NCBI RefSeq assembly: GCF_902713615.1 | Contig: NC_052158.1 | Location: forward strand, 39,113,729-39,177,728 | DNA from: Scyliorhinus canicula | Lineage: Eukaryota | Reading direction: 5' to 3' | Length of the DNA stretch: 64,000 bases | Shown: positions 1 to 64,000 of the stretch, piece after piece | How positions within the stretch are numbered: position 1 is the stretch's first letter | Layout of the letters: each line of letters begins with the position of its first letter | Made by a program: the position numbers and the translations under genes | The notes under the pieces: generated by a model | The model's database searches: none | Told to the model about the DNA's origin: nothing | What the model saw: only the letters and a program-made list of their open reading frames with translations

Positions 1-18
1 AGGCAAAATATTAAGATA

Positions 19-489
19 GTGGGCCTGCCAGAGGGGATAGAGGGTAGAAATCCCACAACATTCGTGGCTGCGATGCTGGGCTCCTTAGTGGGGCGGGAAA
101 CTTTTCCCACCCCACCGGAAATGGACAGAGCTCATCGGTCACTGCGCCCGAAGCCCAAGGAAGGGGAAAAACCGAGAGCAGTTATAGCCAGACTGCACCG
201 GTACCGGGATAGGGAGACAATCCTGCGCTGGGCCAAGGAGAATAGAGCCTGCAATTGGGACGGGCACGCCATCCGAATCTACGAGGATTTTGGAGCGGAC
301 ATAGCTAAGAGACGGGCGGAGTTCAACAGAGCGAAAGCAGCTCTCTATAAGAACAAAGTACGTTTTGGTATGCTGTACCCAGCAAAACTCTGGGTCACAT
401 ACCAACACAAGGAATATTTCTTTACAGCCCCTGCCGAGGCGAATAGATTCGTCGAGGAGCACGGGCTGGAAAAACGCCATGGGAAGTAG
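19..489 (+). CDS. L1 ORF1p, C-terminal part (RRM/CTD); 5'-incomplete
   Basis: Translation GLPEGIEG...DRAHRSLRPKP...RAVIARLHRYRDRETIL...IRIYEDF...FGMLYPAKL is typical of L1 ORF1; stop TAG at 487-489. Confidence 0.9.
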   Translation: MGLPEGIEGRNPTTFVAAMLGSLVGRETFPTPPEMDRAHRSLRPKPKEGEKPRAVIARLHRYRDRETILRWAKENRACNWDGHAIRIYEDFGADIAKRRAEFNRAKAALYKNKVRFGMLYPAKLWVTYQHKEYFFTAPAEANRFVEEHGLEKRHGK

Positions 490-1259
490 GGACGAGGGGC
501 CCATGGCAAGGAGATACGTCATGCCGACGGGGGGGTGGGGAGGGGCGAGGCAAAGCCAGCCCCCTCCCCCCTGGCAGGAACACCCAGGAAAAACAACCCA
601 ATGCCCAAGGGCCCGCTCCAGGTGGGAGGCCAGGCCCCGGCACGAGGGAACGGGAGTACTGGAGAGGGGAGAGGGGAAGCGGGACAGCAACCTCCGAGAG
701 GGGAGCCACCGTGCTAGCAGGAAAGCTAGCGAAGGGGGCGCGCAACAGAGCAGGGCCGCAGCGCACCCCCAACAGGGGGGAAGGCGCCAGGCAGGGGAGG
801 GGGGGGATCACCCATCAAAGGTGGGAGAGCAAATGGGGACAGGAATGGGGGAGAGAGGGGCAATGGAGGGGTACACAGGGGTATCCCCGAAAGGGATAGA
901 GCGGGGGGGGGGGGCACTCGGGGGGCGAGAGACCAGGGAGGGGAAATGCAGGGACGAAGGGACAAAAGAGGCCAGAAAGGGAATAGGGCCACAAAGTGCC
1001 ACAGACAAGGGCTCGAAACAGGGAACTGCTGCAAGCACCCACCCAGTACGGTCTGTGGGTGAAGGGGCCCCCCGGAGTGCAGGGGACTACCCGCGTGGCG
1101 GACACACAGTGGACGGCCATGGCGGGTGTCCCCGGGACAAGGGGGAACCCCGGAGCGCAGGGACCCGACCGCATGGGGAGAGCAGTGATAGTGGACATCC
1201 TGGACGGCCCCCTAACAAAGGGAAACCCCAGAGGGCAGGGGCGCGTCCACCGGACAAAT

Positions 1260-4200
1260 ATGGTTAACCCCACAGGAGCAAGGGGGCAGAAGCCCCCCAC
1301 CAGAATAGTCACCTGGAACGTAAGGGGACTTAACGGCCCAGTGAAGAGATCTAGAGTCCTCACCCACCTTAGAAACATGAGGGCCGACATAGTCTTCCTC
1401 CAAGAGACGCACTTGAGGGAGCAGGACCAACTGCGGGTAAGAAAGGGCTGGGTGGGACAAACCTATCATTCCTGTTATGGGGCAAGGGCCAGGGGGGTGG
1501 CGATCCTGATTGGCAAGAGGACAATGTTTAGGGCGACAAAGACGGTTACGGACCCAGGGGGACGGTATGTCATGGTCAGCGGGGCCCTGGATGGGGCGCC
1601 GGTAGTTCTAGTTAACGTGTACGCGCCCAACTGGGACGACACGAGCTTCATCCAAAAGACCATGGCAGAAATCCCGGACATAGCGACGCACCGACTAATC
1701 ATGGGGGGGGGACTTCAACTGTGTACAGGACCCAACGACGGACAGATCAAACCCCAGAACGGGGAAAACCTCAAACATGGCAAGGGAACTCAGTCACTAT
1801 ATGGAGCAGATTGGAGCAGTAGACCCCTGGAGATTCGCCCACCCGGGGGAGAAAGAATTCTCTTTCTTCTCCCCAGTACACAACGTGTACACCAGAATTG
1901 ACTTCTTTGTGGTGGGGAAAACGGTGCTTCCAGAGATAGACAAGGTGGAATACTCCGCAATTGTGATATCAGACCACGCTCCACACTACATGGATGTGCG
2001 GCTAGAGACGGGAAGGGCCCAGCGCCCCAAATGGAGGTTGGACGGTACCTTACTAGCTGACAAGGCCTTCAGCGAAAGGATAGCGCAGGCCATAGCGGAG
2101 TACACTGAGATCAACCAAAACGGGGAGGTCTCACCCTCCACGTTCTGGGAAGCGCTTAAGGCCGTACTAAGAGGGGAAATCATAGCCTACAAAGCGCAAA
2201 GAGATAGGGAGGAAAGGGTGGCTAGGCAGAAGCTGGTCGACTCCATACTGGAGGTAGACCATAAATACTCCGAGGCCCCGACCGTAGAACTCCTGGCGGA
2301 GAGGAAAGAATTACAAAGGAACTTTGACCTGCTCTCCACCAGGAAAGCAGTACACCAACTCCGCCAGGCACGCGGGGCCCTATACGAACACGGAGACAAA
2401 GCCAGCCGCCTGTTGGCCCACCAGCTGAGAAAGCAGGCAGCCAGCAGAGAAATTGCGCAAATCAGAGATACCAGAGGCACGTTGGAAACAGAACCAGAGA
2501 GGATTAACAAAACCTTCAAGGCCTTCTACCAAGAGCTGTACACCTCAGAGCCCCCAATGGGGAAGGCTGGGATGAACCGGTTTCTTGATGGACTGGACAT
2601 ACCAGTTGTGGGAGAGGGCAGAAAACGGGATCTGGAAGCACCACTAGCACTGGGAGAGATCATGGACAGCATTAGCTCCATGCAGGCGGGGAAGGCGCCG
2701 GGACCGGACGGATTCCCGGCGGACTTCTACAAAAAATTTGCGACAGCGCTGGCCCCGCACCTGCGGGAGATGTTCACAGACTCGCTAGCTAGGGGCACGT
2801 TGCCACCCACGTTAGCACAGGCCTCAATCTCGCTGATACCTAAGAAAGACAAAGACCCAACGGAATGTGGGTCATACAGACCCATATCTCTGCTGAATGC
2901 AGACGCCAAAATACTGGCCAAAATCCTAGCCAAGAGGCTAGAAGACTGTGTACCTGAGGTGGTCACAGAGGACCAGACGGGCTTTGTCAAAGGTAGACAG
3001 CTTACCGCGAACATCAGGCGCCTGCTGAACGTGATAATGACCCCCTCCGGGGAGAGAACACAAGAGGTGATCGTCTCCCTGGGCGCAGAAAAGGCCTTCG
3101 ACAGAGTCGAGTGGAAATACCTCATAGAGGTACTGGAGCGGTTCGGGCTTGGAACAGGGTTCACCGCTTGGGTAAAGCTCCTGTACAACGCTCCCATGGC
3201 GAGTGTACAGACCAACAATACCAACTCCCAATACTTCCAGCTGCACAGGGGCACCAGACAAGGATGCCCACTGTCCCCGCTGCTGTTCGCACTAGCAATT
3301 GAACCGCTAGCAATCGCGCTCAGGGCAGCAAAAAATTGGAGGGGGATCCGAAGGGGAGGTAGAGAGCACAGAGTCTCACTCTATGCGGATGATCTGCTCC
3401 TCTATATCTCGGACCCACAAAGCAGCATGGACGGAATCATCGCGCTCCTGAAAGAGTTTGGAGCCTTCTCGGGCTACAAACTCAACATGAGCAAAAGTGA
3501 GATCTTCCCAGTACACCCGCAAGGGGGGGGGGGGGGGCAGCACTAAAGGGGCTGCCGTTCAATCAAGCCCGACATAAATTCCGCTACCTGGGGATCCAAA
3601 TAGCCCATGACTGGAAAGGGATCCACAAATGGAACCTCACCAGCCTGACGGAGGAAGTTAAAAAGGACCTGCAAAGATGGAACACACTCCCGCTCTCCCT
3701 TGCGGGGAGAGTTCAGACGATCAAAATGAACGTACTGCCCAGGTTCCTCTTCCTGTTTAGATCCATTCCGATCTACATCCCCAAGGCCTTTTTCAAAGCG
3801 CTGGACAAACTCATCATGGCGTTCGTATGGGGGGGTAAAAATGCTAGGATCCCAAAGAAGGTCTTACAAAAAACAAAAACCAGGGGAGGGCTAGCCCTCC
3901 CGAATCTACAATTCTACCACTGGGCAGCAACAGCCGAGCGAGTAAGGGGATGGATCCAGGAGCCAGAAGCTGAGTGGGTGCGTGCGGAGGAGGCCTCCTG
4001 CATGGGAACCTCCCTCCGGGCCCTCGCCACGGCAGCACTCCCATCCCCACCCAAAAAACACTCCAGCAGCCCAGTGGTGACAGCCACCCTCCAATCCTGG
4101 AACCAACTGCGGCAGCAACTTGGCTTGACCAAAATGTCGAACAGGGCTCCCATCTGCAACAACCATAGGTTCACACCAGCACTGACTGACGCCACCTTCA

Positions 4201-5090
4201 AAAGGTGGAGGCAGGACGGGGGGACACTGACAGTCAGGGACCTATACACGGACGACAGGATCGCAACACTGGACGAACTGACAGAGAAATTTCAGCTAGC
4301 TAGGGGGAACGAGCTACGGTACCTGCAGCTCAAAAACTTCCTACGAAAGGAGACAAGGACGTACCCACAACCGCCACGACAGACACTACTGGAAGACCTA
4401 CTGGACGCAAGTATCCTAGAGAAAGGGAACTGTAGTGACATGTATGACCGACTGGTAGATAGGGACGACACCGTACTGGACGCAACAAGAAGGAAATGGG
4501 AGGACGACCTGGGGATGGAGATAGGGTGGGGACTCTGGAGCGAAGCACTGCATAGGGTCAACTCCACCTCCACGTGCGCAAGGCTCAGCCTGACGCAACT
4601 AAAAGTGGTACATAGAGCCCACTTAACAAGAACCCGTATGAGTAGGTTCTTCCCGGAGGTGGAAGACAGATATGAACGGTGCCAAAGAGGCCCGGCCAAC
4701 CACGCCCACATGTTCTGGTCTTGCCCCAGACTCGTGGAGTACTGGACAGCCTTCTTCGAGGTTATGTCCAAAGTGGTGGGAGTGAGGGTGGAGCCATGCC
4801 CGATAGTGGCGGTCTTCGGGGTTTCAGAACAGCCAGATCTATTCCTGGGGAGGAGGGCGGACGCCCTTGCCTTTGCCTCCCTAATCGCCCGCCGTAGAAT
4901 CCTGTTTGGCTGGCGGTCAGCAGCACCGCCCAGAGCTGCGGACTGGCTGTCCGACCTCTCGGAATCTCTCCAAATGGAGAAAATCAAATTTGCCATCCGA
5001 GGGTCGGACGACGGCTTCCACAGAACGTGGGAGCCATTCATGCAACTGTTCCGGGACCTATTTGTGGCCAATGTACAAGAGGAAGAATAG
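1260..5090 (+). pseudogene. L1 ORF2p (EN-RT-CCHC), disrupted
   Basis: ATG at 1260. The ORF is split by frameshifts in G-runs at 1703-1711 (IMGGDFN) and 3523-3537. The RT motif reads SLGAEKAF (GGC at 3082-3084 instead of Asp), and the zinc knuckle starts YERC (TAT at 4671-4673) instead of CERC. Confidence 0.92.
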
Positions 5091-5361
5091 TCGGGGGAAG
5101 GTGGGGGGGGGGGGGGGGGGGCTACAGGTTCGGTACGGGGGTTCGATGGCTAGCTAAGGCCCAAAACCAAACTAAATAAACATGTTGAGGGGGGGGGGGG
5201 GGGGGGGGGGCGCAGTTACTACTACGAAGATGCTTACCTGTAAATATGTATGTTAATTTTTGCGTGTTTGTTTGTTTTTTTTTGTTTTTTTTTCTCTCCT
5301 AACAATTTGTAATTTGTTCAATATAAAATATGAAAACTGAATAAAAACATTTACAAAAAAA

Positions 5362-5442
5362 AATAAACGAATATTCGTTACCAACGTGTTTGAGTGTTTT
5401 ACTTCTGGACTGACGGACGGCTATGTGAAAGCGCAATTCACA
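5362..5442 (+). mobile_element. 3' remnant of an LTR (same family as the solo LTR at 11924-12509)
   Basis: AATAAACGAATATTCGTTA...GACTGACGGACGGCTATGTGAAAGCGCAATTCACA closely matches the reverse complement of 11924-12004 and ends in CA. Confidence 0.75.
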
Positions 5443-5534
5443 ACTCCAAGGGAATTGTATCAGTGTGCGGTCATTCCATTTGGATTTAAAAATGTACCAG
5501 CAACACTCCAATGACTTAGGTAACATGTAGTGGC

Positions 5535-5850
5535 TGAGCATGGAACATACAATGCAGAAGGAGGCCATTCGACTCATGGAGTCTGCACCGACCCACTTAA
5601 GCCCTCACTTCCACCCTATCCCCGCAACCCAATAACCCCTCCTAATCTTTTTGGACACTAAGGGCAATTTATCATGGCCAATCCATCTAACCTCCCTCGA
5701 CTGTGGGAGGAAATCGGAGCACCCGGAGGAAACCCACACAGACACGGGGAGAATGTGCAGACTCCGCACAGACAGTGACCCAAGCCGGAATCGAACCTGG
5801 GACCCTGGCGCTGTGAAGCCACAGTGCTATCCACTTGTGCTACCGTACTG
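5535..5850 (-). mobile_element. tRNA-derived V-SINE (HE1-like)
   Basis: Reverse strand has a tRNA-like head (GTAGCACAAGTGGATAGCAC / GGTTCGATTCC boxes), the central GGGTTTCCTCCGGGTGCTCCG domain and a CR1-like tail. Confidence 0.85.
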
Positions 5851-6079
5851 TAATGTCTAACTGTGTGATCTAGTTGGACGCTGTACTGGTTTGCAGTAAC
5901 ACGTGGAACAATTGAGGAAGTTATTCAAAAACTGCAATTGGTCGATTTAGACATCAATTTGGCCAAAAGAAAGTTCGGCAAAGCAAATGTGAGCATGTTG
6001 TGGGACAGGGAAAGAGAGTGGTACACAGAACGGCAAGGTAAAGACGTTACTAAATTTCCCGTTCCCAAAACCAAGTGGG

Positions 6080-7010
6080 AGATTGAGGTTCCTGGGCATG
6101 TGTGGATTATATAGGAAATTTGTACCCAACTTCAAGTACCACAGCGGTTGACCAACGTATTTTGGAAACAAGCCAAAATGGAATCATTTGCAAAATGCCA
6201 GAGCAGCGATTTCCACCTTTGAATCTGCATTTGGAGAGGCAGGGATTAATCAAGAACATCAGCATGGTTTTGTTAAGGGGAGGTGCAAGTTAGGTGGATT
6301 GGCCATGATAAATTGCCCTTAGTGTCCAAAATTGCCCTTAGTGTTGGGTGGGGTTACTGAGTTATGGGGATAGGGTGGAGGTGTTAACCTTGGGTAGGGG
6401 GTAGGGTGCTCTTTACAAGAGCCAGTGCAGACTCGATGGGCCGAATGGCCTCCTTCTGCACTGTAAATTCTATGATAAATTCTGTCTGACCAACTTGATT
6501 GAAGTTTGAGAAGAGGTGACCCGGTGTGTAGATGAGGGAAATGCATTTGACGTAGTTGACTTGTACTTCAGCAAGGCTTTTGAGAAGGTTCCACATGGGA
6601 GACTGTAGCAAAGGTTAAAAACCCCTGGAATCCAAGGAAAGTTGGATCCAAAATTGGCAGAGTGGCAGGAAGCAGAGGGTGATGGTCGAGGGGTGTTTTT
6701 CTGACTGGAAGCCTGTGTCCGGTGGGTTCCGGCAGGGATCAGTGTTGGGGCCCTTGCTGTTTGTGATTTATATATGAATGTAGGAGGGTTGGTGAAGTTT
6801 GCGGGTGATATGAAAATGGGTGGGGAGGGGGTGGTAAATAGCCCGAGATTACAGACCGGGGGGGGCACAGATTTCAGGTCAAGGGCAGGAGATGTAGGGT
6901 GGATGTGAGGGAAAGCTTTTACACCCTGAGGGTGTTGGAAGTTTGGAAGTCGCTGCCTGAAAGGGGGCATTAACTCGTGTGATTCCAGAGGCTCCAAGGT
7001 GACTTCCATG
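6080..7010 (+). mobile_element. Degraded CR1 LINE RT fragments with an embedded SINE 3' half (about 6288-6475)
   Basis: CR1-like remnants (TTCAGCAAGGCTTTTGAGAAGGTTCCACAT, GGATCAGTGTTGGGGCCCTTGCTGTTT) and the SINE tail GATGGGCCGAATGGCCTCCTTCTGCACTG. Confidence 0.7.
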
Positions 7011-7152
7011 GGCTGAGGTTTTCCTGGGAATACTGGATATGTTACAAGCACCTGTCCATAAATATGATTCAATATGTGTGGAAGAGGGACCACCCACAGT
7101 ACATACAGGCAGCAGGATGAGAGTTGGGAAATATACATCACCTCCCTCTTAC

Positions 7153-7566
7153 CTTGTACTTTCTCACTGCATCCGCCACGGGCAGGAAGCTGTGCTGGGA
7201 ATGTGCGGGGGAATCTCTGCAAATCACACAGATCAGTGCGTGATCGTCCTCACAGAACAGTTTCAGCTTCTCCCCATGTTCCTCACACTGAGAGACCACC
7301 GCCTCTGGCTCCAGTGTCAGCTCCAGCTGCCTGGCTTTCTCACACAGGTTGGCCAACACCCTGGCACTGGTGCAGTTTCTCTGGGGAAGAACCTGCCGAC
7401 ATTCCGGGCAGGAAACCTCTTCCCCTTGGTTTTCCCAACACTTCTGGATACAGGATTTACAAAAGTTGTGATCACAGTCCAGTCGCACCGGCTCCACAAA
7501 CAGAGACAGGCAGACAGAGCAGGTTAACTCCTCAGTCAGGCTTAAGATGTGTTTACTGGCGGCCAT
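7153..7566 (-). CDS. TRIM-family E3 ligase (TRIM39/A33-like), first coding exon: RING + B-box2; downstream exons presumably left of the window
   Basis: MAASKHILSLTEELTC-x2-C...C-x-H-x2-C-x2-C...C-x2-C forms a C3HC4 RING, followed by the B-box CEEH...FCEDD...ICVIC...H..H. The 414-nt exon is open and ends in phase 0 at the donor AAG|GTAAGA (7152-7151). Confidence 0.93.
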
Positions 7567-7592
7567 CTCTCCGTTGCTGCCGCTCAATTTAA

Positions 7593-7606
7593 TTTCAGTT
7601 TCACTT
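7593..7606 (-). promoter_or_regulatory. ISRE/IRF element in the TRIM proximal promoter or 5' UTR
   Basis: Minus strand AAGTGAAACTGAAA (GAAA-NN-GAAA) lies about 27-40 nt before the ATG. Further AAGTGA(A) repeats at about 7620 and a CCAAT box at about 7652. Confidence 0.6.
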
Positions 7607-8089
7607 CTTCCAGTTTATTTCACTTCATTGACCTCTTAAAGAGGTAAACCGATTGGGCCACCGCCATTCAATTTAATTTGCTTTTTTGTCAGTTACACAG
7701 CTCAGTAACAGAATGGACATCTCCACAGGTCGGCTATGACATTGAGAGCACATATTCTTCAAAAGGTTTTTTAAAAAAAAGTCTTCAAATTTTTATTCCG
7801 TTCTTAAAAGTTACAAAGCCAATGCCCAGATTGGACAGGGCAAGCCCTTAATCTATCTCCTTTGTTTCCTCTAAAAAAAATTAAATTAAAATTAAATCCA
7901 ATTCATGGTCTCCACAAGATCCTAGCTGACAAGAACTGGCATCGCTCCTCGGCTTGACCTCAGCCAAAAGACCAGAAGGGATCTCAAAAGGCATGGCAAC
8001 CAGAGGGTAACCTTCTGGACCCCCCATCCTCACCACCCTGCCTGCCGCAGACTCATCTGTCCATGGCCCTTTAGCATTTGTTTTTTGGT

Positions 8090-8378
8090 AGTCATAGAAC
8101 CCCTACAGTGCAGAAAGAGGCCATTCAGCCCATCAACTCTGCACTGATCCTCCAAAAGAGTGCCCTACCTAGGTCCATTCCCCTGACCTATCCCAGTAAC
8201 CACACCTAACAGTTTTGGACAGTAAGGGCAATTTAGCATGGCCAATCCACCTAGTTGTACATTTTTGGACTGTGGGAGGAAACCGGAGCACCCGGAGGAA
8301 ACCCACGCCGACACTGAATAAAACTCCACACAGTCAGCCATGGCTAGAATTGAACCCAGCTCCCTGGAACTGAGCCAT
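8090..8378 (-). mobile_element. V-SINE (HE1-like)
   Basis: Same head, central domain and tail as the other copies. Confidence 0.8.
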
Positions 8379-8379
8379 A

Positions 8380-10790
8380 GTGGTACTCCCCCCACCCTTG
8401 TTTTTGGCATTCCCTTGGTGTCTTGGTCTATTTTGCCTTAGTTGCTTGTGCTTGCCCTGGTGGGGCCCTCGGCCCTGTAACTCCATGGGTCCCCTACCCC
8501 CATCTGCTCCAAAAATGGCCCTCGCTCTCCAGCTATGTTTGCCATTTCCCCCGTTTTGGGGATTGACCTGTCCGTCAGCGGGCCCTGTACACAGTTAAAG
8601 CCCCCTCCCGTGATTGATCAGTGCCTATCCAAGTTGGGGATTTCCGCCATGGTCTTCTTTACAAATTCAGTGTCATCCCAGTTGGAAGTGGCACGTTCAC
8701 CAGGACAGTCGGTGCCCCATCCAGTACACCGCTGACCATGACGTACCGTCCCCCTGGGTCTGTAACCATCTTTTTTATACATTTAGAGTACCCAATTATT
8801 TTTTTTCTTACCTGCAGTCGGTCCTTCTCCATCAGGTGTGTCTCTTGTGGGAAGAGTATGTCAGCTTTCATACTTTTCAGGTGGGCAAAGACTCTGGATT
8901 ATCCCACTGGGCCGTTAAATTCCCTGACGTTCCAGGTGACTATTCTGATTCAGGGTTATTGCCCCCCCTCCTGTGGGATCAAACATACTTATCTTGTGGA
9001 TGCGCCCCTGCACTCCGGGGTTTCCATTTATTAGGGGGCTATCCAAAATGGCCGTGGCCACCGTGAGGCCGGGCTCCTGCGCTCCAGGGTTTCCCTTTGT
9101 TCAGGATCCACCCAACATGGTGGCCAACTGTGTGCATGCCATGTGGGTGAACCCCTGCACTCCGAGGCTTCCGTCTGTTTGGGGACCCTTCAAAGTGGCT
9201 GTTTGCAGTGTCATCTTGTTTCCTGTTGCCACAAGTGGTCTGTTCAAGCCAGTCTACAATCCTTTCCCCCCCCCCCCCCCCTCCCATATTGTTCTGTTCC
9301 CCTTGTGGCTTTGCTTCCACCCTCCTTCTGCTAACCCTCCATCCCACTGTTTCCCTCCCCCTATTCTCCACCCCTGCCTTCCTTCATAGTTTCCCCTCCC
9401 CACTTGGAAGTGCACGCCCCGCCCCTTGCCAGGCACTCTCTCCCTGGTGGGAGATGCAGCCCCTCTCCTCACTCATACCTCTTGGTGCTAGCTTTCCCGC
9501 TAGTGTGGTGACCCCCCCCCCCCCCCCTAGGTTTGGTCTGACCCCCTCCTATGCCCGCTAAGTTGGTTCCCTCTCTGTATCCTCCTCACCCTCTCCTGCT
9601 CTCTGCTGCTCTCGCCTCCTCTATTCTGTGAACTGGTTGCCCTGTTTTAACAAGGCGGTTCAGTCTGTGTAAATTGTTCATTGGTTTTCTCTGCCTCCTC
9701 TGTGTCCGCCTCATCGCTGCCTCCCTTGTTGTTTGTCCAGTCCGTTCTTTTGGCCAAACTCATCCACATCTGAAGGAGTGGTAAAATCGTGTTCACTGTT
9801 CTGACATGTTACCCAGACTCTGGCTGGTACAGCATCCCAAACCTGATGTTGTTTTTGCAGTGAACCAACTGTGCCCTGTTAAATTCTGCCCCCTGCTTTG
9901 CCAGAACATTCCCAAAATCCTGGTACACCCTGATCCTGTCTCCTGCCCAGCTACAGGCCTTCGTTTGCCTGACCCAATGTCGGATTCTCTCCCGGTCTTG
10001 GTACAGGTGAAGCCTGGCAATGATCGCTCTCGATTGTTCACCTGCCTTGGGTTTCGGCCGGAGTAACCTATGGGCCCTGTCAATCTCTGGTGGATTGGGG
10101 AAGCTGCCTCGCCCCACCAGGTTCCCCAACATCTGGGCCACCCTGCCCTCGGTTCCTTCTGGCAGGAACACTATCCTGATGGTCTGACGTCTTGATCAAT
10201 TTTCCTGGTCCACCACCTTCCCCTTCAGGACCCCCTGGGTCGCTACCAACCTCTTTATTTTGGTGTCCAGGGCGATGATCTGGTCACTCTGCTCCATCGA
10301 AGCTTCCTCCAGCTCCTTTCATGTGTTCCCTGGGCCTCTAGCCTATTTCCCATTTTGTCAAGGGCCACCTCCATGGTGACCAGCGCTTCTATCACTGCCA
10401 CCTTGACCGCCGCTTTGATTTCCGTCTTTAACTCCTCCTTCATATCTTTCAGTTTCCTCGTGAGGAATATCTTCCATCCATCCTATGGCGGGGTGGGGGA
10501 GAGCTTGTTTTCCGGGTCATCTGTCTCCCGCTCTCGGGAGTGGCCATGGGTCCGCTGGCCTGCTCGCTCGTCGCTCCTGTCCTTTGCTGCCATTTAGGGT
10601 GTCTTGTGATCTCTGGAGCTGCTGCTTCCTGGAATCTCTGTTGAGCCTTGTATTGTTGAGGGTGAGGGGATGTTTTAGTCCGGTTTTTGTTGGCAAATTA
10701 TGGCTAAAAGTGTGTATTATCTTGTCCTTTGGAGGAGAGCCACCTGATGTGCGACTGCTCAGCACAATCCCGTCACCGAAGTCGTGGATT
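8380..10790 (-). mobile_element. L1 copy B: 5' UTR, degraded ORF1, inter-ORF region and endonuclease start; 3' part missing
   Basis: ORF1 ATG at 10593 and EIDRAHRLLRPKPK motif; ORF2 ATG at 8986 followed by RIVTWNVR and FPQETH. Clear homology to copy A, with many indels. Confidence 0.88.
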
Positions 10791-11923
10791 GAGGTTTTTG
10801 GATGTTCAGGGTGGGCATGTTGATATGCGGAATTGTTTGGGATCCTTGTTCATGTTTGCATTTTTCTGTTCTTGTTTGGGTTGCATTTTTTGCAAGTTGA
10901 ACTTGGGTAGTGGGTTTAATTCCATGTGCGTTTTTGCTCTATTTGTTCTACGTTGTGAAAGTATATAGCTCCCTTTTGGAGTACTATGTTTTTAGGGCTT
11001 TTTATACTTGGTGTCTTTTTTCTGTAAGCATTTTCCTTTACTCTGGGTGGGAGCCGCCCTGCTGACTGAAGAGTTAGTTAACGAGAGCGGTGCTGAGGGG
11101 TTAACCGCAGCCATTATATTTGTTCTATTTTTGATAACCTTAGTATTTTTGTTCTGTTTGGGGGTCAGTTTTAATAATAATAATAATTTTTATTCGTGTC
11201 ACAAGTAGACTTACATTAACACTGCAATGAAGTTACTATGAAAATCCCCTCGTCGCCACACTCCGCCGACTGTTCGGGGACACTTAGGGAGAATTCAGAA
11301 CGTCCAATTCACCTAACAAGCGCGTCTTTCAGGACTCGTGCTCCAGTTTCCTCCCACCTGGATTTCAGACCATGACCCACATTTTGTTGATTTAGCACTG
11401 GAGTCAGGTCCCTCCCAGCATGGAGATTGGAACCGCATTATTAGTGGACAATAGATTCTGTGAACGCCATTGTGAAATATATAAAATCCAATAAAAGTGA
11501 GTCTATCTCACCTTCTATGCTCTGGGAAGCCCTGAAGGTGGTAATCAGGGGGGAGGGGAGATGATTTCCAACAAAGTGCACATGGCAAAGACAGCGAGGG
11601 GGAAGCGTCAGAGGCTGGTGGACTCCATCTATGAGGTGGGCCATCAATACTCACTTGCCCCAATCCCGGAGTTGCTGGCTAGTAGGAAAAAGCAGCAGAC
11701 AGAATTTGAACGGATAAGGCGGTGGGCCGGCTGGGACATTTGAAGGGGCAATTTTATGAACACAGGGAGAGGGCCAGTCGCTGTTTAACGCACCAGCTGA
11801 GTAGGCAGGTGGCTTCCCAGGAGATTGTAGACTCAATTGTAGTCCAAAGATGTAGAGGTTAGGTGGATTGGCCATGCAAAATTGCCCTTAGTGTCCAAAA
11901 AAGGTGAGGAGGGGTTATTGTGT

Positions 11924-12509
11924 TGTGAATAGCGCTTTCACATAGCCGTCCGTCAGTCCAGAAGTAAAACACTCGAACACGTCAGTAACGAGTATTCGTT
12001 TATTCACGGCCGGGACAAATCTCTAAGTAGTCGGGGAACCACCTTCGAGAAGTGCCAAAGTCCCAAAGTATGGATTGTCCCTTTATACAATCACAGCTTA
12101 GAGGTGGTCCCCTTAAATTCCTAGATACACCAATGATTTGGCAAGGATCCAGAACATGTACTTATATGGAATTATTATCCTGAGGTTGGGTGGTTACTAT
12201 GACATAACTTGCTGCTGTTAACGGTTTTCTTATCCTATCCGTCCATCAGGTCCAACTTCCTTATCTCCTTCCCTCTCATGCTCCTGAGTCAGCTCTTTCA
12301 CATTCCAATGTCCCTTGTCTCAGTCGACAAGGTTTTACACACTCATCTTTGCTGTCCCTGTATTAACAGATACAGAGTTCTGTTCTCATTTCATTCCCTC
12401 AACCCTTTAACATATTTTTACTTGAGGATCACAGATATATTTCAGACCCTTAACATTACATACAGACAGCAAGGTTATAACAAGACGATAAATGAAATCC
12501 ACTTCCACA
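11924..12509 (-). mobile_element. Solo LTR (586 bp) inserted in a V-SINE
   Basis: TG...CA termini and a 4-bp TSD GTGT (11920-11923 / 12510-12513). AATAAA on the minus strand at 11999-12004. The flanks rejoin into a continuous SINE. Confidence 0.85.
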
Positions 12510-12769
12510 GTGTTACGGGGATGGGGTGGAAGTGAGGGCTTAAGTGGGTTGGTGCAGACTTGATGGGCCGAATGGCCTTCTTCTGCACTGTATGTTCTAT
12601 GTTCAATTTCAGGCTGGTTTCCGCCCTGACTCAGGACAATGTGGCTTTTGAAACATTTTATTGGGACAATTTTAGATTATTCTAATATTAGATATGCTAC
12701 CCCTTGTCCTGGAGTTCGCTGCCCATTACACGTGTAGACCTCTATTTCCCTGATCCTTAAGAAAGCCAA

Positions 12770-13364
12770 GGGCCAGGATTCTCCGAAATCCCAGGCAAGT
12801 GTTGACACTGGCGTAAACACCAGAGTGGTGTACGCTGGCGTTCACATCATATGTGAACCTGTCCCAGTTATTCTCCAGATTTCAGGGGGCTAGAATGGCG
12901 CTGGAATGCAGTGTGCTGCTCCAGCACTGAAATCCAGATGATGCAGGTCCATGCATGCGCACAATGGCCGTCTCCGCACCAGCGCGTGTTGCCATCTCCA
13001 CCCCTGCCCCCGCGCAACATGGCAGAGCCCTACAGGGGCCTGGCGCGGAGGAACATAGGCCCCCCTCCGCAGAATGAGCACGCCTGCCAATCTGTAGCCT
13101 CCAATCGCGAGCCTGGCCACCGTGGAGGGCCGCCCCCCAGAGTCGGACCCCCCCACCAGGACGGCCACCGCAGCCAGAACGCCGAGGTCCCGCCGGGTGG
13201 GACCATAAGTGAACCACGCTGGCGGGACTTGGCAGAACTCGGCAGGCACTCGGCCCCTCTAGCGCGGAGAATCCCCACCCCGCGTTGGAGCGGCGTGGCA
13301 GGATTCACGCGTCCCCGCCCCCCGGCGATTCTCCAACCGGGCGTGGGCTCGGAAAATCCCAGCC
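12770..13364. mobile_element. GC-rich non-autonomous TIR element (MITE-like)
   Basis: Ends GGGCCAGGATTCTCCGA ... TCGGAAAATCCCAGCC are inverted repeats. It splits L1 codons AAG AAA GCC AA|A GAC with only a 2-3 bp duplication. No coding capacity. Confidence 0.75.
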
Positions 13365-14203
13365 AAAGACTCTCCAGAATGTGGGTCATACCGACCTATT
13401 TCGCTTTTAAATGCTAAGTGACTTGGAAAGGTGTTGACACTGCAGTTAAAGTCCTGCCTCCCAGAGGTGATCTCAGAACATCAGGCCGGCTTCATCAAGG
13501 GTCAGCAATTGTCGGCCAATGTACGTCATCTTAATGCCCTCTCCCCCTCTACAGTGCGTGATCCACAGGTGATTGCTTCCTTAGATGTTGAAAAGACGTT
13601 TGATAGGGATATGTCTTGTTGTAGGGATATCTCTTTGCGATTCATGGGAGGTTTGGTATGGACAAAAGTTTATATCTGGCTTTGTGTATTGTATAGAGTC
13701 TCCACTGCTAGTGTTTGCACAAATGCTTTGAATTCAGGCTCTGTTGAAGTCAGATTTAGAAAGACGGTTTTTAGACAAAAGGTACCCACTGGCTGAGATG
13801 CTAGTATAAGAGGAAATTTGTAGGAATAGATAGTGTAGAAACAATGCTTGTGATTTTAGAACCTAAGAATTACTAATATCAGAAAGGACTGACATAAAAA
13901 TAAGAAGTTACACAAAATGGCTTTCAGCTGAGTTAGCCACATTCCTGAACAAGCATTAGCTGGGTTAAGTTGCAAACTGATATAAATAACATCAGTTAAT
14001 TACAGACAGCAGAGATAGTCAGGGAGACAAGGATGATTGATATTAAGGCATTGAATGGGAAACAGAGAGGGGAGATTCTAGGGAGTTAAGCGAGGCATGT
14101 ACAGAAAAGTGATAAACAACATCCACAGGAGAAGGCATTGTTCATCCTCGCCAGCCCAAGGTCGCCGATGCAGACAAGAAAGATAACTTTAACAGTTAGT
14201 ATG

Positions 14204-17200
14204 TGATGGAACCATCAATTCACCAGACACGTGCTTTCCGATATGAACAGTGGTTTTAATCTACTTACTACAGAGCCAGCCTGTTACCCGTTGATGAACT
14301 CTCAGTGAACTGCAGGCTGACTCTGGACAAGGGTATTTATACAGCAGCACAAGGGGGAGGAGTCGTGGGCGGAGCCAAGGGTGGAGCCGCGTACAAACTC
14401 CTGAGCATTCCCAGGGCTACTCCCCCTAGTGGTCGGATAGCGCTACTGCGCTACAAAGATACAGTGTGAATTACCAAGTTACATTCACCACATTCACGCC
14501 CTGCAAAAAAATCAAGTCCGGCGGGGGTGGTGGTCTACAAAGTCAGTCTGTCCGGTGGTCGAACTGTCCGCTGTGATCTGCAGAGCACCGGGGTTGCAGC
14601 CTCTTGCGGTGGCTGGATGGGTGTTGTGTGCTGGGGTACGATGGCGGACTCCAGGGAGCGTTGTATCTGAGCTTCATACTCTCCTGGTTCGACCGGGGAC
14701 TGGGGGCGCTGGGGACTGGCCGGCGCGGGTGCGCGGAACTGGTGGAGCGAACTTGTGGGCTCGGGAGCGCGAGGGGGCGGTCCTTCTGTGTAGGGTGAGC
14801 GGTCCTTCTGTGGGGGTAGAGGGGGCGCTGGATCCGGCGGGTGCCAGATCCCGGAGGGATACAGTGTCCTGACGGCCGTCAGGGAATTCGACGAATGCGT
14901 ACTGGGGTTGGAGTGGAGCAGGCGCACCTTCTCAACAAGGGGGTTGGTTTTGTGTTCCCTGACGTGTTTCCTCAGGAGTACGGGGCCCGGTGTCCTCAGC
15001 CATGCCGGAAGTGAGACCCCCGTGGTAGTGCACCTGGAAAAAATGAAGAGCCTCTCGTGAGGGGTCTAATTGGTCGCTGTGCACAAAAGGGACCCAATAG
15101 CGTGGAGCGCATCTGGGAGGACTTCCTGCCACTGGGAGACTTGGAGCTTTCTAGACTGGAGGGTCAGTAGGACGGTCTTCCAGACTGTCGCGTTCTCCCT
15201 CTCCACCTGCCCGTTCCCCGTGGGGTTGTAGCTGGTAGTCCTGCTCGAGGCAATGCCCTTGTCGAACAGGTACTGACGCAGCTCGTCGCTCATGAAGGAC
15301 GAACCCCGGTCGCTGTGCACGTAGCTGGGGAAACCAAACAGCGTGAAGATGCTATGCAGGGCCCTAATGACTGTTTGGGAGGTCATGTCGGGGCATGGGA
15401 TAGCAAATGGGAAACGGGAGAACTCATCTACGACATTTAGAAAGTAAACGTTCTTGTTAGTTGAGGGGAGTGGCCCTTTGAAATCAATCGCGAGGCGTTC
15501 AAAGGGCCTAGAAGCCTTGACCAGGTGGGCCCTGTCTGGTCGATAGAAGTGCGGTTTGCACTCCGCACAGATCGGGCAGTCCCTGGTGACCGCTTTTACC
15601 TCCTTGTTGGAGAAAGGCAGGTTTCGGGCTCTGATGTAGTGGGCGAGCCGGGTGACCCCCGGGTGGCAGAGGTTATTGTGGATGACTTTCAATCGGTCAA
15701 TCTGCGCGCTGGCGCATGTCCTGCGGGATAGGGCATCCGGAGGCTCGTTGAGCGTCCCGGGCTGATACTTAATATCGTAATTGTAGGTGGTGTTCGATCC
15801 TCCACCTCAGAATTTTGTCATTTTTAATTTTGCCCCTTTGCGAGTTGTCAAACATGAAGGCAACCGATCTTTGGTCGGTGATGAGGGTGAACCTCCTACC
15901 TGTGAGGTAGTGCCTCCAGTGACGAACAGCCTCCACGATGGCTTGTGCTTCCTTCTCGACTGAGGAGTGTCAGAGTTCTGAAGCGGAGAGGGTACGGGAG
16001 AAAAATGCGACTGATCTTCCTGCCTGATTTAGTGTGGCTGCTAGAGGCGTCGCTCTCAACCTGGAATGGAGTGGGTTCATCCACCGCCCGCATGGCCGCT
16101 TTGGCGATGTCCTCCTTGATGCAGTCGAAGGCCTGGCGTGCCTCGGCTGACAGGGGAAATCGTGTGGCCCTAAAGAGTGGGCGGGCTTTGTCCGCATATT
16201 GAGGGACCCACTGGGCGTAGTAGGAGAAGAAGCCCAAGCACCGTTTGAGGGCCTTGGGGCAATGGGGGAGAGGGAGTTCTAAGAGGGGGCGCATACGGTC
16301 CGTGTCTGGGCCCAGGACTCCATTTTCCACGACATAGCCGAGGATGGCTAGTCTGGTTGTGTGGAAAACGCATTTCTCCTTGTTATACGTGAGATTCAGT
16401 TTCTGTGCCGTCTGGAGAAAACGGTGGAGGTTGGCGTCGTGGTCCTGCTGGTCGTAGCCGCAGATGGTGACATTGTCCAAGTACGGAAATGTGGCCTGCA
16501 GCCCGTACTGGTCCATTGCTCGTTGGAACACCGAGACCCCATTAGTGACGCCGAAAGGGACCCGGAGGAAATGGAAGAGGCGGCCATCGGCCTCGAATGC
16601 CGTGTAGTGGCGGTCCTCCGGGCGGATTGGGAGCTGGTGGTATGCAGACTTCAGATCCACTGTGGAAAAGAGCCGATACTGGGCGATCTGGTTTACCATG
16701 TCTGCGATCCTGGGGAGGGGATACGCGTCAAGGAGCGTAAATCTATTTAAGGTCTGACTATAGTCGACAACCATGCAGAATTTTTCTCCGGTCTTAACGA
16801 CCACCACCTGAGCTCTCCAGTGACTATTGCTGGCCTCTATAACCCCCTCACTGAGAAGCCTTCGGACCTCTGTTCTGATAAATACCCTATCCTGCAGGCT
16901 ATACCGCCTGCTACGAGTGGCTACGGGTTTACAGTCCTTTGTGAGATTGGAGAAGGGAGGAGGGGGGATTCGCAGCGTAGTGAGGCTGCAGATCGTGAGT
17001 GGGGGCAGGGGCCCTCCGAAGCTGAGGGTTACATTGAAAGTCTGTCCTAATAAGAGAGGCGCGCAGAGTTCGGGCAAAACGTAGAGTTGGAATTTTGAGT
17101 AGCTAGCGCCTCGGATTGTGAGTGTCGCGGCGGTGCGCCCCTGGATCTGGACCGAATGGGAGCCTGAAGCGAGCGCGATAGTTTGCTGCACGGGGAAAAC

Positions 17201-18788
17201 GGGGAGCGAACAGCGTCTTACCAGGTCTGGATGTATGAAGCCCTCAGTGCTCCCGGAATCGAAGAGGCATGGCGTTTTGTACCCGTTGATTTGGACCTCT
17301 GCCATCGAATTTCCTAGATGCTTCGGGCGTGATTGGTCCAGAGTGACTGCGCTGAGTTGCGGGTAGTCGGCGGCTCGATCAGCTGTGCTGGAGTGGCCCC
17401 GTGATGACTGCCCTCTGAGTTCGTAGTCGTAATCTTCCGATGAGTTGTCTGAGTGTGAAGATGCAGGTCGGGCCCGTGGATCGCACGTGGCGGGCGGCGA
17501 GGAAAATGGCGTCCAAGATGGCGGCCCCCATGAGTCGCACGTGGCCGGCCGCGTGGTGGAGGTTTGCCAAGATGGTGGCCCCCATGGATCGCACGTGGCG
17601 TGAGGGGCGGAGTCGGGGCATAGGCCGCAGCGTTTCGGGCCCCACGGGCCGGAGGGTGAGGGGAGCGATTACTTCGTGCCGCTGGGGAGTTGGAAGCTGG
17701 GGCCCTTTTAGCGAGGCACACTCTTGCAAAGTGGCCTTTCCGCCCACAGCTGCTACAGGTCACGTTGCGGGCCGGGCAGTGCTGCCGCGGGTGCTGGTTC
17801 TGGCCGCAGAAATGGCAGGCTGGAGCAGCGTAGTGGCTGGCTGGAGCAGCATAGTGGCTGGGCGGCCGCGTAGCACAGGCCTGGGGGAGTCGCTGGTCGA
17901 GGGCCCATGATTGGGTCGCGGGGTCCGCGGGGAACGAGTTAAGGCTGCGGAAGGAGAGCTCCATCATGGTAGCAGCTTCCACAGTTGTTTCTAAGTCTTG
18001 GGCCCCCTTTTCCAGCAGTCGTTGGCGCACATAATTAGACCTGAGGCCCGCTACAAAAACATCGCGTACAGCAAGTTCTCTGTGTTCAGCCGCGGTAACC
18101 GCTTGATAGTTACAGTCATTTAACAAATTATTGAGTTCCCTTAAAAATTCAGCGAGTGAATCTGTGGGCCGCTGGCGGCGAGTCGTGAACACATGGCGTG
18201 CGTGACCTTCGTTAATGGGCTTTACATATATCTTATCGAGTATCACTAGCGCTGCAGTATATGAACCGGCCGAGTTTAGTTGCGTAGAGATTCTGTGGCT
18301 CACCCTCGCGTGCAGTAGACTTAACTTCTGTTCCTCTGTTGTTTCGGCTGTGCCTGCTTCTGCCAGGTAGGCCTTGAAGCACCGCAGCCAGTGGGAGAAG
18401 ATTTATTTTGCCTCCGGATCCTGTGGGTCGAGTTCCAGGCGTCCAGGCTTGAGGGCCGCTTCCATGATCGATCTTGACTGTTCTTACGTAGATTAAATTG
18501 ATGGAACCATCAATTCACCAGACACGTGCTTTCCGATATGAACAGTGGTTTTAACCTACTTACTACAGAGCCAGCCTGTTACCCGTTGATGAACTCTCGG
18601 TGAACTGCAGACTGACTCTGGACAAGGGTATTTATACAGCAGCACAAGGGGGAGGAGTCGTGGGCGGAGCTAAGGGTGGAGACCCGTACAAACTCCTGAG
18701 CATTCCCAGAGCTACTCCACGTAGTGGTCGGATAGCGCTACTGCGCTTACAAAGATACAGTGTGAATTACCAAGTTCCATTCACCACA
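14204..18788 (-). mobile_element. Full-length Ty3/Gypsy LTR retrotransposon (Gypsy A) inserted in the ERV LTR
   Basis: LTRs at 14204-14492 and 18499-18788 (about 10 substitutions plus 1 indel by eye), TG..CA ends, 5-bp TSD GTATG (14199-14203 / 18789-18793). Domain order is gag-PR-RT-RH-IN. Confidence 0.95.
14535..18465 (-). pseudogene. Gypsy A gag-pol, disrupted
   Basis: ATG at 18465 (MEAALKPGRLELDP) with a premature TAA at 18403-18405. Motifs: CCHC knuckle CHFC...H...C, protease LFDSGS, RT DLKSAYHQ/YLDN, RNase H SDAS, integrase HHCC and D-D-E (AIDFKG, HSDRG, QVEREN). Several frameshifts. Confidence 0.9.
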
Positions 18789-19085
18789 GTATGAGTGACG
18801 TCTTCATGAAGCCAGGGGCTGGTCAGGTACCAACCCACTTTATGTAATGTCAAATTTAATTGGAGGTATAACTAATTTATAATCAGTATTATTGGACAAG
18901 GTCCAGCTGAAATAGGCTTTGTTTAGAAAATGTATAAGAATGGATGTTTTCCTTTGTTCGGTGGAGAGACGGTCAGGGACTTTAACAGACGGCATCTCCC
19001 CACCGGCGAAATAAACCATTTGATGCGAGGACCAGTAGCCCTGGGCGTTGAGTGATTTCTTTGAAATCCTGTCCCGCTAACAGTT

Positions 19086-19103
19086 TGGTGCCGTGACACG
19101 GAT
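19086..19103 (+). promoter_or_regulatory. Primer-binding site complementary to tRNA-His
   Basis: TGGTGCCGTGACACGGAT is a 17/18 match to the canonical PBS-His TGGTGCCGTGACTCGGAT and sits 3 nt after the LTR end. Confidence 0.85.
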
Positions 19104-22100
19104 TCTTCAGTCGCCCGATATCGTCAGAGACCTGGGTGAGCACAGTTACTCATTATAAGTATAAACATATCCGGGGGACCGGACGGTATTCAGCGGCTGA
19201 CGAATTCTAAACCTGTGAACAGAGTCTGGCCAGCACTCAAACGGTCGGGTGGGTAGTTCGTTAAGGAACGTAGGCGTTGTCGGGTATTGTCTGAAAGTGC
19301 TTATAGGTGTGTGGTAAGTAAGTGACTGACTTGTGATCCGACAAGGAGCCAGGATACATGTCTACGACAAGTTGCGTGGAGTAAAAGAAGACCTCTGAGA
19401 GTAGATTCCTGACAGTTCTAGTCCCACCCAGTCATGACAAGTAAAAAGATAGAGCTCGAGTGGGGACAGAAGTGGTCCCCGATGTGCCATTTGGCAGCTA
19501 GAACAAAAGTTTACCAATAAGTTGGTTAAATCTAATTTGAACTTTATTGAGTGGTGAGGTTTCCGGCAACGGGGATGCCCCGAATTTGCACAAAGTTTAG
19601 ATCTTCAATCACCATTTAGATTAAAAAAGCATGTCAAAAAGAAAAAGAAGAAAAATCAAATAAAGCTAAATCCAAAATACAGACCTCAGACTCATTATGG
19701 AATGAGGAGGGGAAGGTGCAAAGCCCCTTTTCCTCACCGAGAAGCATTGTAACCCAATCGATAAAATATGGAAGCCGGGTGGATTTCAATGGACACTGCA
19801 CAGTAAAAAGGGCTGGAAAGCTCAATAAGCTTTTTTCAGAAATATCAAGGGATGACAGATCCCCCTTAGCCGCCTGCCGGACACCGCAGCTGAGCCCCTC
19901 CCAAAACAAAAAAGAAGGGAGTAAAGTAAATGGAAGATTAAGGTTAGAAACGTAACAAATGGCTTCCTGTCTAAATGAAATTCAGAGTGTTTCAAATTTG
20001 GAAGATCGGATTTGAGTTTGAGATTAAGCCATTCAAGTCGTCCAGGCAAGTGCCTCCGAGATAAACTCATAAACTCGGCAGTAATTCAATTCATTTGAGT
20101 TAAAAAAAAACGAGTAAGATTTCTTTCAAACACTGGTTAAGTAGCGAACATTGGAAATTGAAATCAGTTCAAAGAACAAGAAAAAAATTTGAGTAAAATT
20201 AAAGGAAAGAACAAAATAAATTTTTAGGTTATGTGAAGGGATGCAATGGCATTCCAAGTTTCTCCGCCCCTTTAGGTTCTGTAGGAAAATTAACTATTTC
20301 CGCAGCCTGTTGATCTGTTCTAAATTGTTCAAAAGAAATCTCTTAACAGAGCTAATGCCTATAAAATCAATCATTGGAAATTGACTGAAATGGAATAAAA
20401 TAAATAAAAGTTTTATGATAAGGCAAATGGAGGCTCTTGTTTAGTATTTTAATTAAGCGATTGTGAAATTTCTGTCTCCTTAAGAATCTGTAGCCGTGAG
20501 AGAAGGCTAACAGTTAACTGTGATATGTGCGAGCTGCGAGAATGTGTGTGTTTGATTTGTGGATGTTCATACATCTCTGCTAAGGTTTATCTTCTGGGAA
20601 GTAACCTTGAGTTTATAATTTGGAAGTTTAGAACAGGAACCACAAGGACGTTTACCTAATTAATGTTGGTCAAAGCACTGAAGTATGAGTGGTGATATTT
20701 GTGTGTCGTCTGACATTGTGATTTTGAGATCATGGTTTGAATAGTTTGAGTCAAACCGATAACAAACTGAAATGTAATTAACAAATCATTCTTTTCAAAA
20801 GTTATCAATCTAAATCTATGTTTACTGACGATTCCAGGGTATTTTTGATACACATGAGGCATTTTAATCAAGATACAAATTCACATATGTAAGAATAAGA
20901 AAATATTAGTTTGGTAGGGTTTATTGGAAGTTGAGATAGTTGAAATGCAGATTACCAATCCAGTGTTGGATTAGTCCAGGGTTAAAACTTCCCTGACACA
21001 ATGCAGAAGGAATAATTCTGAGATTGCAGAAAGAAGTGTAAAGGACAGATGGGTAAATAAAGTAGGTCCATGATCATGTTTCTTGTTTAAACAAAAGAAG
21101 GATGGTGACAAAATGACGTCTGGTGGAGAACTCTCACCCCTTTTCAAACCAGCAGAGAATTGAACCTTGCTTGTTAACAGCTGAAGGTGTATTTTTAATT
21201 GGGAATGACAAACCTTAACTTTTGAATTGTTTGATATATTCAGATTAATTAACTCACTCTGTCCTAAGCAGAATGGATCTATTGTCTTTTGCTTTGCAAG
21301 TAACTGCAAGTGGAACGAGATTTGCAGTAGCTTCAGTAATTTGAGATAGTTGGGGAGAGGATACGGGTTATATTAAGGTGACTAACTAAATGGGCACAAG
21401 CACGTCAGGATCGGGTTCTAGCGCAACAGAATCAGGTGCCACAAGGAAAAGAGGTATGAAAAGATTGTAAAATATGAGAACTATTAACCCCTGAATAACA
21501 GACGTGTTCGGCCCAGACAGGAAAAGCTTTATACGGACAACACCGAACACCTGGTGACGACCAGGACCCTTTCCTTTAAATTTTCAGATTAAACATTCAA
21601 AAGGATGGAACGACAGCGGCTACTTTAGCTGTGGGGACTCGTGATGGCTCCTGAGATCTCAGAACAACGACAAGCACATAAGAGCACAGGAACAACACTT
21701 ATTTCACAACTAACACGGGATGAACGTAGCTACAGAATTATGGGGCTTTACATAATTTTACTGACGGGATATGCATCCCATCAGCCAGTGACTGGAACAA
21801 TGATAGAACTTATTTTAATGCATTACATTCGGGGACAGACAGCAGATGCGTATACAAATTGTGCCTGTATTTCTCAGGGGTTCAGATGCCGCAATATTGT
21901 TCATAACATGGAATAAATACGTATAGTGTTTTAAGTAAGGTTGTAATGAAGCAGGCTGTCGATGCCACTATTTGCCATCAGGCTTAGATCTTCCAGGAAG
22001 TGAAGGGTGATAAATCGGGGAGGGGTGGAGCAAAGGGTGTCCTTGTACACGGATGACCTGCTTCTTTATGATGTGGAGATGCCGGCGTTGGACTGGGGTG

Positions 22101-22676
22101 AGCACGGTAAGAAGTCTTACAGCACCAGGTTAAAGTCCAACAGGTTTGTTTTAAATCACTATGGTTTCGGAGCGCTGCTCCTTCCTCATTCACCTGAGGA
22201 AGGAGCAGTGCCCCAAAAGCTAGTGATTCAAAACAAACCTTTTGTACTTTAACCTGGTGTTCCCTTCATCTGGTTCATCTGGCACCAATGTTCCCTTCCA
22301 GTCGGGGAACACTTCAGCAGTCAAGGGCATTCAGCCTCTGATCTCTGGGTAAGCGTTCTCCAAGGCGGCCTTCAGGACGCGCGACAATGCAGAATTGCCA
22401 AGCAAAAACCTATAGCTAAGTTCCGCACGCATGACTGCGGCCTCAACAGGGATCTTGGATTCATGTCGCATTACATCCACCCCCCACCATCAGGCCTGGA
22501 CTTGCAAAATCCCACCAACTGTTCTGGCTTGAGACAATTTACACCTCTTTAACCTGCGATTATCCCTCTCCCTGGACCTGTAATGATTTGATTACCTGCA
22601 AATGCCTGCATTCCAAGCATTGTCCAGCATCTCTGACTTTGTCTATATAAATGTTTCTGGAACATACCTCGCCATT

Positions 22677-22711
22677 CACCTGAGGAAGGAGCTGCGCTCC
22701 GAAAGCTCGTG
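22677..22711 (+). ncRNA. Minimal type I hammerhead ribozyme (PLE-associated)
   Basis: CAC-CTGAGGA-A-GGAGC(TGC)GCTCC-GAAA-GC-TC-GTG: core CUGANGA/GAAA, 5-bp stem II, palindromic AGCU stem III, stem I CAC/GUG. Predicted cleavage after C22708. Confidence 0.8.
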
Positions 22712-22940
22712 TTTGAATCAAACCTGTTGGACTTTAACCTGGTGTTGTAAGACTTCTTACTGTGCTCACCCCAGTCCAACGCTGGCATCTCCACATCATA
22801 ACCTGGTGTTGTAAGACGACTTACTGCTTCTTTATATTACGATGTGGAGATGCCAGCGTTGGACTGGGGTGAGCACAGTAAGAAGCAGCTCCTTCCTCAG
22901 GTGAATGGAGAGGTATGTTTCTGAAACATACCTCTCCATT

Positions 22941-22975
22941 CACCTGAGGAAGGAGCTGTGCTCCGAAAGCTCGTG
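22941..22975 (+). ncRNA. Minimal type I hammerhead ribozyme, second tandem copy
   Basis: CAC-CTGAGGA-A-GGAGC(TGT)GCTCC-GAAA-GC-TC-GTG, 264 nt downstream of the first copy. Confidence 0.8.
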
Positions 22976-23904
22976 TTTGAAACAAACCTGTTGGACTTTA
23001 ACCTGGTGTTGTAAGACTTCTTACTCTTTATATTACGGACACGGTATCAACTATGGGTGCGATAATGACGATTCTTGGGAGCTTTGGCTCCTTCACTGGG
23101 TATAGGTTGAATCTGGATAAGAGTGAATACTTCCCAGTTAATCCCCCTCTCCCCCGCCCCCCCCCCCCCCCCCCCCACCCCCCCCCCCCCCCCCCCACCC
23201 CAACTTCCTGGGGGGAGTGGAGCCGATCTGGGAATGCTACATTTTCGCCTTGTCAGACCTAGCTTTCATTTTTTTCTCAGAGGTGGAGGACAGGTGTGAG
23301 TGTTGTTTTCGGGGACCGGCTAACCACACTCATATGTGCTGGTCTTGTCCCAAGTTAGTAAGCTTTTGGATTTCTTTGTTTAGCACCATGTCAAAGATAC
23401 TCAATGTGGATCCCGGTTCTGGGTCACTGTCCATGTGGAGGTTGCACATTCTCCCCATGTTTGCATGGGTTTCACCCCCACAACCCAAAGATATGCAGGC
23501 TAGGTGGATTGGCCACGCTAAATTGCCCCTGAATTGGAAATAATGAATTGGGTACTCTGAATTTATAAAAAAATAGATACTCAATGTTGACCTGCAGCCA
23601 TGTCCACTGGTGGCCATTTTCGGGGTGTCAGACTCGCCGGTTCTGCAGACGGGGGTGAAGGCAGATGTCCTCGTCTTTGCCTCATTAATAGTTCGGAGAC
23701 GAGTTCTGTTTGGGTGGAGACCTCCTATTCCACCCACTGCCTTGGCTTGGTTGGGTGATCTCATGTCGTTCTTACATTCGATAAGATATGGAATAGATAC
23801 AAAAAAAACATATGGAATAGATATAGAATTTTTAGAATGCGGAAGGAGGCTATTCATCCCATCGAATCTGCATGACCATTTGAAAGAGCACTCTACCCAT
23901 ATAA

Positions 23905-24290
23905 TAATCGCTTATTGTCACAAGTAGGCTTCAATGAAAAGACCCTAGTCGCCACATTCCTGCACCTGTTTGGGGAGGCCGGTACGGGAATTGAACCCGC
24001 GCTGCTGGCCTTGTTCTGCATTACAAGCCAGCTGTTAACCCTCTGTGTCCACTCACCCATCCATCCCGTCCTATCCCCGTAATCCCATAACCCAACCTTC
24101 ACACCGAGGGGGAATTTCTCATGGCCAATCCACCTAACCCATACATCGTTGGACTGTGGTAGGAAATCGGAGCACCCGGAGGAAACCCACGCAGACACGG
24201 GGAGAACGTACAAAGTCCAGTCAACCAAGGCCAGAATTGAACCTGGGTCCCTGGTGCTGTAAGGCAGCAGTGCTAACCACTGTGCCACCA
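23905..24290 (-). mobile_element. Two adjacent SINEs (second family 23905-24030; V-SINE 24030-24290)
   Basis: Reverse-complement matches to the SINE at 53910-54105 and to the V-SINE consensus. Confidence 0.75.
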
Positions 24291-24619
24291 TGACGCCCTG
24301 TGAAGTACAGCATTAGGCCGTTAGTAGATTCTACCCAAGATGGCAGCAATTCATTTTCTTTTTTAAAGTGTTTGTCACTGTCAGTTGTTAAGGGGTTTAG
24401 TTTAATGTTGGGGGGGGGGGGGGGTTAAGTTAATTTGTGCTTTTGATTGTTTGTTGTGTTCTTTTCCATTGTAACTTGAATGAATTGTTTTATATTATTT
24501 TGTTTAGAATGAAAAACATTTCAATAAACATCTTTAAAATAAAACCTGGCTAAGGTGAGCTTACAAGATCTTTAAGGTATAAAATTGTTGCCATTTTGGG
24601 ATTATCAATTCAGCTCCTG

Positions 24620-25010
24620 ATGTACTGCCACCCAGTGTGGAGAGGGGTGGGGAGGGAGGAGGACCTACTCCTGGGTCTGGCCAAACTCACCATGAACAGG
24701 TCCTTGCTGCAGGCGACAGGGGGTCATCCAGCCTGACCTCTCTGCTACATTCACGGCCGGGTGTACCTGGAGAGGAGCATGCGGTATTCACGGGCACCAT
24801 CAAGGCCTTTCATGCCCGCTGGGCACCGTACGGTCTGGGGTGCCTTATTGATCCTTTTCATCGCATTTCAGTTCAGTGTTTTAAATTTCATTTGTGATTT
24901 TTTTTTGTATAAGACACTATCTCTTTAAGTGCTGGTCATTTTAATTTGTCCCTCAGTTTATTGAATTTAGTTTATTCGGTTCAATCAAAGTAGTTGAGAT
25001 TTTCACTTCA
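24620..25010 (+). mobile_element. Tx1-like LINE 3' fragment
   Basis: Translates in pieces as LLLGLAKL..NRS and LEREHAV.TGTIKAFHARWAP.GLGCLID, typical of Tx1 ORF2 C-termini. T-rich 3' UTR follows. Confidence 0.6.
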
Positions 25011-25700
25011 CTTTTCGATTGATCAGCCGATGGAGTTGTGAGAAGCCTGTTGAATTGTTAAAGTTAAGCCTGGGAAGGGCATGGTGTTATGGGAGTCATT
25101 GGAAAAAGCTTCTAAACTTAACTGTTAAATGGTTCCGTACTGCTGAACAGGTTCTCCCCCAAGCTTCAGGAACACACTTTGCGGGATGGAGGGGGATTCT
25201 CAAAGGATTCTAAATCCTTCCTGTTGTGGCAAAAGTAGCATAATATAATAATCTTTATTGTCACAAGTAGGCGTACATTAACACTGCAATGAAGTTACTG
25301 AGGGAGGATGCAGAATGTTCAAATTACCGAACAGCACGTCTTGTGGGAGGAAACTGGAGCACCCGGAGGAAACCCATGCAGACACGGGGAGAACGAGCAG
25401 ACTCCCCACAGACAGTGATCGAAGTAGGGAATCAAACCTGGGACCCTGTGAAGTAACAGTGCTAACCACTGTGCGATGCATGGTGTGGTGGTGGGGGGCG
25501 GGTGAAATTCAAATTTTTCTTCTGTTCTTTATAGAAAAGGTGAACCTTACAGAGGAATCCGGGAAGGAGAGTTAAAATGGATGATTTATTGCCAAAGTAA
25601 AGTACAAACACTTAACAGTCTAGCCGGGGACCGCTCTCTAGCTCGGCTCCTACCTGGGACAGCTTTTATTGTCCAGAGCTAACTATCCCGCTGGTGGGCC

Positions 25701-25756
<56 letters not shown>

Positions 25757-26104
25757 AGTGGAGGAGCTCGTACTCCAGGCTCATTGGGAGATTAGTCAGG
25801 TCATTCCCATGGGTCTTGTGGGGGAAATTGCGCAGGGTTGTGGTTCAATGTGTTCCCCGACTAGGGAAGGAAGGTGTGGATTTAGGAATGTAGGGATAAC
25901 ACTGAAATTCCACCTCACGGCTTCACTTCTGACTAAACTCCAAGGCAAATGAGGGAGGAGAAAATCCAGCCCTCAAAATCTTCTCGAAAGACAGGGGCGC
26001 CACTACCGCTCCAGGTTACCCTCAGGGGTGAGGCTGCTAGTTCAGTGACAACTTGGGCCACTCGGCTTCAGGACTTCAAACCAGCAAAAGCCTCTCTCTC
26101 CCCT

Positions 26105-26481
26105 TGTGGTGTTCGTGTGTTGCTTATTTAGGATGGTTGGCGTAGTGGTCCACAAAGACCACAGTATAGCTTTTACTTAAACAAAGCTATGATTTTATTT
26201 GCACGACAACTGGGTTTCGACACTTAGTCTTTTAGAATACAGAATTGATCAATAACATCTAACTACACTTATCTACTGCTAATCTTACTATTGGTATAAA
26301 CTATAATCTAACCTTCCTCACTTTAACTGCTCTTATGACCTTCACGAGCTACCTCCTGCATACACTCCTCCCCTAAGGTCTGGCATCACTGCTTTATAGA
26401 GTTGTATCTGCAGCTCCCTCTAGTGGCTACTCTCGACACTACATTAACCCTTGTAATGCTGATAGTTGTGATAATACCACA
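26105..26481 (-). mobile_element. Solo LTR (377 bp)
   Basis: Terminal inverted hexamers TGTGGT...ACCACA and a 5-bp TSD CCCCT (26100-26104 / 26482-26486). AATAAA and TATA-like motifs on the minus strand. Confidence 0.75.
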
Positions 26482-27940
26482 CCCCTGACCGAGAGGGATC
26501 CAGTGAGCAACAAAATAAACGAGGGTCGATACTCAGTTTGAGGTGTTAGAGTCAATTCAGAGTTTTAAAACTCTGGAAATAATTTTGAAATCCGCATGGA
26601 ACTATTTACTCTTTTCAGTTGTGTACGCCAGTCTCCTAACAAATTGAATCTTTTTTTTGATTATGTAGAAACATCTGAAACATGTTGAGTCGTGCCTGTG
26701 CGTGATTCAGAGATTTTCATTCCTGTTACAGTAACATTCAGAGTGTGCAGAGATGGCTCTATGGTGCTGGTCCCACTGATTTCACCAAGTAGAAAGTCTC
26801 CTCTCTTATTGAACCCAGTGGCTTATTTTGCAAATCAATTTCAGGGATAACCTGAGTCTTTGGGCATGAAAGAGTTAATGTATTACAGTGCAGGAAAATA
26901 TGGCACCAAAATCAAACAATATCGACAATTGATGCACCGTTGAGAATTGCTTCGACATTAATCAGAAAATCTTCTGACTAACAAAGTCCTTCCCATCATC
27001 TGCGAACACTGGCCCAGCTCAGGCTAACCCCTGAACAAAAGCTTTCAGTCTGCCCGCTCAGCGTGAGCCAAAGTCCTCTTAAGTGTCTCGTTGCTACGAG
27101 TTGTGTTGGACAAAGTCAGGAGTAAGCTTACGTCAACCTTCAACATGACCTGCTTTGGCGTGTTTTTCCCTCTTACTATGCCTTTGTGTGACTCCAGGTC
27201 AGTGAACAGACAAACAATAATGAAAGTGTGGAATTCCTGGGTCATTACGTATCTTCGAGGCTGAGATAGACAGATTTTTAATCAGTAAGGGAATCAAGGC
27301 TTATGATGATAAGGCGGAAAAATGGAGTTGGGATTTGTATCAGATCAGCCATGATCCCATTGAATGGCTGGGGAGACTTGATGGGCCGAGTGGCCTACTT
27401 CTGCTCCGATGTCTTGAGGTCTTATGGGATCCCATTACCCCAGTGACAGCGAATGTCCCGGCTGGAATTTTGGACATAGATCCCGGACGTGGAGAGAACA
27501 GCACAGCCTCTCCCAGCAGAATGACCAGTGAAATCAGATCGGATAACTGGGGGAGAGGAGACAGGTGCTCACACAGGGACCTCTCTGATCAGATCTTTAC
27601 AGGAAGTTGGGGGTGAGCGGAGATGTGTATTTGTGTGGCTGATGGGAATAGGGAAAATCCAGGAATATGGACGTACAGCTGGTTGGGTGGTGGCGGATCT
27701 TGGCAGTGGTCAGGTGGTACGGTTGGCGCAAAATTTGTTTGTGGTGGGGGGTGGGTAACAGGCATTGGAATTGCTGCTCCTCCGACAATGACAAAGAAAA
27801 AATACACTTCCTGCTTGATCCGGCTATTCCCAACCTCATTCCGTGCCCAGCTATCCCACACGCTGGACACCAAGCCAGAGAGATGAATTTCCGACAGATT
27901 GCTATTGGCACTGTGAAAGTGAGACATTGAGAAATCAAGT

Positions 27941-28256
27941 TGATGAGACCATCAATTCACGCGACACGTGGTTAGAAGCAAACTGTGGTTTTAATCGTCT
28001 TACAACAGAGCCTGCCTGTGACGAGATGAACTCTAGATGAACTGGCAGGCAGGCTCCGACTGCCAAGCTTTATACAACCAGTGGCGGGGGAGGAGTCATG
28101 GGCGGAGCCAAGAGTGGAGCCCAGTACAAACTTCCGTACATTCCCAGTACACCTCCCCCTAGGGGCAGAGCCGCGCAACTGCTCGTGTGCCGAGCTTACA
28201 GAGGCATGGTACAGCATGTGTGATAACAGTGAATTAAGATATTATGATTCACCACA
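27941..28256 (-). mobile_element. Solo LTR related to Gypsy A (316 bp)
   Basis: TGATGAGACCATCAATTCAC...TTCACCACA is homologous to the Gypsy A LTRs; 5-bp TSD CAAGT (27936-27940 / 28257-28261). Confidence 0.88.
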
Positions 28257-28486
28257 CAAGTATCCCACCATTGCTAAAACACATTAATGATGGGCGGGGG
28301 AGGGGGGGGGGGGGGTCAGGTTTCGTGACATCTTAGTTTTCCCCTTATACACAAAGCCCTTATCCTTCTCCTCCCTTTGTGGGCGAAGGGTGGGGGTCAA
28401 ATAATTACCCCATTTCACTCCATAGTCTGACAAAACATTTCAGAAATCTATGGCTCAAAGTGACTCAGTTTAAGAGGAACAGGACA

Positions 28487-28970
28487 TCACAGAACATAAG
28501 GGAAGAGTTTCTCAGTGAAGGTGTCAGTGAAAGTGTGGAGAACGGACATGTCATCAGCATTGTAAAAGGTCACCTGTCCTCCCTCATAGTCTGGGAAAAC
28601 TCAGATGTTCCTGGGATTCACACTCAGGATTAGGGGGACTGATGATCTTTCGCCAGCTTCCAATTTATTCCCATTTCTCAGCCACACTGCCCAGTAACCA
28701 TTGCTAAGACCCAGTCTTATTGCTCCCTTCCTATTGGCTGACTCTCTGGCCACACCCATCTCCCAATCAGTCTTGTCCCCGAGCTCCACCTCTCAGTAAT
28801 GTTTTCCTGATGTGAATCCCTCTGATCCCAGGACACACCGACACATGTCAAATTTCTCCGGAATATCAGGAATCTGTGATTTTGTATCGCTATATCTCAG
28901 TTGGACAGATCCTCAGACAGGACGAGGTGATGATGCGCTGTGTTTGGGTCCAGGGGAGGTGAGGCTGGAA
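28487..28970 (-). pseudogene. PRY-SPRY (B30.2) terminal exon of a TRIM/butyrophilin-type gene, pseudogenised
   Basis: Acceptor TTTCCCCAG| at 28971-28972. Translation LDPNTAHHHLVLSEDL-(1-nt frameshift)-LRYSD...[37 protein letters not shown]...GYW...[17 protein letters not shown] has two nonsense codons (one at 28793-28795) and a frameshift. Confidence 0.9.
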
Positions 28971-29044
28971 CTGGGGAAATTTAAAGAGACATCTTGTTAA
29001 ATATTTTAGACAATGGAAGGTGGGTGGATACAGGTTAACAGCCT

Positions 29045-32000
29045 GGGCCAGATTCTCAGTTTCTGAGTCTAATTGTTGACGCCAAAGGAGAATCCGTGGA
29101 CTTCCACGTCAGAAATATCAGCGCCACACCTGCACTGATTCTGCTACCGGTGAGGGGCTAGCACCGGGACCGCGTGGAACACCATCAAAACCCATGAAAA
29201 ACAGTGCGGGAATCGCCGGGTCCGTGATGGACAAGCTGCAGCTGTGCTTGAGCAATACTCCCCCCCCACGCCCCCCACACACACTGATCAGGGCCGAAAA
29301 GATGGGACAGATTGTGCTGGAGCACCCATACAGCTGATGGGTCGGCTGGGGCTAGAGGGCACACAAGGGGGTGCACCCTGGGGGTGGGGGGCAGGGTCAC
29401 CTATACAACCCAGGGCAGCAGGTTTAAAGGGGGCTGTCAGCGACATGCGCAGCTGCATGGCTGCCTTGCCGGCTGCGGTGATGGTGTTGCGTACCCGTCC
29501 ACCCCGTTCCCACAGCCCACCTGCTGCCCCCCACCCCAGGACTGGCAGAAACCCCCCCCCCCGGCCAGCGGCACGGATATCGGTGAAGTATGGCGGTGCT
29601 GGACACTGTCTGTACGCCCTCTCTCTCTCTCAGCAGCCACCACACCAGGTTCACGATTTGTGAGAGCACACAGCCCTTCGGAGGCGGAGAATTGCGGGTG
29701 GGCCCACTAATGATATATGAACGCTGTTTCAACTGCGTGCTGTGTGCGGCGCAGAGAGGAGGAGCATTGCGATTCAGTGCCAAATCGGCACCTGCCGCGA
29801 TTTCGGCATCGGTAGCTATTCTCGGCCTGCTCGCACGCCCCGATTTCGGCATCGGTAGCTATTCTCGGCCTGCTCGCACGCCCCGATTTCGGCATCGGTA
29901 GCTATTCTCCGCCTGCTCGCACGCCCCGATTGCGGTATCGGTAGCTATTCTCCGCCTGCTCGCACGCCCCGATTTCGGCATCGGTAGCTATTCTCCGCCT
30001 GCTCGCACGCCCCGATTTCGGCATCGGGAGCTATTCTCCGCCTGCTCGCACGCCCCGATTTCGGCATCGGGAGCTATTCTCCGCCTGCTCGCACGCCCCG
30101 ATTTCGGCATCGGTAGCTATTCTCCGCCTGCTCGCACGCCCCGATTTCGGCATCGGTAGCTATTCTCCGCCTGCTCGCACGCCCCGATTTCGGCATCGGG
30201 AGCTATTCTCCGCCTGCTCGCACGCCCCGATTTCGGCATCGGTAGCTATTCTCCGCCTGCTCGCACGCCCCGATTTCGGCATCGGGAGCTATTCTCCGCC
30301 TGCTCGCACGCCCCGATTTCGGCATCGGGAGCTATTCTCCGCCTGCTCGCACGCCCCGATTTCGGCATCGGGAGCTATTCTCCGCCTGCTCGCACGCCCC
30401 GATTTCGGCATCGGTAGCTATTCTCCGCCGGCTCGCACGCCCCGATTTCGGCATCGGGAGCTATTCTCCGCCTGCTCGCACGCCCCGATTTCGGCATCGG
30501 GAGCTATTCTCCGCCTGCTCGCACGCCCCGATTTCGGCATCGGTAGCTATTCTCCGCCTGCTCGCACGCCCCGATTTCGGCATCGGTAGCTATTCTCCGC
30601 CTGCTCGCACGCCCCGATTTCGGCATCGGGAGCTATTCTCCGCCTGCTCGCACGCCCCGATTTCGGCATCGGTAGCTATTCTCCGCCTGCTCGCACGCCC
30701 CGATTTCGGCATCGGGAGCTATTCTCCGCCTGCTCGCACGCCCCGATTTCGGCATCGGGAGCTATTCTCCGCCTGCTCGCACGCCCCGATTTCGGCATCG
30801 GGAGCTATTCTCCGCCTGCTCGCACGCCCCGATTTCGGCATCGGGAGCTATTCTCCGCCTGCTCGCACGCCCCGATTTCGGCATCGGTAGCTATTCTCCG
30901 CCTGCTCGCACGCCCCGATTTCGGCATCGGGAGCTATTCTCCGCCTGCTCGCACGCCCCGATTTCGGCATCGGTAGCTATTCTCCGCCTGCTCGCACGCC
31001 CCGATTTCGGCATCGGGAGCTATTCTCCGCCTGCTCGCACGCCCCGATTTCGGCATCGGTAGCTATTCTCCGCCTGCTCGCACGCCCCGATTTCGGCATC
31101 GGGAGCTATTCTCCGCCTGCTCGCACGCCCCGATTTCGGCATCGGGAGCTATTCTCCGCCTGCTCGCACGCCCCGATTTCGGCATCGGTAGCTATTCTCC
31201 GCCTGCTCGCACGCCCCGATTTCGGCATCGGTAGCTATTCTCCGCCTGCTCGCACGCCCCGATTTCGGCATCGGTAGCTATTCTCCGCCTGCTCGCACGC
31301 CCCGATTTCGGCATCGGTAGCTATTCTCCGCCTGCTCGCACGCCCCGATTTCGGCATCGGTAGCTATTCTCCGCCTGCTCGCACGCCCCGATTTCGGCAT
31401 CGGTAGCTATTCTCCGCCTGCTCGCACGCCCCGATTTCGGCATCGGTAGCTATTCTCCGCCTGCTCGCACGCCCCGATTTCGGCATCGGTAGCTATTCTC
31501 CGCCTGCTCGCACGCCCCGATTTCGGCATCGGGAGCTATTCTCCGCCTGCTCGCACGCCCCGATTTCGGCATCGGGAGCTATTCTCCGCCTGCTCGCACG
31601 CCCCGATTTCGGCATCGGTAGCTATTCTCCGCCTGCTCGCACGCCCCGATTTCGGCATCGGGAGCTATTCTCCGCCTGCTCGCACGCCCCGATTTCGGCA
31701 TCGGTAGCTATTCTCCGCCTGCTCGCACGCCCCGATTTCGGCATCGGTAGCTATTCTCCGCCTGCTCGCACGCCCCGATTTCGGCATCGGGAGCTATTCT
31801 CCGCCTGCTCGCACGCCCCGATTTCGGCATCGGGAGCTATTCTCCGCCTGCTCGCACGCCCCGATTTCGGCATCGGGAGCTATTCTCCGCCTGCTCGCAC
31901 GCCCCGATTTCGGCATCGGTAGCTATTCTCCGCCTGCTCGCACGCCCCGATTTCAGCATCGGGAGCTATTCTCCGCCTGCTCGCACGCCCCGATTTCGGC

Positions 32001-35000
32001 ATCGGGAGCTATTCTCCGCCTGCTCGCACGCCCCGATTTCGGCATCGGTAGCTATTCTCCGCCTGCTCGCACGCCCCGATTTCGGCATCGGGAGCTATTC
32101 TCCGCCTGCTCGCACGCCCCGATTTCGGCATCGGTAGCTATTCTCCGCCTGCTCGCACGCCCCGATTTCGGCATCGGTAGCTATTCTCCGCCTGCTCGCA
32201 CGCCCCGATTTCGGCATCGGGAGCTATTCTCCGCCTGCTCGCACGCCCCGATTTCGGCATCGGGAGCTATTCTCCGCCTGCTCGCACGCCCCGATTTCGG
32301 CATCGGGAGCTATTCTCCGCCTGCTCGCACGCCCCGATTTCGGCATCGGGAGCTATTCTCCGCCTGCTCGCACGCCCCGATTTCGGCATCGGGAGCTATT
32401 CTCCGCCTGCTCGCACGCCCCGATTTCGGCATCGGTAGCTATTCTCCGCCTGCTCGCACGCCCCGATTTCGGCATCGGTAGCTATTCTCCGCCTGCTCGC
32501 ACGCCCCGATTTCGGCATCGGGAGCTATTCTCCGCCTGCTCGCACGCCCCGATTTCGGCATCGGGAGCTATTCTCCGCCTGCTCGCACGCCCCGATTTCG
32601 GCATCGGGAGCTATTCTCCGCCTGCTCCACGCCCCGATTTCGGCATCGGGAGCTATTCTCCGCCTGCTCGCACGCCCCGATTTCGGCATCGGGAGCTATT
32701 CTCCGCCTGCTCGCACGCCCCGATTTCGGCATCGGGAGCTATTCTCCGCCTGCTCGCACGCCCCGATTTCGGCATCGGTAGCTATTCTCCGCCTGCTCGC
32801 ACGCCCCGATTTCGGCATCGGGAGCTATTCTCCGCCTGCTCGCACGCCCCGATTTCGGCATCGGGAGCTATTCTCCGCCTGCTCGCACGCCCCGATTTCG
32901 GCATCGGTAGCTATTCTCCGCCTGCTCGCACGCCCCGATTTCGGCATCGGTAGCTATTCTCCGCCTGCTCGCACGCCCCGATTTCAGCATCGGTAGCTAT
33001 TCTCCGCCTGCTCGCACGCCCCGATTTCGGCATCGGTAGCTATTCTCCGCCTGCTCGCACGCCCCGATTTCGGCATCGGTAGCTATTCTCCGCCTGCTCG
33101 CACGCCCCGATTTCGGCATCGGGAGCTATTCTCCGCCTGCTCGCACGCCCCGATTTCGGCATCGGTAGCTATTCTCCGCCTGCTCGCACGCCCGATTTCG
33201 GCATCGGTAGCTATTCTCCGCCTGCTCGCACGCCCCGATTTCGGCATCGGGAGCTATTCTCCGCCTGCTCGCACGCCCCGATTTCGGCATCGGTAGCTAT
33301 TCTCCGCCTGCTCGCACGCCCCGATTTCGGCATCGGGAGCTATTCTCCGCCTGCTCGCACGCCCCGATTTCGGCATCGGGAGCTATTCTCCGCCTGCTCG
33401 CACGCCCCGATTTCGGCATCGGAGCTATTCTCCGCCTGCTCGCACGCCCCGATTTCGGCATCGGTAGCTATTCTCCGCCTGCTCGCACGCCCCGATTTCG
33501 GCATCGGGAGCTATTCTCCGCCTGCTCGCACGCCCCGATTTCGGCATCGGTAGCTATTCTCCGCCTGCTCGCACGCCCCGATTTCGGCATCGGGAGCTAT
33601 TCTCCGCCTGCTCGCACGCCCCGATTTCAGCATCGGTAGCTATTCTCCGCCTGCTCGCACGCCCCGATTTCGGCATCGGGAGCTATTCTCCGCCTGCTCG
33701 CACGCCCCGATTTCGGCATCGGGAGCTATTCTCCGCCTGCTCGCACGCCCCGATTTCGGCATCGGGAGCTATTCTCCGCCTGCTCGCACGCCCCGATTTC
33801 GGCATCGGTAGCTATTCTCCGCCTGCTCGCACGCCCCGATTTCGGCATCGGGAGCTATTCTCCGCCTGCTCGCACGCCCCGATTTCGGCATCGGGAGCTA
33901 TTCTCCGCCTGCTCGCACGCCCCGATTTCGGCATCGGGAGCTATTCTCCGCCTGCTCGCACGCCCCGATTTCAGCATCGGTAGCTATTCTCCGCCTGCTC
34001 GCACGCCCCGATTTCGGCATCGGGAGCTATTCTCCGCCTGCTCGCACGCCCCGATTTCGGCATCGGGAGCTATTCTCCGCCTGCTCGCACGCCCCGATTT
34101 CGGCATCGGGAGCTATTCTCCGCCTGCTCGCACGCCCCGATTTCGGCATCGGGAGCTATTCTCCGCCTGCTCGCACGCCCCGATTTCGGCATCGGTAGCT
34201 ATTCTCCGCCTGCTCGCACGCCCCGATTGCGGTATCGGTAGCTATTCTCCGCCTGCTCGCACGCCCCGATTTCGGCATCGGGAGCTATTCTCCGCCTGCT
34301 CGCACGCCCCGATTTCGGCATCGGGAGCTATTCTCCGCCTGCTCGCACGCCCCGATTTCGGCATCGGGAGCTATTCTCCGCCTGCTCGCACGCCCCGATT
34401 TCGGCATCGGTAGCTATTCTCCGCCTGCTCGCACGCCCCGATTTCGGCATCGGGAGCTATTCTCCGCCTGCTCGCACGCCCCGATTTCGGCATCGGGAGC
34501 TATTCTCCGCCTGCTCGCACGCCCCGATTTCGGCATCGGGAGCTATTCTCCGCCTGCTCGCACGCCCCGATTTCAGCATCGGGAGCTATTCTCCGCCTGC
34601 TCGCACGCCCCGATTTCGGCATCGGGAGCTATTCTCCGCCTGCTCGCACGCCCCGATTTCGGCATCGGGAGCTATTCTCCGCCTGCTCGCACGCCCCGAT
34701 TTCGGCATCGGTAGCTATTCTCCGCCTGCTCGCACGCCCCGATTTCGGCATCGGGAGCTATTCTCCGCCTGCTCGCACGCCCCGATTTCGGCATCGGGAG
34801 CTATTCTCCGCCTGCTCGCACGCCCCGATTTCGGCATCGGTAGCTATTCTCCGCCTGCTCGCACGCCCCGATTTCGGCATCGGTAGCTATTCTCCGCCTG
34901 CTCGCACGCCCCGATTTCGGCATCGGGAGCTATTCTCCGCCTGCTCGCACGCCCCGATTTCGGCATCGGGAGCTATTCTCCGCCTGCTCGCACGCCCCGA

Positions 35001-38000
35001 TTTCGGCATCGGTAGCTATTCTCCGCCTGCTCGCACGCCCCGATTTCGGCATCGGGAGCTATTCTCCGCCTGCTCGCACGCCCCGATTTCGGCATCGGGA
35101 GCTATTCTCCGCCTGCTCGCACGCCCCGATTTCGGCATCGGGAGCTATTCTCCGCCTGCTCGCACGCCCCGATTTCGGCATCGGTAGCTATTCTCCGCCT
35201 GCTCGCACGCCCCGATTGCGGTATCGGTAGCTATTCTCCGCCTGCTCGCACGCCCCGATTTCGGCATCGGGAGCTATTCTCCGCCTGCTCGCACGCCCCG
35301 ATTTCGGCATCGGTAGCTATTCTCCGCCTGCTCGCACGCCCCGATTTCGGCATCGGTAGCTATTCTCCGCCTGCTCGCACGCCCCGATTTCGGCATCGGG
35401 AGCTATTCTCCGCCTGCTCGCACGCCCCGATTTCGGCATCGGTAGCTATTCTCCGCCTGCTCGCACGCCCCGATTTCGGCATCGGGAGCTATTCTCCGCC
35501 TGCTCGCACGCCCCGATTTCGGCATCGGTAGCTATTCTCCGCCTGCTCGCACGCCCCGATTTCGGCATCGGGAGCTATTCTCCGCCTGCTCGCACGCCCC
35601 GATTTCGGCATCGGGAGCTATTCTCCGCCTGCTCGCACGCCCCGATTTCGGCATCGGTAGCTATTCTCCGCCTGCTCGCACGCCCCGATTTAGGCATCGG
35701 TAGCTATTCTCCGCCTGCTCGCACGCCCCGATTTCGGCATCGGTAGCTATTCTCCGCCTGCTCGCACGCCCCGATTTCGGCATCGGTAGCTATTCTCCGC
35801 CTGCTCGCACGCCCCGATTTCGGCATCGGTAGCTATTCTCCGCCTGCTCGCACGCCCCGATTTCGGCATCGGGAGCTATTCTCCGCCTGCTCGCACGCCC
35901 CGATTTCGGCATCGGTAGCTATTCTCCGCCTGCTCGCACGCCCCGATTTCGGCATCGGTAGCTATTCTCCGCCTGCTCGCACGCCCCGATTTCGGCATCG
36001 GTAGCTATTCTCCGCCTGCTCGCACGCCCCGATTTCGGCATCGGGAGCTATTCTCCGCCTGCTCGCACGCCCCGATTTCGGCATCGGGAGCTATTCTCCG
36101 CCTGCTCGCACGCCCCGATTTCGGCATCGGGAGCTATTCTCCGCCTGCTCGCACGCCCCGATTTCGGCATCGGTAGCTATTCTCCGCCTGCTCGCACGCC
36201 CCGATTTCGGCATCGGTAGCTATTCTCCGCCTGCTCGCACGCCCCGATTTCGGCATCGGTAGCTATTCTCCGCCTGCTCGCACGCCCCGATTTCGGCATC
36301 GGGAGCTATTCTCCGCCTGCTCGCACGCCCCGATTTCGGCATCGGGAGCTATTCTCCGCCTGCTCGCACGCCCCGATTTCGGCATCGGGAGCTATTCTCC
36401 GCCTGCTCGCTCGCCCCGATTTCGGCATCGGGAGCTATTCTCCGCCTGCTCGCACGCCCCGATTTCGGCATCGGGAGCTATTCTCCGCCTGCTCGCACGC
36501 CCCGATTTCGGCATCGGGAGCTATTCTCCGCCTGCTCGCACGCCCCGATTTCGGCATCGGTAGCTATTCTCCGCCTGCTCGCACGCCCCGATTTCGGCAT
36601 CGGTAGCTATTCTCCGCCTGCTCGCACGCCCCGATTTCGGCATCGGTAGCTATTCTCCGCCTGCTCGCACGCCCCGATTTCGGCATCGGTAGCTATTCTC
36701 CGCCTGCTCGCACGCCCCGATTTCGGCATCGGGAGCTATTCTCCGCCTGCTCGCACGCCCCGATTTCGGCATCGGTAGCTATTCTCCGCCTGCTCGCACG
36801 CCCCGATTTCGGCATCGGGAGCTATTCTCCGCCTGCTCGCACGCCCCGATTTCGGCATCGGGAGCTATTCTCCGCCTGCTCGCACGCCCCGATTTCGGCA
36901 TCGGTAGCTATTCTCCGCCTGCTCGCACGCCCCGATTTCAGCATCGGTAGCTATTCTCCGCCTGCTCGCACGCCCCGATTTCGGCATCGGGAGCTATTCT
37001 CCGCCTGCTCGCACGCCCCGATTTCGGCATCGGGAGCTATTCTCCGCCTGCTCGCACGCCCCGATTTCGGCATCGGGAGCTATTCTCCGCCTGCTCGCAC
37101 GCCCCGATTTCGGCATCGGGAGCTATTCTCCGCCTGCTCGCACGCCCCGATTTCGGCATCGGTAGCTATTCTCCGCCTGCTCGCACGCCCCGATTTCGGC
37201 ATCGGGAGCTATTCTCCGCCTGCTCGCACGCCCCGATTTCGGCATCGGTAGCTATTCTCCGCCTGCTCGCACGCCCCGATTTCGGCATCGGGAGCTATTC
37301 TCCGCCTGCTCGCACGCCCCGATTTCAGCATCGGGAGCTATTCTCCGCCTGCTCGCACGCCCCGATTTCGGCATCGGGAGCTATTCTCCGCCTGCTCGCA
37401 CGCCCCGATTTCGGCATCGGGAGCTATTCTCCGCCTGCTCGCACGCCCCGATTTCGGCATCGGTAGCTATTCTCCGCCTGCTCGCACGCCCCGATTTCGG
37501 CATCGGTAGCTATTCTCCGCCTGCTCGCACGCCCCGATTTCGGCATCGGGAGCTATTCTCCGCCTGCTCGCACGCCCCGATTTCGGCATCGGGAGCTATT
37601 CTCCGCCTGCTCGCACGCCCCGATTTCGGCATCGGGAGCTATTCTCCGCCTGCTCGCACGCCCCGATTTCGGCATCGGGAGCTATTCTCCGCCTGCTCGC
37701 ACGCCCCGATTTCGGCATCGGGAGCTATTCTCCGCCTGCTCGCACGCCCCGATTTCGGCATCGGTAGCTATTCTCCGCCTGCTCGCACGCCCCGATTTCG
37801 GCATCGGGAGCTATTCTCCGCCTGCTCGCACGCCCCGATTTCGGCATCGGTAGCTATTCTCCGCCTGCTCGCACGCCCCGATTTCGGCATCGGGAGCTAT
37901 TCTCCGCCTGCTCGCACGCCCCGATTTCGGCATCGGGAGCTATTCTCCGCCTGCTCGCACGCCCCGATTTCGGCATCGGGAGCTATTCTCCGCCTGCTCG

Positions 38001-39283
38001 CACGCCCCGATTTCGGCATCGGGAGCTATTCTCCGCCTGCTCGCACGCCCCGATTTCGGCATCGGGAGCTATTCTCCGCCTGCTCGCACGCCCCGATTTC
38101 GGCATCGGGAGCTATTCTCCGCCTGCTCGCACGCCCCGATTTCGGCATCGGGAGCTATTCTCCGCCTGCTCGCACGCCCCGATTTCGGCATCGGGAGCTA
38201 TTCTCCGCCTGCTCGCACGCCCCGATTTCGGCATCGGGAGCTATTCTCCGCCTGCTCGCACGCCCCGATTTCGGCATCGGGAGCTATTCTCCGCCTGCTC
38301 GCACGCCCCGATTTCGGCATCGGTAGCTATTCTCCGCCTGCTCGCACGCCCCGATTTCGGCATCGGTAGCTATTCTCCGCCTGCTCGCACGCCCCGATTT
38401 CAGCATCGGTAGCTATTCTCCGCCTGCTCGCACGCCCCGATTTCGGCATCGGTAGCTATTCTCCGCCTGCTCGCACGCCCCGATTTCGGCATCGGTAGCT
38501 ATTCTCCGCCTGCTCGCACGCCCCGATTTCGGCATCGGGAGCTATTCTCCGCCTGATCGCACGCCCGATTTCGGCATAGGGAGCTATTCTCCGCCTGCTC
38601 GCACGCCCCGATTTCGGCATCGGGAGCTATTCTCCGCCTGCTCGCACGCCCCGATTTCGGCATCGGGAGCTATTCTCCGCCTGCTCGCACGCCCCGATTT
38701 CGGCATCGGTAGCTATTCTCCGCCTGCTCGCACGCCCCGATTTCGGCATCGGGAGCTATTCTCCGCCTGCTCGCACGCCCCGATTTCGGCAGCGGTAGCT
38801 ATTCTCCGCCTGCTCGCACGCCCCGATTTCGGCATCGGGAGCTATTCTCCGCCTGCTCGCACGCCCCGATTTCGGCATCGGTAGCTATTCTCCGCCTGCT
38901 CGCACGCCCCGATTTCGGCATCGGGAGCTATTCTCCGCCTGCTCGCACGCCCCGATTACGGCATCGGTAGCTATTCTCCGCCTGCTCGCACGCCCCGATT
39001 TCGGCATCGGGAGCTATTCTCCGCCTGCTCGCACGCCCCGATTTCGGCATCGGTAGCTATTCTCCGCCTGCTCGCACGCCCCGATTTCGGCATCGGGAGC
39101 TATTCTCCGCCTGCTCGCACGCCCCGATTTCGGCATCGGGAGCTATTCTCCGTTGTTCGCACGCCCCGATTTCGGCATCGGTAGCTATTCTCCGCCTGCT
39201 CGCACGCCCCGATTTCGGCATCGGTAGCTATTCTCCGCCTGCTCGCACGCCCCGATTTCAGTGTCGGCTGACAGAGAATCCTG
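29045..39283. mobile_element. GC-rich TIR element hosting the 43-bp array
   Basis: Starts GGGCCAGATTCTC and ends GAGAATCC (GATTCTC/GAGAATC core shared with the other TIR elements). The array occupies its right subterminal region. Confidence 0.6.
29799..39260. repeat. Tandem array of about 220 x 43 bp: GATTTCGGCATCGG(T/G)AGCTATTCTCCGCCTGCTCGCACGCCCC
   Basis: Period 43 (unit starts at 29799, 29842, 29885...; last partial unit at 39254). Five 1-nt deletions seen, no spacers, very high homogeneity apart from one T/G site. Confidence 0.99.
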
Positions 39284-39871
39284 ATGTCTGTATAAATGGA
39301 CTCAGCACCCAGTCCATAATTTCTGCATCAGTAAATACTGCCGAGTGTTTACAGAGTATAACCTTCAGTGTGTACTGTGAACAGCTGTTCACTGTGCAGT
39401 GAATCTCACTGGAAAATCTGGATGGCAAATAAAAATGTTGCCCTCACGCTTGAAGCTTTCAACCTTAGGTTCCAGATAAAGAATGACTCCCTGAGTGAGG
39501 TTCCAGACGCTCCTCTCCCAGCGATCCTTACCCAATAGCAGGCAGCACCTTCAGGAAAGGGGGTGAGAGAGTAGGAAATACTGCAGAAAAAACCTAATGC
39601 GCGCCTGGAAGTGTGTTGCAGGCAGGTTTCATTGAGGCATTCAAGTGGGTATTAGATGAGTATTTGAACAGAAAAAATGTGCAGGGGTGTGGGGAAAAGG
39701 CAGGGGAATGGCACTGTCAGGTGGAAAATACAATGGAGAATCAGGATGAATACGGAGGGAATAGAGGGGAAGTGAAAACTGTAGAATTGATAACGTTACA
39801 CCCTTTTTCAAAAAGGGGAGCAAGGATAATGCCGCCAACTACAGAGCAGTCAGCCTGGCTTCTGATGTTCA

Positions 39872-40910
39872 GGTGGCACGGTGGTACAGTGGTTAGCACT
39901 GCTGCCTCACAGCGCCAGGGACCCGGGTGCAATTCTGGCCTTGGGTGACTGTCTGTGTGGAGTTTGTACGTTCTCTGTGTCTGCTCTGGCTTCCTCCCAC
40001 CGTCCAAAGATGTGCAGTTTAGGTGGATTGGCCTTGCTAAATTGCCCCTTAGTGTCCAAAGGTTAGGTTGGGTTATGTGAAGAGGGCAGGGCGGTGGATT
40101 GGCCATTCTAAATTGCCCCTTAGTCCCTCTCCAAAAAGGTTAGGTGGAGTTACTTGGATAGGGTGCAGGACGGTAGCATTGTGGATAGCACAATTGCTTC
40201 GCAGCTCCAGAGTCCCAGGTTCGATTCCGGCTTGGGTCACTGTCTGTGCGGAGTCTGCACATCCTCCCCGTGTCTGCTTGGGTTTCCTCCGGGTGCTCCG
40301 GTTTCCTCCCACAGTCCAAAGATGTGCAGGGTAGGTGGATTGGCCATGATAAATTGCCCTTAGTGTCCAAAATTGCCCTTAGTGTTGGGTGGGGTTGCTG
40401 GGTTATGGGGATAGGGTGGAGGTGTTGACCTTGGGTAGGGTGCTCTTTCCAAAGGCCGGTGCAGACTCGATGGGCTGAATGGCCTCCTTCTGCACTGCAA
40501 ATTCTATGATTTTATGAACTTCCGGAAACTATAGTTTTTTATAATAAAATAATAATAATCTTTATTGTCACAAGCAGGCTTACATTAACATTGCAGTTAA
40601 TGTACTGTGAAAATCCCCTAGCCACCACACTCCGGCGCCTGGTCAGGTACACAGAGGGAGAATTCAGAATGTCCAATGAAATGAAATGAAAATCGCTTAT
40701 TGTCACAAGTAGGCTTCAAATGAAGTTACTGTGAAAAGCCCCTATTCACCTAACAGCACGCCCTTTGGGACTTGTGGGAGGAAACCGGAGCATATGGAAG
40801 AAACCCACGCAGGCACGGGGCGAACGTGCAGACTCCACAGACAGCAGTGACCCAAGCCAGGAATCGAATCTGGGAACCTGGAGCTGTCAAGCAACAGTGC
40901 TACCCACTGT
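39872..40910. mobile_element. Cluster of V-SINEs and second-family SINE fragments
   Basis: Repeated tRNA-like heads (GGTTCGATTCC), V-domain, (AAT)n and (GAAAT)n tails in both orientations. Confidence 0.8.
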
Positions 40911-41741
40911 TTTGCAGATTATACGAAGATTGCAAGTGTTGGCAACTGTGATGAGGATAGTCTTCAAAAGGACATGGATATTGGTGGATTGGACAGACAA
41001 GTGGCAGATGAAGTTCAAATCAAGAGACGTGTGAGGTGATTCATTTTGGAAGGAAGAATGTGGAGACACATTCGAAGTGCGGGCTAAACTGGTGAGTTAA
41101 AATAAACAGCAATAGTTAAAGCAGAGCGGACTTGTCTGAGGCAAGGGGGAGGTTGAAACAAACCAGTTGAAACAGCTTTTTGAAGACATCCAGGGTCTAA
41201 CGGTTGGAGGGCGGCGCCCAATGGGCTGGCGTTTTGGAGGGTCGTGTGTCGGGGAGGAGAGAGAGAGAGAGATATGTGATGGGGAGGGGGTTGGGAGGGA
41301 AGAGAGTGGGGAGGGCCGGAGGGGTAGCTGAGGTAGGTGGGTGCTGAGGGAGGGTGCCGGCTTGGAGAAGGGGTCCGGGCCTGGCTGAGGCGGACCCCTG
41401 GGGCGAGTGACGGGACAGACAGACAGGGAGGGAACTGGAAGGGCAGAGGTCTGCAGCGCAACCCTACGAAACTTGGCTGGAAGGAGCGGCGGCGAAATGG
41501 CTGAACAAACTGCTGAGACGTCTCTGCATCTGATCACATGGACTCACTTCTGGATTTTGTAGCTGATCATTGGCGGCCAGAATGCTGCATTGTTTGACCT
41601 GAGAAAATGGGTGTTAATGCATCTAACTACCCTCCATCATTCTCCCAGAGCGTAGGAGGAAATTCACAAGCTCAACAAACCTTTATAGGGACATCCTCCT
41701 ATTTACATCAAGGATATGGATGTGAATCAAAATTATATAGG

Positions 41742-42085
41742 GGCAGCACGGTAGCATGGTGGTTAGCATACATGCTTCACAGCTCCAGGGTCCCAGGTTC
41801 GGTTCCCGGCTGGGTCACTGTCTGTGCGGAGTCTGCACGTCCTCCCCCTGTGTGCGTGGGTTTCCTCCGGGTGCTCCTGTTTCCTCCCACAGTCCAAAGA
41901 TGTGCGGGTTAGGTGGATTGGCCATGCTAAATTGCCCGTAGTGTCCTAAAAAGTAAGGTTAAGGTTAAGGGGTGGGGGGTTGTTGGGTTACGGGTATAGG
42001 GTGGATACGTGGGTTTGAGTAGGGTGATCATGGCTCGGCACAACATCGAGGGCCGAAGGGCCTGTTCTGTGCTGTACTGTTCTAT
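41742..42085 (+). mobile_element. Full-length V-SINE (HE1-like)
   Basis: Head GGGCAGCACGGTAGCATGGTGGTTAGCA, V-domain, tail ...AACATCGAGGGCCGAAGGGCCTGTTCTGTGCTGTACTGTTCTAT. Confidence 0.88.
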
Positions 42086-42104
42086 ATAGCCTTGAAAATG
42101 GTTG

Positions 42105-44902
42105 TTGCAGGTTCCAGGATTTAGATATTTCTGTAAGAACAGAGAAGATGGTAAAAGAGGGGGGTGTGGCATTGTTAATCAAGGAAAGTATTACGGCAGC
42201 TGAAAGGACGTTTGAGGACTCGCCTACTGAGGTAGTATGGGCCGAGGTTAGGAACAGGAGAGGAGAGGTCACCCTGTTGGGAGTTGTCTATAGACCTCCA
42301 AATAGTTCCAGAGATATAGAAGAAAGGATAGCAAAGATGATTCTCGACAGGAGCGAGAGTAACAGGGTAGTTGTTATGGGGGACTTTAACTTTCCAAATA
42401 TTGACTGGAAATACTATAGTTCGAGTACTATAGATGGGTCAGTTTTTGTGCAGTGTGTGCAGGAGGGTTTTCTGACACAGTATGTAGACAGGCCAACAAG
42501 GGGCGATGCCACATTGGATTTGGTACTGGGTAATGAACCCGGCCAGTTGTTAGATTTAGATGTAGGTGAGCACTTTGGTGATAGTGATCACAATTCGGTT
42601 ATGTTTACTTTAGCGATGGGCAGGGATAAGTATATACCGCAAGGCAAGAATTATAGCTGGGGGAAAGGCAATTATGATGCTATTCGACAAGATTTAGGAT
42701 GTATAGGATGGGGAAGGAATCTGCAGGGGATGGGTACAATCGAAATGTGGAGCTTTTTCAAGGAACAGCTACTGCGTGTCCTTGATAAATATGTACCTGT
42801 CAGGCAGGGAGGAAGTTGTCGAGCAAGGGAACCGTGGTTTACTAAGGAAGTTGAAGCACTTGTCAAGAGGAAGAAGAAGGCTTATGTTAGGATGAGACAT
42901 GAAGGCTCAGTTAGGGCACTTGAGAGTTACAAGTTAGCCAGGAAGGACCTAAAGGGAGAGTTAAGAAGAGCGAGGAGAGGACATGAAAAGTCGTTGGCGG
43001 ATAGGATCAAGGAAAAGCCTAAGGCTATCTGTAGGTATATCAGAACAAAAGAATGACTAGAGTAAGATTAGGGCCAATCAAGGATAGTAGTGGAAAGTTG
43101 TGTGGAATCAGAGGAGATAGGGGAAGCGTTAAATGGATATTTTCCGTCAGTGTTTACACTGGAGAAAGACAATGTTGTCGAGGAGAATACTCAGGTACAG
43201 TCGACCAGGCTAGATGGGATTGAGGTTCACAAGGAGGAGGTGTTAGCAATTTTGGAAAGTGTAAAAATAGATAAGTCCTCTGGGCTAGATGGGATTTATC
43301 CTAGGATTCTCTGGGAAGCCAGGGAGGATATTGCAGAGCCTTTGTCCTTGATCTTTATGACGTCTTTGTCGACAGGAATAGTGCCGGAAGACTGGAGGAT
43401 AGCAAATGTTGCCCCTTGTTCAAGAAGGGGAGTAGAGACAACCCTGGTAATTATAGACCTGTGAGCCTTACTTCGGTTGTGGGTAAAATGTTGGAAAAGG
43501 TTATAAGAGATAGGGTTTATAATCATCTTGAAAAGAACAAGTTGATTAGCGATACTCAACACGGTTTTGTTTACTTTAGCGATGGGCAGGGATAAGTATA
43601 TACCGCAAGGCAAGAATTATAGCTGGGGGAAAGGCAATTATGATGCTATTCGGCAAGATTTAGGATGTAAGGGTAGGTCATGCCTCACAAACCTTATTGA
43701 GTTTTTTGAGAAGGTGACCAAACAGGTGGATGAGGGTAAAGCGGTTGATGTGGTGTATATGGATTTCAGTAAGGCGTTTGATAAGGTTCCCCACGGTAGG
43801 CTATTGCAGAAAATACGGAAGTATGGGATTGAAGGTGATTTAGCGGTTTGGATCAGTAATTGGCTAGCTGAAAGAAGGTTGATGGCAAATGTTCATTCTG
43901 GAGTTCAGTTACTAGTGGTGTACCGCAAGGATCTGTTTTGGGGCCACTGCTGTTTGTCATTTTTATAAATGACCTGGAAGAGGGTGTAGAAGGATGGGTT
44001 AGTAAATTTGCAGATGACACAAAGGTTGGTGGAGTTGTGGATAGTGCTGAAGGATGTTATAGGTTACAGAGGGACATAGATAAGCTGCAGAGCTGGGCTG
44101 AGAGGTGGCAGATGGAGTTTAATGCGGAAACGTGTGAGGTGGTTCACTTTGGAAGGAGTAACAGGAATGCAGAGTACTGGGCTAACGGCAAGATTCTTGG
44201 TAGTGTAGACGAACAGAGAGATCTCGGCATCCAGGTACATAAATCCCTGAAAGTTGCCACCCAGGTTAATAGGGCTGTTAAGAAGGCATATGGTGTGCTA
44301 GCCTTTATCAGTAGGGGGATTGAGTTTCGGAGCCACGAGGTCATGATGCAGCTGTACAAAACTCTGGTGCGGCCGCACCTGGAGTACTGCCTGCAGTTCT
44401 GGTCACCACATTATAGGAAGGATGTGGAAGCTTTGGAAAGGGTTCAGAGGAGATTTACTAGGATGTTGCCTGGTATGGAGGGAAGGTCTTACAAGGCAAG
44501 GCTCAGGGACTTGAGGTTGTTTTCGTTAGAGAGGAGAAGGCTGAGAGGTGACTTAATAGAGACATATAAGATAGCCAGAGGGTTAGATAGGGTGGACAGT
44601 GAGAGTCTCTTTCCTCGGATGGTGATGACCAACACAAGGGGACATAGCTTTAAATTGAGGGGTGGTAGATATAGGACAGATGTCAGAGGCAGTTTCTTTA
44701 CTTAGAGAGTAGTAGGGGTGTGGAACGCCCTGCCTGCAACAGTAGTAGACTCACCAAATTTAAGGGCATTTAAGTGGTCACTGGATAGACATATGGATGA
44801 AAATGGAATAGTGTAGGTCAGATAGGCTTCAGATGGTTTCACAGGTCGGCGCAACATCGAGGGCCGAAGGGCCCGTACTGCGCTGTAATGTTCTATGTTC
44901 TA
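42105..44902 (+). mobile_element. CR1-clade LINE (HER1-like), 5'-truncated, disrupted ORF2
   Basis: Endonuclease (GGVALLIK, VMGDFNFP, GDSDHN) and RT (YMDFSKAFDKVPH, FADDTK, HLEYCLQFWSP) motifs with frameshifts; 3' tail ending (TGTTCTA)n. Confidence 0.93.
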
Positions 44903-45649
44903 ACAGGAGCTAACTCTGTTCTGGAAAGTAAGTATTACTGTGCTATTAGGATGCATTGAGAGCTGTATGGTTTTTTTCATCTCCTGTAGTTTAATTAGAA
45001 ATAGAGATAGTAATTAAGGGATTACAGTACAGTATGAACTGTATTAGTTTAAGGGGTAATAGTAAGCTATTTTTGGGTGTGTTGTTAAAGGGTTCAGTAT
45101 TGTGTTCATTATAAAGTTTTGTTTTACAAATACCGAATGCCTCTTCCTTCGTGCAGTCACTCGTGGAGCGAATCATTCTTTCCACACAGTCTTGCAAAAT
45201 AAACTCAAAAATTGGGTTTTGTTCCAGTATCCTAGCCACTGTTGGAATCTGGCGTGGGATCGTAATAACAGAAACACACACACACACATATCCAGCTGTC
45301 TAACCCATGTGGAATCTTCACTCTGGCTTTATTTAACAAACTCAGCAAAATGGTGACCTGAACTCAAAACACAGGTCTAGTACAGAGGAAGAGGGGAAGG
45401 GAGAAGCCTTCAAACCAAACATTTCAAAACAAAGAATCCTCCAGTGAAGGGAAAAATAATGCAGGAATTGCGAGAGTCTGCAAATTCCACTGAGGTGATT
45501 TATGTTCTGGTGAACTGACCTGAGACAAATATTCTTTGCTGAGTGATGATGGAAATTTCTGTTTTTATTCCAGAGTTCCAGCATCCACAGTACATTGCTC
45601 CTGCATTGATTACACTATTGGTCCAAGCTTGTTAACAGTAGACTATGAT

Positions 45650-45985
45650 GGGGAGACGGTGGTGTAGCGGTAATGGCACTGGGATAGTAATCCAGGGACC
45701 CAAGGCTAAAGCTCTGGGGAATGCAAATTCAAATTCACACAGCGGCAGCTGGTGGAATTCAAATCAGTTAATAAAATTCAGGATTTGAAAGCTCGTCTCG
45801 GTAATGGTGTCCATGAAATCATCATCGGCGGTTGTAGAAACCCATCTGGTTCACTGACATCCTGATATGTGACTCCAGACCCGCAGCAATATGGTCGACT
45901 CTTAAATGCCCTCTGAGCAAGGCAACACAGATCAAGGGCAATTAGGGATGGGCTATAAATGCTGACCTTTATTGCTACTCCCACA
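45650..45985 (+). mobile_element. DeuSINE/SacSINE1-like SINE
   Basis: tRNA-like head followed by AACCCATCTGGTTCACT...TGTGACTCCAGACC..CAATATGGT.GACTCTTAAATGCCCTCTG and the tail GGGCAATTAGGGATGGG. Confidence 0.65.
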
Positions 45986-46620
45986 CCCCATGAGTGAATA
46001 TAAAGAAAATGAAAGAGTTTGTACTTTGCTTTGACATTTGCTATCCTTGCGAACCTGACCTGATGTATGTAAAGTGAAAAGCTTCGACAGCATCTACCTA
46101 TTTTCAGCAATGCTACCAAGCAGATAACAGTTTGCATATCCCTCAGCAGCGATTCATTCCAGCTTTGCTCTGATTGGTGCAATCTGCCTCACCCGATTGG
46201 GTGAATGCTTGTCCCAGTATCCAAGGGCTAACCAATCATGTTTAAGTACAATGTATAAAGGGCACGGGGGAGAGACTCTAAACTTAACTCGATGAGAGGC
46301 TGTCCTGCATTCCTCGTCAAGTTTGGGTTCGAAGGTCAAGGTGCTAATAGGTCAGTCAGGGTTCAAAGGGTGTTTCTGTACACTGAGTGGGAAGGATTTG
46401 GATGATGAAGATTCAAAGGCTATGGGGCAGTGCACTGAATCCAGGTCCAGTACGCACGCTGACATAACATTTTTCCAAAAAAGTTTATTAAGTAAATGAT
46501 GCAATGCAAATTGGCAAAAGGTCCACCTCCAGCCAATCGTCAGGTCAGAAGCAACAGCGATGAAGCTCAGTCACTCATTAGTATAACAGAGAGAGAGAGA
46601 GAGAGTGTCCATCCCGGGAT

Positions 46621-46668
46621 TCAGAGCTGGGTGGCTCGGATTTCTCGGATTTGAGAATTAATGTTCAC
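46621..46668 (-). CDS. MHC class I-like gene, putative last (cytoplasmic) coding exon
   Basis: Strong acceptor CCTCCTGTTTCTCCCCTCCAG| 110 nt after the TM-exon donor. Phase 0 VNINSQIREIRATQL*, with AATAAA downstream at 46484-46489. Confidence 0.6.
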   Translation of the reverse strand: MNINSQIREIRATQL

Positions 46669-46778
46669 CTGGAGGGGAGAAACAGGAGGAGGTTAGAGCT
46701 GGAACGTTGACACTTATTAACTTGTCATCTGTTTTTTGGGGATGAGCAGTGTGTGAGTGTGGAATTCCCATTACTCAC

Positions 46779-46906
46779 CTGTGCTTCTATCTTTTCCTCT
46801 CTCCCTGCTGCCCTGGGTCTCTAGGGCACTCCTCCCATTACTGCCAGTACAGCCAGGAGGCCCAGTGTTGGGCCCGAACGAACAATCGCCCTCAGCCCTC
46901 TGACTC
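46779..46906 (-). CDS. MHC class I-like gene, putative transmembrane exon, with an in-frame TAG
   Basis: Acceptor TTTTACACAG|, donor CAG|GTGAGT. Phase 1 start matches the alpha3 exon. Reads (G)VRGLRAIVRSGPTLGLLAVLAVMGGVP*RPRAAGREEKIEAQ, with the stop at 46821-46823. Confidence 0.65.
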
Positions 46907-48237
46907 CTGTGTAAAATACACAACAGCACGTTCAGAAGCGGCGACAGTGAAATACAAGGAGCTGAAGGTCCGAAACCCCCACTTCACCAGGCGCGCTAAC
47001 GGCACTGATAATGGAGGCAACCCCATCTCCCCCAGCTCACGTCATGTACCCCTCCCCACCCACCAAACAGCAATCCACAACATGGAAACCGTTTGGCTTT
47101 TAGTTCCCTCATCAACGGGCCCTGAGATTCAGCCATTGGGTTCCCCCTTGACACCTTTCTCCTCCATTGACTTTGAGCTCCCGACTCGCTTCCTGGTTCC
47201 TGAGAGACTGCCCAATGTCGATACGTTTCCCCAGAGAGCTAGAGAATGGCCCATCTTGAATTTGCACCAGGATTCAGCTTGAAGCAAGGTAATTGCACGG
47301 GCTGCGTGTAGGACACGGCCTGTTGAATTTTCAGTCATGACTGCGTGGACTTTACCCAACACCACACCCTCCGTATGTCCACTGCACAAGGCATTGCGGG
47401 TAGAATTTTTAACCAAACCAACTATCACAGGTGGGGAGGAAGTGGGGTGGGCCAGACTGTAAGAGAAGGGGCTTTGCCATGGCTGTGACCGACAGCCATT
47501 AATGGAAGGCATCAGGGGTTCAGAATGGTTATATCCTTTTGTAAAAAGAGCAACTTACTGCTGAAACAAAAACAGAAAACACTGGAAAAACTCAGCATGT
47601 TTGGCAGCATCTGTAGAGAGAAAAGCAGAGCTAACGTTCTGAGTCCGTATGACTCTTCATCAGAATTAAATAGAGGGAGAATCATGGTGGATTTTATAAT
47701 GTAAAAGAGGGGGTAGTTAAAGGTAAAGTCGTCATAGTCCCAGGTGACCATAGGCTGCTTTCCCCTTTGAGGGGGAGAGCTGACCGGTGGTGATTCAACC
47801 TGAGAATCACCACACTTCAGGCGAGGGGCAATGTATAGGAGGGGCCTTCATGAATAATCTCAGCCGGGACAGGAATTGAACCTGGCCTTGCTCTGCATCA
47901 CGAACCAGCTGTCTCGCCAACTGAGCGAAGCGGGCTCCCGGGTAGAGGGGGTGGAGCAAACCAGAAGGTCAGTCATACGCGGGAGCACAAAGATGTTGTA
48001 TCCTTGCTTGGTCTCTGAGGTTTCAACAAACACCAGAATAGAAATGTAATGTGGGAACACTATCCCCCCTCACCACCATAGTGTTCTTGCTGTATACTAC
48101 GATGGCTCGGGGAGAATTATCATTTCCTGTGAGCTGGAGGAAGAGATCAGCCACTCACAATAAGCTTGATTGGAAGTGTCGGGCATGATGAGCAGCAGGA
48201 GTGTGTTCCATTTCTGATTGGCAGGATGTGACACCTT

Positions 48238-48865
48238 GGGCGGAATTCACCCCTACCCGGCAGGGTGGGCTGTACCTGCGCCGAGAAGTGGCGTGAACCA
48301 CTCCAGCGTCGGGCCAATTGGAAGTTGCGGAATCTTTCGCACCTTCAGGGGCTAGGCCGGCACCGGTAGGGTTGGCGCAGCGCCAACTGGTGCTGAAGGG
48401 CCTCCGCGTGTGCTGGCGTCATCCCAGCGCATGCACAGGGGGGTTCTTCTCCACGTTGGCCATGACGGAGGTTGACAGCAGCCGGCGGGGAGGGAAAGAG
48501 TGCCTCCACGGCACAGGCCCGCCCGCGGATCGGTGGGCCCCGATCGTGGGCCAGGCCACCGTGGGGGCACCTGCGGGGGCCAGATCCCCCAGCGCCCCCA
48601 CAAGGACTCTGCAGGCCGCCCATGGAGCCAGGTCCTGCTGGTACAGACCTGGTTTGATTTACGCCGGTGGGACTGGCCGAATACGGGCAGCCGCTCGGCC
48701 CATTGCAGGCCGGAGAATCGCTGGGGGGTCCGCTGCCAGTGGTCGCTGAGGGCGCGCCGCTATTCCCGCCCCCACCAAAATCCCGGCGTCGGTGCGGTAG
48801 GGCAGCATTCGTGCCGCCCCCCCGGCGATTCTCCAACCCGGCGGGGGCGTTGGAGAATCCCGCCC
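48238..48865. mobile_element. GC-rich TIR element (MITE-like)
   Basis: GGGCGGAATTC ... GATTCTCC-N17-GGAGAATCCCGCCC; homologous to 12770-13364. Confidence 0.75.
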
Positions 48866-49352
48866 ATGGAGTCTGACTGTTGGGTCCTCAACCTTTTGCA
48901 ATTTACATCAATGACTTAGATGAGGGGATCGAAGGCATGCAAGCTAAATTTGCAGATGGCACAAAGATGGGTGAGGAAGTTTTTTGTAAAGAAGACAAAT
49001 GCAGAGCGATGCTCCATTGGCGGGATCCTCCGTTTCATCGGCAACGCACTCACGCCCGGCGATTTCCCGATGACGTGGGGGCGGCCACAATGGGAAACAC
49101 TATTGGCTGGTTGCCAGGACGGAGGATCCCACTGCCAGCGGGGTGGGGGGGGGGGGCGCCACACCTGGCGGGACAGGAACTCCCACCCATGAAGTTTGCA
49201 GATGGGTATAGATAGGTTGAGTCAGTAGGCAGACAGATGGAGTACAAATCTGGCAGAGTGTGAAGTTGTTCACTTTGGGAAGAAGAATCAAAAAGCAGAG
49301 TATTATTTAACTGGTGAACGACTGCAGAATTCCAATGTGTAGAGGGATCTAC

Positions 49353-50209
49353 TGTCATGTGAGAGTACCTTTAAGAAATGGATGGTTAACCAATGTACCT
49401 TTAAGAAATGGAGCAGCCCATATTCCTGAAGTGATGTCAGAGGGGGGGAGCTGTGCTGAGATCACTTCTGCCTTTTCTGCTTTTTGGTTTCAGTTTGAGA
49501 AAGCAGCTGAAAAGTGCCTGGCTGGTTTACTGTGAGCTGTTTTGAAAGGTGAAAGCCAGTTTTGAGAAAAGAGCTTGGGTGTGTCTGTGTTTGCAGTGAG
49601 CTGGATCTGCTGTGATCTCTGCCAGGAAAGAATATCTCTGAATCATTTGGGGGGATTTAAGCTCATAATAATAATGTCTTTAACCTGATGTGTTTCTGTT
49701 TAAAGGTGTTAAGTCTTTTGGAGGTTTGAAGGAACATTTTGAGGAATTATTTAGTGTTGTATTATTTTAAGTAAGGGATGTTAAGGGATCCAATGTTTAT
49801 TTAAGAAGGTTAAGTTGAGGGCAGCACGGTGGCCTAGTGGTTAGCACAACCGCCTCACGGCACTGAGGTCCCAGGTTCGATCCCGGCTCTGGGTCACTGT
49901 CAGTGTGGAGTTTGCATATTCTCCCCGTGTCTGCGTGGGTTTCGCCGCCACAACCCAAAAATATGCAGAGTAGGTGGATTGGCCACGCTAAATTGCCCCT
50001 TAATTGGAAAAAATAATTGGGTAATCTAAATTTAAAAAAAAAAAGAAGGTTAAGTTGAATTCTTGGAATAAACATTGTTTTGTGTTTAAAAACCCACGTG
50101 TCCATAATTGTACTACCACACCTAGGGGACAAGCCGTGTGCTTCAAACGCAACAATCCATTAAACTCCATGATACATTTTGGGGTTCTGAAAATGGCGCT
50201 CCTGTAACA
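49353..50209 (+). mobile_element. Solo LTR carrying a V-SINE insertion (49819-50042)
   Basis: TGTCA...TAACA ends with a 4-bp TSD CTAC (49349-49352 / 50210-50213). The SINE is flanked by a 16-bp TSD AAGAAGGTTAAGTTGA and has an A-tail. Confidence 0.85.
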
Positions 50210-50802
50210 CTACAGTTCTACTGCATAAGTGATAAAAGGTTAGTATGTGGGTATAGAAAATAATTTAGAAGGCGAATGAAATGCTGTCCTTTATTACGAG
50301 AGGAATTGAACATGGTGATTGAAAACAATCGAACGTAACATAAGGCTGTTACGCTTCAGTTATACAGGGCGTTGGTGAAACCAGTTCCCGAATACTGTGT
50401 GCAGTGTTGGTCTCCTTATTTAAGGAAGAATGTAAATGCGTTGGGGGGGGGGTGCAGAGGATGTTTACTAGATTGATACCTGGAATGAGTGGGTTGCCTT
50501 ATGAGGAAAGGTTGGACAGACCGAGATTGCTTCCACAAGAGTTTAGAAGAGTGAGGGGCAACTTGATTGAAGTAAATAAGATCCTGCACGGTCTCAGCAA
50601 GGTGGAAGTGGAAAGGATGTTTCCTCTTGTGGGTGAGTCCAGAACTAAGGGGCACTATATGAAAATTTGGGGTTCCCCTTTTAGGGAAGAGATGAGGAGA
50701 TTTTTTTTCTCTGAGCGTGTTGTGCGACTTTGGAGCTCTCTGCATCAGAAGGCGTTGGAGACAGAGTCACTGAATATTAAAGTCCAACAGGTTTGTTTCA
50801 AA

Positions 50803-50837
50803 CACGAGCTTTCGGAGCGTAGCTCCTTCCTCAGGTG
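50803..50837 (-). ncRNA. Minimal hammerhead ribozyme within an inverted PLE pseudo-LTR pair (50778-50958)
   Basis: The reverse complement reads CAC-CTGAGGA-A-GGAGC(TAC)GCTCC-GAAA-GC-TC-GTG. The opposite-strand copy at 50845-50877 lacks C3. Confidence 0.75.
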
Positions 50838-52188
50838 AATTGACATGAGGAAGGAGCATTGCTCCGAAAGCTCGTGTTTGAAACAAATCTGTTGGACTTT
50901 AACCTGGTGTTGTAAGACTTCTTACTGTGCTCACCCCAGTCCAACGCCGGCATCTCCACTGAATATTAAGGTGGAGGTCGATAGATTCTCATTAGGCAAG
51001 GGAATGAAAGGTTATTGGGTGCAGATGGGAATGTGGAACTCCAAACATAAACAGGATCTTATTGACTGGCGGAGAAGGTTTGAGGGGCTGAATGACCTAT
51101 TTTTGCTCCTATTTCATATGTCAGAGTTTGTTAATATCAATTGTAGGTTAATGGAAGCAGAAGATGGGTATTGATTGTCTTCCGGCCCATATAAAAAGGC
51201 TCATTCAGTGACTGTGGGCACCATGGGGGCTGGAGTGCAGCTTTAGCCCCGGGTAACAAAGTTTTAATTTAATTTTGCAAGTTACCGTCAAAGTTTTGGC
51301 ACAGGACCCCACCAGGATTCTGGCCTTGGGTGACTGTGTGGAGTTTGCACGCTCTCCCCGTGTCTGCATAGGTTTCCTCCGGGTGCTCCGGTTTCCTCCC
51401 ACAGGCCAAAGATGTGCAGGTTTGGTGGATTGGCCATGATAAACTGTCCCTTAGTGTCCAAACATTAGGTGGGATTACAGGACATGGGCAGGGGATTGGA
51501 TCCAGGGAGGGTGCTCTTGCAGAGGGTCAGTGTGCATTCGATGGGCTGAATGGCCTCCTTCTGGACTGTAGGGATTCCATGGTTGTGTATTTTTGTCCAC
51601 CTTTCCTAAAGTGTGGCACCTGAAGCTGAACCATTGGTCTATAAAGCCCGCTCGACAATGCCTAGAGTTTATACTCTATGCCTCTATTTATAAACTAAAG
51701 TAACCCATCTGCTTTAATAAGAGTGCAACAAATAAGAGTAGGAATGGACCACAAGGCTAATTGAGCCCGATCGACCAGTCTATACAATCAGGGCTGTACA
51801 TGTGGCCTTCAACTCCATATTCCCCCTCTTCTCCCCATTATCCCTATCCCTTTATTCCCGGAGAGATCAAAAAATCTCTCAATATCAACCCTGAATGTAG
51901 TCAATGATGGGGCACCTATCACCATTTGTGGTAGAGAAATGCAAAGATACGCCATCACCTTTTGAGTGAAGACATTTCTCATTTCAATCCTTTAAAAAAA
52001 ATTTTAGAGTGCCCAATTGATTTTTTTTCTATGAAGGGGTAACCCTGCACATCTTTGGGTTTAGGGGGCGAAACCCACGCAAATATGGGGAGAATGTGCA
52101 AACGCCACACGTACAGTGACCCAGGGCTGGATTCGAACCCGGGTCCTCAGCGCCGTTGTCCCAGTGCTAACCACTACGTCACATGCCG

Positions 52189-53102
52189 CACTCAGAGGGT
52201 CAGTACTGAGTGAGCACAGCACTGTCAGAGGATCAGTACTGAGGGTGCACTGCACTGTTAGATGGTCAGTACTGAGGGAGTGCTGCACTGTCAGAGGGTC
52301 AGTACTGAGGGATTGCTGCACTGTCAGAGGGTCAGTACTGAGGGTGCACTGCACTGTTAGAGGGTCAGTACTGAGGGATTGCTGCACTGTCAGAGGGTCA
52401 GTACTGAGGGAGTGCTGCACTGTCAGAGGGTCAGTACTGAGGGATTGCTGCACTGTCAGAGGGTCAGTACTGAGGGAGTGCTGCACTGTCACAGGGTCAG
52501 TACTGAGGGAGTGCTGCACTGTCAGAGGATCAGTACTGAGGGAGTGCTGCACTGTCAGAGGGTCAGTACTGAGGGTGCACTGCACTGTTAGAGGGTCAGT
52601 ACTGAGGGTGCTGCACTGTCAGAGGGTCAGTACTGAGGGAGTGCTGCACTGTCAGAGGGTGAGTACTGAGTGAGCACTGCACTGTCAGAGGGTGAGTACT
52701 GAGGGAGTGCTGCACTGTCAGAGGGTCAGTTCTGAGGGAGTGCTGCACTGTCAGAGGGTCAGTACTGAGGGAGCACTACACTGTTAGAGGGTCAGTACTG
52801 AGGGAGCACTACACTGTCAGAGGGTGAGTACTGAGGGAGTGCTGCACTGTCAGAGGGTCTGTACTGAGGGAGTGCTGCACTGTCAGAGGGTCAGTACTGA
52901 GGGAGTGCTGCACTGTCAGAGGGTCAGTACTGAGGGAGCACTACACTGTTAGAGGGTCAGTACTGAGGGAGCACTACACTGTCAGAGGGTCAGTACTGAG
53001 GGAGTGCTGCACTGTCAGAGGGTCAGTACTGAGGGAGTACTGCACTGTCAGAGGGTCAGTACTGAGGGAGTGCTGCACTGTCAGAGGGTGAGTACTGAGG
53101 GA
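52189..53102. repeat. Tandem array of about 27-28 x 33 bp (ACTGTCAGAGGGTCAGTACTGAGGGAGTGCTGC)
   Basis: Clear 33-bp period with point variants, adjacent to a V-SINE at about 52000-52185. Confidence 0.95.
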
Positions 53103-53909
53103 CATGTTGTGCCACCTTTCTCAGGATTCGACGATATGGTTGCCAAAGGGTGGGATTTTACAGCGCTTTCCGCCGACAGCGTCTTCCAGTCCCACCAAAA
53201 GCAGTCCCACCCCCATCTCACATGGGCTGAGCCACGCAAAATGGCGGAGACACCGGCGATCCCGTCAGTGGCCAATCGCGAGCTGCGTCTGGCTTTGATA
53301 AACACGCCATGGGGGGGGGTGGAATATCACACCCCAAGTTCTCACTTTTCAAAATGGTGGTTGTTCATCGTACTCTTTTCCCATATTAATCTTCCAAAAG
53401 TGCATCACTTCACACTTCTCCACGTTAAACTCCATTTGCTGTGCTTTTGTCCTTTTCACCATCCTGTCCATGTGACTCTGAACCCTATAACTGCTCCCAT
53501 CACCATCGACTACTTTGCCAAGTCTGCATAGTGGATAATGCTGCTTCCTCCTCCTGGGCCTAGTTTGGTGATGTGACAATTGAAAAGATCAATGAGCCCA
53601 TTTGCAGGAAGGGTATCTCCGAAGGTCGGGTGCTCAAAACTAGGGGTCACAATCTGAGGATGAGATCGGACCATTTAGGACAGAGATGAGGAGAAATTTC
53701 TTCACCCAGACTCAGTGGTGAGTCTGTGGAGTTTGTTACCGCAGTAAGTAGTTGAGGCCAAAACTGTTTGTTTTCAACAGAAGCAGTTAGATATAGCACT
53801 TGGGGCGAATGGGATCAAACGGTATGGGGAGGGGGAGGCCGGATTAGGCTATTGAGATGGATGATGAGTCATGATCATATTGAATGGCGGAGCAGGTCGG
53901 AGGGCCGAA

Positions 53910-54105
53910 TGGCTGGTTTAGCTCACTGAGCTAAATCGCTGGCTTTTAAAGCAGACCAAGCAGGCCAGCAGCCTGCACGGTTCGATTCCCGTACCAGCCT
54001 CCCCGGACAGGCGCCGGAATGTGGCGACTAGGGGCTTTTCACAGTAACTTCATTGAAGCCTACTCGTGACAATAAGCGATTTTCATTTTCATTTTTTTCA
54101 TTTCC
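53910..54105 (+). mobile_element. Second-family SINE with (ATTTTC)n tail
   Basis: Head GGCTGGTTTAGCTCACTGAGCTAA, B-box GGTTCGATTCCC, tail GTGACAATAAGCGATTTTCATTTTCATTT. Fragments recur at about 11170, 23905, 25250, 40550-40745 and 56180-56300. Confidence 0.75.
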
Positions 54106-54482
54106 TTCCTCTATTTCACCGTTTCTGTGAATTCAGTCAAGTTAGTTTGAAAGGATTTGCCTGTCAGATCTGTGGTGGCTCTGATTGAGTGTCTTTAAAA
54201 CTGAGCGAGACCCAGACTGGCGGGTAAGTGTTTTACCCCCAACCCCACCACGCTTGGCATGCTTATAGGTGAAGTTCAGTTGGCCAACGCTTATAGTGTG
54301 ACCTCTCCTCACACTCTCTTTTGTTTAACCAAACTCTATCCCTCCCACTAACACCATCACCTCCGCTAACCGGTGGCTGTCTCCCCCCCCCCCCACCCGC
54401 CCCCCCAAATACCAAATAGCTGGCACAGGTATGTAGTCCCAAATGGCCACCCTCTGTGCTCTATCATTCTCTGGTAACTTAC

Positions 54483-54758
54483 CTGCCTCCACACTCAGTG
54501 TCTTGGACAGGCTACTGTGATGAACCTGACATGTATAGCTCCATGGGTCATTGTCCTCGAGTTTCACGAGAATCTCCATTCTGTACGTGTCATCATGGTT
54601 TGGCACCACTGTCACCGTAAGGTCGTCCGGCACGGGCTCTCCATTCTGCAGCCACGTGGCATTGATGGCACGGGGGTAGAAGGGAGTGACGAGGCACAGG
54701 AGAGTCATGGGCACCTCGTCACTGGAGATGTTTTTGAAAACCAGCACTTCAGGGGCAA
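54483..54758 (-). CDS. MHC class I-like alpha3 (Ig C1-set) exon
   Basis: 276-nt exon, phase 1-1, acceptor TTCTTCCTCAG|, donor CAG|GTAAGT. Reads APEVLVF...LLCLVTPFYPRAINATWLQNG...VPNHDDTY...YTCQVHHSSL with no stops. Confidence 0.93.
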
Positions 54759-54894
54759 CTGAGGAAGAACAAAAATATTAGAGGTACTATATCAAGGAAC
54801 TTAATTCACCCCACAGATTACATTCAGAATCCTGATCCGGGTCGCACTCGGAATCCAGATCACATTATGAATCTAACTGTAATATTCCACTTGC

Positions 54895-55164
54895 CTTTTC
54901 TTTCCAGAGCTGCTTTACCAGCTCGAAGAGTTCTCTGCATATTTTGAATACAGCTGTTGTTTAGTGCCCGGAACAAATCGATATGGGTGTCGAGTATATT
55001 TTGAAATTTGTCTTTTATCAAGTTCAATGCTCCTGTCGCGCTGCAATGCAGTGTGGCCATTTGACAATGAATCTCTCCATAGACACTGTAGATCTTTACC
55101 AAGTCGATGGTGCTCATGTTATTTTGTAGAGTGCAGCTCCAGAGCCCCTGGATGTACTTGACAT
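54895..55164 (-). CDS. MHC class I-like alpha2 exon (highly divergent, non-classical)
   Basis: 270-nt exon, phase 1-1, acceptor TTTTTTGCAG|, donor AAG|GCAAGT. Cys101 and Cys164 equivalents present (LWSC, NSCIQ), Q96 and G120 kept, and it ends GKAALERK like class I alpha2. Confidence 0.85.
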
Positions 55165-55377
55165 CTGCAAAAAATGAATCGGTCAACCAGGCATTACTAG
55201 CTGAATTCTTAATGCATCTCCCTGTTGGGTAAAGCATACGCGCACTCTGCCCAAAACAGTCCCACCTGACATTTTAAATCATTTCTCTAGGTTGAGAGCG
55301 GTTCTGTTCCTCAATCTGCCGTCATCACCCTGACCCTCCACAAACCAACTATCGAAGCCACTATTCTTGCACACCAT

Positions 55378-56023
55378 GGCCGGGATTTCGGAGATGTGTT
55401 GATGCCAGCATAAACACCGGAGTGGTGCACGGCGAAGTTGACGGGCCTACTGGCCCAGTGATTCAGCATCCCTCAGGAGGCCAGCACGGTGCCGGAGCGC
55501 TGCGCGCTGCTCCAGCATTGAAAGGCGGCCCTGCACTGCCAGCGCGGGTCTGCGCATGCACGCGGCAGCCGTCTCCACGCCGGCGCCGAGCAATGTGGCA
55601 GAGCCCTACAGCGGGCCCGCACTGAAGGAGGTAAGCCCTCTCCAGATCGCGGGCGCCCGCCCATCGGTAGCCCCCGATCGCGGGCCTGGTCGCCGTGGAG
55701 CCTCCCCCGGAGTCAGATTCCCCCGCATACCCCCCCCCAAACAGGATGGCTACTGCGGCTGCAGGTCCGAGCTCTCGCCGGGTGGTACCAGGTTGGAACC
55801 ATGCCAGCGAGACTCGTCGGAACTCGGCTGGAATTTGGCCGGTCGACTGCGGAGAATCACTGCGGGGCCTCTTTCAGTGACCCCCGACTGGCAGTGCGCC
55901 GACCACGCGGGCGCGATTGGTGGTGACCAGAGAATCACTTCCTGCTGTCGGAGCGGCCTATCGTGGATTTTGGGCGGGAACGGCAATTCTACGACCCGGC
56001 GCGTGCTCGGAGAATCCCGTCCC
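55378..56023. mobile_element. GC-rich TIR element (MITE-like)
   Basis: GGCCGGGATTTC ... GGAGAATCCCGTCCC; homologous to 12770-13364. Confidence 0.75.
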
Positions 56024-56347
56024 ATGTCTCATCTGCAACTCCCTTTTCTTTGAAAGTGTGACCCTCGCCAAAATCATTTCCATCTTTCCACACTTCAATA
56101 GGAACAGAGGGGCAGGAGTCGGCCATTCTGCTCTCGGAGTCTGATCTTCCATTTCATATGATCATGGCTGATATGGTTATAATAATAATCTGTATTATTG
56201 TCACAAGTAGGCTTACATTAATACTGCAATGAAGTTACTGTGAAAAGCCCCCAGTTGCTTTTTTGAAGCCTACTTGTGACAATAAGCGATTTTCATTTCA
56301 TTAATTTTCAAGTCATTAGGAGACAAATCAAATGTTGGCATTGATTG

Positions 56348-59300
56348 TGTAATGAACTCCAACTGGCTTTATTGGTTGGCCAATTGGAATATGAGCTCCC
56401 TCAATGATAGCTCATTGAGGGGGCCCATATAATCATCTGTGTAGGCTTTGTGAGCCAGTCTTACGTTGACTGGACTGCTAGCAGCACTGTTTGTTGCTGC
56501 TCCTGTAATATCGTTATTGTAAATAAATATTGGTGTGGTGACGGAACTCCTGCCTCCCGTGGATTATTACAGTGGTGACGAGGTAAACTAAGAATTTTGC
56601 GGAGACCAGCTGCCGCACTCGGAGGGTAAGCCTTGCCATTTTAAAAATGCCATTTTTTGGAAGGTTAGAGGCATTCGACCCGGCTATTGAGGACTGGTCC
56701 CAGAATGTGGAGAGAATGTGTTACTTCTTCCGGGCAAATGATATACTGACGGACGAAAGGAGACGGCTTATCCTGCTGTCGGCGTGCGGACCCTCCGGAC
56801 ACGAAAACTTTCCAAGAAGTAACGGAATTGGTGAAAGAGCACTACGACCCAAAACCACCCCTCATTTTGCGTAGGTACAGATTCTACACAGCGAAGCGGG
56901 AAGACAGGGAGTCAGTCACGAATTTCTTGACCCGCCTGAGAATGCTGGCGGAAAAATGTGAGTTCGGCCCGACGCTAAATGAAATGCTTCGGGACCGGTT
57001 AGTGTGTGGTATAAACGACCTCACAATACAGAAACACCTGTTGGCGGAAACAGAGCTAGACTGCAGGCAGGCGTTACAGCTCGCACTGTCCCTAGAAAAG
57101 GCGGCAAGTGGGGCGCAGGAACTACAGGGCACGCCAATGGAGGTAGATACCTGTGAGTGGGACTACCACAACGGGTCCTGCTACCAGATAGCCGCTCTCA
57201 GGAAAAACCTGATGAATAGAGGGAAAAAGGAAAACCCCAGAACTGCCCCCAAGTCTGCCAGGACTAACTGGAGACAGAGGGAAGTACCGGCTGAGGCTCC
57301 CCCAACAGAGAAGGACCGTTTCTGGCAACAGGCAGAGTGCGGTAACAACGACAGAAACCCTAGAAGGAGGTGGCAAAAGAGGAATAGCAGGTGGGGACGC
57401 AGGCAAGTACACAACCTAGACGCCCTATCCTCCTCCGAAGGGGAACAATTATATAATATTGCAACGAAGAAAGCAAAACCCATTAGGATTACCCCACGGG
57501 TGAACGGGCGGCCGACAATAATGGAATTAGACACGGGTGCGGCCGTATCAGTAATGGGAGTGGCAGCATTTAGAAAAATCAAAGATGGACTCCAGCCACT
57601 AACCCTAACAAAAACATTGACGAAACTTAAAACCTACACGGGGGAACCCCTGGAAGTTCTAGGCACGACTCATGTACCTGTGGAATATGAGAAACAATTG
57701 CTCAGATTACCGTTGACGATAGTAGAGGGCTCCGGACCGAGCTTAATTGGACGGAACTGGCTGAAAGACCTAAAATTAGATTGGATGGAAGTTTTCCAGA
57801 GTGGAAGCGGGCAGTTGAGTGGAGTACTCCAAAAATACCCGGAGGTCTTCCAGGAAGGTTTGGGGGAAATCCTAGGCGCCAAAGCAACTTTGCACATGGA
57901 GCCAGAAGCCCTTCCGAAATGTTGTAAGGCCAGGCCAGTACCTTTTGCATTAAGAAAGAAAGTAGATGACGAAATAGAAAGGTTACGGCGCATTATCAGA
58001 CCTGTACAGTTCTCGGAATGGGCAGCGCCAGTGGTACCAATTTTGAAGCTAGACGGCTCGATACGTCTCGGTGGAGATTTCAAACAGACAGTAAACAAAT
58101 ACGCACTGCTGGACAAATACCCAATCCCAAAAATAGACGACCTATATGCAAAATTGGCAGGTGGGCTTTTGTTCACGAAACTAAACATGAGCCACGCCTA
58201 CCTGCAGTTAAAACTGGACAAGGGCTTCCAGAAGTTCGCTACGATCAACACCCTGAAGGGCCTTTTTCGTTACACTAGGCTACCTTTCGGAGTGTCATCA
58301 GCCTGCGCTATATTCCAGCGTACGATGGAAAATATTCTGCATGGACTACCGCAGGTGGCGATTTATTTGGATGATGTCTTAATAACGGGTAGGACGAACA
58401 GGGAACACTTAAGGAACCTGGAGGAAGTGCTCAGGCATTTCGCAAAGGCAGGCGTACGGCTAAAAAGGGAAAAATGTGTTTTTCTGGCCCCACAAGTGAT
58501 GTACCTGGGATATAAAGTAGACAAGTCAGGCTTACACCGATTGGAAGACCGAGTGAGGGCAATAAAAGAAGCCCCAGCTCCCATCACGTACCAGGAGTTA
58601 CGATCGTTTCTAGGATTGGTAACCTATTATGGAAAATTTATTGAAAATAGGGCGTCCATCCTAGAACCCCTCCACCAGCTGCTAAAAAAGGGGCAAGAAT
58701 GGAAATGGTCCTGCCGCCAAAACCGAGCATTTAGGGACATTAAGGAACAGCTGTCATCCGAAAATGTCCTAGAGCATTATGACCCAAGGAAGGAGTTGGT
58801 GGTCACTTGTGATGCATCCCCCTATAGGGTAGGAGCCATCTTAGCCCATAGGGGAAGGCATGGGGAAGAACGGCCAATAGCCTATGCTTCGAGGACCTTG
58901 GTGATGGCTGAGAAGAAGTACGCCCAAATCGAGAAGGAAGGACTGGCGGTGATATTCGCAGTAAAAAAATTTCACCAGTATCTGTACGGGCGGAAATTCA
59001 CCATAGCGACGGACCATAAACCGTTATTAGGGTTATTAAAAGAAGACAAGTCAATACCCCCGATTGCATCAGCTAGAATCCAACGCTGGGCGTTGCTACT
59101 GGCGGCATATAGATACATTCTGGAGCACAGACCGGGAACGAGAGTAGCAAATGCAGATGCTTTGAGCAGACTTCCCCTCCCGGACACTCCGCCGCAAATA
59201 CCAAAAGTAGAGGAGACAGTAATGACTCTAAATTTTTTGGACACCCTACCAGTAGACGCACAACATATTCGGTTGTGGACGCAAAAAGACCCAGTTTTAG

Positions 59301-60914
59301 CCAAGATGAAGCATTTATTGCTAACAGGGGAACTGGAAAGACCAGTGGAGCGCCAGATGCACCCATACTGGAGCAGAAGGGACCAAATAACCGTAGAAGA
59401 CGATATCCTATTATGGGGAGCCCGGGTAATCGTCCCAGCTCAGGCAATCTTAATCGAGTTACATCACGGACACCCAGGGGTGTCTAAAATGAAGATGCTA
59501 GCTCGAAGCTACGTTTGGTGGCCAGGTTTGGACACCGACATAGCAGCCTTGGTACGTCGGTGCCAGGAGTGCCAACAGGGGCAAAGAGTGCCACCAGCGG
59601 CGCCATTGCACCCGTGGGAATGGCCAGGCATATTGCGCCCGTGGGAATGGACCCGCCTGCATATTGACCACGCCGGCCCTTTCATGGGCTCAATGTTTTT
59701 GGTGATAGTGGACGCCCACTCCAAATGGTTGGACGTCCACCGGGTAAACACGGCAAGCACAGCATCGACAATTAAAAACGAGGCGTTTGCAACACATGGA
59801 CTTCCGGAGGTATTGGTGTCGGATAACGGAACGGCATTCACAAGTGGGGAATTTGGAAAATTCCGGAAGGAAAACGGAGTCCGTCACATCAAAACGGCCC
59901 TCTACCATCCAGCGACCAACGGCCTGGCAGAGAGAGCGGTCCAGACACTTAAAGCAGGACTCAAGGAGCAGCCGGCAGCGTCAATGGACATAAAGCTCTC
60001 CCGCTGGCTGTTTGATTACAGGACCACACCGCATTCTACAACGGGCATACCGCCAGCTGAACTCTTAATGAGAAGGCGGCTGCGAACGAGGCTGAGTCTC
60101 CTTTTCCCAAATTTAACGGGGAAAGTGGAGAAACAACAGGAGGCCCAACGCAGGGGGCATGATAATAGTCGGCAGCAGAGGCATTTCCAGGTGGGGGCAC
60201 CGGTTTGGGTCAAGAATTATGGGAATGGACCAACGTGGGCCAAAGGCATGGTAGAGTCCCAAACAGGGCCCATATCCTATGAGGTTTCAATAGGAGGTAA
60301 GGTGCTGAAGAAACACCTAGACCAAATAAGGGCAGCGGAACCACACCTGGAGGCAGGCGAAGCAGGACCACCTCAAGCTGGGATAGCCCAGACGGAAAGG
60401 ATACCCACACCCCAGCCCCGAGCAATTTCTCCAGACCTCGTCATCCAGTCGTCAGAGTCGGAGATGGACACACTCGACGAGGCCGCCGCGACACCTCTCC
60501 CCGAGGAGGAGGAAGAACAACTTCCAAGGGGGTCGTCAAGGAAAAGACGGGCACCTATAAGGTACACCCCGCCCACTTCGGAGAACGACCCGGCGGACGA
60601 CACAGAGGTGACAGACCCAGACATGAGGAGCAGGAAGAAGCTCAGAGGAATCCCAGCTGGCAGGAATTCCTCGGACCTTGGGGGGTAGGGGTGTAATGAA
60701 CTCCAATTAGCTTTATTGGTTGGCCAATTGGAGTATGAGTTCCCTCAATGATAGCTCATTGAGGGGGCCCATATAATCACCTGTGTAGACTTTGTGAGCA
60801 GTCTTAAGTTGACTGGACTGCGAGCAGCACTGTTTGTAGCTGCTCCTGTAATATTGCTATTGTAAATAAATATTGGTGTGGTGACGGAACTCCTGCCTCC
60901 CGTGGATTATTACA
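56348..60914 (+). mobile_element. Full-length Ty3/Gypsy LTR retrotransposon (Gypsy B, Mag-like)
   Basis: LTRs at 56348-56571 and 60692-60914 (about 11 substitutions plus 1 indel by eye), 5-bp TSD GATTG. PBS TGGTGACGAGG (tRNA-Ser(GCU)-like) at 56573; PPT GGGGGGTAGGGG at 60680-60691. Confidence 0.96.
56647..60688 (+). pseudogene. Gypsy B gag-pol: one frameshift/deletion near 56790-56830, then a 1286-codon open frame
   Basis: Motifs: protease LDTGA, RT YLDD (first Asp replaced in KLNMSHAY, 58184-58186), RNase H CDAS/EKE/TDH, integrase HHCC and HIDHAG/SDNG/AERAVQ. Confidence 0.9.
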
Positions 60915-61289
60915 GATTGTAAGAGGAATGGACTGTAAAATTAGGGAAGTTTCAATGCAGCTGGACGCAGGCTGAGGTGAGACCATATCCGGAGTACTGT
61001 GCCGAATTTTAGTTTCCTTATTTAAAATAAAATTATATCATTGCTAGCCGTGCCTGGAAACAGCTTTGTGATTCATGTATCAGCTCACTCAGACCCTTCA
61101 GAGTTCTGCAATCTTTCCAATTGAAATTATATGCTGCTTCTCTATATATCCTTCTAAAGTGAACAAGATCACATTATCCCGCATTATCCTCCATCTGCCT
61201 TATTTTTGCCCACTCACTTAACCTGTCCCGTATGCCTTGACAGATTCTCTACCTCCTCTTGATAGCTGATGTTCCTACCTACTTTTTAA

Positions 61290-61970
61290 CAGTGCAGAAG
61301 GAGGCCATTCAGCCCATTGAGTCTGCACTGACCAACAGAAAGAGCAACTGACTAGGCCCACTCCCCTGCCCGATCGCCGTGACCTCAAAGCCCCAACTAA
61401 CCTGCACATCTTTGGACATTAAGGGCCAATTTAGCGTGGCCAATCCACCTAACCTGCACATCTTTGGGTTATGGGAGTGAGATCCACGCAGACACGGGGA
61501 GACCTGCACATCTTTGGACTGTGGGAAGAATCCGGAGGAAACCAATGCAGTCACGTGGAGAAAGTGCAAACTCCACACAGACAGTCACCCAAGATTGGAA
61601 TCGAACCCGGATCCCTGGCAGCCTGAGACAGCAGTGCTAACCACTGTGCCACCTTGTCACTCAAATTGAAATAAAAAAGGGGGCTATCTTGGTATCATAG
61701 ACAAATTTACTTAGGATACATTTGCTCCATCCAAGTCATTGATATAGATTGTTGCAGTAAGAAGTCTTACAACACCAGGTTAAAGTCCGACAGGTTTGTT
61801 ACAAATCACTAGCTATCGGAGCACAGCTCCTTCCTCGGGTGAATGTTTCACCTGAGGAAGGAGCTGCGCTCCGAAAACTCGTGTTTGAAACAAACCTGTT
61901 GGACTTTAACCTGGTGTTGTAAGACTTCTTACTGTGCTCACCCCAGTCCAACACCGGCATCTCCACATCA
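61290..61970. mobile_element. V-SINE (minus, 61290-61660) and inverted PLE pseudo-LTR pair (61756-61970) with a hammerhead-like motif at 61849-61883
   Basis: Matches to the other copies. The hammerhead core is intact but stem III is non-palindromic (GAAAACTC). Confidence 0.75.
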
Positions 61971-62276
61971 TAGATTGTTAGGTAATTGAGGGCACAGTTT
62001 GGGTTCCTGTGGACACCCACTAGTTAGTTTACCAATCTGAAAACTACCCATATATTCCTACTCTCTATATCCTTCTATAACCTCCCCAATACTGGATTCC
62101 AGCAGATTCCCAATGACAGATGTTCAGCTAATTGGCCTACATATCCTTGCTTTCTCTCTCTCCCACTTTCTTGAATTAAGGCGTTAAGTTTGTTATTTTT
62201 CAATCCACCGGAACCGTTCCAGAATCTGGAATCTTGGAAGATTATAACCAAATACGTCTGCTATTTGTGTCACCAT

Positions 62277-62927
62277 GGCCGGGATTCTCCTAGACTCCGT
62301 GCCAAAATCGCGCCCGGCGCGGGGACGAAGAATGGGGCCTCAGATCCACAATTGAGTCCAAAGCTGGGACGTGATTCTCCGGCAACCAGAGAATCGCCGC
62401 CAGCCGCGTGCAAGTAGTCGACGGGGTGCCGGGCGGGGGCCATTGAAACAGACCCCCACGGCGATTCTCTGCGGTCGACCGGCCAAGATCCAACATGAGT
62501 CCACCTGGCAGGAGCTCCGACTTGCAGCCACAGTGGCCGTCCTGGTAGGGGGGTGGGGCTATCAGACTCTGAGGGGGGGGGCGGGGGCTTCACGATGGCC
62601 AGGCCCGAGATCGGGGGCCACCGATCGGCACGGCGTGTGATCTGGAGGGGGGTGGGGCCTAGTTTCCTCTGCATCAGCCCGCTGGGTGGTTCCGCCATGT
62701 TGCGCGGGCATGACACGGAAGCGGTTGCCATGCGCATATGCTGAACCGCACCCAGCAGTGCAGCGCCGCGTATTGGTGCTGGGGCTGCGTGGAGCACTCC
62801 GGCACCATGCTGGCCCCCTGTGGGCTACAGAATCGCTGGGCCAAGAGGCCCGTTGATGCTGGCATGAAACACACCGGTGTTTAGGCCGGCGTCAATGCTT
62901 AGCCGCGTTTTTGCAGAATCTCAGCCC
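62277..62927. mobile_element. GC-rich TIR element (MITE-like)
   Basis: GGCCGGGATTCTCC ... GCAGAATCTCAGCCC; homologous to the other copies. Confidence 0.75.
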
Positions 62928-63821
62928 ATATCGTTTAAGGCCTTAGAACGCAGACCATCTGCTCCAGGGGACTTGTCAGCCCTGAGGCCTAATCATTTTT
63001 CTAGTACCCTTTCCAAGGTGACAGAGATTGTACTAAGTTAGTCCCTCACTATCATTTCCTGCTTTTCAAGAATCTTTGGGAACTCTTCTAAGCCGTCTAC
63101 CGTGAAGACCGACACAAAATTCTTGTTTGACGCCCCTGCCATTTCTTTGCTTTCCAATATCATTTCCCCAGACTCACCTCCCAGCATTCCAATAACTGGT
63201 TTAGTTGTGCTTTTCCTATTCAAATACTTGGAGAAATGTTTACTATCTGTTTTTATATTACTGGCTAGCTCTCTCTTATGCTCTGTTTTATTGTCTCTTT
63301 ATTATCTTTTAGGTCATTCTTTGTTGGTTCTTACAATCTGTCCGATCCTTGGACTTACCTATGAGGCAGCAGTGCTAACCACTGTGCCACCGTGCTGCCA
63401 CTCCCAACTACACGAGTATCTGTTCCCCTGACTATACTGTCTCCCATCATCACCCCATTCCTCCTCACCCCCAGTCAATCTATAGGGTGCCATCAAGAAC
63501 CACGATCTGTCCACCTTACAGCCCCACAGAATCATCATCAATGGTATCTCTGCCTGCCCCTCGCACTGTTACCTCTGATGTTCCTCTTCCTGTTTGGCAT
63601 CTACATGCTTCCCCATGGTGACAACAGCTTTCATTTTTTTATATGAGTACTGAAGGCATCCAACGCAGCCTCATCGCCACCTCTCTCAACTCCTCCATTG
63701 TTGCGATATTACCAGAACACTCATCCGGAATCCAGCATTGGGTGAACCAAAAGTGCCTCCAGTTAAATATTGGGAAGGCAGCAGATGGATGTCTTGCGGT
63801 GCAGTGGATACCGTCCCTACC

Positions 63822-64000
63822 TCTGAGCCAGCAGCTCCGGATTTGATTCCCACTCCCAGGACTTGATGGCCAAGGAAGGCGTGTTCATAATGCGGCTAAA
63901 CAGATCGCATGTCAACCTACCAAATCCTTCCGACACGCCAATGGCTGGTGGTAAGAGCGGGAGATACTCCTGGTTAGCCACGCTTGATGTGGAGTGGAGC
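63822..64000 (+). mobile_element. tRNA-derived SINE 5' part, truncated by the window edge
   Basis: A-box-like GCGGTGCAGTGG and B-box-like GATTTGATTCCC. Confidence 0.45.

What the first reader, a model, noticed from the sequence alone, without database searches (positions are those of the whole stretch)
29045..39283. A 9.5-kb satellite born inside the end of a TIR element
Seen: about 220 near-identical 43-bp units sit between the body of a GC-rich element (start GGGCCAGATTCTC) and its terminal GAGAATCC. Each unit contains ATTCTCC, the core found in the terminal hairpins (ATTCTCC-N17-GGAGAAT) of the four related elements here. Each also has CCGAT-N6-ATCGG and (T)AGCT(A) inverted motifs. Established: satellites can arise from MITE or Helitron internal repeats. 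Inference: a very recent local amplification that creates hundreds of putative transposase- or TF-binding sites between a TRIM pseudogene and an MHC-like gene.
Basis: partly seen in the sequence, partly recalled or inferred. Interest (0 to 1): 0.7.

Follow-up and report, generated by a model that had tools for sequence, protein, structure and literature searches.

The report
Transposon-end minisatellite in shark MHC region
A 9.5-kb run of 220 nearly identical 43-base units has grown inside one end of an old, decayed jumping-gene copy; it is a clean vertebrate example of a known process, but it is probably not as recent as it looks.

Summary
The array is real: 29794-39259, 220 units of 43 bp, about 98% alike, 64% G+C, with 6 CpG per unit. 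Two variants (G or T at unit position 20) are mixed in an order that looks random.

It lies between a 750-bp GC-rich body and a terminal GAGAATCC.

Its kinship to the four other elements in the window rests on short colinear blocks. It is not statistically secure.

Unit depth in reads points to hundreds of copies, not tens of thousands. So this is a local minisatellite, not a genome-wide satellite.

"Very recent" is doubtful. All eight runs of a related species hold essentially every canonical 31-mer of both variants. That species also has contigs bridging the element's left end and a body-to-unit joint, yet its closest flank contigs are only 92-94% identical.

I found no ORF, Rfam match, unusual fold or poly-A RNA on the array.

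Earlier scan notes on other DNA of this genome describe similar transposon-born arrays and Harbinger-type MITEs. This is a new member of a known kind. The letter-perfect cross-species units are the one unexplained point.

The parts
29046..29793 (+). Body of the host element: GC-rich, CpG-depleted, with 5' end GGCCAGATTCTC. It is a member of a very high-copy dispersed repeat family.
   Evidence: In both species, summed word depth rises from about 5 (single copy, up to 29026) to 10^3-10^4.6 from about 29058 onward (tables 2 and 3). CpG observed/expected is 0.56. The 5' blocks are colinear with el1-el4, but nhmmer gives E 1.7.
29794..39259 (+). Minisatellite of 220 units of 43 bp. There are two main variants: G at unit position 20 (116 exact copies) and T (80 exact copies).
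   Evidence: GC is 0.64, GC skew about -0.23, CpG observed/expected 1.43 (1312 CpG). Mean pairwise difference is 1.6% per site. Edge units are the most divergent and carry T.
39260..39287 (+). 3' remainder of the element: a degenerate continuation of the unit, then the terminal GAGAATCC (39274-39281). The exact end is uncertain. CTG at 39288-39290 would repeat the left flank CTG (29043-29045).
   Evidence: The inverted terminal match to the 5' end is only about 12 of 13 with one indel, by eye. The local alignment itself found 9 of 10 matching bases. This side was not covered by reads.
28330..28930 (-). Context: B30.2 (PRY-SPRY) pseudo-exon of a TRIM-like gene with in-frame stops. It ends about 115 bp from the element's 5' end.
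12771..13364 (+). Related element el1 (594 bp, flanks AAG/AAA).
48342..48865 (+). Related element el2. Its 5' end is unclear. It holds the only exact ATTCTCC-N17-GGAGAAT.
55378..56022 (+). Related element el3 (645 bp, 3-bp duplication CAT/CAT).
62277..62926 (-). Related element el4 (650 bp, 3-bp duplication CAT/CAT on the + strand). Its 3' end is the best match to the unit plus terminus of the host element.
54325..54747 (-). Context: Ig C1-set exon of the MHC class I-like gene.

Best explanation
One old copy of a very abundant, GC-rich, non-autonomous TIR element sits just upstream of a dead TRIM B30.2 exon. The element is probably of the PIF/Harbinger type.

Its 3' subterminal segment held a 43-base stretch followed by a degenerate repeat of its own first 19 bases or so. 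Replication slippage and then unequal exchange between these direct repeats grew the segment into a 220-unit, 9.5-kb GC-rich minisatellite.

Repeated unequal exchange or conversion keeps the interior units alike. The edge units escape this, so they stay more divergent and keep the probably older T variant.

The array is confined to this locus or a few loci. It, or its seed with both variants, existed before the split from a related species. It is most likely neutral DNA with no sequence-specific function.

Shown: the array, its position, the repeat nature of the body, the copy-number order, and the unit's presence in the relative.

Inferred: the slippage seed, the homogenisation, neutrality and the superfamily.
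For: - Array and its homogeneity.
- Edge effect: 6 non-position-20 differences in each of the first and last 20 units, against 0-3 in each interior block. Units 1-5 and 219-220 all carry T.
- Seed: the last full unit is followed by a start-of-unit copy that matches for 11 bases and then degenerates.
- Body is a dispersed repeat whose left edge lies between 29026 and 29058.
- Terminal motifs and colinear blocks are shared with el1-el4. Perfect 3-bp duplications flank el3 and el4.
- Unit depth is 2188-2812 in a second individual, against about 5 for single copy.
- In the related species, depth on canonical units is 719-2905. Joints 29784>30013 and 29807>30068 link body to unit. Contigs span 28810-29115 across the element's 5' end.
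- The relative's word share of 0.12-0.13 equals the 0.115 share of canonical array words in the query.
- The process is well documented for MITEs: Xstir and miDNA4 in Xenopus (reviewed in PMC12628747) and DTC84 in a clam (PMC3879986).
Against: - The unit's similarity to the 3' ends of el1-el4 is not significant: 9/300 at best and 55-131/1000.
- nhmmer finds the host's 5' part only at E 1.7.
- No duplication flanking the host element can be shown, and its terminal inverted match is about 12 bases.
- The right boundary was not checked with reads.
- Summed contig depth is not a copy number, so my estimate could be off by up to tenfold.
- Letter-perfect sharing of both variants with a species whose flank differs by 6-8% fits simple neutral turnover poorly (note).
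- The random G/T order (runs test z -0.53) and the scarcity of private variants may come from assembly polishing. The fine structure may therefore not be real.
Confidence: 0.68

Rival explanations
1. One reading: the array arose very recently, in this species only, by one local burst.
For: Units differ by 1.6% per site. CpG observed/expected is 1.43, against 0.56 in the host body and 0.41-0.46 in the flanks.
Against: The related species holds essentially all canonical words of both variants. It has depth 719-2905 on the units and body-to-unit joints.
Confidence: 0.1
2. The unit is a normal internal module, one to a few copies, of a mobile MITE subfamily present at tens to hundreds of loci in both species, like DTC84 or miDNA4. 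This locus is just the most expanded copy, and the relative's units come from other loci.
For: The 74 bases spanning the array start (29750-29823) have depth 137-1230, or 27-260 copy equivalents. That means other genomic copies share this 3' region. It would explain identical units in two species without any constraint.
Against: The bins holding the first units have low depth (52-182). Body segments reach 10^3-10^4 while the units do not rise above what one array of this size would give. No second copy lies in this 64-kb window.
Confidence: 0.2
3. The minisatellite is unrelated to the element. It is a pre-existing or captured tandem repeat that merely abuts a transposon fragment, and the shared ATTCTCC is coincidence.
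For: There is no significant unit-to-family alignment. Most family copies part from this copy at 29671 (loose ends).
Against: GAGAATCC lies 15 bases past the array. Family-level depth continues to the array start. The stretch from the last unit's ATTCTCC through the spacer to the terminus aligns colinearly with the 3' end of el4.
Confidence: 0.1
4. The array is kept by selection as a working element. Candidates are an unmethylated CpG-island-like block, a platform of about 220 binding sites, or a recombination hotspot between TRIM and MHC-like genes.
For: CpGs are intact. Both variants are letter-perfect in a species with 6-8% flank divergence.
Against: No poly-A RNA reads fall on it in one run. 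Its fold is no more stable than shuffles. There is no Rfam match and no ORF. Identity of a 43-base consensus at 7% divergence has a chance of about 0.05, so it is not compelling alone.
Confidence: 0.07
5. The array exists, but its length and internal order are largely products of assembly and polishing.
For: The G/T order is random. Three of the five 42-bp units lack one base of a homopolymer run (CCCC or GGG), the sort of error long reads make.
Against: An independent individual shows unit depth several hundred times single copy.
Confidence: 0.15

Closest known systems
Xstir and miDNA4 MITEs of Xenopus with internal tandem arrays (as reviewed in PMC12628747)
   Same: A vertebrate non-autonomous TIR element whose internal segment exists as tandem copies that can expand. 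The proposed route is microhomology or slippage, then recombination.
   Different: Here I can show only one greatly expanded locus, 220 units at the 3' subterminal edge. I could not show family-wide single units or short arrays. The superfamily is probably Harbinger-type, not Tc1/mariner.
DTC84 tandem-repeat-containing MITE of the clam Donax trunculus (PMC3879986)
   Same: Core repeats lie between flanks holding short inverted repeats. A palindrome within each repeat is proposed as a hotspot for length change. The unit here also holds a short palindrome, CCGAT-N6-ATCGG.
   Different: DTC84 has up to five ordered core repeats in every mobile copy. Here there are 220 units with no fixed variant order in one immobile copy, and the palindrome is no more stable than chance.
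Tetris foldback transposon and its emerging satellite in Drosophila virilis (PMC4079207)
   Same: Tandem repeats from a DNA transposon's terminal region supply the building blocks of longer arrays.
   Different: Tetris repeats lie within long foldback TIRs and have spread into a true satellite. The catshark unit stays at hundreds of copies.
Classical GC-rich hypervariable minisatellites of mammals (my own knowledge)
   Same: A 10-100 bp unit, a kilobase-scale array, high G+C, purine/pyrimidine strand asymmetry and interspersed unit variants.
   Different: Length variation between individuals and meiotic instability were not tested. The origin inside a transposon is explicit here.
Other transposon-born arrays noted earlier in this genome (SINE-born 33-bp minisatellite, CR1 5' monomer array)
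   Same: A short piece of a mobile element grown into a young-looking array inside a decayed copy.
   Different: The source element is of a different class, a TIR DNA transposon. The 33-bp array recurs at several loci, and one copy lies in this window at 52192-53102.

Membership tests
Transposon-borne (MITE-derived) tandem array | Head-to-tail array lying inside the boundaries of a transposon copy | tested here: met
   The array is at 29794-39259. The left repeat boundary, by depth, lies at 29026-29058. The terminal GAGAATCC is at 39274. The right boundary rests on the motif only.
Transposon-borne (MITE-derived) tandem array | Unit homologous to a segment of the element family | tested here: inconclusive
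   Colinear alignments to the 3' ends of el1-el4 give shuffle tests of 9/300 at best and 55-131/1000.
Transposon-borne (MITE-derived) tandem array | Other family copies carry the unit singly or in short arrays | not testable with these tools
   No eukaryotic genome search is on hand. Depth hints only: 27-260 copy equivalents at 29750-29823.
PIF/Harbinger-type non-autonomous element | 3-bp target site duplication | tested here: inconclusive
   Relatives el3 and el4 have perfect CAT/CAT, and el1 has AAG/AAA. For the host element, CTG/CTG holds only if it ends at 39287.
PIF/Harbinger-type non-autonomous element | Terminal inverted repeats | tested here: inconclusive
   The host element has about 12 of 13 bases with one indel by eye, and 9 of 10 in the local alignment. 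el1 has a 34-column imperfect inverted match between its ends.
PIF/Harbinger-type non-autonomous element | Ends matching an autonomous partner that encodes a DDE transposase and a Myb-like protein | not testable with these tools
   No such gene lies in the window, and no genome search was possible.
Same family as the four in-window elements | Statistically supported sequence homology | tested here: not met
   blastn finds none. A profile built from el1, el3 and el4 finds 29050-29166 colinearly, but at E 1.7.
GC-rich minisatellite | Unit 10-100 bp, kilobase-scale array, GC-rich with strand asymmetry, interspersed variants | tested here: met
   43 bp, 9.47 kb, GC 0.64, GC skew -0.23. G and T variants are interspersed.
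GC-rich minisatellite | Length polymorphism between individuals | not tested
   Needs long reads or Southern blots from several animals.
Satellite DNA in the classical sense | Very high genomic copy number in long arrays at many sites | tested here: not met
   Summed unit depth is about 400-600 times single copy, while the neighbouring body reaches 10^3-10^4. This is a rough measure.

The most novel reading that the evidence does not exclude
The array is under constraint or biased conversion. Both unit variants are kept letter-perfect, and all six CpGs per unit stay intact, in two species whose flanks differ by 6-8%. That would make it a conserved 9.5-kb CpG-island-like block, for example an unmethylated boundary, a binding-site platform or a recombination hotspot, between a TRIM remnant and an MHC class I-like gene.
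Probability: 0.07. Interest if true: 0.6.

Novelty: new member of a known kind. Interest (0 to 1): 0.3.

Why it matters
It is a tidy vertebrate case of a DNA-transposon end turning into a long minisatellite, and the seed structure can still be read at the array's edges. It adds cartilaginous fish to a phenomenon best described in frogs, bivalves and insects.

It also carries two practical warnings. Near-identity of units does not prove recent origin. And the internal order of such arrays in long-read assemblies may be a polishing product.

If the cross-species identity reflects constraint, the locus would become a test case for how a CpG-dense repeat stays intact in a methylated vertebrate genome.

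Tried and rejected
- Higher-order repeat: none. Autocorrelation of unit types is flat for lags of 1-59 units.
- Coding potential: no ORF of 90 aa or more lies within the array. The unit has no ATG, GTG or TTG, and the period is not a multiple of 3.
- Known RNA family: no Rfam match over 27500-41000.
- Special secondary structure: three units and the 3' terminus were folded as DNA on both strands. The z-scores were 0.97, -0.11, -0.10 and -0.62, so the inverted motifs are ordinary for this composition.
- Second copy of the unit or the body in the window: none.
- The unit in JGI metagenome contigs: no exact match. This was expected and says little.
- Homology to the four neighbouring elements by blastn, by profile and by shuffle-tested local alignment: not significant.
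- Expression: one oligo-dT RNA run gives no reads on the array. Reads fall only on other repeats. This is a weak negative.
- Literature: no paper on this array or on catshark minisatellites or MITEs of this type in the held library.
- By eye only: resemblances of the G-rich strand to the mammalian minisatellite core, to a CTCF site, and of CACGCCCC to a KLF/SP box. All are imperfect and I did not pursue them.
Full report
**Observation**

Tandem Repeats Finder reports a single array at 29794-39259 with period 43, 220.3 copies, 98% matches and no indel column. No other array in the 64-kb window comes near it.

I segmented the array unit by unit. There are 220 full units, 215 of 43 bp and 5 of 42 bp. 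After them comes a partial unit that matches the unit start for 11 bases and then degenerates.

Two forms dominate. One has G at unit position 20 (116 exact copies) and the other has T (80 exact copies). Three minor forms occur 3-5 times each, and 13 units are singletons. Mean pairwise difference is 1.6% per site.

The window contains no N.

- ATTCTCC is in 218 of 220 units.
- CCGAT-N6-ATCGG and AGCT are in the consensus.
- GGGCCAGATTCTC is at 29045.
- GAGAATCC is at 39274.

**Context**

On the minus strand at about 28330-28930 lies a PRY-SPRY (B30.2) reading frame with several in-frame stops. One piece matches Pfam SPRY at E 4.5e-6. This is a dead TRIM-type exon that ends about 115 bp from the element.

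Downstream there is a LINE with endonuclease and reverse-transcriptase pieces at 42148-44705. An Ig C1-set exon lies at 54325-54747 on the minus strand (E 2e-14). Earlier notes of this scan call this gene the catshark UFA gene, and they call the genome the small-spotted catshark. I did not check the species, and the run organisms are coded.

**What the host is**

blastn finds no second copy of the body 29045-29793 in the window. Four elements of about 600-650 bp are mutually related: el1 at 12771-13364, el2 ending at 48865, el3 at 55378-56022 and el4 at 62277-62926 on the minus strand.

A MAFFT alignment places the host's blocks colinearly with theirs. On the 5' side these are GGCCAGATTCTC, TTGACGCC, GATTCTGC and GGGGCTAGCA. 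On the 3' side they are GGCGGAGAAT and the terminal GAGAATCC. However, a profile built from el1, el3 and el4 finds the host's 5' part only at E 1.7. The kinship is therefore a resemblance and is not established.

Laid reads give independent support that the body is a mobile-element copy. Single-copy depth is about 5 up to 29026. From about 29058 onward the summed depth jumps to 10^3-10^4.6, in a second individual of the same species (X5) and in two studies of a related species (X7, X13).

el3 and el4 have perfect 3-bp flanking duplications (CAT/CAT), and el1 has AAG/AAA. From established knowledge, this points to the PIF/Harbinger superfamily. Earlier notes on other parts of this genome reach the same reading.

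For the host element itself, a duplication (CTG/CTG) appears only if the element ends at 39287. Its terminal inverted match is only about 12 bases.

**Relation of the unit to the element**

The array occupies the place between the last internal GGAGAAT block and the terminus. The stretch from the ATTCTCC of the last unit, through its spacer, to the terminal GAGAATCC aligns colinearly with the 3' end of el4.

Shuffle tests on such alignments are marginal: 9/300 at best and 55-131/1000. The exact ATTCTCC-N17-GGAGAAT hairpin exists only in el2.

At the right edge, the full 43-base unit is followed by a degenerate copy of its own first 19 bases or so. This 1.4-copy arrangement is the usual seed for slippage. 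I take it as the likely origin, but that is an inference.

**Array dynamics**

- There is no higher-order periodicity.
- The G/T order cannot be told from random: 103 runs against 106.8 expected, z -0.53.
- The first and last 20 units each carry 6 differences outside position 20. Interior blocks of 20 carry 0-3.
- Units 1-5 and 219-220 all have T. T is therefore probably the older state, and the edges escape homogenisation, as expected under unequal exchange.
- The array has 1312 CpG, observed/expected 1.43. The host body has 0.56 and the flanks 0.41-0.46.
- Only one CpG transition type is seen, in 8 units.

**Copy number and other genomes**

In the second individual, summed depth on canonical units is 2188-2812 against about 5 for single-copy contigs. 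G-variant and T-variant contigs stack on the same place, and I do not know how multi-fitting contigs are placed. With those uncertainties, the result fits a few hundred to perhaps two thousand copies. That is the order of the assembled array, not a genome-wide satellite, and it rules out a gross assembly expansion.

The related species shows several things:
- Depth on the same bins is 1955-2905 (X7) and 719-1196 (X13).
- Joints link the end of the body to a canonical unit: 29784>30013 with 12 other letters between, and 29807>30068.
- Contigs of about 307 bases span 28810-29115, across the element's 5' end, with 25-26 differences (table 8).
- All eight of its runs hold 0.12-0.13 of the sampled words of window:28500-30100.

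I computed that 11.5% of that query's 31-mers are canonical array words. These are 74 distinct words: 12 shared, 31 specific to the G variant and 31 specific to the T variant. The relative therefore holds essentially all of them, and so has both variants letter-perfect.

The insertion, and the unit with both variants, therefore predate the split. The alternative is that the unit travels with a mobile subfamily present in both species.

**An unexplained point**

The flank differs by 6-8% between the species, yet the unit does not differ at all. About three consensus changes per 43 bases would be expected, and the chance of none is about 0.05. A shared mix of two variants is also not expected under fast turnover, while the very low private-variant load is not expected under slow turnover.

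Possible ways out:
- Biased conversion or selection.
- Paralogous rather than orthologous flank contigs. B30.2 exons are a multigene family, and four contigs of the relative overlap 28929.
- A mobile carrier subfamily that holds the unit.
- Assembly polishing with multi-mapped reads. This would erase private variants and randomise a near 50:50 site, which is the pattern seen.

I could not separate these, because both read tools were at their caps (note).

**Function**

I found nothing that argues for a function:
- No ORF.
- No Rfam family.
- DNA folds no more stable than shuffles.
- No reads on the array in one oligo-dT RNA run.

The idea of hundreds of transposase or transcription-factor sites remains untested.

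**Comparison and verdict**

Growth of internal or subterminal repeats of MITEs into arrays is well described. Examples are Xstir and miDNA4 in Xenopus and several invertebrate cases, DTC84 and Tetris. This genome also has SINE-born and LINE-born arrays noted earlier.

By unit size, length, composition and variant interspersion, the array is a GC-rich minisatellite. I file it as a new member of a known kind, of modest interest. The cross-species identity of both variants is the only feature worth a further look.

Noticed in passing
window 52192-53102: A second tandem array, 27.7 copies of a 33-bp unit at 91% identity. Earlier notes of this scan describe a SINE-born 33-bp minisatellite at several loci of this genome. 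I did not compare the units.
   Followed up: no
window 27974-28269: An extremely high-copy repeat in the window's own species, with summed depth up to 133,000. At 28048-28269 the related species' contigs show no depth at all. It also draws most of the RNA reads laid. It looks like a lineage-specific, transcribed short repeat.
   Followed up: no
window 55378-56022, 62277-62926, 48865: Two elements of the GC-rich TIR family have the same 3-bp flank, CAT/CAT, and a third ends next to ATG, its reverse complement. This suggests a target preference, as earlier notes on Harbinger-type MITEs in this genome claim.
   Followed up: partly
window 14535-18303, minus strand: A run of long ORFs of 208, 469 and 329 aa. 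By eye their translations look like the integrase, reverse transcriptase/protease and zinc-knuckle gag of an LTR retrotransposon. I did not run them against Pfam.
   Followed up: no
window 23143-23201 and 25702-25754: Two long poly-C tracts: 59 bases at 82% and 53 bases at 100%.
   Followed up: no
window 29671: Most genomic copies of the host element's family part from this copy here. Their consensus continues with about 30 bases that this copy lacks (loose ends in 25-30 contigs per run). This copy therefore seems to carry a small internal deletion relative to its family.
   Followed up: partly
window 42148-44705: LINE remnant on the + strand, with an endonuclease domain (E 9.6e-13) and reverse-transcriptase pieces.
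   Followed up: partly

What the first reader, a model, noticed from the sequence alone, without database searches (positions are those of the whole stretch)
54483..55164. Extremely divergent MHC class I-like molecule: non-peptide groove, extra cysteine pair, and possibly a W-category beta chain
Seen (manual alignment to HLA-A2 numbering): C101 and C164, Q96, G120 and K146 are kept. Peptide anchors are lost (Y123>H, T143>I, W147>F, Y159>A, Y171>T), as are YDG>VYG and D122>I. There are two additional Cys (about 124 and 131-133) and a 2-residue deletion, while alpha3 is a normal C1 domain. No alpha1 exon is visible in the 8.8 kb upstream. Established: sharks have several non-classical class I lineages (UBA-UEA) and the W-category, whose beta chain has a class I alpha2-like plus an Ig domain and no alpha1. 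Inference: a novel or highly derived lineage that is unlikely to present peptides classically, with WB as a testable alternative.
Basis: partly seen in the sequence, partly recalled or inferred. Interest (0 to 1): 0.75.

Follow-up and report, generated by a model that had tools for sequence, protein, structure and literature searches.

The report
Catshark UFA gene, alpha2 and alpha3 exons
These two exons belong to the small-spotted catshark's copy of UFA, a very divergent, reportedly lipid-binding MHC class I-like gene of sharks and rays that is already named and has a solved structure, so the find is real but not new.

Summary
Window 55164-54895 and 54758-54483 (minus strand) are two phase-1 exons, joined exactly in RNA contigs of four studies. 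They encode an alpha2-like domain with four cysteines and an Ig C1 domain.

The gene is not novel and is not a W-category beta chain. A 243-bp alpha1 exon lies 2,141 bases beyond the window's end. A leader exon lies about 22 kb further upstream. A short tail exon is at 46906-46821. Together they give an intact 317-aa class I heavy chain.

All three extracellular domains hit PDB 8GM8 best ("shark nonclassical MHC class I, UFA"). In a tree the protein sits inside a 100/100 clade with 8GM8, and that clade's branching follows the shark orders. The alpha2 exon is single-copy. The second CD1-like gene, UGA (PDB 9CH4), is a separate locus about 0.78 Mb away. A 2023 paper already lists this locus as MHC-Ib and says UFA maps to this cluster.

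The scan met this gene before: note s1-268226 covers its alpha1 exon and reached the same identification.

- All UFA proteins end in a short hydrophobic tail with no cytoplasmic domain.
- Alpha2 diverges faster than alpha1 or alpha3 between the two Scyliorhinus species.
- The gene span the 2023 paper's supplement lists from NCBI's annotation covers both UFA and its upstream neighbour.

The parts
54895..55164 (-). Exon 3 of UFA: the alpha2 domain (90 codons, phase 1). It has four cysteines, and its N-glycosylation sequons are NMS and NNS.
   Evidence: Translation. PDB 8GM8_A residues 85-174, E 5e-15. Single copy in the genome. Exon ends confirmed by RNA contigs.
54759..54894 (-). Intron 3, 136 bp, of the rare GC-AG type.
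   Evidence: Donor AAG|GCAAGT and acceptor CCTCAG|. The joint 54758|54895 is seen in one contig in each of four runs from four studies.
54483..54758 (-). Exon 4 of UFA: the alpha3 domain, Ig C1-set (92 codons).
   Evidence: Pfam C1-set, E 4.6e-15. 8GM8_A residues 177-264, E 2.9e-32. One variant, 54533 G>T (codon ACA>AAA, Thr>Lys, the residue before the second Ig cysteine), appears in one study's contig.
46821..46906 (-). Coding part of exon 5: a 28-residue connecting peptide plus hydrophobic C-terminus (GVRGLRAIVRSGPTLGLLAVLAVMGGVP), then stop codon TAG at 46823-46821. There is no cytoplasmic tail.
   Evidence: tblastn with the basking shark orthologue. Sequence and TTTTACACAG| acceptor. Nearly identical C-terminus in the S. 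torazame RefSeq model P0031. Tail conserved across sharks and rays. Its join to exon 4 was not checked with reads.
46907..54482 (-). Intron 4, 7,576 bp.
   Evidence: Bounded by the CAG|GTAAGT donor after 54483 and the acceptor before 46906. The reads laid on 50300-54482 there belong to dispersed repeats.
55165..64000 (-). The part of intron 2 that lies inside the window. The whole intron is 10,976 bp. The alpha1 exon sits at window-equivalent 66383..66141 (L004:2383..2141). The leader exon sits at window-equivalent 88379..88301 (L019:1581..1503). Both are outside the window.
   Evidence: Alpha1 exon: 8GM8_A residues 3-82, E 3.9e-19; Pfam MHC_I 32.1 bits against a cut-off of 28.3. Leader: 85% identical to the S. 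torazame leader, E 9.5e-9; it begins with ATG and ends G|GTAAGG. The five exons assemble into a 954-bp open CDS.
56828..60688 (+). Ty3/gypsy-type retroelement ORF (1,286 codons without a stop) inserted in intron 2 on the opposite strand. It is a passenger, not part of the gene's product.
   Evidence: RVT_1, RNase H-like, integrase zinc-binding and integrase core domains.

Best explanation
The two exons are exons 3 and 4 (alpha2 and alpha3) of the single-copy UFA gene of the small-spotted catshark. UFA is a nonclassical MHC class I (MHC-Ib) lineage shared by sharks and rays.

Gene structure (shown). The gene has five coding exons spread over about 41.6 kb on the minus strand: a 26-aa leader, an 81-aa alpha1, a 90-aa alpha2, a 92-aa alpha3 and a 28-aa hydrophobic tail. 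It encodes an intact 317-aa heavy chain, and spliced transcripts exist.

How it most likely works (inferred from the nurse shark orthologue and the literature, not shown for the catshark):
- The heavy chain pairs with beta2-microglobulin.
- Its alpha1/alpha2 platform forms a hydrophobic groove that has lost the tyrosine, threonine and tryptophan residues that clamp peptide ends.
- The groove holds lipids rather than peptides, so the molecule works like CD1 without being a CD1 orthologue by sequence.
- A lineage-specific second disulfide (mature C115-C122) probably staples two neighbouring floor strands of alpha2.
- The protein has no cytoplasmic tail. It is held at the membrane by a GPI anchor or a minimal transmembrane stub, and it cannot carry a CD1-style tyrosine sorting motif.

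Which lymphocytes read it is unknown.

The confidence given is for the identification as the catshark UFA orthologue. My odds that the catshark protein binds lipid are lower, about 0.65.
For: Identity of the gene:
- All three extracellular exons have PDB 8GM8_A as best hit: alpha1 E 3.9e-19, alpha2 E 5.1e-15, alpha3 E 2.9e-32. The entry's title is 'Crystal structure of shark nonclassical MHC CLASS I, UFA'.
- The other CD1-like shark gene, UGA (9CH4), matches a different catshark locus: alpha1 E 6e-36 and alpha2 E 7e-39.
- The alpha2 exon is unique in the 4.2-Gb genome.
- In maximum-likelihood trees the catshark protein lies in a 100/100 clade with 8GM8. It is sister to S. torazame, then Mustelus, then the lamniforms, then the orectolobiforms (8GM8 among them). 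UGA and the other class I lineages fall outside.

Integrity and expression:
- The 954-bp CDS is open. Every exon after the first has an AG acceptor; three introns have GT donors and one a GC donor.
- Contigs of 858-2110 nt from four studies carry the spliced alpha2-alpha3 junction, with zero differences in alpha2.

Map position:
- The locus lies on S. canicula chromosome 13 inside LOC119975565, which the supplement of PMC10751288 marks 'MHC-Ib'.
- It is 23.6 kb downstream of a UDA-like gene and about 2.2 Mb from beta2m and BRD2.
- This fits that paper's statement that UFA maps in the MHC-Ib cluster that holds UDA and UEA.

Function:
- 8GM8 chain B is beta2-microglobulin.
- Hydrophobic residues make up 39-47% of UFA alpha2 against 32-37% in other class I. 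Charged residues make up 14-22% against 21-29%.
- Peptide anchors are lost.
- PMC12562908 reports, from a personal communication, that crystal structure and mass spectrometry suggest UFA and UGA bind lipids like those of CD1d.

Extra disulfide:
- Both cysteines are present in 14 of 15 UFA sequences. In the one exception, Heptranchias, both are replaced together (Y and W).
- In an AlphaFold model of the S. torazame orthologue they sit on adjacent strands, 111-116 and 121-126.

Tail: an uncharged run of 13-21 residues is followed by 0-4 residues in all 13 UFA sequences that have a C-terminus. Other class I chains have 19-29 residues after the membrane segment.
Against: - Lipid binding rests on a review's 'personal communication' and on the title of a PDB entry. 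The primary paper is not in the searchable library. Nothing was measured for the catshark protein.
- The catshark alpha2 is only 37% identical to that of 8GM8 and 74% to that of its congener, so the ligand could differ.
- The exon 1-2, 2-3 and 4-5 joins rest on homology, splice signals and reading frame. The single read-laying run covered only exons 3 and 4.
- The fold was modelled for the S. torazame orthologue, not for the catshark protein. It gave no distances, so the disulfide is inferred.
- CD1 is not among the 50 nearest solved folds, so 'CD1-like' is a functional analogy only.
- The S. canicula tail lacks an obvious small-small-small omega site with a normal spacer, so GPI anchoring is uncertain.
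Confidence: 0.93

Rival explanations
1. UFA does not present antigen to T cells. It is an MHC class I-fold molecule with another job: a lipid carrier or sensor like zinc-alpha2-glycoprotein, or a stress or NK-receptor ligand like the GPI-anchored ULBP and RAE-1 proteins or Qa-2.
For: It has no cytoplasmic tail and a GPI-like C-terminus. It is a single copy in sharks, with no alpha2 variation across four studies. No receptor is known. The NNS sequon sits on the alpha2 helix just before the second canonical cysteine, where a glycan could hinder docking.
Against: It keeps alpha3 and pairs with beta2m in the orthologue's crystal. It sits in the MHC. The groove-forming helices are present in the model. 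Specialists describe it as CD1-like. Low polymorphism is equally typical of CD1 and MR1.
Confidence: 0.2
2. The exons are the beta chain of a W-category MHC molecule, with one groove domain plus one Ig domain and no alpha1.
For: No alpha1 exon lies within the window upstream of alpha2.
Against: A phase-matched alpha1 exon and a leader exon lie upstream and give one open 317-aa frame. RNA contigs extend 708-715 nt 5' of the alpha2 exon. That is more than a leader alone would need, although what those bases hold was not read. All full-length orthologues have three extracellular domains. The solved orthologue pairs with beta2m.
Confidence: 0.01
3. It is a decaying or non-functional copy, whose odd alpha2 reflects relaxed constraint rather than a new function.
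For: Alpha2 is the fastest-changing domain: 74% identity between the two Scyliorhinus species against 87% and 89% for alpha1 and alpha3. There are long introns with a retroelement insertion and a non-canonical GC donor.
Against: The frame is open across five exons. Correctly spliced transcripts occur in four studies. Orthologues are retained one per species across six shark orders and in rays, with the four-cysteine pattern, the NAT sequon and the tail conserved.
Confidence: 0.03

Closest known systems
Nurse shark UFA (PDB 8GM8, chain A; UniRef A0ABF7PPZ1_GINCI)
   Same: It is the best hit for all three extracellular domains and lies in the same 100/100 clade. It shares the short alpha1, the four-cysteine alpha2, the INATW sequon in alpha3 and the domain order.
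   Different: Identity is only 46% in alpha1, 37% in alpha2 and 60% in alpha3. The catshark alpha1 is two residues shorter. The crystallised construct lacks leader and tail, so the tail cannot be compared.
Shark UGA (PDB 9CH4), the second CD1-like MHC-Ib lineage
   Same: It is MHC-linked on the same chromosome, about 0.78 Mb away. It has a short alpha1 with related sequence (35% identity) and crystallised with beta2m.
   Different: It is a separate locus. Its alpha2 is conventional: it keeps YDG-like and K-W motifs, has two cysteines, and hits ordinary class I at E 1e-14. It is only 20% identical to the UFA alpha2. It falls outside the UFA clade.
CD1 (lipid-presenting class I-like molecules of tetrapods)
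   Same: It has a reported hydrophobic, lipid-binding groove, pairs with beta2m and shows little or no polymorphism.
   Different: No sequence-level membership was found. In the alpha2 and alpha3 searches CD1 chains appear only through the Ig domain. CD1 is absent from the 50 nearest folds. Only 5 of 23 family members give a weak Pfam MHC_I_3 hit. UFA is MHC-linked and has no cytoplasmic tail, so it carries no tyrosine sorting motif of the kind some CD1 isoforms have (that comparison is from my own knowledge).
Chicken YF1*7.1 (Rfp-Y nonclassical class I that binds lipids and lipopeptides)
   Same: It is among the nearest solved folds after UFA itself (ranks 3, 4, 7, 8 and 10). It is the only other PDB family touched by the alpha2 exon, at E about 1.5 over the last 24 residues. 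It is a nonclassical, MHC-linked molecule with a hydrophobic groove.
   Different: It is a recent offshoot of avian classical class I with a conventional alpha2 and transmembrane tail. The sequence similarity to UFA is not significant.
W-category MHC (WA and WB chains)
   Same: It is an ancient lineage present in cartilaginous fish, and its membrane-distal domain has class I-like motifs.
   Different: The W-category has class II-type two-domain chains. This gene has alpha1, alpha2 and alpha3 on one chain, and its orthologue pairs with beta2m.

Membership tests
UFA lineage (elasmobranch MHC-Ib) | Closest solved or named relative is UFA for every domain, while the paralogous lineage UGA maps elsewhere | tested here: met
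   8GM8_A is the top hit for alpha1, alpha2 and alpha3. 9CH4 is the top hit for a different locus. PDB titles name the two entries UFA and UGA.
UFA lineage (elasmobranch MHC-Ib) | Monophyly with known UFA in a tree that includes other class I lineages | tested here: met
   100/100 clade of 23 rows and of 18 rows. The topology follows the shark orders. UBA, UCA and UEA are not labelled in the data set, so their absence from the clade is inferred from unnamed shark class I rows.
UFA lineage (elasmobranch MHC-Ib) | Map position in the MHC-Ib cluster with UDA and UEA, between beta2m/BRD2 and the extended class II genes | tested here: met
   The locus lies inside LOC119975565, marked 'MHC-Ib', on NC_052158.1. 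A UDA-like gene lies 23.6 kb upstream. B2M is at 41.36 Mb. The 'UDA' label of the neighbour is inferred from its 60% identity to a nurse shark 'nonclassical MHC class I antigen'.
UFA lineage (elasmobranch MHC-Ib) | Hydrophobic groove that binds lipid | not testable with these tools
   Only composition was measured: 44% hydrophobic and 18% charged in alpha2, against 32-37% and 21-29% in other class I. Peptide anchors are lost. Lipid binding itself is reported only second-hand.
UFA lineage (elasmobranch MHC-Ib) | Heterodimer with beta2-microglobulin | not tested
   Shown only for the nurse shark orthologue (8GM8 chain B is beta2m). The catshark pair was not modelled.
MHC class I heavy chain (Pfam MHC_I + C1-set) | Leader, alpha1, alpha2 and Ig C1 alpha3 on one chain, with phase-1 exons and the canonical alpha2 and alpha3 disulfide cysteines | tested here: met
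   Gene model. The alpha1 exon scores 32.1 bits on MHC_I, above the 28.3 cut-off. C1-set E 4.6e-15. The alpha2 exon alone gives no Pfam hit. The whole alpha1-alpha2 of the congener's orthologue matches MHC_I positions 14-179 at 42.1 bits.
Classical (peptide-presenting) MHC class Ia | Conserved residues that bind peptide termini (Y7, Y59, Y/R84, T143, K146, W147, Y159, Y171) and high polymorphism | tested here: not met
   Only Y59 and K146 remain. Y7>H, T143>I, W147>F, Y159>A, Y171>T, and the region around 84 is deleted. There were no alpha2 differences among four studies.
W-category beta chain (WB) | Two-domain chain: leader joined directly to one groove domain plus one Ig domain, paired with a WA chain | tested here: not met
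   The alpha1 exon is present and in frame. Full-length orthologues have three domains. No search for a WA gene was made.
CD1 | Sequence or fold membership in the CD1 family | tested here: not met
   No CD1 chain is among the alpha2 hits, the 60 listed alpha1 hits or the 50 best Foldseek matches. Weak MHC_I_3 hits occur in 5 of 23 relatives only. The functional resemblance is not affected by this.

The most novel reading that the evidence does not exclude
UFA may be a tail-less, probably GPI-anchored lipid-binding class I molecule. Its alpha2 helix may evolve quickly between close species. If so, it could not use CD1-style endosomal sorting and would sample lipids in the secretory pathway or at the surface. 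Its ligand or receptor interface would differ from species to species. Neither point appears in the papers I could read. The unseen primary UFA paper may already cover them.
Probability: 0.35. Interest if true: 0.4.

Novelty: already known. Interest (0 to 1): 0.22.

Why it matters
UFA and UGA are the evidence that lipid-type antigen display is as old as jawed vertebrates, so a correct catshark gene model is useful to comparative immunologists. This report gives exact exon coordinates for the S. canicula gene. The gene span the 2023 paper's supplement lists from NCBI's annotation appears to merge UFA with the neighbouring UDA-like gene. This may be why no stand-alone catshark UFA protein turned up in the protein search. 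The report also records the tail-less C-terminus and the conserved four-cysteine alpha2. It does not open a new question.

Tried and rejected
- Leader exon, false lead 1: L004:5184-5219 matched the N-terminus of the partial S. torazame model. It is a reverse-transcriptase fragment of a repeat.
- Leader exon, false lead 2: L004:3593-3643 resembled other species' leaders but has no ATG and no usable donor. The true leader was found only with the S. torazame RefSeq model.
- P0002 and P0006 from the representative search are repeat proteins (an ankyrin-like protein and a bacterial repeat protein). P0003 matched in eight stretches at 21% identity and was not read. None was taken as a relative.
- Searches of the paper library for '8GM8' and '9CH4', and for a primary UFA or UGA paper, found nothing relevant.
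- dN/dS between the two Scyliorhinus species could not be computed.
- The catshark protein itself was not folded, aligned as an id or sent to the large protein searches. The S. torazame orthologue (P0031:612-880, 84% identical) stood in for the fold. The catshark sequence was used only inside scripts.
- Complex prediction with beta2m was not run.
- Pseudogene and WB readings were considered and rejected (see the rival explanations).

Full report
**The sequence.**
Window 54483-55164 holds two minus-strand exons.
- The first is 55164..54895 (270 bp). It follows a TTTTTTGCAG acceptor and ends at AAG|GCAAGT.
- The second is 54758..54483 (276 bp). It follows TTCCTCAG and ends at CAG|GTAAGT.
- Both begin in codon phase 1, as MHC domain exons do.

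The second exon is an Ig C1-set domain (Pfam E 4.6e-15). The first hits no MHC family in Pfam.

**Expression.**
I laid Logan contigs of four runs from four studies on window 50300-55300. Each run had one contig (858-2110 nt) that covers both exons and skips exactly 54759-54894. The ends of the skipped part are CT..GC on the plus strand, so this is a GC-AG intron.
- The contigs stop matching at 55164 and at 54482/54483.
- They run on for 708-715 nt on the 5' side in three runs and for 311-848 nt on the 3' side, so both exons sit inside a longer spliced RNA.
- Alpha2 shows no difference in any run.
- One run carries 54533 G>T, which changes Thr to Lys next to the second Ig cysteine.

**The rest of the gene.**
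I fetched that DNA.
- Alpha1: a 243-bp phase-1 exon at L004:2383..2141 with clean splice signals. It scores above Pfam's MHC_I cut-off.
- Tail: tblastn with the basking shark orthologue found an exon at window 46906..46821 that ends in TAG.
- Leader: it is not within 20 kb upstream. It turned up only with the leader of a S. torazame RefSeq model, at C13:39202107..39202029. It begins with ATG and ends G|GTAAGG.

The five pieces give an open 954-bp CDS of 317 codons: leader 26, alpha1 81, alpha2 90, alpha3 92 and tail 28. The introns are 21,917, 10,976, 136 and 7,576 bp. Intron 2 carries a Ty3/gypsy-type ORF on the other strand.

**Identification.**
- Each extracellular exon has PDB 8GM8 chain A as its best match: E 3.9e-19, 5.1e-15 and 2.9e-32.
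- For alpha2 nothing else in the PDB scores better than E 1.4.
- Foldseek's table gives the entry titles. 8GM8 is 'Crystal structure of shark nonclassical MHC CLASS I, UFA' and 9CH4 is the same for 'UGA'.
- 9CH4 is the best match of a different catshark gene at C13:38381014-38387716. The correspondence is therefore reciprocal.
- The alpha2 exon has no second copy in the genome.
- Against 1.84 billion representative proteins, alpha2 finds three orthologue clusters (basking shark, bamboo shark, stingrays). The other three hits are repeat-inflated or multi-stretch false positives.
- A search with the basking shark protein lists orthologues in eight orders of sharks and rays, including the 8GM8 sequence itself from nurse shark.

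**Phylogeny.**
I built trees from the UFA set, a UDA-like set, other shark class I proteins, four bony-vertebrate class I proteins and, in the second tree, the catshark UGA orthologue.
- The catshark protein lies in a 100/100 clade with 8GM8.
- Inside that clade the order is Scyliorhinus, Mustelus, lamniforms, orectolobiforms, Heterodontus, Pristiophorus, Heptranchias.
- A multi-copy ray clade is sister to the sharks in the first tree; in the second that split is unresolved.
- This is the pattern of a one-to-one orthologue in sharks.

**Map position.**
- The contig length, 163,470,629, equals that of S. canicula records.
- The supplement of PMC10751288 lists NC_052158.1 39159019-39241900, LOC119975565, minus strand, as 'MHC-Ib'. 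My gene spans 39160549-39202107 on that strand.
- The same listed gene span also covers a UDA-like gene at 39225720-39236843.
- S. torazame has a 903-aa RefSeq protein that fuses the same two genes.
- B2M lies at 41.36 Mb.

I aligned the protein to a catshark classical-type class I (P0082), which keeps the canonical residues. UFA shows:
- Y7>H; Y59 kept; the alpha1 C-terminal region around 84-86 deleted;
- Q96 kept; the canonical cysteines kept with 60 rather than 62 residues between them;
- T143>I; K146 kept; W147>F; Y159>A; Y171>T.

The register in the 118-133 strands depends on gap placement. MAFFT puts the two extra cysteines in the columns of F126 and W133.

The extra pair (mature C115 and C122) is present in 14 of 15 UFA sequences. 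In Heptranchias both are replaced at once, by Y and W. In an AlphaFold model of the S. torazame orthologue (pLDDT 84.7) they sit on adjacent strands 111-116 and 121-126. A cross-strand disulfide is therefore likely but not measured.

**Mechanism.**
Shown here:
- a class I heavy chain with an intact frame;
- spliced RNA, low variation and MHC linkage;
- a more hydrophobic and less charged alpha2 than other class I;
- loss of the peptide-end clamps.

Shown for the orthologue: it crystallised with beta2m.

Reported second-hand: lipids like those of CD1d.

Inferred: the catshark molecule does the same.

Two features are absent from the papers I could read.
- Every UFA with a C-terminus ends in 13-21 uncharged residues with at most four residues after them. 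Other class I chains have a longer membrane segment followed by 19-29 cytoplasmic residues. This suggests a GPI anchor or a stub and rules out a cytoplasmic sorting motif.
- Alpha2 is 74% identical between the two Scyliorhinus species, against 87% for alpha1 and 89% for alpha3.

**Comparison with known families.**
- UFA: the gene is a member by every test I could run.
- Class I: it is a class I molecule by architecture.
- Classical class Ia: it is not one.
- WB chain: it is not one.
- CD1: it is not a member by sequence or by nearest-fold ranking. Chicken class I, chicken YF1*7.1, MR1 and UGA come before any CD1. It may nevertheless work like CD1.

**Verdict.**
The finding is real and well observed. 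Its main inference is right that the lineage is non-classical and wrong that it is new. Its alternative is refuted. The lineage is already known.

Noticed in passing
window 56828-60688 (+): An uninterrupted 1,286-codon ORF of a Ty3/gypsy-type retroelement sits inside intron 2 of UFA on the opposite strand. It has reverse transcriptase, RNase H and integrase domains. I only observed it.
   Followed up: partly
G000:C13:39159019-39241900 (the window plus about 64 kb upstream): LOC119975565, as listed from NCBI's annotation in the supplement of PMC10751288, spans both UFA and the upstream UDA-like gene (exons at C13:39225720-39236843, minus strand). S. torazame XP_072329338.1 (903 aa) is such a fusion of the same two genes. 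This may be why no stand-alone catshark UFA protein turned up in the protein search.
   Followed up: partly
G000:C13:38381014-38387716 (-); loci L010 and L020: This is the catshark orthologue of shark UGA (PDB 9CH4): alpha1 E 6e-36 and alpha2 E 7e-39. It lies about 0.78 Mb from UFA. Its alpha2 is conventional, unlike that of UFA.
   Followed up: partly
window 54759-54894 (-): The alpha2-alpha3 intron uses a GC donor (AAG|GCAAGT). Spliced contigs from four studies confirm it.
   Followed up: yes
window 54533: A G>T variant appears in one study's contig. On the coding strand it changes ACA to AAA (Thr>Lys) at the residue before the second alpha3 cysteine. It is the only difference seen in the two exons across four studies.
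   Followed up: no
window 46821-46906 (-) and the orthologue proteins P0001-P0029: All UFA proteins of sharks and rays end in a short hydrophobic segment with no cytoplasmic residues. This looks like a GPI-attachment signal, but no GPI predictor was available.
   Followed up: partly
protein P0015 (Heptranchias perlo UFA orthologue): Both lineage-specific alpha2 cysteines are replaced together, by Y and W. W is the residue that conventional class I has in that column. This is either a reversion or a retained ancestral state in a basal shark order.
   Followed up: no
window 50634-54140: Very high contig depth at 50.8-51.0, 51.3-51.6, 52.1-53.1 and 53.8-54.1 kb, with many odd joints, marks dispersed transcribed repeats inside intron 4. 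No extra UFA exon was seen there.
   Followed up: no
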